DNA of 64,000 nt, from IMG/VR virus record IMGVR_UViG_3300050014_000823, positions 1-64,000 of that record. One strand, written 5' to 3'. Both the position numbers and the translations under genes were made by a program. Shown here piece after piece: positions 1 to 64,000 of the stretch. A model generated the notes under the pieces. That model saw only the letters and a list, made by a program, of their open reading frames with translations. It did not search any database and was not told where the DNA came from. The first letter of the stretch is position 1. Each line of letters opens with the position of its first letter.

Positions 1-5
1 CACGA

Positions 6-326
6 TTGAGTAAAAGTATTCGTGCTTCGATTGGTACTTGGAATTGGAAGTATTGGTTAAAGAGACTTGAAATGCAGTGTGAATTAAACCGTGTTTCGTT
101 CAGAACTGTTAGTCCTTATTATACCAGTACGACCTGTCCAGCATGTGGTCATTCCAATCGGGGGAACCGAAATGGAGAGAAGTTCTTATGTCAGAATTGT
201 GGTCACGCTGACAACGCAGATGTTAATGCAGGTAAGAACATTTTGAATCGGTTTCTCACGGGACAATACGGTGCTCGTTACAAACAGGAAAATCAAGAGA
301 ATTTAGTTGTTACTAATTTTTTGTAG
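6..326 (+). mobile_element. tnpB: 3' end of TnpB-like (IS200/IS605 or IS607) RNA-guided nuclease gene, truncated by window edge
   Basis: SPYYTSTTCPACGH..NRNGEKFLCQNCGHADNADVNAGKNIL = zinc ribbon plus RuvC-III typical of TnpB C-termini; ends in TAG. Confidence 0.85.
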
Positions 327-332
327 ATTTTT

Positions 333-566
333 ATGAACGGTCATTATGGTTTCTCTCTTGGTAATCCAATTATTCCCGAATGGTGTAAAATTATCGACAA
401 AATATTGGAACTATGTGTTGCAACTGACCCTGAGTTTCAAATATGTCAAGTAAAAATCAAATTCGGCACAGTACATTTCAATGTTCATAGTGAAATTATT
501 GAAGATTGTCACGATGTGGATAGGTTGATAATGAGCACATTATTTGACCGAGCATTAATTTATTGA
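333..566 (+). CDS. hypothetical phage protein, possibly 5'-truncated by the upstream element
   Basis: ORF with QVKIKFG motif resembling common phage QVKEKFG proteins. Confidence 0.5.
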   Translation: MNGHYGFSLGNPIIPEWCKIIDKILELCVATDPEFQICQVKIKFGTVHFNVHSEIIEDCHDVDRLIMSTLFDRALIY

Positions 567-572
567 CTTTTT

Positions 573-602
573 TGTAACATTTTTTGAGCATTTACGTATA
601 AT
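573..602 (+). promoter_or_regulatory. ECF-type promoter TGTAAC-N16-CGTATAAT
   Basis: match to motif repeated about 27 times; ATG at 608. Confidence 0.75.
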
Positions 603-607
603 CACGT

Positions 608-1340
608 ATGAAAAAGTTACCAATCATAGAAATCACCGAACTATTCCTGGTCAAATCAGGATGGGATAGGACATTCGTTGGTCAGATAATCAGAGAAACT
701 GACGAAGATGGTCTATCAACTGTCCGTGGCAACGTTGTTGTTAACGAAGGAATGATTTGGAGTGCTGCAAACACGCAGGACGAACTTGGAAATAATCTTG
801 ACGATATTTGTACAATGAAACTCGACATGAACCTTCACGATAATGTTGGTGTCAGAACTGTTGTGGCAAATACAGCATTTTTTATGAATTAAATGAAAGA
901 TTTTGAATTACTCAAGCGTACTTATCCAGTCAGTGAATTTGACCGTCCTTGTGATGGTTACGATTATATTTTAAAGAATAGTACTGAGGAAGAAAGACTG
1001 GAATGGGGAGTTAAAATGGATGAGTTGCAGAGGGTAATTAAGACAGGCGAAAAGTATATGTATCAAGTGGCAAGAGAAGGACAGTCATTCAGAACCATGT
1101 ATTTATGCTTTACAAATTATGCGATAATAAGAAAATATATATTCAAACTGGAAGATGAGTAACACTGATGAAAGATATCGACAATATGTCGATAACTGCA
1201 AGAAGCAACCCCGCAGCTTTGGAGATTGGCTGAGAGTCACAACTATGTTTATACATCATCGTGAAATCATTAGACCTATGATAATTTGGTGGCAAGATTT
1301 AAGAAAAACAGAAGGACTTCCAAATCCCAAATTAAGATGA
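608..1340 (+). other. three short hypothetical CDS (608-892, 893-1162, 1155-1340)
   Basis: abutting or overlapping ORFs downstream of the promoter. Confidence 0.65.
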
Positions 1341-1379
1341 AACCGAAAAACAACATAAAACTTTACGATACCGTAAGAT

Positions 1380-1452
1380 GCTTCCGTGACTGAATGGTTA
1401 AGGTGTCAGACTCTAAATCTGATTTGTGCAGGTTCGATTCCTGTCGGAAGTA
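1380..1452 (+). tRNA. amber suppressor tRNA, anticodon CTA (1413-1415)
   Basis: acceptor GCTTCCG/CGGAAGT, D loop with GG, anticodon stem TCAGA/TCTGA with loop CTCTAAA, T arm GCAGG-TTCGATT-CCTGT, discriminator A; no encoded CCA. Confidence 0.92.
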
Positions 1453-1473
1453 CAAAAATAATTGATAATTTGC

Positions 1474-1522
1474 TTGGAGATTAAAAATATTGTAGTAATT
1501 TTGCTCGTCATACAGTATTTAT
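1474..1522 (+). promoter_or_regulatory. tandem promoters: Bacteroidota-type TTG-N19-TAATTTTG (1474-1503) and GTATTTAT motif (1515-1522)
   Basis: both motifs recur upstream of other genes in the window. Confidence 0.55.
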
Positions 1523-1559
1523 ATATCTACGACAATTATTAACAATTAAATTTACGATT

Positions 1560-1910
1560 ATGAAGTAGGTTAAATTAGTAACAGTAACAAGAAAAGACCT
1601 GGATGCAGGTTACCAATTAGCGCAGACTATACACAGTAGTAGTCGATTTGCGTATCATTATCCCGAACTACATCGGGAATGGATTGAAAAATCCGAATAT
1701 GTTGTATCACTTTCCGTGGACAACGAAGAATCCCTCAATGACCTTTATAACAAATTAAAAAGCAATGGTGCTATTGTTGTGGCTTTTCATGAGCCAGACA
1801 TACAGGACCAGTTGACTTCTATTTGCTATTATGGTACGCCAGTAATGCGTAAGCATACGCAGAAGTTAGACTTAGCACTCAAAGAAGTTGAAGTCGCAAC
1901 TAAAAATTAA
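1560..1910 (+). CDS. peptidyl-tRNA hydrolase Pth2-like protein with in-frame TAG at codon 3 (116 aa on readthrough)
   Basis: ATG AAG TAG GTT AAA... gives MK*VKLVTVTRKDLDAGYQLAQTIHSS...WIEKSEYVVSLSV...FHEPDIQDQLTSIC; RKDL..G..AQ..H and EPD....T motifs of PTH2-like proteins; in frame with track ORF 1716-1910. Confidence 0.85.
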
Positions 1911-1932
1911 ACCCGCAATTAAATTTAAGACC

Positions 1933-1968
1933 ATGAAGCCATACTTATAGATTATCCGACCCCCATAA
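1933..1968 (+). CDS. putative leader peptide MKPYL*IIRPP with internal TAG
   Basis: ATG AAG CCA TAC TTA TAG ATT ATC CGA CCC CCA TAA, preceded by a CAATTAAATTTA initiation region like that before 1560. Confidence 0.55.
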
Positions 1969-2078
1969 TGGTGTGATTATTACCGAATTCGCAATTCGCA
2001 AATTGCGAATCAACCACAAAATCAATAAATTACACGATAAATTAACAATAATTAACAAATAAATAAATTTACACCAAT

Positions 2079-2519
2079 ATGGAAACAACAGTAAAATCAA
2101 CAAAAATGACATCACACGATAGTGCTGATTTAATTAAAGGTATTGAAACCGCCTTAGACGTAGTTCTTGAAAAGGTTACAGAAGAAGATTGGAATCTTCC
2201 ACTCATTAGTATTGACGACAAAAACTTAAATGCAAGAGTCATTCACATGACCTTAAACCAGAGAAAGAAATTAAAAAATAAACTCAATGGTTGTATATAT
2301 AAGAAGAGTCTGAGAGCAATAAACACCTTCTTACATTTCTTACACAGACATGTGCTTGAAGAAAAAACTCCTGCTCCGGAAGTCCGTATTTCTGAGAAGG
2401 AAGTTAAAATCCAAGCAACTCGTAAGAAATACGTGGAAGCACGAAACCTTGCAATAAAATTGTACAAGGAATATAAGGACGAAAAGGGCGATTTTTACAA
2501 AAAGAAAATGGCTAAATAA
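2079..2519 (+). CDS. hypothetical basic protein
   Basis: 146 aa ORF with A-rich leader, followed by terminator. Confidence 0.75.
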   Translation: METTVKSTKMTSHDSADLIKGIETALDVVLEKVTEEDWNLPLISIDDKNLNARVIHMTLNQRKKLKNKLNGCIYKKSLRAINTFLHFLHRHVLEEKTPAPEVRISEKEVKIQATRKKYVEARNLAIKLYKEYKDEKGDFYKKKMAK

Positions 2520-2523
2520 TAAT

Positions 2524-2555
2524 AAAGGGGGAAAATATTAATCCCCCTTTTTTTA
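2524..2555 (+). terminator. intrinsic terminator
   Basis: AAAGGGGGA...TCCCCCTTT plus T tract. Confidence 0.8.
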
Positions 2556-2624
2556 TTTTTCCTTGCATATTTACTACGGATTGTGTAGTTTTACGCAAAA
2601 TAATTTTATTTTAAAAACCGAATA

Positions 2625-3077
2625 ATGTCAGGTACTACAATTCAAACCGATAATGACCGTGGAGTAATTTTCACACCAAAAGAAGAAATAAGTGTAAAGT
2701 CAGTATTGACTCCCGAAGAATTACAAGCAAAGTTACCTAAAGACGTAGAACTCCTTGAGAGTGATGCCGAAGTCGAAGGTAAATTAATGGATGGTATGGA
2801 AGAACTTGCTAAAGACCTCACGGATGAGGAAAAGAAAGCCATTTACATTCAACAATTAAAAGAGTCTCACATAAGATTCAAACCAATTAAACATGGCGTT
2901 ACGAAAAGTGTTGTTGTTGGTACAGAACCTACGTTCTATGGTAGAAAACGTGTTCTGAGAAGCAAAGGAATTATAACAAATGTAACAACCAATCAGTTCG
3001 ATGCAGATTATCGTAAGAAGCGTCAACGTAAAAATAAAATGGCGAAAGCCAGCCGAAGGTTAGCACACAAAAAGTAA
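2625..3077 (+). CDS. hypothetical protein with basic C-terminus
   Basis: 150 aa ORF. Confidence 0.7.
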   Translation: MSGTTIQTDNDRGVIFTPKEEISVKSVLTPEELQAKLPKDVELLESDAEVEGKLMDGMEELAKDLTDEEKKAIYIQQLKESHIRFKPIKHGVTKSVVVGTEPTFYGRKRVLRSKGIITNVTTNQFDADYRKKRQRKNKMAKASRRLAHKK

Positions 3078-3865
3078 TGGGTGACAATACAGGATATTCC
3101 TTAGAAGGAAACGGTATGGACTTATCTAAATTAGGTCCAAACGGCAACTATTTTGCAGGTTCTGCAATAACAACCACATTCAATACAAACTACATGCAGG
3201 TCATTCCTAATAGTCACTATTATAGTGATTTAAATCAGTTGGTAACATACCTTGGCTATATACAAAGTTCGGGTAATCAATGGTATACTGCTTGGAGTGC
3301 AGAAGTCGAACAACTTATCATCGGCTTAGAAAATACAATCAAAAATGGTTATAAAATTAAAATGGTTGGTGATTCGGAACTTGATTTTAACGAAAGACCG
3401 TATCATGTTTTTATGTCAGTTGAAAGTATGATTGCTTTTATTAAGGATGTTGATATTAGTGCTGATTATAATGCCAATGAATTTTTAAAAGACTTTATCA
3501 TTGCGATTGAGAATACTAAAAAAAGTGGATATAATTTAACAAACGGATTAAAAATGGAAAGAAAAGAGATTTACAACCGTCTTGATGGCGAAAGAGATTA
3601 TCAGGACAAAAATTGGGGTTCACGCAGACAAATGGACGGAACACCTGATGAAGAAAAACCAGTTGCTGAGTGGATTAACTACATAGAATATCACTTGGCA
3701 AAAGCTAAAGAAAAAGTATATCATCTTGATACAGGTGGTGCTACTGATGAGTTACGTAAAGTTGCTGCACTTGCAGTACGTGCAATGGAAATTCACGGTT
3801 GTCCCCCAAGAGGCGGTACACCTGTTGTTGGTGGTGAGAAGCCATCGTGCGATTGCAAAAAATAA
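3077..3865 (+). CDS. protein with C-terminal MazG-like NTP pyrophosphohydrolase domain (possible internal start 3554)
   Basis: ERDYQDKNWG...EW..YIE....KA...DELRKVAALAVRAME all-alpha NTP-PPase pattern. Confidence 0.6.
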   Translation: MGDNTGYSLEGNGMDLSKLGPNGNYFAGSAITTTFNTNYMQVIPNSHYYSDLNQLVTYLGYIQSSGNQWYTAWSAEVEQLIIGLENTIKNGYKIKMVGDSELDFNERPYHVFMSVESMIAFIKDVDISADYNANEFLKDFIIAIENTKKSGYNLTNGLKMERKEIYNRLDGERDYQDKNWGSRRQMDGTPDEEKPVAEWINYIEYHLAKAKEKVYHLDTGGATDELRKVAALAVRAMEIHGCPPRGGTPVVGGEKPSCDCKK

Positions 3866-4000
3866 TATTACAATAACGGAAAAAATGACAAAATTCTGGA
3901 AAACACTTGGCGTGATATTCGAATGGATTATGAATATCATATTTGCTGCCATACTTTTTGGTGGCGGTGCATGGTGCATATGGGAAATGTTTATTAAGTA

Positions 4001-4563
4001 ATGGAACAACTTGTTGACTTAAATAATACGTTCTGGGATAGACTTCAAGAATACGTGACTGACTTACGTGTAGATGCACGATGGGTATTACGTGGACTTA
4101 CTGACAAAAAATCTTATGGTTCACTGAGAATCGTGTCACATCCGGACTTACCGCCTGGACAACTTCGTGCATTCTTCACGTATGTTATGACCATTAAACC
4201 TAAGACTAAGGAACAGAAACTCAAGGCGATTGAGGACTACCAAATGGAAATAACCGAAATGGAAGTTTACTCGATTAACGATGACATTAAGACCGAAACA
4301 CAGACTTATGTAGCACCATTTAAGGAACTTGAAGAAATGTTCGGTGTAAAAGTATTTGGAAAATGAAAAAAGAAATAGTAGAACTACTTGTCGATAACAC
4401 GGGTGTTTCAACAGAGCAAGCAACTATTATTGCAAGAAAAATAGATAGACTTTATAAGCAGAGTCATATAGACCTACTTAAAGAATTTATCGAACACCCA
4501 ACTAAGCCGGGTTATAAGCGACATGATATTCTCGATAGAATCAAAAAGTTAGAAAATAAATAA
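4001..4563 (+). other. two hypothetical CDS (4001-4366, 4363-4563)
   Basis: coupled ORFs. Confidence 0.65.
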
Positions 4564-4577
4564 TAAAACAGAATAAA

Positions 4578-5489
4578 ATGGCAAAAAAAGAGAACGATTT
4601 AGTAAAAGAAGTATTAATGGAAAATCAAGAAAAAAAGGAAAAAGAAAAGGACTACAGTGCTGTTACAGGCAAGGGTGGTGGCTTACGCTTTAACAAAGGT
4701 AAACTGAGATACGACTTGGTTGAACCACGAGCATTTGAAGACTTCGTTCAGGTGCTTACCGATGGTGCAAACAAGTACTTCGACAGAAACTGGGAACGTG
4801 GTTTATCATGGACCTCAGTTCTGGCTTCACTTAAAAGGCACTTGGCTGCCATTGAAAAAGGTGAAGACTATGATAAGGAAAGTGGTCGCTTACATATTGC
4901 TCACGCAGCTTGTAACGTACATTTTCTCAATGCATTCTACTATAGCTTTCCACAGGGTGACGACAGACCTAAAAGGTTCTTAAACATCCCTAAAATCGGT
5001 CTGGACATTGATGGAGTGCTCGCTGATTGGACAGGTGGATGGGCAAAAATTTATCCCGAAGTTTCAGCAACACCATATTCTTGGTATTTTGACAGAGTTG
5101 TTGGTAAGCGTTTCAAAGCAATGGAAGCTGCAGGAACTCTCGATGAATTCTATATGAATCTTGAACCTCTGATGCAAGCAAAAGACTTAACTTTCGAGCC
5201 ACACTGCTATATTACATCACGTCCTGTTTCACAAGAAATCTCAGAACAATGGTTGGATAAACACGGATTTCCGTCAAGACATGTTCACAGTATTCAGATG
5301 GGTGAAAGTAAAGTGGATGTAGCCAAAGCTGCAGGTGTTGAAATATTTATTGACGATTCATACGAAAATTTTGTTGCCTTAAACAACGCAGGTATATGTA
5401 CATACCTGTACACAGCATCTTGGAATACCAAACATGATGTTGGTCATCTTAGGCTTAACTCGCTGAATGACTTGCCGTTGCTGAAGTAA
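4578..5489 (+). CDS. dATP/dGTP diphosphohydrolase (DUF5664-like) fused to HAD 5'-nucleotidase (NT5C-like)
   Basis: GKLRYDLV..GANKY..RNWERG..SLKRHL...D.ESG.LHIAHAACN plus IGLDIDGVLAD..ITSRP..FIDD. Confidence 0.85.
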   Translation: MAKKENDLVKEVLMENQEKKEKEKDYSAVTGKGGGLRFNKGKLRYDLVEPRAFEDFVQVLTDGANKYFDRNWERGLSWTSVLASLKRHLAAIEKGEDYDKESGRLHIAHAACNVHFLNAFYYSFPQGDDRPKRFLNIPKIGLDIDGVLADWTGGWAKIYPEVSATPYSWYFDRVVGKRFKAMEAAGTLDEFYMNLEPLMQAKDLTFEPHCYITSRPVSQEISEQWLDKHGFPSRHVHSIQMGESKVDVAKAAGVEIFIDDSYENFVALNNAGICTYLYTASWNTKHDVGHLRLNSLNDLPLLK

Positions 5490-5577
5490 AAAATTTGCAT
5501 GTTTTTTGTAGTAATTATAGACTAACCGTCATTTGTGAGTATTTATAAATGACGGTTATTATATATAAAGCAAAATC

Positions 5578-6066
5578 ATGGGAAATATTTTTGAAGACAT
5601 AGTTCAGGACGTTGAGGTAAAGCCAAGTAAATCAAAACTTGTACTTAAATGGGTTGTTAGAATAGCGATACTGCTAATTTGTGGTGCATTTGTATTTGGT
5701 CAACTCAAAATAAAGAGTATGAACAAAGTAAATACTTTTGAAAAATCACTACAAGAAAATACTGAAGCAATTAAAGATTTAAACAAAAAGACAGAAGAGG
5801 GTTTTAAGGCGGTTAATGGTAGAATAGATAAGGCATATGATGATGGAAACAAGGTGTTTAACGATTGGACCATATTCAACAAAGACCAACTTAAAATGGT
5901 TATAGACTACGGGCAGACAAATAAAGAAATGTTGAAAAGAATGCTTGATTTAAATGTTACAGAAAAAACCAAATCTGTTGAAAATCAGGTTGAACAAGCA
6001 AAAAAGGACACAAGTACTTACAATTCAAGAATTATTGTAAAGCCAGTTATTAATCCAAAGAAATAA
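5578..6066 (+). CDS. single-TM coiled-coil membrane protein
   Basis: hydrophobic WVVRIAILLICGAFVFG segment; GTATTTAT at 5539. Confidence 0.7.
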   Translation: MGNIFEDIVQDVEVKPSKSKLVLKWVVRIAILLICGAFVFGQLKIKSMNKVNTFEKSLQENTEAIKDLNKKTEEGFKAVNGRIDKAYDDGNKVFNDWTIFNKDQLKMVIDYGQTNKEMLKRMLDLNVTEKTKSVENQVEQAKKDTSTYNSRIIVKPVINPKK

Positions 6067-6070
6067 TTTT

Positions 6071-6397
6071 ATGCCAGTTACACCGAGAGAGTATAGTAAG
6101 GAAACATTTTTAACTTTCTTACATAAGAATAATGTTTCCGATAGTATTGTGAATAAATTTATGCAGTTGCCGGAAAAGGTTACAAAAAGAGGTAAAGAAT
6201 TTAAATTGTTCATATCGTCAACATGGTACGATACTGGTAAGACATATTATAACTTCGAACTTAATTATTACTCAGAAGAACTTGTCGAGTATTTATTTAC
6301 CTATAAAGTATTTGACGATGTGGAGAGAAGTATTAATTTTTTGCTTTGTGAATTAATAAATAAACACTATATTGCAAAACCAGAACACTGTAAGTAA
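6071..6397 (+). CDS. hypothetical protein
   Basis: 108 aa ORF coupled to next gene. Confidence 0.65.
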   Translation: MPVTPREYSKETFLTFLHKNNVSDSIVNKFMQLPEKVTKRGKEFKLFISSTWYDTGKTYYNFELNYYSEELVEYLFTYKVFDDVERSINFLLCELINKHYIAKPEHCK

Positions 6398-7026
6398 TGA
6401 AAATTTGTATAATATCGGACACGCACAATAAGCACAAGCGTTTAGGTCAACTACCTATTGCTGATATGATTATTCATTGTGGTGACTTTACTTCAATAGG
6501 TCAAAGCCATGAGATTCAAAATTTCATGGGATGGTATAGTCATTTGCCGTTTAAATACAAACTTATTATTGCAGGAAATCACGATTGGTTGTTTGAAAGA
6601 AATCGTTTAATTGCAATGGAAAAAGTGCCTGAGAATGTAACATACTTAGAAGACTCAGGTATAGAAATCGAAGGTATTAAGTTCTGGGGAACTCCCGTAC
6701 AACTACCGTTTAATAATTGGGCATTTAATCGTCCGGAAGAAAAAATTAAACAGCATTGGGAAGCAATACCAGATGATACTGATGTGCTTATAACACACGG
6801 ACCACCAAACAGTATTTTTGACTGGAGCATATACGATAAAATTCACACAGGTTCACCATCGTTATATTTCGAAGTACTGAACAGAATTAAGCCTAAATTG
6901 CATTGCTTTGGTCACATCCACGGTGGCTATGGAATTAAGGTAATTGAGAATACTACCTTCATTAATGCCTCAAATCTCGATGAAGATTACATGTGTGTGA
7001 ATGCACCAGTTTTATTCGAAATATAA
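6397..7026 (+). CDS. metallophosphoesterase (MPPED/239FB-like)
   Basis: ISDTH, HCGDF, AGNHD, THGPP, FGHIH motifs. Confidence 0.92.
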   Translation: MKICIISDTHNKHKRLGQLPIADMIIHCGDFTSIGQSHEIQNFMGWYSHLPFKYKLIIAGNHDWLFERNRLIAMEKVPENVTYLEDSGIEIEGIKFWGTPVQLPFNNWAFNRPEEKIKQHWEAIPDDTDVLITHGPPNSIFDWSIYDKIHTGSPSLYFEVLNRIKPKLHCFGHIHGGYGIKVIENTTFINASNLDEDYMCVNAPVLFEI

Positions 7027-7051
7027 AAAGTCAGATGCGTCTGACTTTTTT
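7025..7051 (+). terminator. intrinsic terminator
   Basis: AAAAAGTCAGA-TGCG-TCTGACTTTTT. Confidence 0.8.
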
Positions 7052-7076
7052 GTTTTAATCCTGACTATTTATAGTT

Positions 7077-7697
7077 ATGAAATCAGTTAATCGTATTATT
7101 AAAGAGGAAGTCCGAAGATATTTAAAAGAATCTGACGAAGACATAGATTGGGATTTATACGAAAAACTCGATGATGTAAAGCGTGAGGTTCTTGATGGAT
7201 TTCTTAGAGACAGAGAAAAGGGAATAAAACAACAACCCTGGCAATTAGTGCCATTTGCAAGACTTAAGAAAATTTGGGAAGACTTTATGAACTACGGTGT
7301 TGTCAGAGATACCCGTGGCTTGGAAATGATTGAAGACATAATTCAGACCAACATTTTAAAACTTTACGTAAACACCGAATTATCGGGACATTCAGAAGCA
7401 GACCCGGCAGATGACTTTGAAGAATATGGTTATACCGACCAAGACAAAGAAGACTTTTATAGCTATATTGATAAAATCAGTGACTATGCTTTCAATGACT
7501 TTGGCGGCAGAAGATTAGGACTAACAACATTACTCGGTCAACTCAGAAAAGCACGTACACCCGAAGAAAAACTTCCAATTCTCGACCAAATATTAAACGT
7601 TGTTCACCAGACATCTGACTTAGCATCATACTTTGTAGAAGGTGGTTCATCGGCATTGAGCCAATTAAGCGGTAGTCCGTCTCAAGTACCTGCATAA
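7077..7697 (+). CDS. hypothetical protein with IIKEE N-terminus (candidate internal head protein)
   Basis: MKSVNRIIKEEVRRYLKES; CTATTTAT just upstream. Confidence 0.7.
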   Translation: MKSVNRIIKEEVRRYLKESDEDIDWDLYEKLDDVKREVLDGFLRDREKGIKQQPWQLVPFARLKKIWEDFMNYGVVRDTRGLEMIEDIIQTNILKLYVNTELSGHSEADPADDFEEYGYTDQDKEDFYSYIDKISDYAFNDFGGRRLGLTTLLGQLRKARTPEEKLPILDQILNVVHQTSDLASYFVEGGSSALSQLSGSPSQVPA

Positions 7698-7779
7698 AAA
7701 TATTAAATAAATCTTGTCTTTTCGAAAACTTCGTCCTATTTATGGTAAAAAATTACTTTTACATAAATTCACGATTTAC

Positions 7780-8103
7780 ATGAATATCAGCGAATTATTC
7801 GAAAAATTACAAGACGACATTTCCGAAGAACTTAATGGAGAATTAATATTAGAGGGTAATTGTATTATCTGGTCCTATGATTTGGACCGTGACGGTGCAA
7901 CACAAGATTTAGAGATTAGTGATGACGATGATGTTGAGTTTGACTTTGCATCAGCAACAAGTCCAGAAGAATTACTACAACAAGGATACGATGAGGATTT
8001 AATTGTAATTGAAGGTTGTATAGCACAGTTAGATGATTTTGCAGAATGGTCATATTCTGACCCAGAAATAGCAGACACCATAATTTCTTTTAAAATATTC
8101 TAA
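7780..8103 (+). CDS. very acidic hypothetical protein
   Basis: ATG 7780 more plausible than TTG 7714; D/E-rich. Confidence 0.7.
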   Translation: MNISELFEKLQDDISEELNGELILEGNCIIWSYDLDRDGATQDLEISDDDDVEFDFASATSPEELLQQGYDEDLIVIEGCIAQLDDFAEWSYSDPEIADTIISFKIF

Positions 8104-8156
8104 GTTTTCTGTAACATTCTCCTATAATTTTCGTATAATTGCGAAAAGATTTTATT

Positions 8157-9203
8157 ATGGGAGGCAAGGCACTAAACAAATATGGAGTTTTCACCGAAAG
8201 GAAAAACACAGACGAATTCCTGAGACTTGGAAAGTCAATTCAGAATACGCTTGAATATTATTTTTTGACACAGCGTGATACTGAACTTGAAACTCATGTT
8301 GTTCGTTGTTATCGTACTAAGGCAGACCACGGTGACTTGGATTTGCTTGTGAAGATAACACCAGACATGAATATCGATTACAAGAGTCTTATTCATCTTA
8401 TGTTCTTGCCAAAGGCTATTAACGCCAACGGTGGAGTATATTCATTCGATTACCAAGGATTTCAAGTTGACTTTATTCCTATTCCTGAAAGTAAGTGGGA
8501 GTCAGCTAAGATTTATTACAGCTATGACCCGCTTGGTAACATCATGGGAAAGACTTATCACAAGTTTAACCTGTCATATGGTTGGGAAGGTTTGTTCTAC
8601 AAGTACAGAAATGCTCATGGAACAAACAGTGAAAATATCCTGCTTACTAACGATGCCCGTAGAATCTTCGACTTCGGTGGATATGACTACGACAGGTACT
8701 TGAAGGGTTTCGATACACTTGAAGAAATCTTTAGGTTTGCTATTGACAGCAAGTACTTTGACTCAGAAATGTTTCAAATGGAAAACTTGAAGTCAATTGA
8801 CAAGAAAAGAAACCGTAAGAGAGGTTCATATCATTTGTTTTTGAATTACATTAAAGACAACGGTATTACAACAAGATACAGTTTCTGTGAAGATAAAGAT
8901 TGGTATCTTACTGCTATTGAAACTGCTTTTCCCGAATCTGACCTTGGTTTAAAAATAATTGGTTTGAGGCAGATAGATAAGAAAAACAAACTGATTGCAG
9001 ATAAATTCAATGGTGAACTTGTTATGGAGTGGATTCCCGGACTTAAAGGAAAAGAATTGGGTGTAATAATTGGCGATTATAAGCTATGGTGGGGAGAATA
9101 CTTTGAAGAATTTATTCTCAAGACTGCACCCAGTGACATTCGGGATAACTTCATAGGAGTTTACAATAAGATTATTTCAACAAATAAAAAACTAAATGGC
9201 TGA
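8157..9203 (+). CDS. Pol-beta-superfamily nucleotidyltransferase
   Basis: KADHGDLDLLV and FQVDFI motifs; ECF-type promoter 8110-8139. Confidence 0.7.
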   Translation: MGGKALNKYGVFTERKNTDEFLRLGKSIQNTLEYYFLTQRDTELETHVVRCYRTKADHGDLDLLVKITPDMNIDYKSLIHLMFLPKAINANGGVYSFDYQGFQVDFIPIPESKWESAKIYYSYDPLGNIMGKTYHKFNLSYGWEGLFYKYRNAHGTNSENILLTNDARRIFDFGGYDYDRYLKGFDTLEEIFRFAIDSKYFDSEMFQMENLKSIDKKRNRKRGSYHLFLNYIKDNGITTRYSFCEDKDWYLTAIETAFPESDLGLKIIGLRQIDKKNKLIADKFNGELVMEWIPGLKGKELGVIIGDYKLWWGEYFEEFILKTAPSDIRDNFIGVYNKIISTNKKLNG

Positions 9204-10086
9204 AATTAGCGCAGGTAAAGAACGTAATAACATTCTGAAAGTCGGAAGTAAGAATCTGAACTCAGAGAATTGGAAGGTTCATCACCCGTCTGGAAGACAT
9301 ATGTTCACCTGTGGCGAAAAGAAAGCTAAGTGGTATGTTGATAGAGGGTTAGCTGATATCATTGGTAAGAAGATGATTAAGCTAACCTTTATTCCAAGGG
9401 GTAATGGCTTTGAAGATAACGAAGAGTTTGGTCGTAGCATCCGGGAAGCAAAATGTGTTGTAACGGGCATAGATGAAGGTCTGCAGAGACATCATATTGT
9501 GCCGTATTGCTACCGCACGTACTTCCCGGAAATCTATAAGTCTAAGAATCATCATGACGTGGTATTAATTAATCACGAAATTCACTCTGATTATGAGCAA
9601 ATAGCAAATGATTATAAGGATGAAATTGCCAGAATCTACGGAGTGCCAACAATCGGTGAACTCAACTCACAATACACAGGAAGATTGCGGGAAGCAGGAA
9701 AAGAAAATTCTATCCTACTGAACGCAATTCACTCATTATTCAAGTGCTATGGTCGAGTAAGTGAGGAAGTTAAAGTTGAAAAACTTCACTTCATTGCGAA
9801 CCGTATTGGTCTTGATTACGAAGTTGTCTCAAACTACAACTACATGCAGCTTTACAAAATCTATCTTTACCTGCAGGTAGTACATGAGAAGGAAATTTAT
9901 GACTTCAAGGAAAAAAATCGGCAGTACTATGACCACGGATATCATGTGGTACAGAAACTTGACACTGAGGAAAAGATTGAGGAATTTGTGAAACTCTGGC
10001 GAAACCATTTTATTAACACAATGCATCCACAGTTTATGCCACAAGGATGGTCCGTGGATTTCCGAATTAAAACAAAAATTTCATAA
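9196..10086 (+). CDS. EXD2 C-terminal-like HNH-type domain protein
   Basis: TCGEKKAKWYVDRGL...CVVTG...RHHIVPYCYRTYFP..YKSKNHHDVVLI...PQGWSVD. Confidence 0.7.
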   Translation: MAEISAGKERNNILKVGSKNLNSENWKVHHPSGRHMFTCGEKKAKWYVDRGLADIIGKKMIKLTFIPRGNGFEDNEEFGRSIREAKCVVTGIDEGLQRHHIVPYCYRTYFPEIYKSKNHHDVVLINHEIHSDYEQIANDYKDEIARIYGVPTIGELNSQYTGRLREAGKENSILLNAIHSLFKCYGRVSEEVKVEKLHFIANRIGLDYEVVSNYNYMQLYKIYLYLQVVHEKEIYDFKEKNRQYYDHGYHVVQKLDTEEKIEEFVKLWRNHFINTMHPQFMPQGWSVDFRIKTKIS

Positions 10087-10143
10087 ATCTCTTGCACGTG
10101 TCAATTATTATAACTAATATTGTAATCTAAAAATAAATTCAAA

Positions 10144-10632
10144 ATGAAACTATACAAAGCGTTAAAACTGAGAAAAAAATTAGTAGGTGAAGTTGCTAAA
10201 CTGAAACAACAGATTCAAGCAAAAAACTCATTTACTGTGGGTTCGGTAGACCCAACAAAATTTAGTGTGGATAAAATCTATGCTGAACTCCAGGCAAAAA
10301 TCAACGATTTGGTCGGACTGAAATATGTCATTAACGAAGCTAATCGTCCGATTCAGGAACAGATTTACAGACTTTCAGAACTTAAAGCACTGCTTGTTTT
10401 CTGGAATGGCGTAAATGTTCAAGAAGGCGAACACATGGTTGGATATTCTGAGGCTAAGACCATTGAGTATGTTGCGCAGATTGACGAAATCAAACGCAAT
10501 CAGATGGTTGAAGACTTCCAGAAGAAAATCGATGTTATACAGGAAGAAATCGACACCTATAACTACACAACGGATGTTCCTTGGGGTGGTGTGAACGATG
10601 ACCTTCCAGAAGGACCAAACAAAGTGGAGTAA
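10144..10632 (+). CDS. DIP1984/septicolysin-like coiled-coil protein
   Basis: MKLYKALKLRKKL...LK..INEAN...IQEEIDTYNYTTDV pattern. Confidence 0.65.
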   Translation: MKLYKALKLRKKLVGEVAKLKQQIQAKNSFTVGSVDPTKFSVDKIYAELQAKINDLVGLKYVINEANRPIQEQIYRLSELKALLVFWNGVNVQEGEHMVGYSEAKTIEYVAQIDEIKRNQMVEDFQKKIDVIQEEIDTYNYTTDVPWGGVNDDLPEGPNKVE

Positions 10633-10640
10633 GAAAAACT

Positions 10641-10819
10641 GGGGTGTGTTATCGAGTAGCGAAGAAGCAGAAGTGAATATACGTTAGCCAAATGGCTTCA
10701 GAAACTGATAGTGATTTGAATGTTCAAAAGTCAGTATTCATGTTGTCAAAATTTAAGTCTCAAAACTTAAAACTCATTTAACTTTCATTTTTAACTTTTG
10801 ACCCAAAGATACACACTCC
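10641..10819 (+). ncRNA. putative structured RNA with 7-nt periodic TYA track
   Basis: ends pair (GGGGTGTGTTATC / GATACACACTCC); internal hairpins; TCA/TTA every 7 nt from 10724 to 10776. Confidence 0.6.
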
Positions 10820-10834
10820 TTTTATTTTAATTCA

Positions 10835-11899
10835 ATGGACAATATAAAATTCGACTATAACAACATACTTATTGTGCCAGAGGTAAATACAGATATAGAA
10901 AGCAGATATAAAGACATAGTTCTTCCGAACATGTTACCGCTTTTTACTGCCCCAATGGACACTGTTGTTGATTTAAGCAACATGAGATATTTTTTGGCAA
11001 ACGGTATTAATGTTACTTTACCGAGAACAATTACATATGATTCGTTTCTCGAAAACACTAAAGTAAACACATCAATATTTACCCAAAACCTATTCATTAG
11101 CTTGGGTTTACAGGATATGGAGAAGCACTATAAGACTAACTTCAAAGTATTCCATAGGGATGCACATATTCTCATAGATGTAGCCAACGGTCACATGCAA
11201 AAGATTGTGGATATTGCAAGAGAAGTACGTAGACTTAGACCAGACATAAAATTAATGGTTGGTAATATTGCTAATCCCGAAGCATATGCTTGGTACGCAA
11301 AAAACCATTGTGTTGACTTTATCCGTGTGGGTATCGGTAACGGCAATGGCTGTCTCACTACCAAACAATCGGGAGTCGGATATCCGGGAGCATCACTCAT
11401 TCAAGAAACCTATAAGGTAAAGCAAGATTTTATAAAAAATAATGTTGCTGGTAAAGTTCCTGCAATTGTTGCCGATGGTGGAATGAAAGATTATGTCGAT
11501 GTAATTAAAGCATTGGCATTGGGTGCTGATTATGTCATGATTGGCTCAATCTTCAACAAAGCATTCGAAAGTTGCGCAAAGAATTATGTGTTTTATATTC
11601 CGGTAAACGATAAGATTGCCAACTATTGTTTTGACCATAAAATACCTGTCATGAAACATTTCCGTGGCATGAGTACCAAGGAAGCACAAAAAGCTATGGG
11701 AAAGACCAGTTTTAAGACTTCTGAGGGCGTTACGAGATACAGGAAGGTAGAATATCGCCTACAAGGTTGGGTTGAAAATTTCGAGCATTACTTGCGAAAT
11801 GCAATGAGTTATGCTAATGCCCGGACATTAGAGGATTTTATTGGCAAAGCAGATGTTTGCCAAATTACAAAAGCAGCATATGATAGATTTAACAAATAG
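10835..11899 (+). CDS. guaC: GMP reductase / IMPDH-family protein
   Basis: TAPMDTV, IDVANGH, VGIGNGNGCLT, ADGG, ALGADYVMIG, FRGMST, SEG motifs. Confidence 0.85.
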   Translation: MDNIKFDYNNILIVPEVNTDIESRYKDIVLPNMLPLFTAPMDTVVDLSNMRYFLANGINVTLPRTITYDSFLENTKVNTSIFTQNLFISLGLQDMEKHYKTNFKVFHRDAHILIDVANGHMQKIVDIAREVRRLRPDIKLMVGNIANPEAYAWYAKNHCVDFIRVGIGNGNGCLTTKQSGVGYPGASLIQETYKVKQDFIKNNVAGKVPAIVADGGMKDYVDVIKALALGADYVMIGSIFNKAFESCAKNYVFYIPVNDKIANYCFDHKIPVMKHFRGMSTKEAQKAMGKTSFKTSEGVTRYRKVEYRLQGWVENFEHYLRNAMSYANARTLEDFIGKADVCQITKAAYDRFNK

Positions 11900-12242
11900 G
11901 TCAGTTGAAGATGTTAACGCACTTATACAAAAATATGCTTCTGTATTAGAACTGATTAAGCCACAACATCAGCCATCAATGGCAGTCATTCTCGAAGTCG
12001 GCATCAACCACGTTAAAGAAAATTATCCCATGTTAGAACTTGATTGGAAAGTCTGGTCAATTGTTCTACTTAAAAACAAATACTTAAGTGGTCATTTAAA
12101 GAAGGAATCCGATATTCCTAAGACAATTGCTGACTTCGTTCAGCATATTAAGGACAATTATGCTGATTACATTCAGCAACTTGGTATGTTTACAAATGAA
12201 TTTGACAGAGACTATGCATTTCTTTGCAGGTATATGAAATAA
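11880..12242 (+). CDS. hypothetical protein
   Basis: ORF overlapping the guaC stop. Confidence 0.6.
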   Translation: MIDLTNRSVEDVNALIQKYASVLELIKPQHQPSMAVILEVGINHVKENYPMLELDWKVWSIVLLKNKYLSGHLKKESDIPKTIADFVQHIKDNYADYIQQLGMFTNEFDRDYAFLCRYMK

Positions 12243-12297
12243 AAAATCGGTAGAAATCTTCCGATAATCTACCGATTTAGTTTATAATCTACCGATA

Positions 12298-12462
12298 TTA
12301 CGCCACTTGTAGTTCCTCCAATTGCGTCTCGTATTTTAACTTTAAAATTCTTAGGTTTTCTGTTTTCTTGTCGCTGATGCCATATTTTTCAAAATTGGCA
12401 ATTTTTGTTTCTAATTCTGCGATTTTATGTTCCAAAATCTCAATGTCTCTATCTTTAGCCAT
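12298..12462 (-). CDS. 54-aa coiled-coil protein (absent from ORF track)
   Basis: MAKDRDIEILEHKIAELETKIANFEK...; GTATTTAT on minus strand at 12495-12502. Confidence 0.6.
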   Translation of the reverse strand: MAKDRDIEILEHKIAELETKIANFEKYGISDKKTENLRILKLKYETQLEELQVA

Positions 12463-12559
12463 AGCTTTTAAGTTTAAGTGTATTTTATTTTCCTATAAAT
12501 ACTAAAGTGCTTGTATTTATACCCGACATTTAGTATATTTGTTGATTAAAATTTAAATT

Positions 12560-13349
12560 ATGGAAAAGTATATCAGATACAAAAGATTCGCAGAAACTCA
12601 CAATGAGAAAACATTACAAGACTTTTACGATAGGCTCGTTACAGAAGGTTGGGAAATCGTTTATTATAATGAAATCCGTCAACCAACAGGACAATTATCT
12701 GCAACTCCACAAGAAATAAACATTCATGTTATTGCTCTTTGTGGTAAAAGACAAGATAATAGTCTTAAGCCTGAAGTCTTATGAGCATTGATTCAGGTTA
12801 CTTAGTTGAAACTAAGACAGGCAAAAAGGGAAGAACCTATCATCGTGATAAGAAAGTAAATGGCAAAGTTGTCGTTTATATTGAAGGCGAAGCGGAAACA
12901 ACATTAAAAATGCTTTGTAATCCGGACAGCATAAAAATAATTGGATACGTAGATTAACTGCAATGGAAGAACTTAATTTAACACAGGGACACACATATCT
13001 TATCAGATATGGCGGTACTGAAACTCTTCATGAGATAAAAGTACTCACAATAACTGAAAAGGCATATCAAATCAGATGGCAGAGTGGTACAATTACATGG
13101 GAAATGAAAAGACGCATGGATAGTGATTATACTCTCTTAGAAGACATTAGCGATTTTCCAATATTTGTCGAAGGTACAACTATTACAACTACTGGAGAAC
13201 CACTTAAATTCGACATTAAATGGTCACAATGCCACGTATGTAAAGGATTTGGCACAGTTCCAGACCCAGGCAGCACCACAGGCAACAAACTATGCCCATT
13301 ATGTTTTGGTAGTAAAATGGTCTCAGATACGGTCCAAGTAAAGTCTTAA
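12560..13349 (+). other. three small CDS (12560-12784, 12781-12957, 12963-13349, the last with a DnaJ-type CxxCxGxG zinc finger)
   Basis: host-type promoter TTG-N20-TATATTTG at 12511-12541; CHVCKGFG and CPLCFGS. Confidence 0.65.
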
Positions 13350-13388
13350 TTAAATCTCAAACGTATTTATTGGAAATAGTGTGTCAAC

Positions 13389-14336
13389 ATGCTTTCAATA
13401 ATACAGATAATTAAGGAAGAACTACAGGATTTTTACGACTATGGCGATGAGCAGAGCATGGTCGATAGGTATTATGAAAGAAACATAAGTAACAAACCTG
13501 CAACCCAAACACCTAAAGAACAAATCAATGCTGAGTTAATTGGGTACGTCACAAAACAATGGGGTGCTAAATTAAACGAACCAATTCCTGTATACAAAAA
13601 TCCTTCACGACTAATTGGCTTTGCTGCCAATGCAAGGGGTGTTTTATTAGAAGATGGTACATTCTTTCTCGCTCCGACTCCAAGTGCAATGCATGACAAT
13701 ATACTGGACATGCTTGCTGAGAAAGGCATTGTTCCAATGGGAAGAATACACGAATATTTCAATTTTTATCCAGATGAATTTATTGCGGTACAAAGATTCG
13801 GCACAACCGATATGTTCAACCAATCAAGTGCATATGATAGGTTTCCTGAGTATTATCAACAAATCTTCGATAATGCTAACAGAAGACAACCATACGAATT
13901 TAAGGAAATTCAAGACGATAATGTAAACGAAATCGAAAGTCCATTAGACCCAAATTTTCAGATATCTAACATACCACAAGGATATGACGGTAATATACTT
14001 AACGAAATGAAAAACAAAGTAACTAAACTCATAGAAAGCGCAATTGGCGGGTTCATGGGTAATGCACAAATATCAATAACTCCCGTAGAACCTGATTTTC
14101 GCTCAGGTAAGAATCAACCATTAACATATAGTGTAATGTATGAGAAGGAAGTCAACGGAGAACTAATTGAAATCGAAGGCACTTTGACCCCACATCACAC
14201 AGGTCGAGCAGTAGAATATGGTTTTGAACCAGGATACTTTACAGATGGTAGTCCTGCATCACAATATTGGGATGAAAATTGGGAAGCAATTACCGATGAA
14301 ATTACCGACAAATTCTACGATAGCGGACTGAGATAA
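13389..14336 (+). CDS. multi-module IIKEE protein (candidate internal head protein)
   Basis: MLSIIQIIKEEL; GTATTTAT at 13363; domain shared with 28086 protein. Confidence 0.7.
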   Translation: MLSIIQIIKEELQDFYDYGDEQSMVDRYYERNISNKPATQTPKEQINAELIGYVTKQWGAKLNEPIPVYKNPSRLIGFAANARGVLLEDGTFFLAPTPSAMHDNILDMLAEKGIVPMGRIHEYFNFYPDEFIAVQRFGTTDMFNQSSAYDRFPEYYQQIFDNANRRQPYEFKEIQDDNVNEIESPLDPNFQISNIPQGYDGNILNEMKNKVTKLIESAIGGFMGNAQISITPVEPDFRSGKNQPLTYSVMYEKEVNGELIEIEGTLTPHHTGRAVEYGFEPGYFTDGSPASQYWDENWEAITDEITDKFYDSGLR

Positions 14337-14377
14337 TCCCTAAAATTTTCTTATTTTTTCTAATTTTTGGTTGGCTA

Positions 14378-14834
14378 TCAGCGAATTACATCGTGAATGC
14401 TGGATTGCCTTGGAAGTAGCTGTTGAAGCATTGTAAAGAACTCTTGGTAGCTATTTAACTTCTTTTTTGACTGTTCAGCCTGATATTCTAATGTCATAAT
14501 ATGCTTCCAAATCATTTCGTCATTTTCGTCTTTTGACTTTCTGAGTTTCTCTTTGAGTTCCTCATACTTTTCCTTGCATTTATTCTCATATGCAGCTTGT
14601 GCGTGGTCGAAATACATAGTCTTATAATTTGTCAAATTCTGGTATCCAACGTTTAGGTAGTCTTCTGAACTTCATAGTCTTAGCCTCAATTACCGCTTCA
14701 TCTTCCTCATATTCTCTCCACGGTCTAACTTCGGTTTTCTTACCTTTTCTTCTGTCCTTAATAGACACGTCAAAGATAGCAATTTCCTTTTTCCAGAAAC
14801 GCCATAGGTCACGATTTTGACCGTATTTCCACAA
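14378..14834 (-). other. two small minus-strand ORFs, the upstream one apparently lacking a proper 5' end
   Basis: 14378-14635 and 14622-14834, both TTG starts. Confidence 0.45.
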
Positions 14835-14954
14835 ACTAAAGTTGCAGTTGGTAGTGCTATTGGAACAATTATAGGAATTTGGCTTTCAATACATATTCTT
14901 GGTGCTTAATGCATCACTTTAATTAATGTGTCGTCTTTAGTATAAATATTAGAC

Positions 14955-15182
14955 ATGGCTACATTAAAGAAAACCAAAAAGAGAGTAATCGCAGGAGTCT
15001 GCGGTGGAATCGCAAAATGGATTGACCCAGACATCAATCCATTAGGAATAAGACTTTTATGGTTCTTCTTGGGATTGTTTCACCCGTTCTGTATGCTGAT
15101 AATTTATGTGTTTCTTGCAGCAACACTAAGAACTGAGTTGACAATCTTTCAAGACGAAAAACAAAGTACAAAAGGTGAGTAA
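14955..15182 (+). CDS. pspC: PspC-domain membrane protein
   Basis: KRVIAGVCGGIAKW..I.P..IRLLW. Confidence 0.85.
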   Translation: MATLKKTKKRVIAGVCGGIAKWIDPDINPLGIRLLWFFLGLFHPFCMLIIYVFLAATLRTELTIFQDEKQSTKGE

Positions 15183-15235
15183 TCACCTTTTTTCTTTTAA
15201 GGGTCTTTATAGTATTTATGTGAAACAGCACTACT

Positions 15236-15877
15236 ATGTTAACATACGAAACTCATAAATCTGAAATTAGTAAAATATTTGATTTAATAAATTCGGGTAG
15301 ATTTTATTCTCTGACCTTTATTAAAAAGGGTGACGGTCAAGTACGATACTTAAACGGCAAACGCATGCTCTATAAAGCACCTGACGGTAGTGATGCCGTG
15401 GTAAAAAATGTCGGTTACGACCCAAAGAATTACAATCTTATCAGGGTTTATGACAGAAACGCATTGAACCCCAAAACCAATCAACGTACTGGCGGTTACA
15501 GAAGTGCAGCTCTTGAAAACATAGTTTATATTAAATGTGGTAGCGAACTATTTGATTTTGTACAGGAAAACGACATACAGAAAAGATTTCCACACGTTAA
15601 TCTACAAGAAATCCAAGGAAGAATGAAAATTGGGGATATTGTTGATGACGAAGCACAAAGCATTCAAGAAGATGTGGGACAATTAATGGGCATACCAGAA
15701 GTAGCAGAAATGCTTTCCAGAGTAGACCCAAATCTGACTCCTGAAGATATGCAGGGACTTTTACAACAAGAATACCAAGAAGGCGGTGACGAAGCAGTTA
15801 GAAAAATGTTCTACGAAATGTCACAAGGTACAGACTTACAGATACTCGGCAGAGGTAAATATGCACTTAAATTTTAA
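15236..15877 (+). CDS. hypothetical protein
   Basis: 213 aa; GTATTTAT at 15212. Confidence 0.7.
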   Translation: MLTYETHKSEISKIFDLINSGRFYSLTFIKKGDGQVRYLNGKRMLYKAPDGSDAVVKNVGYDPKNYNLIRVYDRNALNPKTNQRTGGYRSAALENIVYIKCGSELFDFVQENDIQKRFPHVNLQEIQGRMKIGDIVDDEAQSIQEDVGQLMGIPEVAEMLSRVDPNLTPEDMQGLLQQEYQEGGDEAVRKMFYEMSQGTDLQILGRGKYALKF

Positions 15878-15882
15878 TACAT

Positions 15883-16788
15883 ATGGACAATTTTTATTTG
15901 GTACTTATTAAAAGTAATGGTGAAATAATTCACAACATATTTGCAACATGTCATAAAGACTTAATCGCAAAATACATTAGTCCTGTCGATACAAGAGAAA
16001 ATAACTATTTTAAGGCTACTTATAGTCCTAAAGCTGGTTATAGACTTGACGATATCTTCAACTACCATTTACTTATCAACGAAATTTATGTTCCCGAATG
16101 GTTTAAAGATGAATTCGAAGTTGAAACTATGATAAAATTACAGGAAATTATAAACTCAATGATAATTAAGAACCACAAACAACTACTTTTACATGAAGGT
16201 GCAATATTAGTTGGCAATGCAATGGCTTCAGAATTAAAGCATTCTGTGGTTTTTGCCATGTATGATAATGCAATCATTGATGTATTAGATAATAATTCAG
16301 AAGTACATCTAATTACCGACAATTGTTACATAGTTGACATGAGAGATTCTACAAGAGTAGATGAAATGACTGGTTTCGCCAGAGTAAAAGAAATGCACGA
16401 TTATTCCAAAATCATGAAAATGTGGGGACAGTCGAAAGTCGGTGCTATGTTTAATAATTCCCGTATATCAATACTTAAGGGCGATGCAAAAATTACAGAA
16501 ATGCATGGAGCTGCAGTTGCCGACAGACTAAAACATGATTCACGTGTAGTTGAAATGCACGGTCACGCAGTAATCGAAGAAATGTGGGATTGGTCAACGG
16601 TTGAAAAAATGTTTGACCAGAGCCGAATAAATTTCATGGACGAAGATGCCAGAGTTTTAGAAATGCATGGTGACTCAACCATCGAAGAAATGTACGGTAA
16701 TGCTGTGGTTGAAAGACTATTCGAGAATTCTTTAGTTCGTAAAATCAACGAAAAGGCTAAGATACTTAAAAAAGAATTGGGCGAGTAA
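15883..16788 (+). CDS. 9-residue repeat (beta-solenoid-like) protein
   Basis: many M-x-x-x-[SA]-x-[VI]-x-x repeats in the C-terminal half. Confidence 0.75.
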   Translation: MDNFYLVLIKSNGEIIHNIFATCHKDLIAKYISPVDTRENNYFKATYSPKAGYRLDDIFNYHLLINEIYVPEWFKDEFEVETMIKLQEIINSMIIKNHKQLLLHEGAILVGNAMASELKHSVVFAMYDNAIIDVLDNNSEVHLITDNCYIVDMRDSTRVDEMTGFARVKEMHDYSKIMKMWGQSKVGAMFNNSRISILKGDAKITEMHGAAVADRLKHDSRVVEMHGHAVIEEMWDWSTVEKMFDQSRINFMDEDARVLEMHGDSTIEEMYGNAVVERLFENSLVRKINEKAKILKKELGE

Positions 16789-17892
16789 TTAAGCTGCCTG
16801 TTCTTCTCCTACCAAAATATTAAACTGTTCTTCGGGCAATGCCTGTCCCGTATCTACGTATTGGTGCAACAGGTGATATCCACCTTTGTCATTTTTGAAC
16901 TGCCATAGGTAGTTAAATTGCTCATTAGAAAGTAAGTGTCCTCTACCAATATATTTGGATTGTTCTTCGAAGCTAAGATTTTTAAACCAATCTAAGTCCG
17001 TATTGCCTCTGCCTAACTTCTCAGTTTCAGCAGTTTCTGCATTGGTCTTAGGTATATTCTGAAAGAGTTTATCAACTGGAACACCCTTACCCTTTAAATA
17101 TTCTAAGTAACCGTCTTCATTGTTACCAAAGTGTGCAACATTACCTGTGGTGTTATTAGCATCAGTTAATTCAATGCCGTGCTGTGTATAATCCAAAACA
17201 ACTATATGAAGCGGGTCATTTAATTCGAAGTTTTCATCTACTATATAATAGAAGGTACTGGTTTTGGTATCCCTATACGATTGCCACATCGTATTTGCAG
17301 GTTGACCAATACAGAAACCATAATGCTTGCCAGTTAATCCACCTGTGGTATACTTAATACACTTACCAACATCATTACCGTCATAAACCCTAATCTTATT
17401 GCCTTCCCAAATTGGTGGTTCGTCTGTCTCAACGTTTATCTTACCCTTCCACTGTGCATGACCTCTTGCCATTGCCTCAAGTCCGTGAATGAATTCTGCA
17501 AATTTTAAATAGTCTGGAAATGTCTTACCGTTTACAATATAACCTGCATCACTAATCTGTGGTGCAGCGATTTTATTTGTGTTCATCATTTCAGAAATAC
17601 TTCTGAAAAGCGTTTGTAAATCTCTCATGCCGTCTTGACCAATCTCAAGAAATGCTTTAGCAATGACAGGAAGCAATACTTGGTTCTTACTACCGTCAAA
17701 CTCTTTGAATTTATTTAGTGTTATTTGATTAACATCATCAGCAACACCGTTGTTTTTTCTCAGTATAGCCAGTGCCTGCTGTTCAGTCTGCTTAGACTCA
17801 AGGATAGCGTTTACGTTTTCAACGATTTGCTTTTTGTCTTTCTTATTATCGTACTCTGTTAAATATAAGAGTCTTTTAAATCTTTCGTCCAT
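16789..17892 (-). CDS. hypothetical protein (candidate internal head protein)
   Basis: start MDERFKRLLYLTE after minus-strand GTATTTAT at 17908-17915. Confidence 0.7.
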   Translation of the reverse strand: MDERFKRLLYLTEYDNKKDKKQIVENVNAILESKQTEQQALAILRKNNGVADDVNQITLNKFKEFDGSKNQVLLPVIAKAFLEIGQDGMRDLQTLFRSISEMMNTNKIAAPQISDAGYIVNGKTFPDYLKFAEFIHGLEAMARGHAQWKGKINVETDEPPIWEGNKIRVYDGNDVGKCIKYTTGGLTGKHYGFCIGQPANTMWQSYRDTKTSTFYYIVDENFELNDPLHIVVLDYTQHGIELTDANNTTGNVAHFGNNEDGYLEYLKGKGVPVDKLFQNIPKTNAETAETEKLGRGNTDLDWFKNLSFEEQSKYIGRGHLLSNEQFNYLWQFKNDKGGYHLLHQYVDTGQALPEEQFNILVGEEQAA

Positions 17893-17917
17893 TGCTGTGA
17901 ATTTTATATAAATACGT

Positions 17918-20363
17918 TTATACTTTATCAAATTTTTTATGTAAACGGTTTTCGAGATACTTTCTCAAGCCGGGATGCTTCTTAACTATGGCTTCCATGC
18001 CATAATACTTGTCAATACTTTCAATGTCAAAATGGTCAAGTAGGTCGGGATGATGCATTATAATTGTTGACATATCGTCATAATCAAGTCTGCTAACATC
18101 AAAATATTTTATTAACGAAGGTTGTCTGACAAGTACTTCCATCGTAAGCATACTATTGAAATTCAAATCATCTATGTAATCTGTCAGTGCAGGTGCTGCT
18201 TGCGGACTTTTCATCAGTAAAGCTGCTGTTTGGGAATCATCCAAATGTAAACCCATGCCAGGAATAATCATGTTATTATTAGCCATGTAAGCAAGTTCCC
18301 ATGTTCTTAGCACATAATCATAGGACTCCCGCATCGCAATCTGACGTTTACGAAAATAAGTATCAACCAATTGTTTCTGTGACTTGTCCATTATTCAAGT
18401 GTTACGTTATCTCTCTTAATACTATCCATGTAAGGTTTTAATTCGGGCACATTCATTGCAAGCATTTTAGCTGTAACCTTGTCAATCTTATTCATAAACG
18501 GTTTGAGTTTTTCAGCTAATTCTGGCTGTTTTATAAGTACAATCGCCAAGTCCTCACTATCAAAGCGTCTGACATGCATCATCAAGTCATCAAGTGTTTC
18601 TGGATGAGCAGTGAGAATTTCTATGACATGTGGAGTCATTAAATGCATTATTTGTTCCGGAGTTAATGACTTAATAAGAGTTGGCTGTGCAAGTAATAGT
18701 TTATAAATCGAGTGTTCGTTGAGTTTTAATAAAGGACTTCGTGCATTCTGTTGCATGTACTGTATAAACTCTGGATGAACCTGTAATAATTCTTTTACTC
18801 TACTAACGTTTAATTTTTTCAAATAATACTTCAGAACCGATATTAATGACGGTTCTTTAATAAGTATTTCAGTTATGTCAGAACCATCAAGTTTATTTGG
18901 GTCAACCTTATCATACATTTCATTTTTAAGCATATAGATAGTCTCATAGAGACGATATTTGTATCTCCAGTTATCTCCTTGGCTTTGGGTAATATCCCTT
19001 TTACGCAAGTATGTATCGAGCAATTGCTTCTGTCCTTTATCCATTTCTCTTATACATATAAGGTTTCAATTTATCACGTAATTCTGGTTGGTCGTTAAGA
19101 ATCATTATCAAATCCAAATGGTCAAGTAAATCCAAGTTGAATTTATCTACGAGCGATGGTTGTTTCTCCAAAACCTTTGCAATGTCAATGTGGTCAAACC
19201 TATTCGAACCGAGTTTATCGTATAATGACGGCTGATTTGAAAGTATGTCAGCAATGTCTTTGTGGTCCAATACGCTTAAATCAAACCTATCAACCAATTG
19301 TGGTTGCTTTGAAAGAATTACAGTAATGGGTGTATCACCTAAAACATGTATTCTTTCCGGCTTAAACCTGTCAATTAATTGTGGCTGTACTGATAATAAT
19401 ACCCCAAGTTCAAAATCATTAAGAATATTTGGTCTTTCAAGTTTGTCGAACCACTGCGGAAAATTAATTAGCATACTCACAATCGTTTTACGTGGCAACT
19501 TGTTAATATCTTTAGCACCTATTTTAAGTTCATAGTTTATCTCATAGGGATGAAAATGCATACCACTTCCTTGCTCCGTAGCAATTGCCCTCTTACGAAA
19601 ATAAGTATCAACCAATTGTTTCTGCGCTTTATCCATTACGTTTGAGTTTATTTAAAATAGTTCTTAATTGTGGTCGCATCATTATCAAGTCATCAATATC
19701 CGAACCTTTTAGTTTACTAAGATTTAATTTATCTGCTAATTGTGGTTGTCCTACAAGTATTTCAATCTGCTGTCCGATGTTTAATTTATTCAAGTTAAAA
19801 GAGCCAACAGTACTTGGTTGTTTTACAATAACAGCAACAACTTCATCACCACTTAAATGTGGAAGTACTTTTACAAAGTTTTTGTTTTGTACTAAAGCTG
19901 GTTGTTTCATTAAAACCTGCATAATACTATCTCCATCAAGGTACGGTGCAACCACTTCACTAAAAAATCTTGTATCTGCATAACGTGGTTGCCTTATAAG
20001 TATACCAATTGTAAGGCTTTGAAATATCAGATTTTTTCCTTTACTGACAAAATATAACATTTGTTGTACTATTTCATCATCAGCCAATTCAGGACTTTTA
20101 ACAAAAACTCTCATTTTATCGTCAACATTCATTTTACCAAAATCTTCCCTTGTGAGTTTTGTACGTAGTTCTGGCATATCTGCAACAATTTCAGCAACAT
20201 CTTCTCCGGTAAAACCTTTACGAAGCGCATCGAATTCCACTATGCCAGTCTTTAACGCATAGACTTTCTCATAGGGTTTAAGTTTATAATCATAGCCATG
20301 TGGGGCGGCAATAATTCTCTTACGGAAATATGTATCTACCAGTTGTTTTTGTGACTTGTCCAT
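17918..20363 (-). repeat. array of four paralogous helical-repeat genes (19629-20363, 19037-19636, 18391-19044, 17918-18391)
   Basis: all start MDKxQKQL[VL]DTY[FL]RKRxI and carry I..IL..QP.L repeats. Confidence 0.9.
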
Positions 20364-20477
20364 AGCAATGAATGATAATATTTTTTATAAATACTTTTAA
20401 TCACAGCTAATTTACTTGCATATATAATTTATATGTTATACATTTGCTCAGAAATAATTTTATTTAAAATACTTAAC

Positions 20478-23400
20478 ATGTACGAAGGAACAGCAAACGG
20501 CAACTTTAACAGCAACACTAAAGCATCGGCAGGTGAAATCAAACAAACAGAATCCGAAAGAATATTATTTGCATTAGACCACAAAATCGAAATGCTTGAT
20601 AAAACAGCCTCAAGCATTGTCACTAAAGTAACTTCTTTAGGTGGCTTTGAATTAGTTAAGGGTTCAGCAGACCCAAGTAAAGCCATACAGGGTGGCAACT
20701 TTATTGGTGAATTGGACTTGAGACTCGACAAACTTCAAAGTCTTGTAGAGGCTTATAGTGCAATTTTTTATAATCTCGAAAGACTGGCATAATGCTTGAA
20801 CTACCACTCACCGAACTACAACTTAGGGAAATCACAAAGAACTACCCTGGAATTCGTTATAAGTACGACAAACAGGGTAAGTTCGTTGCCTATGCAAATG
20901 CTTGGACACTAATAATAGATGGATAAAAAGACTCTTAAATTAGAAATACTTGACCCCAAGGGAGAAGAAGTCAGAACACATGGTTTCGATTTTCATTCAT
21001 ATGAAGGAAACAGACTTCGTTTGACCATTGGTGACAATACCTATATTATGGATAAGAACGGCAAGTTAGTCATTCTTACTCAGAAAGAAATCGACCAAGA
21101 GGAACAACGCAAGAAGCCAAGAATAGGTGACATTCTCTATACCGACCCCAAGACGGGCAAAACTCAAACACTATTCGAATCACTGTTTCCAGTATTCACT
21201 GTGTGTTGCAGATACCCCGATATTGTAATTGGCGATAAGGGTTGTTCAGTCCGCATTAATGTTGCTGCCGAGAACGAAGAGAAAGCAGCTTTAACAGCAT
21301 TGGCTAACAAAGCATTTACCAAGCACATAAGAATGACAAATTTCGACATGAAATATCTCGATGTATATAAACCAAGTGGAAATTATGTCATTGGTCAGGT
21401 AAACTATTACGAAGGAGACGAAAGACTATAATGGCAAAAACAATAATTAAAATCGAAGTAGAGGACATAAAGACCTCATTCTTAGGTGAAAACATCGAGT
21501 TAAAGATTGACGACAAACTTTCAATTGTTTTCAGTCGGCAGGCACTTGACGAACTTGTTATTGATTACACAAATCTAAAAGCAGAATAATGGAAAACATT
21601 TTAACTTTAAACGGCAAACGTTACAGACTTGTACCAATCGAAGCAGAATGGGAAATTACATTAATTGGTTTAAATGGCTGTCCTTGTGGTCACAATGGTC
21701 AAGTATTAACACCAAAAAATGCGGGAATTCTTGAAGTCACTCTTGGTAAAGAAACATTCAAGGTTGGTGAAATAATACGGGAAGGCAAAATTTTGGAATT
21801 CCTTTACAACCCAATTACTCATTATGTATTGGCAAGAATAGAAGGCAGTAAGAAACTTGTAGATGTTGATTCACTTAAAAAGTACGTAATGCCAGTTGAA
21901 CTTACAGAGGACGACAAAACTAAATTAGTCAGTCTGAAACAAATATTTCCTGAAGTTTATGACTACTTAAAGGAACAGGAAACTGAAAAGCCTGGCTATC
22001 CTTCAAGAAAAAATGCCGAATTACCATGATATTATACAGAGCGAAACCCGATACATGGTTCAAGGAAGGCACTGTAGCCGAACTAATTGAAAGCATTTAC
22101 ACCAACGAAGGTAAAGAATTCGGAATATTTCGGGGAACATATATTGTCGGTGACACTGGCTATGATAAGTTTTGGCATAATAAGGGTCATAAAGTCGGTG
22201 ATGAAGTCGTGATGAACGAACTCTGTTGCTTTGACGAATTTGAAAAAGAAACGATATGAGCATGATAGAAGGAGTAACCGATAGTCTGCACAAAGAACTT
22301 GTTAAATTAGCAGACATTTTAGAAACTTGTGAGTTAGGCAGTCCGGAGTATAAACAATATTCACGGGAATACCGCAAGGTCGCCAAAACACTATACCCTG
22401 ACATGTATAGAGCCAATGGTCAGAGAAAACCCCGACAGCCATTTATCAGAACACTAAAATCCTGTACATGTGGTTGTAGAGTAATAAGACTCAGACGTGA
22501 TGACAACGGTGTACAATTCAGTTGTAAAGACTGTGATAGAAAATCCGAAGTATGTAAAACACAACCAAAAGCAAGAGATAGTTGGAATAAAACCTTTGAA
22601 GTATGACAATAAAAGAAGATATAAAATCAATGTTTTGGGAACCAGCCATTGACTATGCCAATACTGTAGAACCAATTACTTTTGAAACCGATGAAGAACT
22701 TCCTGCACAACAAGAACGTTGGGACTTAGTTCATAAAGCATATGGTAAAGGTGTTGAAGATGTCATAGACTTTGTTATGGCAAATTACAAACTTAAAGTA
22801 ATTGTCCCTGTGAAGAAAGAAACTGAGGAAGAAACACGTTTGAAACTCCGTGATAGTTTCGAATACCATGACATGTGCGCCAGAGCAACCTTGCATCCAG
22901 GAAAAAGTATTGATGATGTAAAACAAATTCATCTGAACAGAAGAATCGAAGACACATATAAGTTTGTCAACGAAATTCTTCTTAACACTACTCCAATGAA
23001 CACCCCTGAAACCCGCAGATATGTGGTTGATTTAATTCAGAAAAGAATTGAGTATAATGTTATTGTAAGGTGTAACGAAGAAAATAATCCACCTGATGTC
23101 ATTGACCAAAACTTACTTATTGCAGAACTTCTATGGAATGTTCCATATGACAGCAAAGGACCGCAAATGTTAAAATCTGTGTTGGTTTTTGGTAATAAAA
23201 TTGACGTGGAAAATTATAATTTTCAGAATTTTCTCGATAACGAAACATTTAAATTTATACAGAAAGGCATATGAGAATACTTGAAGTAGACCCTAATCTT
23301 AAAGATGCTGACATAATATATAATGCATTTGACAACATCTTTTATTTCCTGGCTGAATACCTGCCAAAGTACTTCCTGCATAGTATTGACTATAATGGCG

Positions 23401-26400
23401 AGATATTGCAGATACCCAAATACATAACTCAAAAACACTACGACAGTCTTGACACAGAAACCAAAGAATTATTCAATGAACTCTGGGACTTAGTAGAAAT
23501 CAACAAATATTGATATGGAAGCTAAAGACACCATTGAACTTAAAGGCAATATGTATCGGTTTATTACTGAACACCAAAGTCGATTTGTTCCAGAGACTTA
23601 CATCGAAGAAATACTCAGCGTCAAAATCAAAGAAGACGATGACGACCACGGACCTATGGGAAAACATTATGTTGTTAAATTAAAACAACGCATGCCAGAC
23701 TTCTCATTTACATCAGGTAACCAATATAAGTCGGTTGAAAGTACTTGTCTTGTGAATGCCCGACAATTCAATCATTTTGTGGGAAAACTTAAAGCAGTAA
23801 TATGGCTATAGAAGGAAAACAGGGTTTAGTTACAATGACAACACCCGTAGAAGTTAAATTAGTGAAAAATAAAGTCAGAATTGAACTTAAAGGACATACT
23901 TTTCACTTGCAATGGAATGCCGATTTCATTGATACCAATGAAATACAGTTGATAAGGGAATTCGTGGAACTTGTTTATAAGGCAGGTTTCAGTGACGGTG
24001 CAAGTAAAGCAATGACTCCGAGTGAACAACGCCAAGATAGAATTGCAGAGATAATTTGTGGCGCATTAAATAATAAAAAATGATAACAATTGACTTAACA
24101 AAAATCAAAAAATACTTCCGGTCATTCAGCATGTATCAACATCCAGATGACTACGAAATGCCCAAAACGACAATTAATGAGGCTGTAAAAAAAGTGTCTG
24201 AGGAAGTTAGTGTATGCTATGTCGAACCCTATCGTCCAGTATATAATGCTCAAGGATTTTCCTGTGCAATGTCAAATCAACCAACATTAACAGGTCAAGA
24301 TAATATTGCAATTGGTCATCAAACATTACACGGTACTTGTGCAGTAAGTTCAATGTCAGATGTATTTCAAGGTTGTACTTCCCTGTGTACAATACCCAAA
24401 GACCTTTTTAATAACATAAACGTACATTCATTATACGAATAATCATGACAATAGAAATTCAATTAAAGGAAAGCAGTTTACCACAAATCTATGAGAATGT
24501 GATAAATGCCTATACAAAAGGACCAGTATACTGTGTACTTTTTGTTAACACTGTGGGAAAACGTGTAACACACAAATACCCGTTAATCTCAATTTTCAGA
24601 ATAATCGAAGATTACCCAGATAGTAAAAAGTAATGTCAGACAAAGCACAAAGAAAAGCAAGTAGAAAAGCAATTCTTGCCAAAAAGCTAAAGGAACAAGA
24701 AATGCTTGAGCATCCAGAGTGGTGCTATTGCGAAGAAATACTTCATAAAGAAGCCGACATTGATATCAACGAACCAATTGGCTGTACAGAACCAATAGAT
24801 GGTTTTCCACGTTGGAATTCCAGTGGATTCACACAAAATATCTATAGGTGTAAACGCTGTGGTAAACAATACGTCATTCCTATGGCATTCGCAGCAACTG
24901 CAGAAGGCTTCGTAGAATTCGTAGAAACAGAACTGGAAATTCAAGAGCAAGCCAGAAAAGAATTAATTACAAAACTACTTGCTGCCGTAAATAATGTCGT
25001 ACATAATGGTCGTATCGGTACTGCTAATTATATCAGTATTCCAGAAAAAAATCTACAGCATATCGCTGACGGACTTGGTGTTACCTTGGAAGAAGCTGCA
25101 GAAATACTCCAGGAATATTTCAAACCTAAACTCAATTAATCATGGGAAGCAGATATACTAAAAGTATTCCGGAGTTCATATACTTCACCGACTGTGGTAA
25201 TGGTTGGTACAGTGGTCCATTCGTAAAGAATCCCTGTAAAGGCAAGAATGCCAATACTGACGGACTAATTATTTGTAAAGTAGTGGTTGTTCCAAAACTC
25301 GTTACAGAAGAAAAAAGTAATTTCTCACCAGAAACTCAACAAAGAATTACTGACTTGGAGAAAAAGGTAAATTGCTCGTAGAAGAACTTAAAAAACTCAA
25401 ATATACCGAAGCACCACAAATAACTGGTAATGTCGAAGAACTACAGAAACTCGAAGCATGGCTGAAGTCTGATGTGGGACGTGAAACAATCAGGCAATCA
25501 CAAATAGATGCAGACAAAGCAATCGAAGCATTAGGCTTGAGAGACATCGACTACGATAAATTACGTGAACCCTTTACAATTTAACTATGGAAAATCTATT
25601 AGAAAGCAAATCCGGTGACATAAATGCAGACAATGCATTTGTTGTCAGATACCAAGCAACAACACACGCATTGGGACAAATGAAAGATAAAACTCTTGAG
25701 AATGCCCAGAACTGGCTGAAAGCCAATGAAGAACGATATAATAATTTAACAAAAAATAATAAATAGCTATGGCAAAATTTTCTTTAATTAATGTCGAACA
25801 AGATTTCGATTTTCACTTCCAGGAAGGTGACCAAATCGTTTTCGAAATGCCACCCTTCTGTAGTGGCGACTATGCTGCAATCGTTAAAAAAGACCCGGAC
25901 TTCGGATTGTTTATAGAGAGCGAAGATAACTATTTTGAAGGTTGCCGGGACTTCGAAGTAATGCGTAATGGTGAAGTAATATGATAATCTTTTTAAGAAA
26001 TCAGAATAACAGGACAATCTTAGATTTAGACTGTTATGTAAAAACCGAATATACTGGTGAACCAACACCAATGAAATTCGTTGAAATCAGTGCGGATGTC
26101 TCAATACTATACTACTCGAAATTCTTACTGGAAAATCTCGACAGACAGGAAGAAATAATTCAGGACTTCTACGACATGTCAGAACTCCGTGGATGGCTGT
26201 GGGAAAGATATTTCATGGGTGGCGATAACGACCCTGAGAAATACGATGACGTAATCAGAGAATTACGGATTATGATTAAAGGCTATGCCAATAAGTATAA
26301 CTTACGTTACGTAGAAGACTGATGACTAATCCACTTAAATCCGAAGAGAGTTTCACTAAATTTGTGAATGGACTCTGCTGTAACGGTTGCAAGTTTCTCG

Positions 26401-26948
26401 TAAATGATGTCTGTACAGAGAAAGATGCAAAGCTGCATGACGTAGACAGGTCATGGCTCGTACAAGATGCAATTAACCAATCCCTGCATGCAACTAATGA
26501 TGAGGCAAAAATCTATCATAAAGAATTTGCCGATAATATCAACAACTACTATCTTTGCGAAGAATTCATAAGTAGAAAACAATAACGAAGTTACGTTGCC
26601 TTTCGATTTATAAAAAATTATAAAAACATGGAAGTAAGAAAAAAAGTAGACACAATTAAAGTAGATTTTAAGTGTCCTAAATGCAACACTGGCTTTTTAA
26701 GACCAACAGGAAGAGTCCTTACAAGCTACCCACCACAATACCCACATAGATGCAATAATCCCGAATGTGATTACAATGAAACATTCAGCGATAAGACTTA
26801 TCCACACTTAGACTATGAATTCGATAACAGTATTCAAATACGTAATGGTAATACAATCGATATAATTCACGGCAAAGGTGACTCAGAATTCTGTACCGAC
26901 AAGAAAGAACCCTTCGATAATTACGCAAGAAGACCATCGGGAAAATAA
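20478..26948 (+). other. run of about 20 short, coupled hypothetical CDS, several with CxxC zinc ribbons
   Basis: host-type promoter TTG-N20-TACATTTG at 20416-20446; stop/start overlaps. Confidence 0.7.
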
Positions 26949-26980
26949 ATCGTAGGGTATTTACTATTGTAAAGTGTCCT

Positions 26981-27838
26981 ATGATTATGAAACGACTTTT
27001 GTTGATATTTATTATCTGCCTATATGCAAATAACATACAATTCGCAGATAATAATTATCTACCACAACAGGTCCGGACAGAATACTCAAACGGCAGTCCA
27101 ACAACACTTGGCATAGACTTATATGTTAATAGCAACCACTGGCAAACAGAGTTTATACAGGAATATCAAAAATTAATACGGGATACTTTATATAACGACA
27201 TTCAGTTCCGTACCGTTAACTTTAAGAAAGAACAAGGACGGAAGTACGACAAAGGTTGGCTTGGCTATACCGTCATTACAAGTATCAGTGCAGAAGTCGT
27301 AATAAATAACATGGAGAAATACCGTGGGGTTGAATTTAGTCCTGTAGACAGCAGTAAATATACCGATGACGATTACTTCCTTAAAGCAACAGTCTACCAT
27401 GAGATAAGTCACTATTATTTCTACCAGTTACAGATTGAAATGACTAAGGTTAGGAATGTTCACGTTGACCAATATTACTTGCAGTCAATGACGATGTTCC
27501 CAAACGTTGAAATGCAATACGGTGCTAAATTCATTGAGGAAGGTTGGTGTGAATATATGATACAAAAATACCGCATATGTCCGACCTTTAAAACTATTCA
27601 CGTTCCTGTGTCAGATAGGGAATTCCAAGACAAAGAATTAATCTATGACATACAGTACAAATACGCCTCAAAGTTTATCCGGGATTTCCTTGACATGTTT
27701 CAAGAACTCGATGGCAGACCTAAAGTCGGATTAATGATTTTACTTAATAACAGACCACCCACATATAAAGAAATCCTAAAGCCTGAGTTATATTACTGCA
27801 GAATTAAGTTAGGTTTACAGCCAAACCCAGAGTATTAG
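26981..27838 (+). CDS. secreted HExxH zinc-metallopeptidase-like protein
   Basis: signal-like MKRLLLIFIICLYA; VYHEISHYY and downstream FIEEG; ends in TAG. Confidence 0.65.
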   Translation: MIMKRLLLIFIICLYANNIQFADNNYLPQQVRTEYSNGSPTTLGIDLYVNSNHWQTEFIQEYQKLIRDTLYNDIQFRTVNFKKEQGRKYDKGWLGYTVITSISAEVVINNMEKYRGVEFSPVDSSKYTDDDYFLKATVYHEISHYYFYQLQIEMTKVRNVHVDQYYLQSMTMFPNVEMQYGAKFIEEGWCEYMIQKYRICPTFKTIHVPVSDREFQDKELIYDIQYKYASKFIRDFLDMFQELDGRPKVGLMILLNNRPPTYKEILKPELYYCRIKLGLQPNPEY

Positions 27839-27862
27839 AGTATTTATGATAAAATATCAACG

Positions 27863-28012
27863 ATGAAAATTAAGTATTTTCCAATCGTATTAGCTGTGAC
27901 ATTTTTTGCCCTACAACTTATTGCCTATTTAACCCAAACACCATTAGTCATCCCTACTGCAATTGTGGCGGGACTAATTTTTTATTCTTTTGCTTTAGTG
28001 CTTCTGCAATAG
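27863..28012 (+). CDS. 49-aa two-TM membrane peptide (absent from ORF track)
   Basis: MKIKYFPIVLAVTFFALQLIAYL...IVAGLIFYSFALVLLQ; GTATTTAT at 27840. Confidence 0.55.
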   Translation: MKIKYFPIVLAVTFFALQLIAYLTQTPLVIPTAIVAGLIFYSFALVLLQ

Positions 28013-28085
28013 CTTTAGGATTTGTTATAATTGCAGTATACAATATGATAAAAGCCTGAGTATTTATAATTTTAATACAAAGACT

Positions 28086-29351
28086 ATGAACTTAGAGTTG
28101 AACAGAAGGTTGCACGAACTATACGACAAAAAGAATAAGCTATACTACCACGGCAGAGAACAGGGTAAAAGACCCTATACTGGCACATACATATTTATAA
28201 CAGATAATATGGGTTATGCTGCAGGGTACTCAGATGGCGATAAACTCTATACCTATACTGTTCCCTTTGGAGAAGATAAGATTTTCAGTATTAAGAACAA
28301 GAAAGACTTATTAGTTTTGCAACAATATGTGAATAATGAAACAATCAACGCTGTTTTACGTGACAGTGGTGCTGGACAAGAAATGGATTGGGCTGCCTTG
28401 TCATATATCAGTACCGATGATTACGAAATGCCAGAAGAATTATTTCAACACGCAGGTTACTTAGCTATAAGACTAAAAGAACGTCAGGGCATAGATAGTC
28501 TATATGTTTTTGACGAAAATGACCTGGACTTTAAAGGTGAGATTGACATCAGTACTCCCGAAAATATAAAGAAGATAGGGGACTTCTACAGGGAATTTAC
28601 AAAAGATAAGAACTTCCTGCAAGAAAGAATTATAAAGGAATTAACACTGTTGGTCGAAGGACAACATGGTACAATAGACAATGGTAACGAACAAGGCAGT
28701 ATTGATAATGGCAATGAAAATGGACATGTAGTTGCAGATGGAGTAGCTGATAAAGCTGCAGAGAAATTATTCAATATACCCGACCCAAATACCGCTATGA
28801 ATAGACAAGCAACATCTGCTATGGGTCAGCAACAAGCAAAAACTCCGAGTCCAAGCGACCCCAAAGGAACACTCGTTGGATTTATAGAAGACAGGTTTAG
28901 TTCACCAATTGGTGGCAATAAGAAAATACCCGGCACAAACATCTATCTTAACCCCAAAAGTTTAGATGAGTTTGAAGCCGATGTTAAAGCCGTCAGCAAT
29001 GACGTAGGCGATATGTTCGTCTCACAGGCAGACGCTGATATCTATCACTCAGATATAGTCAACGCAGTGGATAAACAAGATGTGTATAGGGGTTATATTG
29101 GCAATGCTTATGATGGTCAGGACACTATAACCTGGCATAGAATAAATAAGTCCGATGACTTTGGCTTTAGTGTAAGTTATTTGGACTTTAATAAGAATCC
29201 AGAGAACCACGCACAACGAGATAAACTCATGCAGATAGTCAAACAAAAGAATCCACGTTATAACTTCCTGCCTTTTTATTGGAGAGAGGAATGGAACAGG
29301 AGATACGACAGTGAGAATGACATGAACAACGACAGTTTACAAAATTACTAA
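28086..29351 (+). CDS. two-module protein: ADP-ribosyltransferase-like N-terminus plus domain shared with 13389 protein
   Basis: LYYHG...IFITDN.GYAAGY pattern; internal IIKE; GTATTTAT at 28060. Confidence 0.55.
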   Translation: MNLELNRRLHELYDKKNKLYYHGREQGKRPYTGTYIFITDNMGYAAGYSDGDKLYTYTVPFGEDKIFSIKNKKDLLVLQQYVNNETINAVLRDSGAGQEMDWAALSYISTDDYEMPEELFQHAGYLAIRLKERQGIDSLYVFDENDLDFKGEIDISTPENIKKIGDFYREFTKDKNFLQERIIKELTLLVEGQHGTIDNGNEQGSIDNGNENGHVVADGVADKAAEKLFNIPDPNTAMNRQATSAMGQQQAKTPSPSDPKGTLVGFIEDRFSSPIGGNKKIPGTNIYLNPKSLDEFEADVKAVSNDVGDMFVSQADADIYHSDIVNAVDKQDVYRGYIGNAYDGQDTITWHRINKSDDFGFSVSYLDFNKNPENHAQRDKLMQIVKQKNPRYNFLPFYWREEWNRRYDSENDMNNDSLQNY

Positions 29352-29374
29352 ACAATATTCTAATTCAGTGCTAA

Positions 29375-29818
29375 ATGAATCTCAAGGGTCTTATAAAGGA
29401 AGAAATCAGCGCATATAATAATAGCGTATTCACGGACCTGCCCTTGGAATTATTTCAGAAACTCCGTATGCGAAAGTTCAGTGATGAGGCAAACCGCAGT
29501 CATATGAAACTCTATAAGGCAAAGGATGGCAAAGACTATATTATTTCTAAAGAGATTAATCGTGATGTATTCCGAGTTAGTACTCTTGACGGTGAACAAA
29601 TAGCAGTAGCAGTGTTTGATGACGATAACGCTGGTTATTTCACTGGCTATGAAACATCCCAGAGTATTATGGTACAGCCTGAGTATAGACGTTTAGGACT
29701 TGCTACTGCACTGACGGACTTCGCTGAGACAATCTACGGTAAACCCTACAGACCAACTAAGGTTCTGAGTGAACCTATGCAGGGATTCGTAAAGAATAGG
29801 TTCAATACGACTTCATAA
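29375..29818 (+). CDS. GNAT acetyltransferase-like protein with LIKEE N-terminus
   Basis: VQPEYRRLGLATAL acetyl-CoA binding motif A. Confidence 0.7.
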   Translation: MNLKGLIKEEISAYNNSVFTDLPLELFQKLRMRKFSDEANRSHMKLYKAKDGKDYIISKEINRDVFRVSTLDGEQIAVAVFDDDNAGYFTGYETSQSIMVQPEYRRLGLATALTDFAETIYGKPYRPTKVLSEPMQGFVKNRFNTTS

Positions 29819-29963
29819 TTGTTTTTGCGGACACCTTGTTTTCAGATTTCCAAATTTTTTCTATAAAATTTTTACCCTTTTAAACATTTTGTAACTACCT
29901 GATAATCAGGAAATCCTAAAAATTTTCTGGAATTTTTTTACTATACCGAACTTTGTCGTGTAG

Positions 29964-30030
29964 CACCCCCACCCCCTAAAACGGGGGGTCCGGGGGGGGT
30001 CTGACGGGGGGGGATACGGGGGGAGGGTGG
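29964..30030 (+). repeat. C-tract/G-tract cluster with G-quadruplex potential
   Basis: C5, C5 then G6, G8, G8, G6, G3 in a long intergenic region. Confidence 0.85.
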
Positions 30031-30035
30031 TAGTG

Positions 30036-30053
30036 TAGAATGATTCTAAATAA
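30036..30053. promoter_or_regulatory. Fur-box-like palindrome TAGAATGATTCTAAATAA
   Basis: related copies at 30822, 38050, 42441. Confidence 0.5.
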
Positions 30054-30083
30054 CAGAGGGTGTGTCGTTTGGCACACCCTCTG
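30054..30083. terminator. strong hairpin downstream of the minus-strand gene 30101-30622
   Basis: CAGAGGGTGTGTC-GTTT-GGCACACCCTCTG. Confidence 0.6.
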
Positions 30084-30100
30084 ACTGACTAAGGTTGTAG

Positions 30101-30622
30101 TTAGATAACTACGTAAGTAGTTTTGCGGAATTTCAGCCTCTTAACGTTGTCGATACTTATTTCCCTGTGGTAAATTGCTGTTTCAGTACCCTGATATTTT
30201 GCGGGGTCACTTGCAGGAAAATACTGTTTAATGACTGCTGAAGGAATGAAGTTTAACGCACTGTCAAAATGTAACGCTCTGAAGGTCTGCTGTGCCTTGT
30301 AGGTAAGGTAAAACGTTCCTTTGGTTACATGTGTACTCAAGGCAGTTGAGAGGCGTTTTCCTGCACCTTTCCATAATGGCTGACTGACAAATTCACGTTC
30401 TTTATTTTCACGTTCTAACTGATTGTTAACGCTATTTTCGTAAACATATCCAACCATACCGCCAACGTTTGCAATTTTGGTAACGTTGCCAAATTTTGCT
30501 TTGCCCTCTGCTGTCAGTTTAGGTTCTGTTACATACTGTAAGCTAACAGGCTGTGCGCCAAAATTCCAATTTCTTAACATTTCGATTAATTCTGCTTTGG
30601 TGATGTTTTTCTGATTTTTCAT
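30101..30622 (-). CDS. hypothetical protein
   Basis: 173 aa; minus-strand TGAAAC-N17-CGTATAA promoter at 30671-30700. Confidence 0.75.
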   Translation of the reverse strand: MKNQKNITKAELIEMLRNWNFGAQPVSLQYVTEPKLTAEGKAKFGNVTKIANVGGMVGYVYENSVNNQLERENKEREFVSQPLWKGAGKRLSTALSTHVTKGTFYLTYKAQQTFRALHFDSALNFIPSAVIKQYFPASDPAKYQGTETAIYHREISIDNVKRLKFRKTTYVVI

Positions 30623-30928
30623 GTCTTAATTTTTTTGGTTTATACTATGTCTGTTTGTGTCGTCTGATTCTTATACGTTGAAAAGTTACAAAATGTTTCA
30701 TTTTTTTCATTTATTTTTCATTTATTTTCACTTTTATTCACAACCTGGCACCAGGTGGGCGTTTGCGGTGATGGCATTCGTACATTGTTTTCCTTATATA
30801 TATAGGTGTGCTGATAGCTTGTTTAGAATCTGTCTAAATTGAGGGTAAAGTGTAACATTTTTTTTTATATCTCGTTAAAGGTAGTATATTTGACAACTGA
30901 ATTGAATGTTTAACTAATACATAAAGCT

Positions 30929-31495
30929 ATGAATGAAGTAACCAACAGAGCAACAGAATTAGAATTTAATGCAATTTATAAAGAGTTCAAACCGGCAATA
31001 GTTGCGCATTTGCGGACAAAAATCAAAAACGAGGAAGAGCGTGATGATATTGAAATGAGAGTATGGGGCAAACTTAATGAAAACCTACATACACACAATA
31101 TTGCCAAAGGTAAACTTAACACGTGGTTATTCACAATCGTAAAAAACGAAATCATTGATTACTTTCGTAGTGACAGGTATAAGAAACACGAAGCAATGAC
31201 AACCAAAGTGTCTGCAATGGTCAACGAAGAGGGTGTTGAGGCGTTTCAGTTTATCGGTGACAATACGGCAAGTACTGAAATCGAAAACAATCAGTTATCC
31301 GATAAAATACTCAACGCATTTGAAAAAATCAAACCTACCTACAAAGATATAGCAATACAGTATTTTCTTTATGAGAAGCAATACACTGAAATTGCGGATG
31401 CAATGTCCATACCATTAGGCACTGTAAAAGTGGCAATCATGAGAGCAAGAGAAGTACTGCAAAACAATCTTAAAGTCGAGTACGCAAGTTTATAA
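30929..31495 (+). CDS. ECF (group 4) RNA polymerase sigma factor
   Basis: region 2 TWLFTIVKNEIIDYFR and region 4 YTEIADAMSIPLGTVKVAIMRAREVL. Confidence 0.92.
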   Translation: MNEVTNRATELEFNAIYKEFKPAIVAHLRTKIKNEEERDDIEMRVWGKLNENLHTHNIAKGKLNTWLFTIVKNEIIDYFRSDRYKKHEAMTTKVSAMVNEEGVEAFQFIGDNTASTEIENNQLSDKILNAFEKIKPTYKDIAIQYFLYEKQYTEIADAMSIPLGTVKVAIMRAREVLQNNLKVEYASL

Positions 31496-31599
31496 TGTAC
31501 TCAAAAGCACTTAGGGCAATGTACAAAAATATATTGTCCTAAGTGTAACAAAAACCAGGAATTTACGTATAATCAATAGTAACCAAAACATATAAAGCT

Positions 31600-31854
31600 A
31601 TGGCAAAAGAAAAAATTACCCCACGTCCGCTTCCGGAAATCACTGCTGAAATCAGAAAAGATTGGAAACCAATGTACAGACCTGCACAGGCACACTTCGA
31701 AGCATTCGAGTATGCAGATAATGTCAACCAAATGTACGGCATGGACTCTGTAAAGAGTGAGATATTGTACTTTCTTGGCAATGCTCAGACTTGGAAAGGT
31801 GACGTTGCAAGACGCATAAAACTCGAACTCAAAGCACTCGTTGGCTTAAAGTAA
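31600..31854 (+). CDS. small conserved phage protein
   Basis: RPL.EI..EIRKDW...YFLGNAQTWKG..ARRIK.ELK; own promoter and terminator. Confidence 0.75.
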   Translation: MAKEKITPRPLPEITAEIRKDWKPMYRPAQAHFEAFEYADNVNQMYGMDSVKSEILYFLGNAQTWKGDVARRIKLELKALVGLK

Positions 31855-31956
31855 AACTAATGTTCATTGTACAAAAAGAGGGAATTATTTCCCTCTTTTT
31901 TGTAACATTTTCAGCGAATGTACGTATAATATAGAGTAACCAAAACAGAATGTACC

Positions 31957-32175
31957 ATGTCACACAGAAGTGCAGAATATCAAGCCGAAAGGTTAAGACG
32001 TACAACAGTACGCAAGGAGAGGCGCAAATCTGCAAGGCAAACCAAATATTGGCGGTATGGCAGACAATCAGAGGGTACTTGCCCGGATTGTGGCGGTCAA
32101 ATGTCTTGGTGCAGTTGTTGCCAAGTATGGAGCAAAAGTTGTTGTGTTGAATATGGTACTTGTCAATGTTCATAA
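31957..32175 (+). CDS. small basic Cys-rich protein
   Basis: CPDCGGQMSWCSCCQVWSKSCCVEYGTCQCS. Confidence 0.7.
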   Translation: MSHRSAEYQAERLRRTTVRKERRKSARQTKYWRYGRQSEGTCPDCGGQMSWCSCCQVWSKSCCVEYGTCQCS

Positions 32176-32181
32176 ATAAAC

Positions 32182-32238
32182 TGGGTGTTAGCGCAGTGGT
32201 AGAGCGAAATGTCGGGGGTTCGATTCCCTCACACCCTA
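32182..32238 (+). ncRNA. tRNA-like RNA lacking the anticodon arm
   Basis: GGGTGT/ACACCC acceptor, D arm GCGC-AGTGGTA-GAGC, only GAAATGTC before T arm GGGGG-TTCGATT-CCCTC. Confidence 0.75.
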
Positions 32239-32314
32239 CAAATATATTGTACAATAAGTGAAACATTTCTGTTGATTGTACGTATAATACTATGTAACCA
32301 AAACATATAAAGCT

Positions 32315-32656
32315 ATGGCAATGAAAATTTTCACACAGGTAATTATCAATGCTTTTAAAAAGCAGGGTAAGACAGGCAACAAATCAATGAAGGATATTTT
32401 TATCATCTGCAAACTGTTTAACCCCGGCGGTGCAGGTACATGGTATTTGTACGAACAGGAAGACGAGGACACGTTTTGGGCATTCGTGAACTTAGGTGAC
32501 GTTGTAATGTCCGAGTGTGGCACTGTATCAATGTCCGAGTTAATGTCTTACAGAGGTCCGTTTGGCTTAAAGATTGAACGTGACAAGTTTTTTGAGCCGT
32601 TCTCCATGACCTTAGAGGAAGTTTACAACAAGGTAAAAGCAGGACAGCACGTCTAA
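32315..32656 (+). CDS. DUF2958-like protein
   Basis: KLFNPGGAGTWYL.E...ECGTVSMSEL..RGPFGLKIERDKFF. Confidence 0.8.
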   Translation: MAMKIFTQVIINAFKKQGKTGNKSMKDIFIICKLFNPGGAGTWYLYEQEDEDTFWAFVNLGDVVMSECGTVSMSELMSYRGPFGLKIERDKFFEPFSMTLEEVYNKVKAGQHV

Positions 32657-32738
32657 AAATAAGTTGAAAATATGTCCCTCAGAGTGTAACATTTACGGGG
32701 TTTTTCGTATAATCACCTGTAACCAAAACACACAGACT

Positions 32739-33257
32739 ATGAATACTTATTTCACAAACGAATGTTTATCAATCTCCTTAGAGAGGCATAAAGATAATAC
32801 CTTAAGTCTTGAAATCGGTTCAGACTTTGGCAACCAAAGATATCACAAACAGCAACTACATGTATGTGAAAAACGTCTTGCAAGTGCTGTTGAAGGATTT
32901 TGGAAATCAACAAAAACCAAAAAACTTCAAGGTGTTCATGTTGGCTTCGGTGAAATCGACCATTATGACGACATGACTGACATATATCATACACCAACCG
33001 CCTTCATTAAAAGAGGCAAGAGAAAAGTAGAAACAAGTTGGAGAGAACACGGCAGTATACCAAAGGATTGGAGCATTAACCTACATGCGGCAATTGCTGA
33101 CACAACCACAATTAATCCCGTGCTTGAAGTCGTTAAGAATGCCATTGGCTTTTCTAAGTTCAAAGCAATTGAGAAGGAACTCATTAAAAAATTCCGTCCT
33201 GTATTGCAGAAGAAAAAAGAATATGGTAATTATTACAGTGAAAATTATGTAGACTAA
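32739..33257 (+). CDS. hypothetical protein
   Basis: ATG after promoter 32685 and TAACCAA leader. Confidence 0.7.
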   Translation: MNTYFTNECLSISLERHKDNTLSLEIGSDFGNQRYHKQQLHVCEKRLASAVEGFWKSTKTKKLQGVHVGFGEIDHYDDMTDIYHTPTAFIKRGKRKVETSWREHGSIPKDWSINLHAAIADTTTINPVLEVVKNAIGFSKFKAIEKELIKKFRPVLQKKKEYGNYYSENYVD

Positions 33258-33311
33258 CTGAAACATTTCCTCTGCAAATACGTATAATCAACTGTAACCA
33301 AACCAAAGACA

Positions 33312-33944
33312 ATGAAAAAATTAAGGATATTATTAGCATGTGAAGAAAGCCAAGCAGTAACAATAGCTTTCAGAAAACTTGGACATGAGGCTTACAGTTG
33401 TGACTTACTTGAATGTACAGGTGGTCACCCCGAATGGCACATACAAGGTGATGTAACTGTTGTACTTAAGCAACATTGGGACTTAATAATAGCATTCCCG
33501 CCATGCACACACTTAGCAGTAAGTGGCAACGCACACCGTGCTAAGAAACAGGCAGACGGACGTGAGGCAGAAGCAATAGCATTCTTTATGATGTTTGCCA
33601 ACCACGAATGTACGCACATAGCAATTGAGAACCCCGTAGGTATAATGTCCACTAAGTGGAGAAAGCCTAATCAGATTGTACAGCCGTGGCAGTTTGGACA
33701 ACCCGAAAGTAAGAAGACATGCTTATGGTTGAAAGGGTTACCAACATTGACTCACACCAATGTACTACCAAAACCCGCATGCGGATATTGGGACAACCAA
33801 ACATCTGATGGACAGAACAAACTCTTGGTTGACGGCAAATGGATAGCTTACAATGACCCACGGACACCCGCCTTAAGGTCAAAAACATATAAGGGAATTG
33901 CACAGGCAATGGCAAAGCAGTGGTCAGACTACCTAACAAAATAA
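33312..33944 (+). CDS. short phage-type DNA cytosine methyltransferase
   Basis: LLACEES, IAFPPCTHL, IENPVG, QPWQFG..ESKKTCLWL, RSKTY.GIA.AMA.QW. Confidence 0.78.
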   Translation: MKKLRILLACEESQAVTIAFRKLGHEAYSCDLLECTGGHPEWHIQGDVTVVLKQHWDLIIAFPPCTHLAVSGNAHRAKKQADGREAEAIAFFMMFANHECTHIAIENPVGIMSTKWRKPNQIVQPWQFGQPESKKTCLWLKGLPTLTHTNVLPKPACGYWDNQTSDGQNKLLVDGKWIAYNDPRTPALRSKTYKGIAQAMAKQWSDYLTK

Positions 33945-34144
33945 TTTGTCTTGTTTTGGTTTATACTCAGAAAGATGGGTGAACCGTTTAATCAGAACGG
34001 CACCCATTTTTTATTTTATGCATATGATGCAAAAATCCTGGCATTTCTGTAACATTTTTCTCAGTTTTTCGTATAATCATTCATAAGACACACACAGACT
34101 AACAGTCTTAAACCAAACAGAGTATAAACTTAAAACCAAACAAA

Positions 34145-35002
34145 ATGAAGACAAAAACATTATCACTTAGCAGAACAGATTTTCCAGTTGTTAGTTCACT
34201 TGACAACCTTGAAGTTGGAAGAATTTACACAACATTCAAACCGGAAATTATTAAGTCCCTGGAATTTAACAGAGGCGCAAAAGACGGATTTCTTCCTGAA
34301 AGAGTTGCAGCTTTACAGGCAAAGTTTGATACAGGTTTATTTTATATGAACGTCTGTCATGTTCTTGTCAACAGTAAAGGAAAAGCAATTGACGGAAACA
34401 ACAGAAAGAAAATGCTTTCAAACAACAAACAGGGTGTCAATTTTATGATTACAGCACAGCCGGAATTTAATCTTGACAATGAATCTGAAATTCTCAACAA
34501 CGTATCTGAATACAATTCGGTGAACTCAGCATGGAACGGCAAAGATGCTTATGAATCAGCACTCGCATTCAATGAAGCTGCCGCAGTCGCAATCGACAAA
34601 CTAAAAACCTGGGTTGAAAACACCTACGGCATTAATGCAGACATTTTCACACCGAGCAGACTTATTGCAATCGTTACCAAATTCAAACAGGGACTGAACG
34701 GTAAAGTACAGCCAAGACGTGCATATTGTAACAAAGAAACTGCAAGTGTACTCGAATCACCGGAATTTAAAGAACACCTATTGTTCTTAGTGAATGTTAT
34801 ACAGTTTGTACAGTCAAACAACAATTCAATAACAGCTTTTGATGTGGTTCGTTGCTTACTTCCTATAATGTGGAAGAAAGAGTTAAGTCAGAAAGTTGTT
34901 CTCGCAAACGTTAAAAAACGTGGTTTCAAAGGTATGGACAATACCAAAATGGCAGGTGTTAAGGCAAGAGTTACCGAGATACTGAAAATAGGAAATGTCT
35001 AA
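34145..35002 (+). CDS. ParB-N-like domain protein
   Basis: EFNRG...VLVNSKGKAIDGNNR. Confidence 0.5.
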   Translation: MKTKTLSLSRTDFPVVSSLDNLEVGRIYTTFKPEIIKSLEFNRGAKDGFLPERVAALQAKFDTGLFYMNVCHVLVNSKGKAIDGNNRKKMLSNNKQGVNFMITAQPEFNLDNESEILNNVSEYNSVNSAWNGKDAYESALAFNEAAAVAIDKLKTWVENTYGINADIFTPSRLIAIVTKFKQGLNGKVQPRRAYCNKETASVLESPEFKEHLLFLVNVIQFVQSNNNSITAFDVVRCLLPIMWKKELSQKVVLANVKKRGFKGMDNTKMAGVKARVTEILKIGNV

Positions 35003-35064
35003 TGTACAGATAGTTGTGGGTGGCATTGTCCACCCACTATTTATTAACCTTAAAACCACAGACA

Positions 35065-35547
35065 ATGAATACAGAAATACTTATTGAAAGATACAGACGA
35101 AGTAATGAGCATGAGCATATAGTAATGTCCGCAACAATCAGAACATTAATGCCAACAATTTTTGACCAAAACAATACTGAAACCATTGTTCAGCAGAGAA
35201 TAAAAAGAACCAAAGGTCCAACACTTTTCCTTGATGCATCAAATGGAAATCTTACTGCAACAGGTCAGCATTATCGTAAAACTGAAATGAGAGTTGGAAA
35301 TATCTTTGTTGAAGTAAAACATCAAAACACTGTCAGCAACATACAGGAATCTGTTATGGGTGAAATTGCAAGAGCAGAAAACATTAAAGGTCAATACTGG
35401 CTTGTTCTTCTTGGTGATGCATATAGAAGACCTATAATAATTTCTGAATTTGTAAGGATGATTTTCAAATACAAATTACAAAATAAGGTGAGAATGTTTT
35501 TAAGTGTTGAGGAATATATTCTTGCATTACAGGACGAAAATTTGTAA
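35065..35547 (+). CDS. possible PD-(D/E)XK nuclease-fold protein
   Basis: IFVEVKHQNT..WLVLLGDAY. Confidence 0.4.
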   Translation: MNTEILIERYRRSNEHEHIVMSATIRTLMPTIFDQNNTETIVQQRIKRTKGPTLFLDASNGNLTATGQHYRKTEMRVGNIFVEVKHQNTVSNIQESVMGEIARAENIKGQYWLVLLGDAYRRPIIISEFVRMIFKYKLQNKVRMFLSVEEYILALQDENL

Positions 35548-35597
35548 CATTTTCCGGGCAAATACGTATAATCATCAGTAACCAACACAGACATAAA

Positions 35598-37068
35598 ATG
35601 AAATCAGAAATTACAGTACGGTCACAGGGAATAAAAGGCGGTGATGCCAAATTCGAAGATAAAGGTTCAGCTACACTCTATCTCACAGACAGAGGACAGA
35701 AAAGAACTGACTTGGTAATTGACGTTGATTCATTCCGGGGTTCCGGGACGACATATAAAAGACGGGAAAAGACTTTAATAAATATTGACTTTGAGAACAC
35801 GCCTATATTTCATGGCACGGTTGAAGAACTTGTTGCAAGGCTGAAAAAACCCGCAACTGAATTCAAACAGACAGTTGAATTCAAATCACGTGGATTAGTT
35901 CTTGGTAATCTTTTCATGGGTGGTGAAGGTGCATATAAAGCAAAGACACTGAAAGCCAATAGTAAAAAAGAACTGATTGAAAAAGCTGTTGATATGTTGC
36001 TCGATGGCAGTCTTGATGGTGGCATGGGTTTTGACGGTTTACTTGGAGCAATGCTTGAGATAACAACTGTTACTACGTTCATTGTCAATGACAAATGTTT
36101 TCGTAATGAAGAAACTGAAAGCGTATATATTGGCGACTTAACAGCCGAACAGATGCAATTTCTTGAAGAAACAGGAATGTATGTGTAACATTCTCCCGGC
36201 AAATACGTATAATCTATTGAACCAAAACGACAAAACAATGAAGACATTTTCAATACAATTCGAAGAATTAAAGGAGCAGGCAATTGATAAAATCCGGGAC
36301 TTAATAAAGTCCAAAGGTAAAGAATCGAAACACAGCAACAAAAGATGTTTGAAAGTCACAAAGGATGACCTACAATTTAATCTTGGCGGTGGAAGATATC
36401 TCACTGAGATAAATGCAGAAACCCTGGTTGACAATGATGGATATGAATACAATTTTTATGTCCTAAGTACAGAAGACTTTTTATCAGTAACCGATTATCT
36501 GATAGCACAATATAAATAATATAGTTTGGTTACTATGCTTTTGTTTGGTTACAAAAGAAAACCCCGTGAAATTTGAAACATTTCCGGGGTTTTTACGTAT
36601 AATCATTTGTAACCAATACTTATAAAGCTATGGCAAAGAAGAAACTTTATTACACAGTCGAAAAAGAGATTGACGACAATGGTGGTGATGATACCCTCAC
36701 AGGTAACAAGACCATCACAGTTTACGAAATCGTAAACAACGAACCTAAAAAACTCACAGACATTGAGTGCGGAACAGAAGAGAACAGCAAAGATAAAATC
36801 AATGAGTATCTTGAAGACAATGGTTATGGTGATGATGAATTTACACTAATACTTCTGTAATATGAGTAAAGCAACCTTTGTAAAAGAAATAACAGTTGAA
36901 GACCTTAATGGTAATCCTGTTGAAATGGAAGTCTATCAGCATGAGAACGGTGGTTTATTCGCAATAGACAGTTCATTCGTTGACCAAGTACTTGGTGATG
37001 AATTTGACAGAGTAGTAATTCCCGACCCATTTAATGAAGGCTTCATGCTGGAATTAGAAGAAAATTAA
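35598..37068 (+). other. four small early-type CDS (35598-36188, 36238-36519, 36630-36860, 36862-37068), the last two very acidic
   Basis: cassettes preceded by ECF-type promoters. Confidence 0.7.
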
Positions 37069-37146
37069 CGACTGAACCCTGTAACACAGGGTTTTTTGTT
37101 GTAAATTAGAATCATATTCACTAATTTTGTATATTAATTTAAATAT

Positions 37147-37467
37147 ATGCAAACGAAAGAGAATAAAAAACAATGGAAGATTAATAATCCTGGAAAGGTA
37201 AAATTATATAATAAGAAGTCTGGATTAAAAAGATTCTATGGTATTACTGTAGAAGAATATGATTTACTGTTTAATAAACAGGAAGGTAAATGTTTAATAT
37301 GTGATAAGCATCAAAGTGAATTTAAGCGTGCATTTGATGTTGACCATAATCATAAGACAGGAATAATCAGAGGATTATTATGTGGTGGTTGCAACCTTCT
37401 TATTGGCAATGCTAAAGAAGATGTTAATATATTGGCACAAGCAATTAATTATTTAAATAATAATTAA
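37147..37467 (+). mobile_element. endonuclease VII-like homing endonuclease
   Basis: YGIT.EEY..L..KQ.G.C.IC...VDHNH.TG.IRGLLC..CN. Confidence 0.88.
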
Positions 37468-37523
37468 GTTGTAACATTTACAGGGTTTTTTCGTATAATC
37501 ACTATAACCAATACATAAAAGAC

Positions 37524-38263
37524 ATGGCAACATTTAAAGTAGTACACGAAATCGAAGTCGAAGCTAAGAACCCATTAGAAGCTGCAAAGACAGTACAGGA
37601 ATGGTTTGATGATGCTGACACCAAGTGGCAGTTCTACGTACAGAAAGAAGGTCAGAAGAAAATAGTCAGTGTAGACCTTAATGAAGACGATAGCGCAGCA
37701 GTTCTTCCTGTTGGTGCATATGAACCTATGATTCAACCCCTAATACAACTATAAGATGAACGGAAAAAAGAGAATCAATAAGGAAGCTACAGTACGGAAT
37801 ATCCGGAAAGCTGCAGAAGGCAACATAAGAGACATGGATGCCTTTGAAAAACAAATGGAGAACGAACAGGATATCCTGGATGCCTGCATCTTATGGGAAG
37901 CCGAAGTCGTATACCTGTAAAAATAAATCGAAAATAATTGCCCGGAAGTGTAACATTTTCGGGCAGTTTTCGTATAATCATATATAAGAAAGGGGTTCGT
38001 GCCACGCCAGCACGCAGAGGGTAGACTCCAACCTACCTTATACTCTGAGTTTAGACTCATTCTAAATAAGACCAAAGTGTAACAAAAACCCAGGTTTTTC
38101 GTATAATACCTGTAACCAACAATTAAAGCTATGATTATACTCGAAGGTAAGAACCCAGATTTTTTTGCAGTATGGTCGTGTGACACACAGTGCTACACAG
38201 TCTATTACAAGAATCAAGTACTGATAAAAAAAGACAGATTTGCTGACATTAAATCTTATCTGA
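37524..38263 (+). other. small CDS 37524-37754, about 37757-37920 and 38131-38263
   Basis: ORFs following promoters 37470 and 38078. Confidence 0.55.
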
Positions 38264-38322
38264 ATTGAAACATTTTCAAGTTTTTTTCGTATAATCTATT
38301 GTAAACCAAAACACACACAGAC

Positions 38323-39147
38323 ATGATGAAATTTACAACTATTGCAGATGCACGCAAACAGACAGGATTAAGTTACCTTGGTGGTATTGCCACAAGTGCA
38401 AAGATAAGCCACAGTAAACAATACAGTCATCAGTATACATATGGTATGTATCTTGCACCCGCTAAATTAAGTGGTCACAACGTTTGTAGCCACAGTACAC
38501 CCGAATGCCGTATGGGTTGTCTCAATACTTCGGGACGTGCAGGAATTGAGGAATTTTCGGGTATCACAAAGATAGCTGATTGCCGTATTAAGAAAACACA
38601 GTTGTTTTTTGACGAAACAGCATTTTTTATGCAGTGGCTGATTGCCGAAATTAAACAGGCACAGGCAAAAGCAGTCAGAGACAACTATTTCTTCTCTGTA
38701 AGGCTGAATGCAACATCAGACATTAATTGGGCAAACGTCTTGGTTGACGGTCAGAACATTTTTCAGATATTTCCACAGGTAAGTTTTTATGACTATACCA
38801 AAAATCATTTGAAGTTTGAAAACAAACCTTTGAACTATCACCTTACCTATTCTTACACAGGTCGCAATTGGGACAAGTGCATTGAATTACTTTCACGTGG
38901 TTTCAATATTGCAATGGTATTCAATGTAAAACACGAAAGTATGTCACCTGCAATGTACAAAGGTTATGCAGTGGTCAACGGTGACCTTACCGATTACCGC
39001 ATTGATGATGCCAAAGGTATTATAATAGGTTTGAAGTGGAAACGCATTGCAAACCGTATCAATGAGAAGAAAATTCTCAACAGTTGCTTCGTTGTCAATG
39101 TACAGTCTACAGTACCTAATGTACAACAACTGCAGTTAGTTGCATAA
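38323..39147 (+). CDS. gene product 88 (GP88)-like protein
   Basis: NVC..ST..C..GCL..SGR, VRLNATSDI.W, FYDYTK, NYHLTYS, GD.TD.R..D. Confidence 0.75.
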   Translation: MMKFTTIADARKQTGLSYLGGIATSAKISHSKQYSHQYTYGMYLAPAKLSGHNVCSHSTPECRMGCLNTSGRAGIEEFSGITKIADCRIKKTQLFFDETAFFMQWLIAEIKQAQAKAVRDNYFFSVRLNATSDINWANVLVDGQNIFQIFPQVSFYDYTKNHLKFENKPLNYHLTYSYTGRNWDKCIELLSRGFNIAMVFNVKHESMSPAMYKGYAVVNGDLTDYRIDDAKGIIIGLKWKRIANRINEKKILNSCFVVNVQSTVPNVQQLQLVA

Positions 39148-39201
39148 TTAATGCATATAATGCGGGGAATAAATGTTTAATCACTTCAAATAATGCGGTG
39201 A

Positions 39202-39609
39202 TTAAACATTCAATTCTAAATAAGAAATTGCTGATTTTAATGTTTCAATATTGTCATTACAATTACCTAAAAGAATATTACAATTTGGACAGAGTAAACC
39301 TCTAACACTTCCAGTAACATGATTATGGTCAATAAATATATGTCGTTTTCTTTCAAATTGTTTATTACATATTTTACATTTACCGTTCTGAGCATTGTAC
39401 ATATTAATAAAATCATCATGAGTTATATTATACTTACCATATTTTTTATTAAGTTTTTCACCAGGATTATTAGCGTATCTTATTCTATGACCAGCATTAC
39501 CACATTTTTTACAATAGTGGTCACGACCATATTTACCATTTATTCTTTTATGAAATTCATCAAGTGGTTTAGGAACTTTACATTTCGAGCAAATTTTCAA
39601 TTCTTCCAT
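39202..39609 (-). mobile_element. endonuclease VII-like homing endonuclease
   Basis: CSKC..CKKC N-terminus, QNGKCKIC...IDHNH.TG.VRGLLCPNCN; start after GTATTTAT at 39625-39632. Confidence 0.88.
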
Positions 39610-39712
39610 AATGTACAATTTAATATAAATACAAAGATAAAATGTTTTCTCCGCATTTTGTAACATTCTCCGCATATTTACATATAATCACTATAAACCA
39701 ATACTTAAGACA

Positions 39713-41855
39713 ATGACAATCCAGGAATTTTTAGCAGACAATACAATCACAGATGAAAACATAATAATGGATGCATTATGCATACCAAAGTCAGCCAGAG
39801 GCGTATTCAAAGTACGACCATTGTACCCTATCGGTGTAGGTCAATGGAAGACAGATAAAATGCCGCCTCAGTGGTCAAACAATGACCAATTCACAATGGG
39901 AACAGTTTACCCTATCTATGACAATGAAGGTATCTTTGTAATAGGTAAAGACGGACAGGGTAAAAAGTTCAATGAGAACGACTGGAAAGAAGTAGTTTGG
40001 TTCTAAAGTAATACTTAAGATAATGACAGCTAAAAAACAGATAACCAAGAAGTTAAAGCCAACCAAATTATGGGTTGGTCACATACCTGGAATCTATGGT
40101 TACGGTGTTATGGTCGTTGAATTTTCAGAAGACCAAGCCAGGAAATCTTTGAAACGTGCATTTGCACAGGCAAAGAAATACAATGACGGTCAAATGAGTT
40201 TTGCCAATGCCTTCGACCATTGGGGTGGCAGAATATTCGAAATCGAAACAGGTAGATATTATGGTGATGATTTCAGTGAATAATTGAAACCTTATTTGAG
40301 TTTGTACGTATAATACCTATAACCAATACACACACTAAATATGAAGAAATTATTAATCACACTCATTGTACAGGACGGTGAAAACCAACACAAACACAGA
40401 ATCCTGCACACCACTAACGGAAATGATATACACTTCGCAGCTCAGAGATATGCTGCAGGATTCTACGGTGATGATGAACCTGAACACCTGTTATCATGGT
40501 GGCAATTCCAGGCAGGTAGCATAGCAGTTGAAGTTGAGAATGTACGTGAACTCTCCGACTATGAGTATCAGCTATTGTCCGACCTCTTTGGTGGCATTGT
40601 ACGCAAACCATACTTTGAGATTGTACAGGCAGGTTTCAATGAAGGTCTTCAGAGAGAAGAAGTACAGATTCATTGTGGCGAAAATGGTAACTTGATGATT
40701 GCCAAAACTCCAGAAGGCTTCGTTGTTGACATATACAATCAGGATGAGAATATTGATTCTCTGACAGTCTGGGAAGACGACCTGTCACCACTGGAGATTG
40801 AAATCGACCCTAATGTACACGGGACTAAAATAAAAGAATTTCTTGACACTCAGGGACAAAAACATTCAGCTATAACAGCAGAACTTGGCTTACACCCTGC
40901 ACACAACATGAGTGATGAGATATTGATGGATGACTATTTCTACCTTGAAGGTAAAAAAGAGTGGTATCCAAAGAACAGTTCAATGTACGGTGATACTGAA
41001 CAGGCAATTGCAAACTTCTTGCAGGAAAATCGTGACGACTACTAAAAATAAACTTGCCGGGACTGAAATAATTCCCGGCATTTTTCGTATAATCATCATT
41101 AACCAACACACACTGAAATGAAAACAAATTGGAGCACACCTAAAACAAATATATTCGCAGGAATGTCAGACCTTCGTAAATGCCTTGCAGGTGGTAATAA
41201 AGCCAGACTTATAAGAGCACGCAATGAAGACTGTGAATTTCCAATAATGATTAAGAATGTGAATTCTGATTTCAGAAGCTATACCTTTAGTATTGGCTAT
41301 GCCAGCAGTATAAATAAAGTAAAGGCAGACCCAAATTTAAGTGAATTCGAAAAGCACCTTACATTGAACTATGTCTCTGTCTTCGGCAGTCAGGAAGCAA
41401 AGGACAGATATTATGAGACAGGCATATGTACTGTAGACAACTTTAAGAACATGGGTTGTAGTCATCTGGTACATGTCGATGACATGATTAAATTCCTGGA
41501 AGACACTAATGACCCAAGGGCAGCTTTATATAAAAGACAATACCGTGCCAATGAACAGGTAAATGATGTACAACACTTCTTTGACTTCTACAGATGTGAC
41601 AAAGGCAGTCCTCACACTATTAAGAAGTTCAAGAGAAAACTCTGGGTTGTTGATATGCTGGATAAAGATATGCCAGCACCCAGAACACCAATTCTTGTGT
41701 ATATCCTAAATGTACTGGCTTATCCCCTTAAGTACATACCCAACAAGTCAGTACTACGTATGCCAGAATATAAATGCGTAACATTCAGAATTGGTGCAGT
41801 GACAAATGGCTTCGCAGTAGAGTTTCATCTCCCAAAGAAATTCAGTTTTAAATAA
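39713..41855 (+). other. four early-type hypothetical CDS (39713-40006, 40023-40283, 40341-41045 acidic, 41118-41855)
   Basis: preceded by promoters 39659, 40285, 41064. Confidence 0.7.
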
Positions 41856-41985
41856 AGATATTCTATGGCGGTTCAATCCGCACTCATTTGGTTTAGTGTT
41901 TTGGTTAACATGTCCCCGGAAGTTGTGACTCCGCTGGCTAAAAAGAGAATCCCCTGTATTTATAGAATATGGGGGATTTTTCATT

Positions 41986-42351
41986 ATGCAAACAAGAGAA
42001 CAAAGATTAGTGTATAAGAAGCGATATAGAGACAAGAATAAAGAAAAGATTCATGAATACAATCGTAAAACCAGTGAGCATAGGAAAATCCAGGATAGAA
42101 CACGTGCATTAAAAAGTTTTGGTTTAACTGCCGAAGATTACGACATTCTTTTCAATAAACAAGAAGGTAAATGTGCCATTTGTGGTAAGCATCAAAGTGA
42201 ACTAAAACCTGCACTATGTATCGACCATAACCATCAAACAAATAAAGTCCGGGGATTACTCTGTGGTAAATGTAATCGTGGACTTGGATATCTTAATGAC
42301 AGCATTGATTTACTGCAGCTTGCAATAAATTATCTTAAAATAAATAATTAA
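41986..42351 (+). mobile_element. endonuclease VII-like homing endonuclease
   Basis: KQEGKCAICGKHQ..IDHNHQTNKVRGLLCGKCN; close paralog of 37147. Confidence 0.88.
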
Positions 42352-42385
42352 ATCTTGAAACCTTTTCCCAGATTGTACGTATAAT

Positions 42386-42875
42386 CATTTGTACGACTGA
42401 GGTCTGACCGAGTAGACCTTCGAGTGCCTTTCAGTCCGAACTTAGAATCATTCTAAACAAGCATGGTCATTGTCATGGACAGATTGTCCATGAGGAATGT
42501 CCACAGCCATTGTACGGAACAAACCTCTGCCATTGTACGGAATAGACTAAGGATTGTACAACATAATAAACTACAGATTGTACGGGTACAAGTACCCCCG
42601 AATGTCCGAATTATAAAAAACTATAAAAATCGTTTTGGCAAAAAAATATATTGGCTCGAAGTCGCACGTGTGGGGCATACAAAACCCCCACAATTCCCCA
42701 CTTTACCCCCTTTAGGATTAAGGTCTTATAGTTGTCAGTGTGTAAGTGCTTGATTATCAATGATAGCATTTTGATATCAACTTAGTACAAAACCATACAA
42801 ATACTGTAATTATAGTACAGTTAAAACGGCATTAGTTATATTGTTTGTACAACAGTGAAAATAACTATGATTTTC
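42386..42875. repeat. non-coding region with direct repeats and hairpins
   Basis: GCCATTGTACGGAA x2 (42506, 42529), further ATTGTAC, CATGGACA/TGTCCATG hairpin, C tracts. Confidence 0.7.
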
Positions 42876-42951
42876 TGTAACATTTCTCCCTGTATTACGT
42901 ATAATCACACACAGACAGCGTAAGTAGTACTAACCAATACACATAAGCAAT

Positions 42952-45339
42952 ATGAAAACCAACACAGGAACATTAAACTCACAGACAGTTGAAGGAACAA
43001 TCGGAACACGTCAGATGGGCATGGATGCCAACTCACAGGCGATTGTTTTTCAGATGTTTACAAAGAATATCTACAGTAATGCAATAGGTTCGGTTGTTAG
43101 GGAGATAACTTCGAATTGTTTTGATTCACACACAGAGGCAAAGATTAATCCTCTTGAATCACCTGTTATTATACGCAAGTCATTTGACCCTATTACTAAG
43201 AGTCATTATATAAGTTTCCATGACTTTGGTATGGGTATTTCACCAGACAGGATGGATAACGTTTACGGTGTATTCTTCAAGAGTACAAAGGCAGGTGACA
43301 ATGAGCAGATTGGTGGCTTCGGAATAGGTGGTAAAACACCTTTAGCATACAAACGCAGTACTGGTTTTGGCGAAGGCGAATATGACAATTCATTCTCAAT
43401 CATCACAAACTTTGATGGCATACGTTATGAGTATATAGTTTTCGAAGGCAAGAAAGGTCCAGAATACACTGACCCGATAATGTCTGAAACGACTGAACAC
43501 AATGGCACAGAGATAAAGATTCCTGTACTTGAAAAAGACATTACAAAGTTCAAGTCAGAAATGGTAAAGCAATTGTACTACTTTGAGAATGTTATCTTTG
43601 AGGGTTTTGTTAATGACCCGGAATATCCGACAGCAACAGAGAATTTGCTTACCAATGCTTATCAGATTGTCAAAGGCAAGACTTTCTTCTACAGAGGCAA
43701 TGATTACTCACAGTACACACATGTTTGTCTTGGCAGGGTAGCTTATCCGATTAATTTTGGATTACTTGGCTTAGATGGTTCAGATTACCGTTTCCCTGTA
43801 GCAATTAAACTGGAAATCGGTGAGATTGGAGTTACAGCCAGTCGTGAGACACTTGACTATAGTGAACAAACAATCAAGGTGTTAAAGGTTAAACTTGAAG
43901 CAGTTAAAGCAGAGATAACTGCAATGTTAAGTAAGCAGTATGAAAACATTGTGACCTTAGAGGATTACTTCAAAGTCAAAAATCAGTTCGGAGTATTGTA
44001 CATGCCGAATGGTGGTAGCTTTAAGGTTGGTGAGATTATCAAACAGAAAGACGTTGACTTCTCGAATTTCAAATATGGCTTCATGAAGATGCCGAATGAC
44101 AAACAACTCTTTAACTATTTCTTCGAAACCAAATTGTATGGTAAGAAGATTAAGAAAAGTAAGAAGAACAACTATGAGTATGATGATGAGGGCAACAGGA
44201 TTGAGGAAGGCGAATTGGTTGGTGGTTATGATACGATTATCAACAAGCATAATGTACTGTATCATTTCGAAGGTGAATTTCAGCGCAAACTTGTTAAACA
44301 GGCATGGTTAAAGAATCAGTGTACGACTTTCTACACAGTTACAACCAAGAATATTGTCAACAGATTTGAGACACGCAGAATGTCAGACCTGTTCAATGTA
44401 GACGATAAAGTTGTTGAGAGAGGTCTTGACGGTCAGCCAACACTTGATGCAAACGGTCAGCAGATTCCTACAGTGTTCATGAAAGGTTTACTTGAATTAC
44501 AACAGGAGTACTTTGAAATCATCAGCAAGTATTGTACAGCCTATGATGCTGTTGTTGTCCCGGAAGACTTCAAAGAGAGTCGTAAGAATGGTGCAAGGCG
44601 TTTGTCACAGGAGTACAAGAACATGACAATACCTGTTAAGATATTCGGTGGCTACAGAGGCACATTCAGAGTTAAACTTGACAGTCTTTTCAAACTTCAC
44701 ATTCCTATCTTTTACGGAACAAAGGAGAATGATTATCAGTTGAGACAGGCAAAAGAAATGTTCGGCATATTGTTCGAAAGCAGTAGCATCATTGGCAAGT
44801 ACAACGAAAGAACACATGAGTTCAGATTTGACAATGGCAAGAAAGGCATAATGTTCTTACAGATATCACAGGGTAATGTACGTTACATGGAGTACTGTCA
44901 ACAGGCATACCATATCAACGAATTCAAAACGAAAATGCTGAAACGTAAGGAGAATGCAGTGATGGAATACTTTCAGTCACAGAATTTCGTACACAAATTT
45001 GATACTGTCAATAGCTTTTACAAATCAAAAGCATTTGGTAAGGTTGCTCCGGAATGGCAGAAGAAGACCGATAAGATTAATGCTTTCATAAAGAAACAGT
45101 ATGTTGGTTATAACAATAACTGGGACAGGTACAGGTCAGAATTAAGTCGTTACTTTGACATCAACGGCATTGAAATGACAAAGGAACAACAGAAGTTCGA
45201 AGCTATCATCGAAGAATTCTCAGAACTTGAAGAAATGAATTCAGAGACAATGAGATACTTAGATGTCCCAAGTTATGACCTTGATGATGAGAAGCACACA
45301 GCATTTTGGGCAATAGTTAAGAAAGTTTTAGTGTACTAA
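42952..45339 (+). CDS. rIIA: rIIA-like protein with GHKL/Hsp90-type ATPase N-terminus
   Basis: IYSN....VREITSNCFDSH, DFGMGIS, STK....QIGGFGIGGK, NGTEI.IP, ASRE.L.Y. Confidence 0.8.
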   Translation: MKTNTGTLNSQTVEGTIGTRQMGMDANSQAIVFQMFTKNIYSNAIGSVVREITSNCFDSHTEAKINPLESPVIIRKSFDPITKSHYISFHDFGMGISPDRMDNVYGVFFKSTKAGDNEQIGGFGIGGKTPLAYKRSTGFGEGEYDNSFSIITNFDGIRYEYIVFEGKKGPEYTDPIMSETTEHNGTEIKIPVLEKDITKFKSEMVKQLYYFENVIFEGFVNDPEYPTATENLLTNAYQIVKGKTFFYRGNDYSQYTHVCLGRVAYPINFGLLGLDGSDYRFPVAIKLEIGEIGVTASRETLDYSEQTIKVLKVKLEAVKAEITAMLSKQYENIVTLEDYFKVKNQFGVLYMPNGGSFKVGEIIKQKDVDFSNFKYGFMKMPNDKQLFNYFFETKLYGKKIKKSKKNNYEYDDEGNRIEEGELVGGYDTIINKHNVLYHFEGEFQRKLVKQAWLKNQCTTFYTVTTKNIVNRFETRRMSDLFNVDDKVVERGLDGQPTLDANGQQIPTVFMKGLLELQQEYFEIISKYCTAYDAVVVPEDFKESRKNGARRLSQEYKNMTIPVKIFGGYRGTFRVKLDSLFKLHIPIFYGTKENDYQLRQAKEMFGILFESSSIIGKYNERTHEFRFDNGKKGIMFLQISQGNVRYMEYCQQAYHINEFKTKMLKRKENAVMEYFQSQNFVHKFDTVNSFYKSKAFGKVAPEWQKKTDKINAFIKKQYVGYNNNWDRYRSELSRYFDINGIEMTKEQQKFEAIIEEFSELEEMNSETMRYLDVPSYDLDDEKHTAFWAIVKKVLVY

Positions 45340-45629
45340 ATATCAAATGTCCCCTGTAAATATTGCAGGGGACATTAAAATTTACCTACAATGAATGAGT
45401 TAAAAACATACCTTCATAAACACTTTAGGTCACTACGCCAAAATAGCTTGTGATGAAGCACTTAGGTTAGAGAGAGAAGGCAAGAAAATGTCATGGTTGA
45501 AGTACAGGAAGATGAAGGCAATAGTAAGATTATACTTGCATGTAAATATTTGGTTTTAACTGTAACATTCCTGGCAGCTTTACGTATAATCACACAGACA
45601 ATTAAATTACTAACTTAATACTAATAATA

Positions 45630-47407
45630 ATGAAAAGAGCAATAATTTTCTTAGTTGTATTTACACTATTCGTAGCATTTCTTGGTTACAGTGTTTTTGA
45701 TTCACGAAGAAAGGCAACAAATGAACTTGCTCTTAAGTACGTCAACTATAATGACATCAATGGTGATATGATATTTACTGATGATGCAGGTGGCAGAGTT
45801 GTACTTACCTTTGAAGAACAGAGGAATGTCATTGATATCTTCGATAAAGCCGATGAAATTACAGAGATTTATATAAAAGAAAAGATTGAGAATTATATTG
45901 AGCGTGAATTGTTTACTTACAATGACAAGGTTTACAAGTATTATTATGTGTTTGACAATAAGCATGTCAAATCATACATATCAATTACTACCAATCAAGT
46001 TAAGGCTAATATGGAACGTCTTGGCGTTGATACAAAGCATTCGTTATTGGCGTATGATGCGTTTGACAGAACCGTTATGGTAAGCAGAATAACTAAGTTC
46101 ACTGATTATTTCAGCAGATACAAATTAGACCATTTGAGGCGCAGAAGTAAGACAGAGATAGCAAATCAGAAAGTCGAGAAAATACTTGAAAATAAACCAG
46201 TAAAACTGTAACATTCCCGGAAACTTTTCGTATAATCACACATGGCAAGCAAAAGAAAAAGAAGTACTGATTACAGAAGGGAATTGAAAGACCTTCAAGC
46301 ACAGGAGAAAGCACTGAGGGCACGCATAATTAAACATGCGGAAGAACTTTGTCAGAAATATCCGGGTGTGCGCATCGGTGAATTCTGTGTTATTGACTAC
46401 ATAAGATTTGTTGAAGACAATAACCTTACAGAAGCATTTATGGTAATGGAAGCCATTGAGAAAGACCTGGAAGCAAAGCATCCGCATAAGCAGACAGCAT
46501 TTGAATTTCCGACAGTTGTTCCTGCACCGCCAGTAGGTGAAAGATTTATCATCAGTGATGGTGTGGCTTATACAAGAAAATCGGAAGAAGAGGCTATGAA
46601 GTGTTCTAAAAGTCCCGATGGTAAACATCAGTTCGGGTTTGATGGTTCAACCTGTAGTTATTGTGGCGCAAATGTAGCATACCTTTAAAACTAAATATAT
46701 GAGAATTAAAATAAGTGAAATAGACCTGTTGACATTCAACAATTTAAAGGGTAAAATGCTCTTGAAGTCAGACACGCATAGATTATATGTCATCGCAGAC
46801 TTCAAAACAGAGGTTGTGGAAGAAACTGTGATGGAGAAACCTTCATTGTTCAAGAAAGCAGTACCTGTTCAGAAGAAACAATTGTACTTGACAGGTGTGA
46901 ATGTACACGCATGGCATTCAACAGGTAAATTCCTCGGTGACTTGACCGATGATTCAGCAGAATGGTTACTCCGGAGAGACCTGTACAGAATTCGACAGAA
47001 TTGGATTGACTTCTGTGACCAACTCAAAGCATTCGGCTTTAAAATAGCTGAAATCAATCCAGAAGCATAATTTTTAAACCTTAAAATCATATACTATGAA
47101 AGCTACAATTAAATTTATTGCATTGTTCACAGGATTTCTTTTTTCGCTGTTCCCTACAATGGCAGCATTTATATATCTGCTTTCCGGGAAGCAAGCATTC
47201 ATAGACTTTATTACAGGAATATCCTCAGAAAGATTTTGGCTGTTTGGTATACCATTGTTCATTGTAACCATGACAGCTTCTGTTTTAACTCTTATGGAAA
47301 TGATGTACTTCAAAAGTCCAGCTAAACAGGCAAAACCATTGTCCGTTGATGACCCAGACCTTGAGAAGAAAATTAAGAGATTAAATATGTTGGAAACCCA
47401 ATACTAA
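45630..47407 (+). other. four hypothetical CDS (45630-46211 and 47096-47407 membrane; 46242-46688; 46699-47070)
   Basis: ORFs after promoters 45561 and 46207. Confidence 0.65.
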
Positions 47408-47474
47408 TATAACTAATTTATAATTTGTCATGTTTATAAGAATCTTTTTCATCTTGCTCAGTATTTATGTCAAT

Positions 47475-48263
47475 ATGGCAAATAATACTATGGGAGCAAA
47501 CGTAAAATTCACAGAAAAACAAAAACAAATTGTTGTTGATATGTACGCCAAATGTGGCAGTCCAATGTCAGAAATTATTGAAAGATGTAAATCAGATATT
47601 CCTGAAGATATTAGATTTTCAATTAGTAGAGAAACAGTTTATAAATTTTTAAAGGAAAAAAACATTCCGTTAATTAGAAAAACAGGAGTTAAACATAATT
47701 TGATTGGTAAGACATTTGGTTATCTAACGGTAACTGATATGGCACAAACAAAAAAATCGGGTAGACTACATGAATGGAGAGCAATGTGTAGATGTAATAA
47801 TTGCGGTAAAGAAAATGTCGATGTTCGTCCACAAGCATTATTAAGGGGTGCAACTACTTCTTGTGGATGCCGCAGAGACCTATATATAACTAATAGTGGT
47901 AAAAACAATAAGCACTATAAAGGATATGAAGGATTAAATGGCACATATTGGGGAAAAATAAAAAAACGTGCAGAAAATAGAGGACACACATTAATTGTCA
48001 GTATTGAATATGCGTGGAATTTATATTTGCAACAAGATTGTAAATGTGCACTTACTGGATTACCAATTGGATTTGGAGTAGCAATTGCTAATAGAAAAAG
48101 TAGTGATACCACAGCTTCTTTAGACCGAATAGATTCTTCGAAAGAATATGTCGAAGGCAATGTACAATGGGTTCATAAAAATATTAATATTATGAAAAAT
48201 GTATATGACCAAGATTATTTTATACATTTATGTGAATTAGTTACTAAAAATAAAAAGGCATGA
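47475..48263 (+). mobile_element. HNH-like homing endonuclease
   Basis: LIGKTFGYLTV..C.C..CG..TTSCGC and SLDRIDS.K.YVEGNVQWV. Confidence 0.85.
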
Positions 48264-48718
48264 CAGAAATTAAATATATTATTGGGGACGCTACTTATCC
48301 ACAAGGAGAAGGAAAGAAAATCATATGCCACATTACCAATGATTTACGCTATTGGAACAAAGGATTTGTTCTTGCCCTAAGTAAGCGTTGGTCTGAACCC
48401 GAAAAGGTTTACAGGAATATGCCAGACAGTCAATTGATGCTCGGTAAGGTAATGATTGTACCTGTGGAGAATGACATTATGGTTGCCAACATGGTTGCAC
48501 AGAAAGGTGTTGGTAATGATTCCAATGGTCAGCCACCAATCAGGTATGGTGCATTAAGAGCTGCACTTGCAGAGGTCAATGATATAGCATATCGTACAGG
48601 TGCAACACTTCACATGCCTAAAATCGGAGCAGGTCTCGCTGGTGGTGACTGGAATATCATTGAGAAAATCATCGAAGATGTTGCAAGTGTTGATGTTACA
48701 GTTTATACATTAAATTAA
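48260..48718 (+). CDS. macrodomain ADP-ribosylhydrolase (TARG1/DarG/Poa1p-like)
   Basis: GDAT.P, HITND..W.KGF, VANMVAQ, HMPKIGAGLAGGDW. Confidence 0.88.
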   Translation: MTEIKYIIGDATYPQGEGKKIICHITNDLRYWNKGFVLALSKRWSEPEKVYRNMPDSQLMLGKVMIVPVENDIMVANMVAQKGVGNDSNGQPPIRYGALRAALAEVNDIAYRTGATLHMPKIGAGLAGGDWNIIEKIIEDVASVDVTVYTLN

Positions 48719-48719
48719 T

Positions 48720-49069
48720 ATGAATATAATAACTATTTGTGGGAGAACTTACTCCGTTGAAGGCAATAAGATTGTCGTCAAGAACAGTCCAAAGAAGCGT
48801 CCCGAACTTGGCAACTATGTCATGGTTAATAATGTTGTCATTGAAAGCAACATTGTGAGAAGGATATTAAAGTAACCTTCGAAGGTGACTTAGCATCCTT
48901 AGATTGTACCACATGTACCATTAACGGCAATGTACAGGGTAATGTCGATTGCACCACGATAAAGTGTGGTGATGTTGGCGGTGACATTGATTGCACTACA
49001 ATTAATTGTGGTGATGTGAAAGGTGATATTGACGGAACAACTGTCAATTGTAAAAAAATAAAGATGTAA
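48720..49069 (+). pseudogene. frameshifted beta-solenoid repeat gene
   Basis: MNIITICG... stops at 48873; the -1 frame continues KVTFEGDL..DCTT..GNV.G.VDCTT.KCGDVGGDIDCTT to TAA 49067-49069. Confidence 0.7.
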
Positions 49070-49235
49070 ATGTAAATCGTATTATGATTTTACATATATT
49101 TGTATTCGGATTTACTAACAATTAAATCTACGCCTATGATTAAGAGATAACCATTGCCCGTCCGTTAGCATTATGATAATGTCCACAGGACCTAATCATA
49201 CAAAAATAATTATTGAACCCATATAATAAACATAC

Positions 49236-49649
49236 ATGTCCAAAGAAGAGTTTATTACAATTGACTTAAAACTTCCTAATCACTGCAACGAACTATCCAA
49301 AGCAGAGGAAGTAATCGAAAAATACAAAAAGAGATTCGAAATAATGCAGATGCAAAGAAGCATCAATGATGCAAGTCATGTAGAATTATTCGAAGAAATC
49401 GTCCGATGCCTCACATATGTAGGCAAACTATCTGAACCCGCCTTTGCAATTGAAGACCAACTTGAAAAAGAGTATGTGTTAAAATTTAAACATGCTCCTG
49501 CACTTGGTAAGCAACTCTGGCTTGAACACTATGACGAAGTTCACCACCCTTATACCATTTTAAAGAATCGTTGTTACAGACTGTTGGAACTCCTTGACCA
49601 GGAATACTTTGACAGACACGGTAAACAACCACCTAACTGGAAAATCTAA
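49236..49649 (+). CDS. hypothetical protein
   Basis: 137 aa ORF before bidirectional terminator. Confidence 0.7.
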   Translation: MSKEEFITIDLKLPNHCNELSKAEEVIEKYKKRFEIMQMQRSINDASHVELFEEIVRCLTYVGKLSEPAFAIEDQLEKEYVLKFKHAPALGKQLWLEHYDEVHHPYTILKNRCYRLLELLDQEYFDRHGKQPPNWKI

Positions 49650-49662
49650 CGATACATAAAAT

Positions 49663-49695
49663 AAAAAAAGCACTGTGATTAACAGTGCTTTTTTT
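49663..49695. terminator. bidirectional terminator at convergence point
   Basis: AAAAAAAGCACTGT...ACAGTGCTTTTTTT. Confidence 0.85.
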
Positions 49696-49713
49696 ATTTA
49701 GCTTGTCCGGTAG

Positions 49714-49747
49714 CTTCCCCACTAACTTCCCCACTAACTTCCCCACT
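49714..49747. repeat. 12-bp tandem repeat CTTCCCCACTAA x about 3
   Basis: read directly from the sequence. Confidence 0.85.
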
Positions 49748-50187
49748 TACATCTGTGAAAAATGCCTTCTCATTATTCTTTCGAAGAGCTGCAGAAGGTC
49801 AGTATCATTGCACTTTTGAAAGCTATAATTACTGATGTGAATATTATCGTTGGTAATAAAGAAATGCATCCAACGCATCGAGGACTTGTTGAAGCCTTGA
49901 TGCTCTTCCTTAAGTTCGTATATCCTGTTTAACAACAGTTTACGCATTCCAATTCCTGGCAGCTTCTGAACAACTGCAGGGATAAACAGGTCATCAAATT
50001 CAAGTCCTGTGAGATATTTCCAAGTAACAAGTTTATACTTAGCTTCCAACATGGTTTCATTATTCAACCTACCTTTAGGGAATACAATGCAATGCCTTAC
50101 ATTACCTTTTGTGAAGGCAATATAGGTTTGGAGATTTGACATAACAAATCCCTGACTTTTCAGATAATCATAGAGTTTCTTTTTCAT
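49747..50187 (-). CDS. hypothetical protein
   Basis: 146 aa ORF. Confidence 0.65.
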   Translation of the reverse strand: MKKKLYDYLKSQGFVMSNLQTYIAFTKGNVRHCIVFPKGRLNNETMLEAKYKLVTWKYLTGLEFDDLFIPAVVQKLPGIGMRKLLLNRIYELKEEHQGFNKSSMRWMHFFITNDNIHISNYSFQKCNDTDLLQLFERIMRRHFSQM

Positions 50188-50193
50188 CGTAAT

Positions 50194-51789
50194 TTATTTA
50201 AATATGTTCCAAAAACTTTTCTTTTCTTTCTGTCTTTCAACCATTCTGACTTTCAGGTTTGCTGTCATAACTTTCAAGCAATCGACATACCAACCATTGA
50301 GTTTTGCTTGGTTAAATGCTTGTATGTCATTTGCTTTCCACTCGGCAAGCAAACCATATCTCCCTGCTGATTCAACACATTTCTCTTTAGTCCAGAAGTC
50401 CGCAGGTTTCCTTGAGAGGAATTCTGCACGCACGTCTTTTATGTCAGCCATCGTGTAGGTCCTGAGTGCACCGTCTTTCTCGTATACGTCTTTAAAGAAG
50501 TCAAAGACAGGTAAATTTGAGAAGTCAATAGGTTCATAAAAACGGTTGGAGTTTCCACCAACGGTCTTTTTGGTTTTATAGTCGTATTTCTTCTGACCTT
50601 TAATAACAGGTATTTTAAGGTCATCGAAGTTTTTGCCATTAAATTTCATGAAGAATTCTTCACTGCTCATTGCCAAAACACCTGTCATAACGTACTTATA
50701 ATAGTCTTCCTTGTCTCTCGGTGCTATCTTGAAGAATAACTTTTTAATGCCATCAGGATGCTTTCTTACTACTCGTGAGAAGAGTTGATATATCCTGTCG
50801 ATGTTCTGTGAAGTTGACATATCAACGATATTTACGAGTCTTGTATAGCTAAATCCAAGTATGCCTCTGCCTACAACGATAAGTACAAGGCAATCATCAT
50901 TCGATGTGAAATATTCAATCTGTGATGAGTCTAAGTCAATATCAGAAATGCTCAATGCAGACTTAATTCCAACTGCATCGAAGTACTGTTTAATCTGCAT
51001 TGCCTGTGCCTGTGATTTACAAGCAAACATAGTCTTACGAAGTTCGGTAAGAGTCTGTTTCCAAGTTCTGATGTTTTTGTTATCTGTTATCTTTGAGATA
51101 ATCTTACCTAATAGTTCGTCAAGAGTTTTCCGGGTTTCATTATCTCTTATTTCGATTTCACCCTTTAATTCTTTCTCACTGTTGTAGTCTTTGATAATAT
51201 CGAAGTTGTAACTACTTGTTGCTATTTCAACTCTAACGTCTGCTGCCATACCTTCATCGTAAATGGTAAGTAAAGGAACAGCTATAATCGAGTAGTTCCG
51301 GAGTATGAAAGGTGAGGGTGTTCCTGTAAGCAGTAGTTGTTTACTTGGCTTAACCATCTTAATTATGTCCTGTACCATTTCAGCGAAGTAAAACTGATGT
51401 GCTTCATCAACAACTAATAAGTCGATGTGTGGTAAATTTTTACCACAAAGGGTCTGAGGTAAGCAGACGTTAACCTGTGATTTATGTTTGAATTCTGTGA
51501 ATTTTTCCACTAAATTGTAACTAAAGCCGGGATGAACTTCATTAAGAACATCATTGAACTGTGTGCGGAGAATGGTTGTACCATGTGTGAGGACTAATAC
51601 CTTTGCGAGAGGATGCTCGATAAGGTAGTCTTCAATGCTGTATATAGCCATGATAGTTTTACCTGCGGAAGGACAAGCTGCTAAGATAGTTACATCTTGT
51701 TTGCTCATACTTGTCTTGATTTTCTGCAGAACATCTGACTGATAATTCAGTGTCTTTAATCCTCTATATGTAAACCAATCTTTCATCAT
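50194..51789 (-). CDS. SF2 (DEAH/ResIII-like) helicase
   Basis: ACPSAGKT Walker A, VVDEAH, LLLTGTP, Q.FSRVVR; promoter 51795-51824. Confidence 0.85.
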   Translation of the reverse strand: MMKDWFTYRGLKTLNYQSDVLQKIKTSMSKQDVTILAACPSAGKTIMAIYSIEDYLIEHPLAKVLVLTHGTTILRTQFNDVLNEVHPGFSYNLVEKFTEFKHKSQVNVCLPQTLCGKNLPHIDLLVVDEAHQFYFAEMVQDIIKMVKPSKQLLLTGTPSPFILRNYSIIAVPLLTIYDEGMAADVRVEIATSSYNFDIIKDYNSEKELKGEIEIRDNETRKTLDELLGKIISKITDNKNIRTWKQTLTELRKTMFACKSQAQAMQIKQYFDAVGIKSALSISDIDLDSSQIEYFTSNDDCLVLIVVGRGILGFSYTRLVNIVDMSTSQNIDRIYQLFSRVVRKHPDGIKKLFFKIAPRDKEDYYKYVMTGVLAMSSEEFFMKFNGKNFDDLKIPVIKGQKKYDYKTKKTVGGNSNRFYEPIDFSNLPVFDFFKDVYEKDGALRTYTMADIKDVRAEFLSRKPADFWTKEKCVESAGRYGLLAEWKANDIQAFNQAKLNGWYVDCLKVMTANLKVRMVERQKEKKSFWNIFK

Positions 51790-51841
51790 ACAGTATTATA
51801 CGTAAAGATTGAAATAATGTTACAGTTTGGTGCATATAAAT

Positions 51842-52095
51842 GGAGAAACCCTCAAAGAACCTTACGCTTCTGGCAGTTTCCGGTTTCCCTTGCGTGTCTG
51901 TCAGTTTCCAGTTCTAAGAAGGTCTCTCTATCCGATTTCCTGTGGATGAGGAAACATCCCTCGGATAACCATTTCCGTCAGAGTGGCATGTTGTGTGAGC
52001 AGGACGCTACCTCTGCCTATGCCTTCCTCAGTGGGTTGGCATGTTCGAATCGCTCTATTACTATCACACCTTTCGTTTCTCCTGCCCGAAGGCAA
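51842..52095 (-). ncRNA. unclassified GC-rich structured RNA
   Basis: GGAGAAAC/GTTTCTCC closing stem, TGCC-TTCG-GGCA hairpin, TATCCGA/TCGGATA, nested stems; no credible ORF. Confidence 0.6.
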
Positions 52096-52115
52096 ATTAA
52101 CGGTTGGTTTTCTTG

Positions 52116-52247
52116 TGGTCGAAAAGGGAATTGAACCCCTATTATTTGCGTTGTTCCTACGCACTTGTCACACTGTTGTCCACATGTCGAGACAGGGAAC
52201 ACCCATCCGTATGGCAGTGAAGCATTCAGCCTTATGCTAATTCAACC
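52116..52247 (-). ncRNA. tRNA-like RNA with expanded, branched anticodon region
   Basis: acceptor GGTTGAA/TTCGACC-A, D-like AGCAT/ATGCT arm, T arm AGGGG-TTCAATT-CCCTT; promoter 52258-52287. Confidence 0.7.
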
Positions 52248-52371
52248 GATTATACGTATTATACGTATAAGCCAGGAAAATGTTACAAAAAATACAGAAA
52301 AAATAAAGGGTGTCGTTCTGGTTAAACAATTCACCCTTTTTCTAACCTTAAAACTAATCTATGAAAAAAAC

Positions 52372-55300
52372 CTATTTCTTTCGTATCACCATGATACTGT
52401 CGTTCTCTACAAGAATTTCTTTAACGAGAATACTACGTACTCCCTCACCATTTTGTGGATTAATAATAATGGTTGTCTGTTGAGTCTTACCCACAGGATA
52501 GGTAATAGAATTAACATTACCGCCAGGAAGTATGGCTACTTTAACACTGCCAATACCTGTTGACACTGTATAAATTTTCAGACCTTTGAGTTCATCGGGC
52601 AACCCTGCTTCATTACCATTAAGTATCTGATTTGTTTTGCCGGGATTACAACTTGCCATAATGACAAGTAATAGAATTGCGAATAGTTTAATTGCTTTCA
52701 TATAAAATTTATTTAATTAATGTGTCATAATATGCGCTTCTCCAACCCATGCCATCAGTAATTCTTTGGGCATACCAATTGAATTTTCTCCAACGGAAGA
52801 TAAACCAAAAGGTTATTACAATATAGTGTTTTGGTTCTGCATAGCTGATTGCTCCGTATGCTCGTTTGATTTTATCTGTGTCTATTGTTATCATCCCATC
52901 ATCCCCATATTTCTGAATATTGTTGACCGGAAGTTATCTGCAGCACTACTGTCACTACTACTGTAGCCACCACCAACTGAAACGTTATCATAATCAATAG
53001 GTTTCTTACCTTCCTTAACTCTTTCTTCGTTTCTTTCTTTGCGCTGTTTTTCAATCTTCTTACCAAATCTGTAAGAGTCTATGAGGATATAGGCGAAGAA
53101 ACCTAATATCAGCACACCACACAATATGTCAGTCATGTCAAACATTGAGTACGTTATCAATTTTGTCACGAATTTCTGTTTTTATTTCTTTAAGTAATGC
53201 TTTACGCTTTTTGAGTTCCTTTTCATCTTCTTCATGCCCGTAATCGGCAGACTCTGCTTGAACTCGAATATTTTTGGTGGAACTACCATCATATATACCA
53301 TCATCAATAAGATGATACATACTTTCAAGTTCGGCTAAGTTTAACTCTCGTAGTCTTGGATATTTCATTGTATATTAAATTTACTGTTCCCAAGGTTCTG
53401 GACCAAACATTCCACCACCCCAAGCAGGTTGTACCCTACGTGGTACAGGTTGTGGTTCGTAGTCACTTATTTCAATTCTGTGGTTCTGAGGAATATCGAA
53501 CTGCTGTATCTTTGCTTTGCTGATAGGATATCTGACCTGTCTCGGCTGTTGACTGCAACCATGCCAATGTTTGCGGGTTTGGTGTAAACTGCCATTTAAC
53601 AGATATTCGTCATAAATAGCTGTGCGTTTGTCGAAACCCTTGTCATAGCCTTCATCGTAAGGAAATTTCTGACGGAGTATCTGTACACCATTAAGGAAGT
53701 AAAGTAAGTAGTTTCTTTTCTTACCATCAGCACACTTCTTACTGCACTGAACTTTACATGTGAGTTTGTATTCCATATCAATCGTCATAAGATTTTTTAA
53801 GTCTAACATCATCATCGTCTTGAGTAACAACACTATCATCGTCACTGTTCAAGTGTCTTTGAGTCATCGACTTTTCTTCCTGTTCTTTCTTCTTGACAGG
53901 AGTTTCTTCTTCTTTGTCGTTTTTACCGTACCACATTATCTTAATCCTTCTTCGGTTATTACTTCTTTGATTACTGCTAAGACTTGATTCATTTCAGAGA
54001 GTTTTATGCGGTCCAAAATATCTTCACGTTCAGAAATTAACAAGTCGTTATCCCTGTACTCAACTTCGTAATTCCAGTTCTTAATCCATACAATTGCCTT
54101 ACGCAAAAGTATTGTGGTCTCGACCTTTAAATTACTTTTATGACTTCCGGACTTAACAAGTTTTCCGATAATTTTTTCCGAAATTTCCGTTTCCTTTTCT
54201 TTTAGTTGGTCATTAATTTCCGCACGGGTTCTTCGCACCTGTTCTTCACTATGAAGTGCAGACTCACCTAAAAGAATTAAATCAATTGCTTTCGGACTAT
54301 CAGTCTTTGTTGCCATGACCTTAGTATATCAGTGCTTCGTCAAGACCACGTTCAATGTTTTTCATACCATCGGGTCTGAAATTAGACACTGAATAAGTAG
54401 GACGTAGTTCATCACCCTTTTTATCACTAAAAAGTACACCTGTGTTGGAGTCAGTAAGTTCCTCAACGACTGCTTTAACGCTGTCGGGTTTAAGATAGAC
54501 GATATCACCTATCTTATACTTGTGCTTGACAGATGATTCAGTATAATCACTGCTGTTCTGTCCACGTTTGTCGATGTTTCTTGATGTGCAACTGTTAAGC
54601 AGTATTACACAAAGTAGTAGTGCTAAAAATTTCGATGTTTTCATTAGAATTTCTTTTTTACGTAGGTTAATACATAAGCGATAATTACGAGTACAAGTCC
54701 GATAGCTTGTTGAACCTTTACATCGGCACGTGCAGCTTTCTGCATTTCATGATAGCCGGGATAGTTACTGATATGAACTGCACAATAGATTAGCAGTCCA
54801 AGTCCGATTACCGTAAAGGCAATCATAAGAATGAGTTTAATGTTCTTTTTCATAGTATATGTATTTATTCGAATAAAAATTTCTTGTCTTCAGGTATCAC
54901 TCCAAAGGGACACCAAGTACCAACGCTTTTATAACCAAAGCATTCATTTGTTATTTCACAACCCGGAGAGCAACACCCCCAAGCATTACAACCTGTGTTA
55001 TATTTACACATAATACAATCAAGTACTTTAACGTGTTGTGTCCACTCTTTGCCTCTGGTTGTAATTACTTTATCTTCCATGATGCAAATATATAATCAAT
55101 AATCGAGAATTCCAAGTGCTCTACGAATTTCATCGGCTTTCATTTCCTTGCCATTCTCATATGCTTCCTCCATCTTATTGGTTATGATAGTTGTAAGAGT
55201 ATTGGGATTAACACGTTTAAGAAACAACCTGTTGAGATAGTTGAAGATTTTATACTCAACTTCTCCGTTAATCTTCACCTGTTCAAGCAGTTCTGTGAGA

Positions 55301-58300
55301 CGTTTTCCTGGCACAGTGTCCTTGAATATTTTTATACTACCGCCCAAAATAAGGTCATCAATCCAATATGAATTACTGTTTTCCTTGATATCAACCTTAG
55401 TGTCTGGACCTTCATAACACTTATATGCACTGCAAATGTGCGGTCCTTTTCCAATTATTACATCGTCCCACATAGTATATAAATTAATCAGTTAACCAAC
55501 CAAATACATTATTCATGATGTGTGTGCAACCATCACAGATTTCCTGTTCTTCTGTAGAGAACACAAATTTGAATCCTTTGTGTCTGCGAGACTTTAAGAT
55601 TTCGTCAATCTTAACAGTTTCAAGTGGAACTTTGCAGACTTCTGCATATTCTTGTCCAATTCTGTAGCCATCAAGAACGCTAACAGGACCACCACCGAAG
55701 TAACCCAATACCCAAATGTTTCTTTTCTGCTCAGTATCATAGTACTTGCGAAAGTCGGCATTCTTAAGGTCAAGATTTTTCACCTTTGGTATACGGTCTT
55801 CAACTTTGACGATGATGTTGCAATATTCGGCAACCCAATCGGTTTCACTACCACTCATTAAGCGGACAATAACTCTGTTATTATCCATAAAGCCATATTC
55901 AATGACTTCGGCATTCGGATGACAAACTTTACCATCAATACCTTTAAGGTCAACTATGTCGCCTTTGCGGAGTCCGTAGTATCTACTGCGGGTTTCGTTA
56001 TCAAATGGTTTCTTCATTACTTCTTTGAATATACTGATTTAAGCAATTCTTTGTGTTCGGCTTCTGTACCGATAAATTCCAAGTAGAGTTTCTGTCCGGG
56101 TTCAATGCGAATATTTTCATCACTGATATCGAATTCTTGCCAACCACGCATTTCAATTACCATTAGTAAACCTTTGCGGAGTTCTGCAATCTTAATACGT
56201 TGCTGATGAAACTTAATGGCATTTTTACTATCCTCAATGATATAATCCCAAATATGCTCATTGTCATATCTTGCAACGACTTGTTTATTATCCATTTCCA
56301 TGTAAGAGACTTCCCTCAAGTCATGTGCAATGAGTTGACGGATTTCCCATTGTGGAAAACTTCTGTGCATTTCTGTTTCTTTCATTATAGTACTGTTTTA
56401 ATTAAGTCTATTGCATCGGCAATGAATATTTGCTCATTGCTTTTCATTGCTTCTTCCTGCATATATTTTACTGCTCCCATGCGAAGATTTTCTCCGGGTT
56501 TATTATCATTCCATAATTCTTTTACAACTCCCTGTACTAAAGGTGTAAACCAATTGGGATATACTAATGGTTTCTTACCGTCACCCAACTTACCACTCAA
56601 CACAAGATAATTTAAATAATTAAGTGTTCTCATATATAGTGAGTGTGTCATGTTTCTGGTTGCAAGTGCACCCAAAACAACTTCAACAGTAACAATGCTT
56701 GCTTTCATACTTTGATAATATGTCATACCATCGTTCATTCTGTGCGACTCGATTATACGAGCTGCGTTTTCCATTGCATCTAATTTGTGTTTCATTTTAT
56801 TCAGTCATTACACAATAACTACTACCCTCATAATAATATCCACCTTCTCCATAGGCAATACACCTTATGAAGCATTGTGTGAATATAAGTCCGTTTACCT
56901 CAAAGTCATAGTACCCATCCTCAAATTCCTGTTCATCATGAAAGAACAGTTGTGGCGCATAACCTTTTATTGGTGTATATTCAACATACGGACGTTTCCT
57001 GTCGTTGATAAACTCAAGTACTTCATCAGTGTTGATGTCGAGAAATTTGCTTTCTAAAATTTTCATATCATTTGTACTTCTTTATAAAAGTGCATATCTG
57101 TCATTAATCTCAAGAAAATTTCAGTATGAACCTCATTTTCATAGGGGTCGAAACCACTAAACATCTGATTCTTTTTAATGAATTCATAGGTTTCGTCTTC
57201 ACAGAGTAATCCCCAAACAAAATCAGTGTTCCAATTGATTTTTAGCCTGGCATCAGTGAATCTTGTGGCAGACCTTAAGTCGTCTTTGTTAATACCAAAA
57301 AGGACGTGATTAGGTCTTGTTCGCCCTTCTTGGCTTTTTTCTGTAATTGCAAATACTTCTTTCATGTTACTTCAAGTTTTCAACTTTGGTTCTGAATACG
57401 TTGTTAGTACTGTCAGATAAAAATCCATACTCGAATTTAATCTTTGGGAGTTTCAATGCCCTGTTGTAGATGTTATTCGGGAACGTATCAAGCATAGTGT
57501 TATTCTGATTTGCAATAAGCTGGCAGACCTTTTCAATGCTGAAATATCCTTCACGCTGTTTGGTGATGTAGTTTGAGAGGTCAGCATAGAATGCTGTGAA
57601 CTGATTATAGTCGATATCCGGATATTTGCTTATCCATTTCCATGAAAGGTTTTCACCATCGGCAACATTTGCCATAATGATTTTGGTAACTTCAATGAAC
57701 ACGTCTTTATTCATGTTGGCTATCTGTGCCTTAGTCTGATAGGTTTTCCAGAGTTTATCGTAGAAGCCAAGTTTCTCTTCGACTTTCTGCTGATAGGTAT
57801 TCTGATATTTCTTTGAAGTATTATACATAAACACCGATTGCTTGTAGATGGTTTTACCAAATTTAGTAATGTTTACAACGACTATAAGTGCAATTGCAAG
57901 CCATATCCAACGTTTCCAACGGATAGGTTTCTTTGTAGCAGGTTCTTTTTCGTCTTCATCCCTGTGAGTACTTCTGTACTGATAGTTATCCCTGTCATAA
58001 AGAAATTTAAATGGTGGACTGTCGTTACTGAATTCCCAAATGGCATAGATAAGATAAACTATGTCAAATATGACCAAGAGTGCATTGAGTGCCATGTGAA
58101 TCCAACCATAACTTACGTATGAATGATATGAATCTTTAACAAAAGTATCGTTAAAGATTTGAGTTTCACTGAACATCCAAAAGTTTAGAAAAGTAAGTGC
58201 AATGCCTAAGAGTATTAAGACAATGACAACCATCGGACGGGTAATTTTAAAATTTTTCATAATTTATTTAAATTTATTGGTTATTTTTTTGCGTATTGTT

Positions 58301-60653
58301 TAACAACTTCTTCTGCAGTCATTTTGTTTCTTGAAAGCCAACTCAGACTGAAATAGTACTTGCTTCGTTCAGCCAATATAACTTCTAATGCTTTAATGGT
58401 ATCTGGATGTTGTGGTACTAATCCTGTTTGTCTGCATGCCTTTTTAATCAGTGCTTGATATGCTTTGGTATTATCTGACCTTTTGGCTTTCTGACCTGCC
58501 TTCTGTGCTTCTGAGAGCAACACATTATAATGTCTATCTGAGCGTACTTCGTCTTCATTGAGTCCTGTTTCTGACATTATCTTGCGTAATAGTGCAGCTT
58601 CATTCTTGTTAGGATAATGCTTAGTAGGGTCATTGGCAATCTTCTTTGCCTTACGTTCAGTCGTGTATGTTCTGCTTTCTTGGCAGTCATCATCATAGTC
58701 ATAATAATAACTCATTGTCTTAAATTTTTTCTTTGTTTTCCATATACCACATCATAAACTCTGCTACCGCAATCCACGCTAATTCAATTGGCTTATACTC
58801 CATAGACTCATCATTGACGTAAGTGTTGATATTCATAGAATCTGAGATAAGTCTTTCACCCTTATATTCTTCTCCAGCACAATTGCCTTGATTGATTGCT
58901 ATATGTACACCACCGCCACCACAAATGGTAACGTTGATAGGAAATCCACTAAAATTTCCTTTTACTTTTATTCTGATTTCAGTTATTTTAACAATAACAG
59001 GCATCAGTGCATCCCAAGACTCGTGAAATTTAAGACTATAGTGATATCTTATAGATTTATCGGATTGATAGTTGTAGGTGTATTTACCGTCAATAAGGTC
59101 TTCGCCTTCGGTCCAGACATCTTCAAACTCCGACACATCATCGCCACAGAAATCAACGTAAGAAACTGACGTAGCCTTATCGAAATGTCGCCATCCAAGG
59201 AACTTTGCAATTTCGGTATTATATAATGCTAATTTTTCTTTATAAAATTTTTCCATAATTATTCAATATGATATTCCCAATCGTTCCACATGCAGAGCAC
59301 ATAATACTTATCAATGTAACGTGCCCAATAACCTTTATGTTTAATCCATACACGGTAGACTACGAGTTTGTGTTCATCGTAATATGGGTCATCCTTATAC
59401 TGTGTCAAGGTAGGGTCATCAAGTATATAATCAATATGAACCTTACGAACTCTCTTAATGCTGTCCGTATGTGGAGTTTTTATATTATATGATTTACCTG
59501 CCTGGATTTCCATAGTGCAAATATAAGTAAATTTTCTACTTTATATGCATTATACGATAATAATGTGAAAATGTTACAGCTTCCCCCCATTTTTTTCATA
59601 GCTTCCCTTAAAAAAAATCTAAGTGTGTGATAATGATAGGATTAAAATTTGGCAGCTCCCCCCCGTTTTCACGGCAGCTCCCCTCCTTTTTTAATTTGTC
59701 ATGCCAGTAATCTGGAATGTAATGACAAGAAGTGCGAAGTCTCTTTTGGATAAACCAAGTTTTTTTCTAAGTTTATTTGAGGTAGTTCTTTCGAAGATAA
59801 ATGAGATAAGTGTGAAGCCACCGAAGCCAAAGATAAGAAAGAATGCCAATGCTTTATCAACTGTCCACATCCAATCGTTGTGACCGAAAGCATTTGCATT
59901 ATAGATGATGCCAAGTACAGCAATTAAAAGTATAAGTGGAAGTATTGCAAATCTTGCAAATGGTACACCATAGAGTTTATGCATACGAGTTATCCAAGGA
60001 AGTCTATAAGCATGTAATTCTTTCTCAATTAGGTCAAGTTGTTCTGTAGTAAAATCGAGTTCTGTTCCCGATATATGTACTGTTGCTCTACTGCTTTCCA
60101 TTGTTATCATATGATAGTTGTTTGCTATAAATACTTATGTTTGCAAACCAAACCAAATACCCTTTGGTTTTAACGTAGGTCTGATAGCTTCCAAAATTTT
60201 AACTTCAAACCTATTATCACCCGAATTTGGTGTCTCGGTAATTTCGTCAAAAGACCAACCGCAGCAATCTGTTGGCTTTGAAAGACATACATAGGTATTA
60301 CCATCAAATGTGAATTTCCTTACAGTGTCTCGGAGTAGTCCAATGGGATAGTTAGCTTTTCTCCAATCCTGAAAGTCTTTCGTACTACTGGCAACGACAC
60401 CAACTATCTTACCCTTTGGCTTTCTGTCATCCATGAGTTCTGTAATGACCAAATTGACAGCATTGAGACAATCAACATTCCAAATGGTGCTGTGATTCGG
60501 ATAAAAGCAATACTGTCGCCATCCCGGATACCATTTGATTTCACCAATAACTTCGTCATGATGAATATTTATAATGAAAATTGTCTTGGTTTTACCTGTG
60601 TCTTTGACCACATCAAACCTCAAATACTTTGTTGTTTTTAATGTTGTTGCCAT
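52372..60653 (-). other. run of about 25 short hypothetical CDS, including two lipoprotein-like (52372-52701, 54321-54644) and membrane proteins
   Basis: coupled ORFs; lipobox-like MASC and LNSC; promoter 59549-59578. Confidence 0.7.
57367..58260 (-). CDS. membrane protein with LemA-like C-terminal domain
   Basis: three TM segments, then YQQKV...WK..Q...R..YF.......NN.ML.TFPNNI. Confidence 0.5.
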   Translation of the reverse strand: MKNFKITRPMVVIVLILLGIALTFLNFWMFSETQIFNDTFVKDSYHSYVSYGWIHMALNALLVIFDIVYLIYAIWEFSNDSPPFKFLYDRDNYQYRSTHRDEDEKEPATKKPIRWKRWIWLAIALIVVVNITKFGKTIYKQSVFMYNTSKKYQNTYQQKVEEKLGFYDKLWKTYQTKAQIANMNKDVFIEVTKIIMANVADGENLSWKWISKYPDIDYNQFTAFYADLSNYITKQREGYFSIEKVCQLIANQNNTMLDTFPNNIYNRALKLPKIKFEYGFLSDSTNNVFRTKVENLK

Positions 60654-61234
60654 TTTAATCTTCTGTTAATTTCATAAGTAAGATATGCAGTTCCACTTCC
60701 GATTAATGCTCCTGCGAGTACATCTGTAGGATAATGCACACCTAAGTCCATTCGGGAATATGCAACAGTACCTGCGTAGAAATAAGCTGGTGCAATGACA
60801 TACCATTTAGGATATTGTAAACTCAATGATGTTGCTAACATAAAGGAAGTTGAAGTGTGTCCCGAAGGAAAAGACGGGTCATTACACAGACTTCCAGATT
60901 TGTTTACAATGATGCCGGGATATGTGGTAAATGGACGTTTGCGCTTAACTAAGTATTTTAATCCTGCAGTAATACCTAAGTTAATAATTGTTCCTGTTGC
61001 CAATACACCTGCATTCCGTAATAGTTTATCATCATGATTTGCAAGTCCGAAAATTGCCATACCAACTGGTACACCTGTAATCACATACATATCAGAGTTA
61101 GACATAAACCTGTAAAACCCATCAGAAGGTTGTACTTGTGGTGAGTTGATTGAATGAAGTATACGAAAGTCTATATTCTGACTAAATAATGAAATTGGTA
61201 GAAAAAGTAATAATAGTAGAATAAGATTTTTCAC
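60638..61234 (-). CDS. PAP2-family phosphatase
   Basis: K.LVKRKRP, SFPSGH, SRMDLGVHYPTDV. Confidence 0.92.
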   Translation of the reverse strand: MKNLILLLLLFLPISLFSQNIDFRILHSINSPQVQPSDGFYRFMSNSDMYVITGVPVGMAIFGLANHDDKLLRNAGVLATGTIINLGITAGLKYLVKRKRPFTTYPGIIVNKSGSLCNDPSFPSGHTSTSFMLATSLSLQYPKWYVIAPAYFYAGTVAYSRMDLGVHYPTDVLAGALIGSGTAYLTYEINRRLKWQQH

Positions 61235-63063
61235 AACATATCTATTTTGTTAATTGTTTCGAATATTACTTGTGCGACTTGCGGGACGATTGCGTTTCCA
61301 AGTGCGGTATTTCTACCAGCGTCCAATTTTCGGGATATCCCATTAAATACTCCGTGAATTCGGGATATTGCTTCATACCAATGAAGTCCAAAAGGGTCTC
61401 CAGATAGCTGAGTGCTATGTTGTGTCCCTTCCTCTTGGCTCTTGTCGGGTACTTCTCCCAACTGCCTTCCCGTGGTGTCGGAATTAAGTTCCACTTTGGC
61501 ACGTCCGATAATCCAAACCCTCTCTCGAATGTGGTATGCTCCGACTGCACAAGCCGGCAAACCAATCGTGAGTGTTTCGTAACCTTCAGTTTCCAATTGA
61601 AGCATAATCTGTTCGTAGGCATTACCATCGTCTGTTGTAAGGAGTCCAGAAACATTCTCTGCCACAAACCATCGGGGTTTGCATTCCCGTATAACTCTGA
61701 TATAATCGTCCCAGAGATATCTTTTGTCTTCTTTGCCGAGCATTTTTCCTGCTTTACTGAAAGGTTGGCAGTTGTGGACTGCAAGTCCGTTTGCTGTATA
61801 GGTGTTGTCATCTTCAATCTCTAAATTATATACCGTCTCATTTTTTGAGACTACTGTTATTTTTTTAAACAGACACCACACATAACCATTTTCATAAAAT
61901 CCATAACGTTTAGAATTTTTATGTAGTCTAAGATGATACTGTCTTCTTTCATTTACTGTTCGACCTTCAATTATGCAAATTCTTTTTGGTTTTGCTGTTC
62001 CAAGACTAACAGGTACTTTATATACGTTTCGTGCAACCCTTGTCATATCTAATGCAAGTTGTCTGCTTACTGTTGTTACTGATGTTAATCCGTCCTTTTC
62101 ATAACCATCAGCATCCTGCCAACCATCAAAAACGGCTTTTTGTTTTTCATTTGACAATTCAAACACTAATTGGGTTAAATGCTTTCCATGCGCATACATA
62201 CCAAACTGTATCATAAACTCATATAATTCTTGATTAGTGATATGAAATTTAGTACATGTTCTTTCGACTACCTTTGCCGAACTATAACCAGCATTTACTA
62301 TATATTTTTCAAGGTTATCTGCATCATCATTTGATGTGCAAATTATTACTCGATGATTATACGAATTCTTTCTACTATTTGGTTTATTTTTATCGGGTTT
62401 TCTTTTAGAATTATTAGTCCAACCATCACCAAGATATCGTCCAACCATGTACCAAAACTCAATAGAATGGCTATCGTTGTCGTTTGGTGTGTCGAGAACA
62501 TATCCGACATAATCACCCCTTTTTAAATTTTTTGCTTCGACAAAATATGGGTCAGTAAAAAATCTGTCATAACTTCTTCTTTCACGATTAAATTTATGAT
62601 ATTGACTTCTTACATAAAATGGATGCTCTGCAGTGGTTTCTAATGCATCTGGTAATCCTTGTGCTCTGACACTATAAATTTCATTGGCTTCCCGTTTCAT
62701 TAACGACAAGACTTTCTTATAGTTACCAGTATGTGTTAAAACTGAATCTTCTAATGACACTTCATTTATTTTAACATATCCTCTTTTAGTGGCAACCAAA
62801 GTATTTTCAGTAAAACAGGGGACACCGCCTGTGATGATATCAATTCTGTTTTTCCACTGAGAAAAATCGGTTGTTGTAATGTCTTCATAAGTAATACTGT
62901 TTGGGAAGTGCGCTTTCAGCACCTGTAGGCAGAATGGTTTTATCTCACAATGAAATTCGTTGGACCAACCAACTCTTTCAGCAGCCAAATCAAAGCCGCC
63001 AATACCGCTAAAAAGAGAGCCATGTTTTAACCTATTCTTTAAGTCCAAGTTGTTGTGGGTCAT
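61231..63063 (-). CDS. dcm: C5 DNA cytosine methyltransferase containing an intein
   Basis: SLFSGIGG, GGVP|CQPFS, ENV, RERVWI, LGNAIVPQVA. Confidence 0.92.
   Translation of the reverse strand: MTHNNLDLKNRLKHGSLFSGIGGFDLAAERVGWSNEFHCEIKPFCLQVLKAHFPNSITYEDITTTDFSQWKNRIDIITGGVPCFTENTLVATKRGYVKINEVSLEDSVLTHTGNYKKVLSLMKREANEIYSVRAQGLPDALETTAEHPFYVRSQYHKFNRERRSYDRFFTDPYFVEAKNLKRGDYVGYVLDTPNDNDSHSIEFWYMVGRYLGDGWTNNSKRKPDKNKPNSRKNSYNHRVIICTSNDDADNLEKYIVNAGYSSAKVVERTCTKFHITNQELYEFMIQFGMYAHGKHLTQLVFELSNEKQKAVFDGWQDADGYEKDGLTSVTTVSRQLALDMTRVARNVYKVPVSLGTAKPKRICIIEGRTVNERRQYHLRLHKNSKRYGFYENGYVWCLFKKITVVSKNETVYNLEIEDDNTYTANGLAVHNCQPFSKAGKMLGKEDKRYLWDDYIRVIRECKPRWFVAENVSGLLTTDDGNAYEQIMLQLETEGYETLTIGLPACAVGAYHIRERVWIIGRAKVELNSDTTGRQLGEVPDKSQEEGTQHSTQLSGDPFGLHWYEAISRIHGVFNGISRKLDAGRNTALGNAIVPQVAQVIFETINKIDML
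61266..61817 (-). CDS. alternative-frame ORF nested in dcm, carrying a motif IX-like segment
   Basis: 183 codons open; LIPTP...YPEFTEYLMGYPENWT. Confidence 0.6.
   Translation of the reverse strand: MKMTTPIQQTDLQSTTANLSVKQEKCSAKKTKDISGTIISELYGNANPDGLWQRMFLDSLQQTMVMPTNRLCFNWKLKVTKHSRLVCRLVQSEHTTFERGFGLSDVPKWNLIPTPREGSWEKYPTRAKRKGHNIALSYLETLLDFIGMKQYPEFTEYLMGYPENWTLVEIPHLETQSSRKSHK
61771..62817 (-). mobile_element. intein with LAGLIDADG endonuclease (349 aa)
   Basis: CFTENT...TAEHPF...VGRYLGDG...GWQDADG...VYNLEI..NTYTANGLAVHN|C. Confidence 0.93.
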
Positions 63064-63577
63064 AACCTTTTCTGTCTATTAACATGTGACACGTGGGGCA
63101 AAGAATCCATATTTTTTCTGGTGTAGTATTCGCCACAGTTCTCCACGCACCTTTTCTTTTATACTTGGGTTTGTGTGCTATATCTAATACTCTATCTTCT
63201 CCACACGACTCACATTTTTTTGGTAAGTCAGGATATCTTTTATATAATCTTTTTAAATTTCCGTCACTACCGTTTTTATTTTTACTTGTGCTATAATATT
63301 TATCGTATATGTTAGGGTTTTGTTTTAAAAACTTTGCCCTTGATTGTCTCGCACTTTTAATTGCACATTCTTCACCACAGTGTAATGTACCTGCTTTATT
63401 TGGAATAAAATGTGTTCCGCACTGTTTACAAAATCTTCCAATGTCTCGAATTAAACCATCATTCTTCCTTCGTTGTTTTTCTTTACATGCAGGTGAACAA
63501 AATTTTCGTCTTGCTGTTTTCGCAGTATATTCTTTACCACAACAGATACAATATTTAACAACGGTGTTTATGTTCAA
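63032..63577 (-). mobile_element. zinc-finger HNH homing endonuclease-like gene
   Basis: CICCG..FCSPAC, CKQCG, CESCG...DIAH...LCPTCH. Confidence 0.75.
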
Positions 63578-63627
63578 TTATTTTCACAAAAATAATAAAT
63601 CCTTGCCGATTAAGCAAGGATTATTAT

Positions 63628-63840
63628 TTAAAATTCAAGAGGATTCCAACAAGCTATGCTGTAGTCAAGTTGAAGTTCTTTCCTGACTCTTTTTTTCTTC
63701 TTACGTGGATAGTTTTTAGTCTTTCTCCACTCAGCAAGAATCTGTTCTTTACGTTCTTCCTGTTGGGTTTTCATGTCATTCAACATTGACATGCCCATCA
63801 TAAGATATGCACCAAGTACCGGACTTATTTGTGAGTTCAT
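63628..63840 (-). CDS. small basic hypothetical protein
   Basis: 70 aa ORF followed by hairpin 63591-63629. Confidence 0.65.
   Translation of the reverse strand: MNSQISPVLGAYLMMGMSMLNDMKTQQEERKEQILAEWRKTKNYPRKKKKRVRKELQLDYSIACWNPLEF

Positions 63841-64000: not shown

What the first reader, a model, noticed from the sequence alone, without database searches (positions are those of the whole stretch)
52116..52287. 132-nt tRNA-like RNA with a branched insert in place of the anticodon loop
Seen on the minus strand right after an ECF-type promoter: acceptor, D-like and T arms. The anticodon-position stem CACTG/CAGTG encloses extra hairpins (CCAT-ACGG-ATGG, TGTC-TC-GACA) and is followed by a long variable arm TGCGT/ACGCA. 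There is no 7-nt anticodon loop. Inference: a tRNA mimic or intron-containing tRNA. With the armless tRNA, the suppressor and Pth2 it points to broad manipulation of tRNA biology.
Basis: partly seen in the sequence, partly recalled or inferred. Interest (0 to 1): 0.68.

Follow-up and report, generated by a model that had tools for sequence, protein, structure and literature searches.

The report
Phage tRNA-shaped RNA that cannot decode
A 299-kb environmental phage and at least seven relatives carry a conserved RNA gene that folds like a tRNA but has a long bent 17-base-pair arm where the anticodon arm should be, and it is followed in the same transcription unit by a second, knotted RNA, which makes the pair a new kind of phage non-coding RNA of unknown function.

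Summary
The tRNA-like anatomy is real. On the minus strand, 52247..52116 holds a 7-bp acceptor stem, a canonical D arm and T arm, and discriminator A. No CCA is encoded. The "branched insert" is not supported. Eight homologous loci show one unbranched 17-bp arm with three bulges on its 3' strand and a 7-nt apical loop. Covariation is strong: 97.9% of cells are paired, against 37-49% in slid controls. Twelve pairs carry two-sided changes, against 1-3 in controls. An intron-containing tRNA is rejected, because ARAGORN's "anticodon" bases covary as a helix and its calls disagree between homologues.

The RNA follows a phage promoter motif that occurs 29 times in the genome. In all eight loci it is followed by a roughly 170-nt pseudoknotted RNA and a terminator hairpin, with no conserved ORF. 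Rfam has no family for either part. The phage's tRNA and tRNA-like genes share an N73-CAAA trailer, and the phage encodes a CCA-adding-type domain.

Best reading: a non-decoding tRNA mimic that is matured by the tRNA pathway. Its molecular partner is unknown.

The parts
52258..52286 (-). Phage promoter: -35 GTAACA (52286..52281), 17-nt spacer, -10 TATAAT (52263..52258). CGTATAAT is duplicated at 52256..52249.
   Evidence: Consensus scan. The motif GTAACA-N-CGTATAA occurs 29 times in the 299-kb genome in gene orientation. The same motif lies upstream of the RNA in L004, L005 and L020, and as the variant GCAACA in L008 and L009. The phage has two sigma70_r2 genes. The transcription start is inferred at about 52251 and was not measured.
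52116..52247 (-). tRNA-like RNA, 132 nt including discriminator A52116. No CCA is encoded; the trailer is CAAG.
   Evidence: Model R1 scores 118.7 bits here and 150-189 bits in seven other loci.
52241..52247 (-). Acceptor 5' strand GGTTGAA, pairing with 52123..52117 (TTCGACC).
   Evidence: Pairs 1-3 (G-C, G-C, U-A) and A73 are invariant in the eight loci. Pairs 4-7 change in a compensatory way: GGUUGAA, GGUCUAU, GGUCUCA, GGUCUU.
52221..52238 (-). D arm AGCAT-AAGGCTGA-ATGCT, with the GG of the D loop.
   Evidence: Invariant in all eight loci apart from one loop base. It aligns to the Rfam tRNA consensus UAGC..GG..GC.
52171..52219 (-). Long arm in the anticodon-arm position: 17 bp (5+4+1+2+5). 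The 3' strand carries bulges ACAA, ACA and U. The apical 7-nt loop GTGTTCC is at 52202..52196.
   Evidence: RNAalifold consensus and pair counts. CACTG/CAGTG becomes CACAG/CTGTG in relatives, and the distal stem has GAUGG/CUGUC, GACGG/CCGUC and GGUGG/CCACU. The apical loop is always 7 nt, but its sequence varies: GUGUUCC, CUUUUUC, CUAAUAC.
52147..52163 (-). Variable-region hairpin TGCGT-AGGAACA-ACGCA.
   Evidence: Present in the window. Relatives have two hairpins here totalling about 55 nt, one of them capped by GAAA. The region is therefore free to vary in size, as a variable arm is.
52124..52140 (-). T arm AGGGG-TTCAATT-CCCTT.
   Evidence: Canonical T loop UUCRAUU. The stem changes GG/CC to AA/UU in L005 and L006.
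52084..52115 (-). Trailer and linker: CAAGAAAACCAACCGTT, then a small UUCG-capped hairpin.
   Evidence: CAAAA.CCAACCGU is conserved in the homologues. The N73-CAAA trailer is shared with the phage's canonical suppressor tRNA and its other tRNA-like elements. L005, L006, L008, L009 and L020 carry an extra domain of about 110 nt here.
51915..52083 (-). Second RNA module: a pseudoknotted structured block.
   Evidence: Model R2 scores 149.4 bits, single copy in the genome, and is present behind the tRNA-like RNA in all eight loci. Helices P1, Pb, Pc and Pd and an H-type pseudoknot each show 3-6 compensatory variants. It has no Rfam match. A 155-nt contig of a relative lies on 51899..51995 in a metatranscriptome.
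51834..51924 (-). Terminal hairpin with a U-rich tail (putative terminator). Its 5' strand is the conserved GAGAGACC at the end of the block.
   Evidence: Folds of relatives give z-scores of -4.8, -6.4 and -3.2, each with a U-rich tail. The window's version is weaker, z = -0.7, with a 60-nt insertion in the loop. The simple terminator scanner finds nothing because the loops exceed 8 nt. This is an inference.
51795..51823 (-). The next copy of the same promoter motif, in front of the helicase gene (51789..50194).
   Evidence: The helicase is ResIII/DEAD.

Best explanation
This is a real, selected, phage-encoded non-coding RNA gene. Its product has the body of a tRNA: a 12-bp acceptor/T stack, and a D loop and T loop able to form the elbow. 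It cannot decode, because a rigidly conserved, bent 17-bp arm replaces the anticodon arm.

It is the 5' module of a promoter-to-terminator unit of about 415 nt. The 3' module is a pseudoknotted RNA of about 170 nt.

Proposed mechanism, with the basis for each step:
1. Transcription starts from a phage-specific GTAACA/CGTATAAT promoter, probably read through a phage sigma factor (inferred).
2. The tRNA body recruits the host tRNA maturation pathway. RNase P trims the leader, which is 17-60 nt long in relatives. A cut after A73 separates the two modules. CCA is then added by the host enzyme or by the phage's own CCA-adding-type domain (inferred).
3. The result is a stable tRNA-shaped RNA. Its invariant D arm and proximal long arm form a sequence-specific surface for a tRNA-recognising partner, and it stays out of translation. 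My best guess is that it acts as a mimic or decoy for a host or phage tRNA-binding protein (speculative).
For: - **Anatomy.** The parts and their coordinates are.
- **Distribution.** The RNA occurs in eight distinct loci from at least seven samples.
- **Covariation.** 97.9% of cells are paired against 37-49% in slid controls. Twelve pairs have two-sided changes against 1-3, and 0 of 500 shuffles reach the observed values.
- **Purifying selection.** The D arm plus long arm is 86-87% identical between the window and L005/L006. Four-fold degenerate sites of the neighbouring helicase gene are 50-52% identical.
- **Uneven constraint.** The D arm and proximal arm are invariant, while acceptor pairs 4-7 and the T stem change by compensation.
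- **Cannot decode.** The arm is 17 bp long, the apical loop sequence differs between close relatives, and no intron removal leaves a loop with U33.
- **Same 3' context as a real tRNA.** The N73-CAAA trailer is shared with the phage's canonical suppressor tRNA.
- **CCA addition.** The phage encodes a PolyA_pol head domain plus its RNA-binding domain.
- **Promoter.**
- **Downstream module and terminator.**
- **Non-coding.** There is no conserved ORF and no Pfam hit on either strand.
Against: - No expression or end-mapping data exist for the tRNA-like module. The one RNA library laid on the region covered only a relative of the downstream block, as a contig, which cannot show ends.
- Processing by RNase P and RNase Z, CCA addition and stability are all inferred from resemblance.
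- The partner is unknown and no linked protein gene is conserved; the neighbours differ between loci.
- The acceptor/D-stem junction varies by 1-3 nt between homologues. That is unusual for a true tRNA core and might distort the L shape.
- Only eight sequences from one narrow clade are available. Helicase relatives at 74% identity or less showed no copy within the 6-8 kb searched.
Confidence: 0.6

Rival explanations
1. The tRNA-like module has no function of its own. It is a processing and stability handle, like a plant mitochondrial t-element or a gammaherpesvirus tRNA-miRNA unit, and serves only to define the 5' end of the downstream pseudoknotted RNA. That downstream RNA would be the real effector.
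For: The two modules are always adjacent in one promoter-terminator unit in all eight loci. The trailer is conserved. A second, anticodon-arm-less tRNA-like element lies 6 nt after the stop codon of a small ORF at 32182..32238, which looks like punctuation. RNase P is known to cut many tRNA-like non-tRNA substrates (PMC11143913; t-elements are described in PMC1920247).
Against: A handle needs only the acceptor/T minihelix and the elbow. Here the most conserved parts are the D arm and the 17-bp arm: 26 nt are invariant, and 86-87% identity compares with about 50% at neutral sites. The acceptor and T stems, by contrast, drift by compensation. The phage's own armless element shows that the lineage keeps a tRNA-like element without any arm in this position.
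Confidence: 0.2
2. The two modules work together as one device. The downstream RNA docks on the tRNA-like RNA, or on host tRNAs with A73, through its invariant single-stranded UGGU, which is complementary to a 3' ACCA. This is the logic of a T-box antiterminator bulge or the RNase P L15 loop. Docking would decide between the terminator hairpin and read-through.
For: UGGUUA is invariant and unpaired, lying between a short helix and helix Pc. The conserved GAGAGACC next to Pc is the 5' strand of the terminator stem, so alternative pairings are conceivable. A73 is invariant.
Against: The Rfam T-box and bacterial RNase P models find nothing, even at E = 10. The would-be antiterminator helix is only 2 bp. 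Complementarity between the apical loop and the block exists in some homologues but at non-homologous positions and at chance level. Both partners are invariant, so covariation cannot test the contact. A fresh promoter follows the unit, so read-through is not needed for the next gene.
Confidence: 0.07
3. It is an intron-containing tRNA. ARAGORN -i calls tRNA-Trp(CCA) with a 38-nt intron. On this reading, splicing would yield a decoding tRNA.
For: The phage lineage is unusual in its tRNA biology.
Against: The predicted loop UGCCAGU has G33. Bases of the predicted anticodon loop, including the third anticodon base, covary as a helix, and the anticodon would read CCA in the window but CCU in relatives. 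Calls on the homologues disagree in isotype and in intron position, and two homologues give no call. No split of the insert gives U33, which can be read directly. All bulges lie on one strand, so there is no bulge-helix-bulge motif. A 39-nt insert cannot be a group I intron, and no intron family matches.
Confidence: 0.03
4. It is a decaying tRNA pseudogene, or a chance resemblance, with no function.
For: The tRNA model score is sub-threshold and the single-sequence fold z-score is unremarkable.
Against: The RNA is conserved in eight loci, with compensatory changes in every variable helix. Sequence identity is far above that of neutral sites. The position behind a promoter is also conserved.
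Confidence: 0.02

Closest known systems
Canonical tRNA (Rfam RF00005), especially class II tRNAs with a long variable arm
   Same: A 7-bp acceptor stem. A D arm with U8, A14, GG and A21. A T arm with a UUCRAUU loop and the G53-C61 pair. Discriminator A73. An extra hairpin in the variable region. The same 3' trailer as the phage's real suppressor tRNA.
   Different: There is no anticodon stem-loop at the canonical distance; a 17-bp bulged arm stands in its place. The score is 19.1 bits against a gathering score of 29. The acceptor/D junction varies by 1-3 nt. The variable region reaches about 55 nt in relatives.
Murid gammaherpesvirus 68 tRNA-miRNA-encoded RNAs, and MALAT1/mascRNA (recalled from memory, not tested here)
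   Same: A viral or cellular tRNA-like module is transcribed in one unit with another functional RNA and is thought to be separated from it by tRNA-processing enzymes. The tRNA-like product is not used for decoding.
   Different: Those are eukaryotic systems. In the herpesvirus the tRNA-like part supplies a Pol III promoter. Their tRNA-like parts have short or ordinary anticodon arms. Here the partner RNA is a pseudoknotted domain of about 170 nt, not a microRNA hairpin.
Plant mitochondrial t-elements and other tRNA-like RNase P substrates (PMC1920247, PMC11143913)
   Same: tRNA-like folds are embedded in longer transcripts and could be cut by RNase P or RNase Z to create RNA ends.
   Different: t-elements are minimal and poorly conserved in sequence. 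This RNA has an invariant D arm and a large conserved extra arm.
tmRNA tRNA-like domain with helix P2
   Same: An acceptor stem and T arm are combined with a long helix in the anticodon-arm position, and the molecule is associated with pseudoknots.
   Different: The tmRNA tRNA-like domain is formed from the two ends of the molecule around the mRNA-like part, lacks a D stem and carries G3-U70. Here the cloverleaf is contiguous, has a full D arm and has U3-A70. The tmRNA models and ARAGORN do not call it.
Bacterial Y RNAs of the YrlA type (recalled from memory)
   Same: A non-decoding RNA with a tRNA-mimicking module and a long bulged helix in the anticodon direction.
   Different: In YrlA the RNA ends lie in the long Ro-binding helix and the acceptor-like stem is closed, which is the opposite topology. 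The phage has no Ro/TROVE gene and there is no Rfam hit.
Small stable tRNA-like RNAs of T-even phages (cited through the reference list of PMC11143913; details recalled from memory)
   Same: Phage-encoded stable RNAs of unknown function, longer than a tRNA, that sit among tRNA genes and are matured by tRNA-processing enzymes.
   Different: There is no detectable sequence relation, since the phage collection gave no match. Those RNAs are not known to carry a 17-bp arm or a linked pseudoknotted partner.

Membership tests
tRNA (RF00005) | Score at or above the curated gathering threshold (29 bits), or a call by ARAGORN in default mode | tested here: not met
   19.1 bits, E = 1.5. Not listed at gathering threshold. 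ARAGORN default finds nothing in the window or in seven relatives.
tRNA (RF00005) | 7-bp acceptor stem, D arm with GG, and T arm with a UUCRAUU loop | tested here: met
   The acceptor and T stems covary.
tRNA (RF00005) | 5-bp anticodon stem closed by a 7-nt loop with U33 and a conserved anticodon | tested here: not met
   The 5-bp stem continues into 12 further base pairs. The apical loop lies 17 bp out and varies: GUGUUCC, CUUUUUC, CUAAUAC.
Intron-containing tRNA | Removal of the insert leaves the same canonical anticodon loop in all homologues | tested here: not met
   ARAGORN -i gives Trp, Asn, Ser, Leu, Leu, Ile and two blanks. No split yields U33. The putative anticodon bases covary as a helix.
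Intron-containing tRNA | A recognisable splicing signal: bulge-helix-bulge, or a group I intron core | tested here: not met
   All three bulges are on the 3' strand. The insert is 39 nt and no intron family matches at E up to 10.
tmRNA | G3-U70 alanine identity pair, a tRNA-like domain formed by the two RNA ends, and a tag reading frame | tested here: not met
   The pair is U3-A70 and the cloverleaf is contiguous. No tmRNA call comes from ARAGORN or from Rfam on the window element. Relatives give only 10-16-bit T-arm hits.
Y RNA (YrlA type) | A Ro/TROVE protein partner, and RNA ends in the long helix | tested here: not met
   No PF05731 match in the phage genome. The RNA ends lie in the acceptor stem.
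T-box leader (for the downstream block) | Match to RF00230, plus Stem I with a specifier and an antiterminator bulge UGGN | tested here: not met
   No RF00230 match at E up to 10. Only an invariant UGGU resembles the family, and the candidate antiterminator helix is 2 bp.
Bacterial RNase P RNA (for the downstream block) | Match to RF00010, with P4 and the conserved regions CR-I and CR-V | tested here: not met
   No match at E up to 10.
tRNA-like processing module with a linked RNA (works like, not a curated family) | A tRNA-like fold and a second structured RNA in one transcription unit | tested here: met
   Promoter, tRNA-like RNA, block and terminator hairpin are present in all eight loci.
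tRNA-like processing module with a linked RNA (works like, not a curated family) | Cleavage by RNase P and RNase Z, and CCA addition | not testable with these tools
   Only indirect support: the shared N73-CAAA trailer with a real tRNA and a phage CCA-adding-type domain.

The most novel reading that the evidence does not exclude
The tRNA-like RNA and the pseudoknotted RNA form a self-contained, phage-borne tRNA-sensing device. The downstream RNA would bind the processed 3' ACCA end of the tRNA-like RNA, or of host tRNAs, through its invariant UGGU. Binding would switch its terminal hairpin, coupling phage early or middle gene expression to the state of the host's tRNA-processing or charging machinery. 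This would be a T-box-like logic that arose independently in a phage, with the phage supplying its own ligand.
Probability: 0.07. Interest if true: 0.9.

Novelty: new variant of a known kind. Interest (0 to 1): 0.6.

Why it matters
tRNA mimicry is well known in RNA viruses and in a few cellular RNAs. Conserved, non-decoding tRNA-shaped RNAs in DNA phages are barely described, and standard tRNA finders and Rfam do not detect this one.

It comes with a clear covariation-supported structure, a defined promoter, a linked second structured RNA, and a genome that carries other odd tRNA-related items: an arm-less tRNA-like element, a suppressor tRNA next to Pth2, and a giant protein with a CCA-adding-type domain.

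If it proves to be a decoy for a tRNA-targeting defence or toxin, or a scaffold that exploits tRNA maturation for stability, it would be a natural example of the tRNA-scaffold design used in RNA engineering. It would also be a new entry point into how large phages handle host tRNA biology. Both RNA modules are short and well defined enough for direct biochemical and structural work.

Tried and rejected
- **Known families.** Rfam at gathering threshold on the window and on the whole 299-kb genome, and at E up to 10 on the locus and on two relatives, gave no family for either module. T-box and RNase P models searched directly also gave nothing.
It is not conserved.
- **The intron reading.** Rejected.
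- **Protein-coding reading.** The ORFs on both strands have no Pfam hits and are not kept in L005.
- **Wider relatives.**
  - Four DNA patterns against IMG/VR gave 0 hits.
  - Two patterns against GTDB species genomes gave 0 hits.
  - blastn and tblastn against the deposited phage collection gave no match.
  - Helicase-anchored loci at 74% identity or less (L011-L015, L040, L041) have no copy within the 6-8 kb fetched.
  - Whole-record searches of relatives were not possible.
- **Contacts of the apical loop.** The window shows a perfect 6-bp match between its apical loop and its own variable-hairpin loop. The match is not conserved, and matches to the downstream block fall at non-homologous positions, so no contact is claimed.
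- **Pb loop pairing with GGUUAU.** Dropped, because it conflicts with the covarying outer pairs of Pc.
- **Ro/Y-RNA idea.** There is no TROVE gene.
- **Expression.** The one RNA library laid on the region covered only part of the downstream block of a relative, so this is no verdict for the tRNA-like module.
- **Host.** Not identified. Cluster look-ups gave no names.

Full report
**What the window is.** The window is the first 64 kb of a 299-kb, about 91% complete virus record. The DNA comes from a peat metagenome, and partial matches occur in sediment, lake and soil runs. Under the standard code, open frames of 150 aa or more cover 83% of the genome. The finding lies in a 583-nt gene-free stretch between a 109-aa ORF (52701..52372, minus strand) and a ResIII/DEAD helicase gene (51789..50194, minus strand). 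G+C there rises to 44-48%, against about 36% around it.

**Checking the observation.** On the minus strand, 52247..52116 reads as follows:
- acceptor GGTTGAA
- two U
- D arm AGCAT-AAGGCTGA-ATGCT
- U
- CACTG, 39 nt, CAGTG
- TGACAAG
- hairpin TGCGT-AGGAACA-ACGCA
- AATAAT
- T arm AGGGG-TTCAATT-CCCTT
- acceptor 3' strand TTCGACC
- discriminator A
- trailer CAAG

By itself this is weak. The Rfam tRNA model gives 19.1 bits against a gathering score of 29, with E = 1.5, and places a 74-nt insertion in the anticodon arm. The fold energy is only 1.6 sd below shuffles. ARAGORN in default mode reports nothing.

**Relatives.** Homologues of the neighbouring helicase led to contigs that carry the same non-coding region: L004, L005, L006/L007 and L020. 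A D-arm DNA pattern found three more in JGI metagenomes: L008, L009 and L010. A covariance model built from seven sequences scores 150-189 bits on the relatives and 118.7 bits on the window.

On the model-based alignment, 97.9% of cells form standard pairs, against 37-49% when partners are slid by 1-3 columns. Twelve pairs show changes on both sides, against 1-3 in the slid controls. None of 500 column shuffles reaches any observed measure.

Every helix that varies does so by compensation:
- Acceptor pairs 4-7.
- CACTG/CAGTG, which becomes CACAG/CTGTG.
- The distal stem of the long arm.
- The T stem, where GG/CC becomes AA/UU.

The D arm and the start of the long arm are invariant. Between the window and L005/L006, this region is 86-87% identical, while four-fold degenerate sites of the adjacent helicase gene are 50-52% identical. 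The feature is real and under selection.

**What the insert looks like.**
- The consensus fold, which is also the window's own minimum-energy fold, is not branched. The 5-bp stem continues through CCAT/GTGG, an A-U pair, CG/CG and GATGG/CTGTC to a 7-nt apical loop. That makes 17 bp in all.
- The 3' strand carries bulges of 4, 3 and 1 nt, which should bend the arm to one side.
- The apical loop is always 7 nt. It reads GUGUUCC in the window, CUUUUUC in L004 and CUAAUAC in the other six loci.
- The variable hairpin of the window is replaced in relatives by two hairpins totalling about 55 nt.

**Not an intron-containing tRNA.** With introns allowed, ARAGORN calls tRNA-Trp(CCA) with a 38-nt intron. 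Several points count against it:
- Its loop has G33.
- Bases of its predicted anticodon loop, including the third anticodon base, are exactly those that covary as a helix.
- On the eight homologues the program returns Trp, Asn, Ser, Leu, Leu, Ile and two blanks, with different introns.
- No division of the 39-nt insert leaves a 7-nt loop with U at the second position.
- All bulges lie on one strand, so there is no bulge-helix-bulge motif.
- The insert is far too small for a group I intron, and no intron family matches.

**Surroundings.**
- The RNA follows GTAACA, 17 nt, TATAAT directly.
  - The longer motif GTAACA..CGTATAA occurs 29 times in the genome, in the orientation of the genes. One copy lies just before the helicase gene.
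  - The motif stands upstream of the RNA in most relatives, leaving leaders of about 17-60 nt.
- The phage has two small sigma-70-family genes.
- Behind the tRNA-like RNA comes a conserved trailer, CAAAA.CCAACCGU. Five relatives also carry an extra domain of about 110 nt there.
- In every locus a block of about 170 nt follows.
  - The block is single-copy in the genome.
  - It has a long-range helix P1, hairpins Pb, Pc and Pd, and an H-type pseudoknot between the Pd loop and the strand behind it. Each is supported by three to six compensatory variants.
  - It ends in a strong hairpin followed by U-rich sequence. The z-score is -3 to -6 in relatives and weaker in the window, where the loop carries an insertion.
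- No ORF is conserved and none has a Pfam hit.
- The unit is therefore a non-coding gene of about 415 nt with two structured modules.
- A metatranscriptome holds a 155-nt contig of a relative's block. Nothing was seen for the tRNA-like module, and contigs cannot show RNA ends.

**Context in the genome.**
- Model R1 also picks up weaker tRNA-like elements at 32072..32242, at 97356..97464 and at 222648..222758. The Rfam tRNA model reads 32182..32238 within the first of these as a tRNA without an anticodon arm, at 36.9 bits.
- All of these elements, and the canonical amber-suppressor tRNA at 1380..1451, lack an encoded CCA. Their discriminator is followed by CAAA.
- The phage encodes a PolyA_pol head domain with its RNA-binding domain, of the CCA-adding enzyme type. 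It sits inside a 2688-aa protein that also has GNAT and 2H-phosphoesterase domains.
- It also encodes a Pth2 next to the suppressor tRNA.
- There is no Ro/TROVE gene.

**Mechanism.**
- *Shown:* a conserved tRNA body, a conserved 17-bp arm in place of the anticodon arm, a promoter motif, a linked pseudoknotted RNA, a terminal hairpin, and a 3' trailer shared with a real tRNA.
- *Inferred from established knowledge:* RNase P, RNase Z and CCA-adding enzymes recognise the acceptor/T stack and the elbow. The transcript should therefore be trimmed at G52247, cut after A52116 and given CCA. That would release a stable tRNA-shaped RNA and a separate 3' RNA.
- *Inferred from the pattern of constraint:* the D arm and proximal arm are invariant while the other stems drift. 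This points to a sequence-specific partner that reads the inner face of the L, which is more than a processing handle would need. The length of the arm and the variable apical loop make decoding implausible.
- *Speculative:* the partner is a tRNA-binding protein and the RNA acts as a mimic or decoy.

The first three acceptor pairs and A73 are invariant, so charging by a synthetase cannot be excluded.

**Comparison with known systems.** It works most like viral and cellular tRNA-like modules that are cut away from a linked RNA, such as gammaherpesvirus tRNA-miRNA units, mascRNA and plant mitochondrial t-elements. It also resembles engineered tRNA scaffolds. It is not a member of tRNA, tmRNA, Y RNA, T-box or RNase P families; the defining features were tested and not met. 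No relative was found in IMG/VR patterns, in GTDB genomes or in the deposited phage collection.

**Verdict.**
- The locus is a new variant of the tRNA-like RNA theme, with good structural support and an unknown function.

Noticed in passing
window 52298..52371 (-): The 3' untranslated end of the 109-aa ORF, including its terminator, matches the Rfam family FopS (Bacteroidetes paralogous sRNAs). The score is 36.6 bits, E = 0.0045, below the gathering score of 56. GibS also matches weakly. This may hint at a Bacteroidota host or at a phage copy of a host sRNA.
   Followed up: no
window 32182..32238 (+): A tRNA-like element with acceptor, D and T arms but only about 7 nt in place of the anticodon arm and variable loop (Rfam tRNA 36.9 bits). 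It starts 6 nt after the stop codon of a 72-aa cysteine-rich ORF (31957..32175) and is followed by ACAAA and a promoter-like motif.
   Followed up: partly
G000:C1:97361..97464 (-), outside the window: A third tRNA-like RNA. It has a perfect 7-bp acceptor stem, a D arm, a 5-bp stem with loop CGGGAAG (G at position 33), a 37-nt variable region that shares UGACA with the studied RNA, a T arm and the trailer UCAAA. ARAGORN does not call it.
   Followed up: partly
G000:C1:222600..225130 (-), outside the window: A cluster of odd tRNA-related elements. One T arm plus acceptor strand is followed by its own complementary strand, giving weak hits to the permuted tmRNA model (19.7 bits). There is a partial tRNA at 27.5 bits, and two low-scoring tRNAs at 224141..224211 (anticodon CAU, 44 bits) and 225059..225128 (36.4 bits). 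ARAGORN misses all of them.
   Followed up: partly
G000:C1:175965..184028 (-), outside the window: A 2688-aa ORF combines a GNAT acetyltransferase domain, a PolyA_pol head plus RNA-binding domain (CCA-adding enzyme type) and a 2H phosphoesterase/Acb1-like domain. This looks like a giant RNA-end-modifying or repair protein.
   Followed up: partly
window 574..59577 and on to about 120 kb: The promoter motif GTAACA-N15-CGTATAA occurs 29 times. It is often followed by a conserved leader GTAACCAAAACA without a Shine-Dalgarno sequence. Two small sigma-70-family genes lie at 30974..31177 (+) and 146228..146425 (-).
   Followed up: partly
window 1380..1453 (+) and 1572..1793 (+): An amber-suppressor tRNA (anticodon CTA, 62.9 bits) lies directly upstream of a Pth2-family peptidyl-tRNA hydrolase gene (25 bits). 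Coding density gives no clear sign of genome-wide TAG recoding.
   Followed up: partly
window 52196..52202 and 52152..52158 (-): In the window only, the apical loop of the long arm (UGUUCC) is perfectly complementary over 6 nt to the loop of the variable hairpin (GGAACA). This suggests a possible fold-back kissing contact. Relatives show only 3-4 nt of such complementarity.
   Followed up: yes
L004..L020, 5-20 nt upstream of the tRNA-like RNA; window 51852..51860 (-): A conserved box GTTCTTTGAA (GTTCTTTAA in L004 and L006) lies just 5' of the tRNA-like RNA in all seven relatives. It is missing there in the window, where GTTCTTTGA appears instead in the 3' strand of the terminal hairpin.
   Followed up: no
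window 50194..51789 (-) and its homologues: The helicase is 531 aa here and in close relatives. Many homologues at 50-58% identity are 770-920 aa long and carry additional domains. L041 carries two diverged copies on one contig.
   Followed up: no
G000:C1:110219..110251 (+), outside the window: A match to the Rfam motif DUF805b above its gathering score (39.6 bits against 35.6). A truncated weaker copy lies at the end of L008.
   Followed up: no
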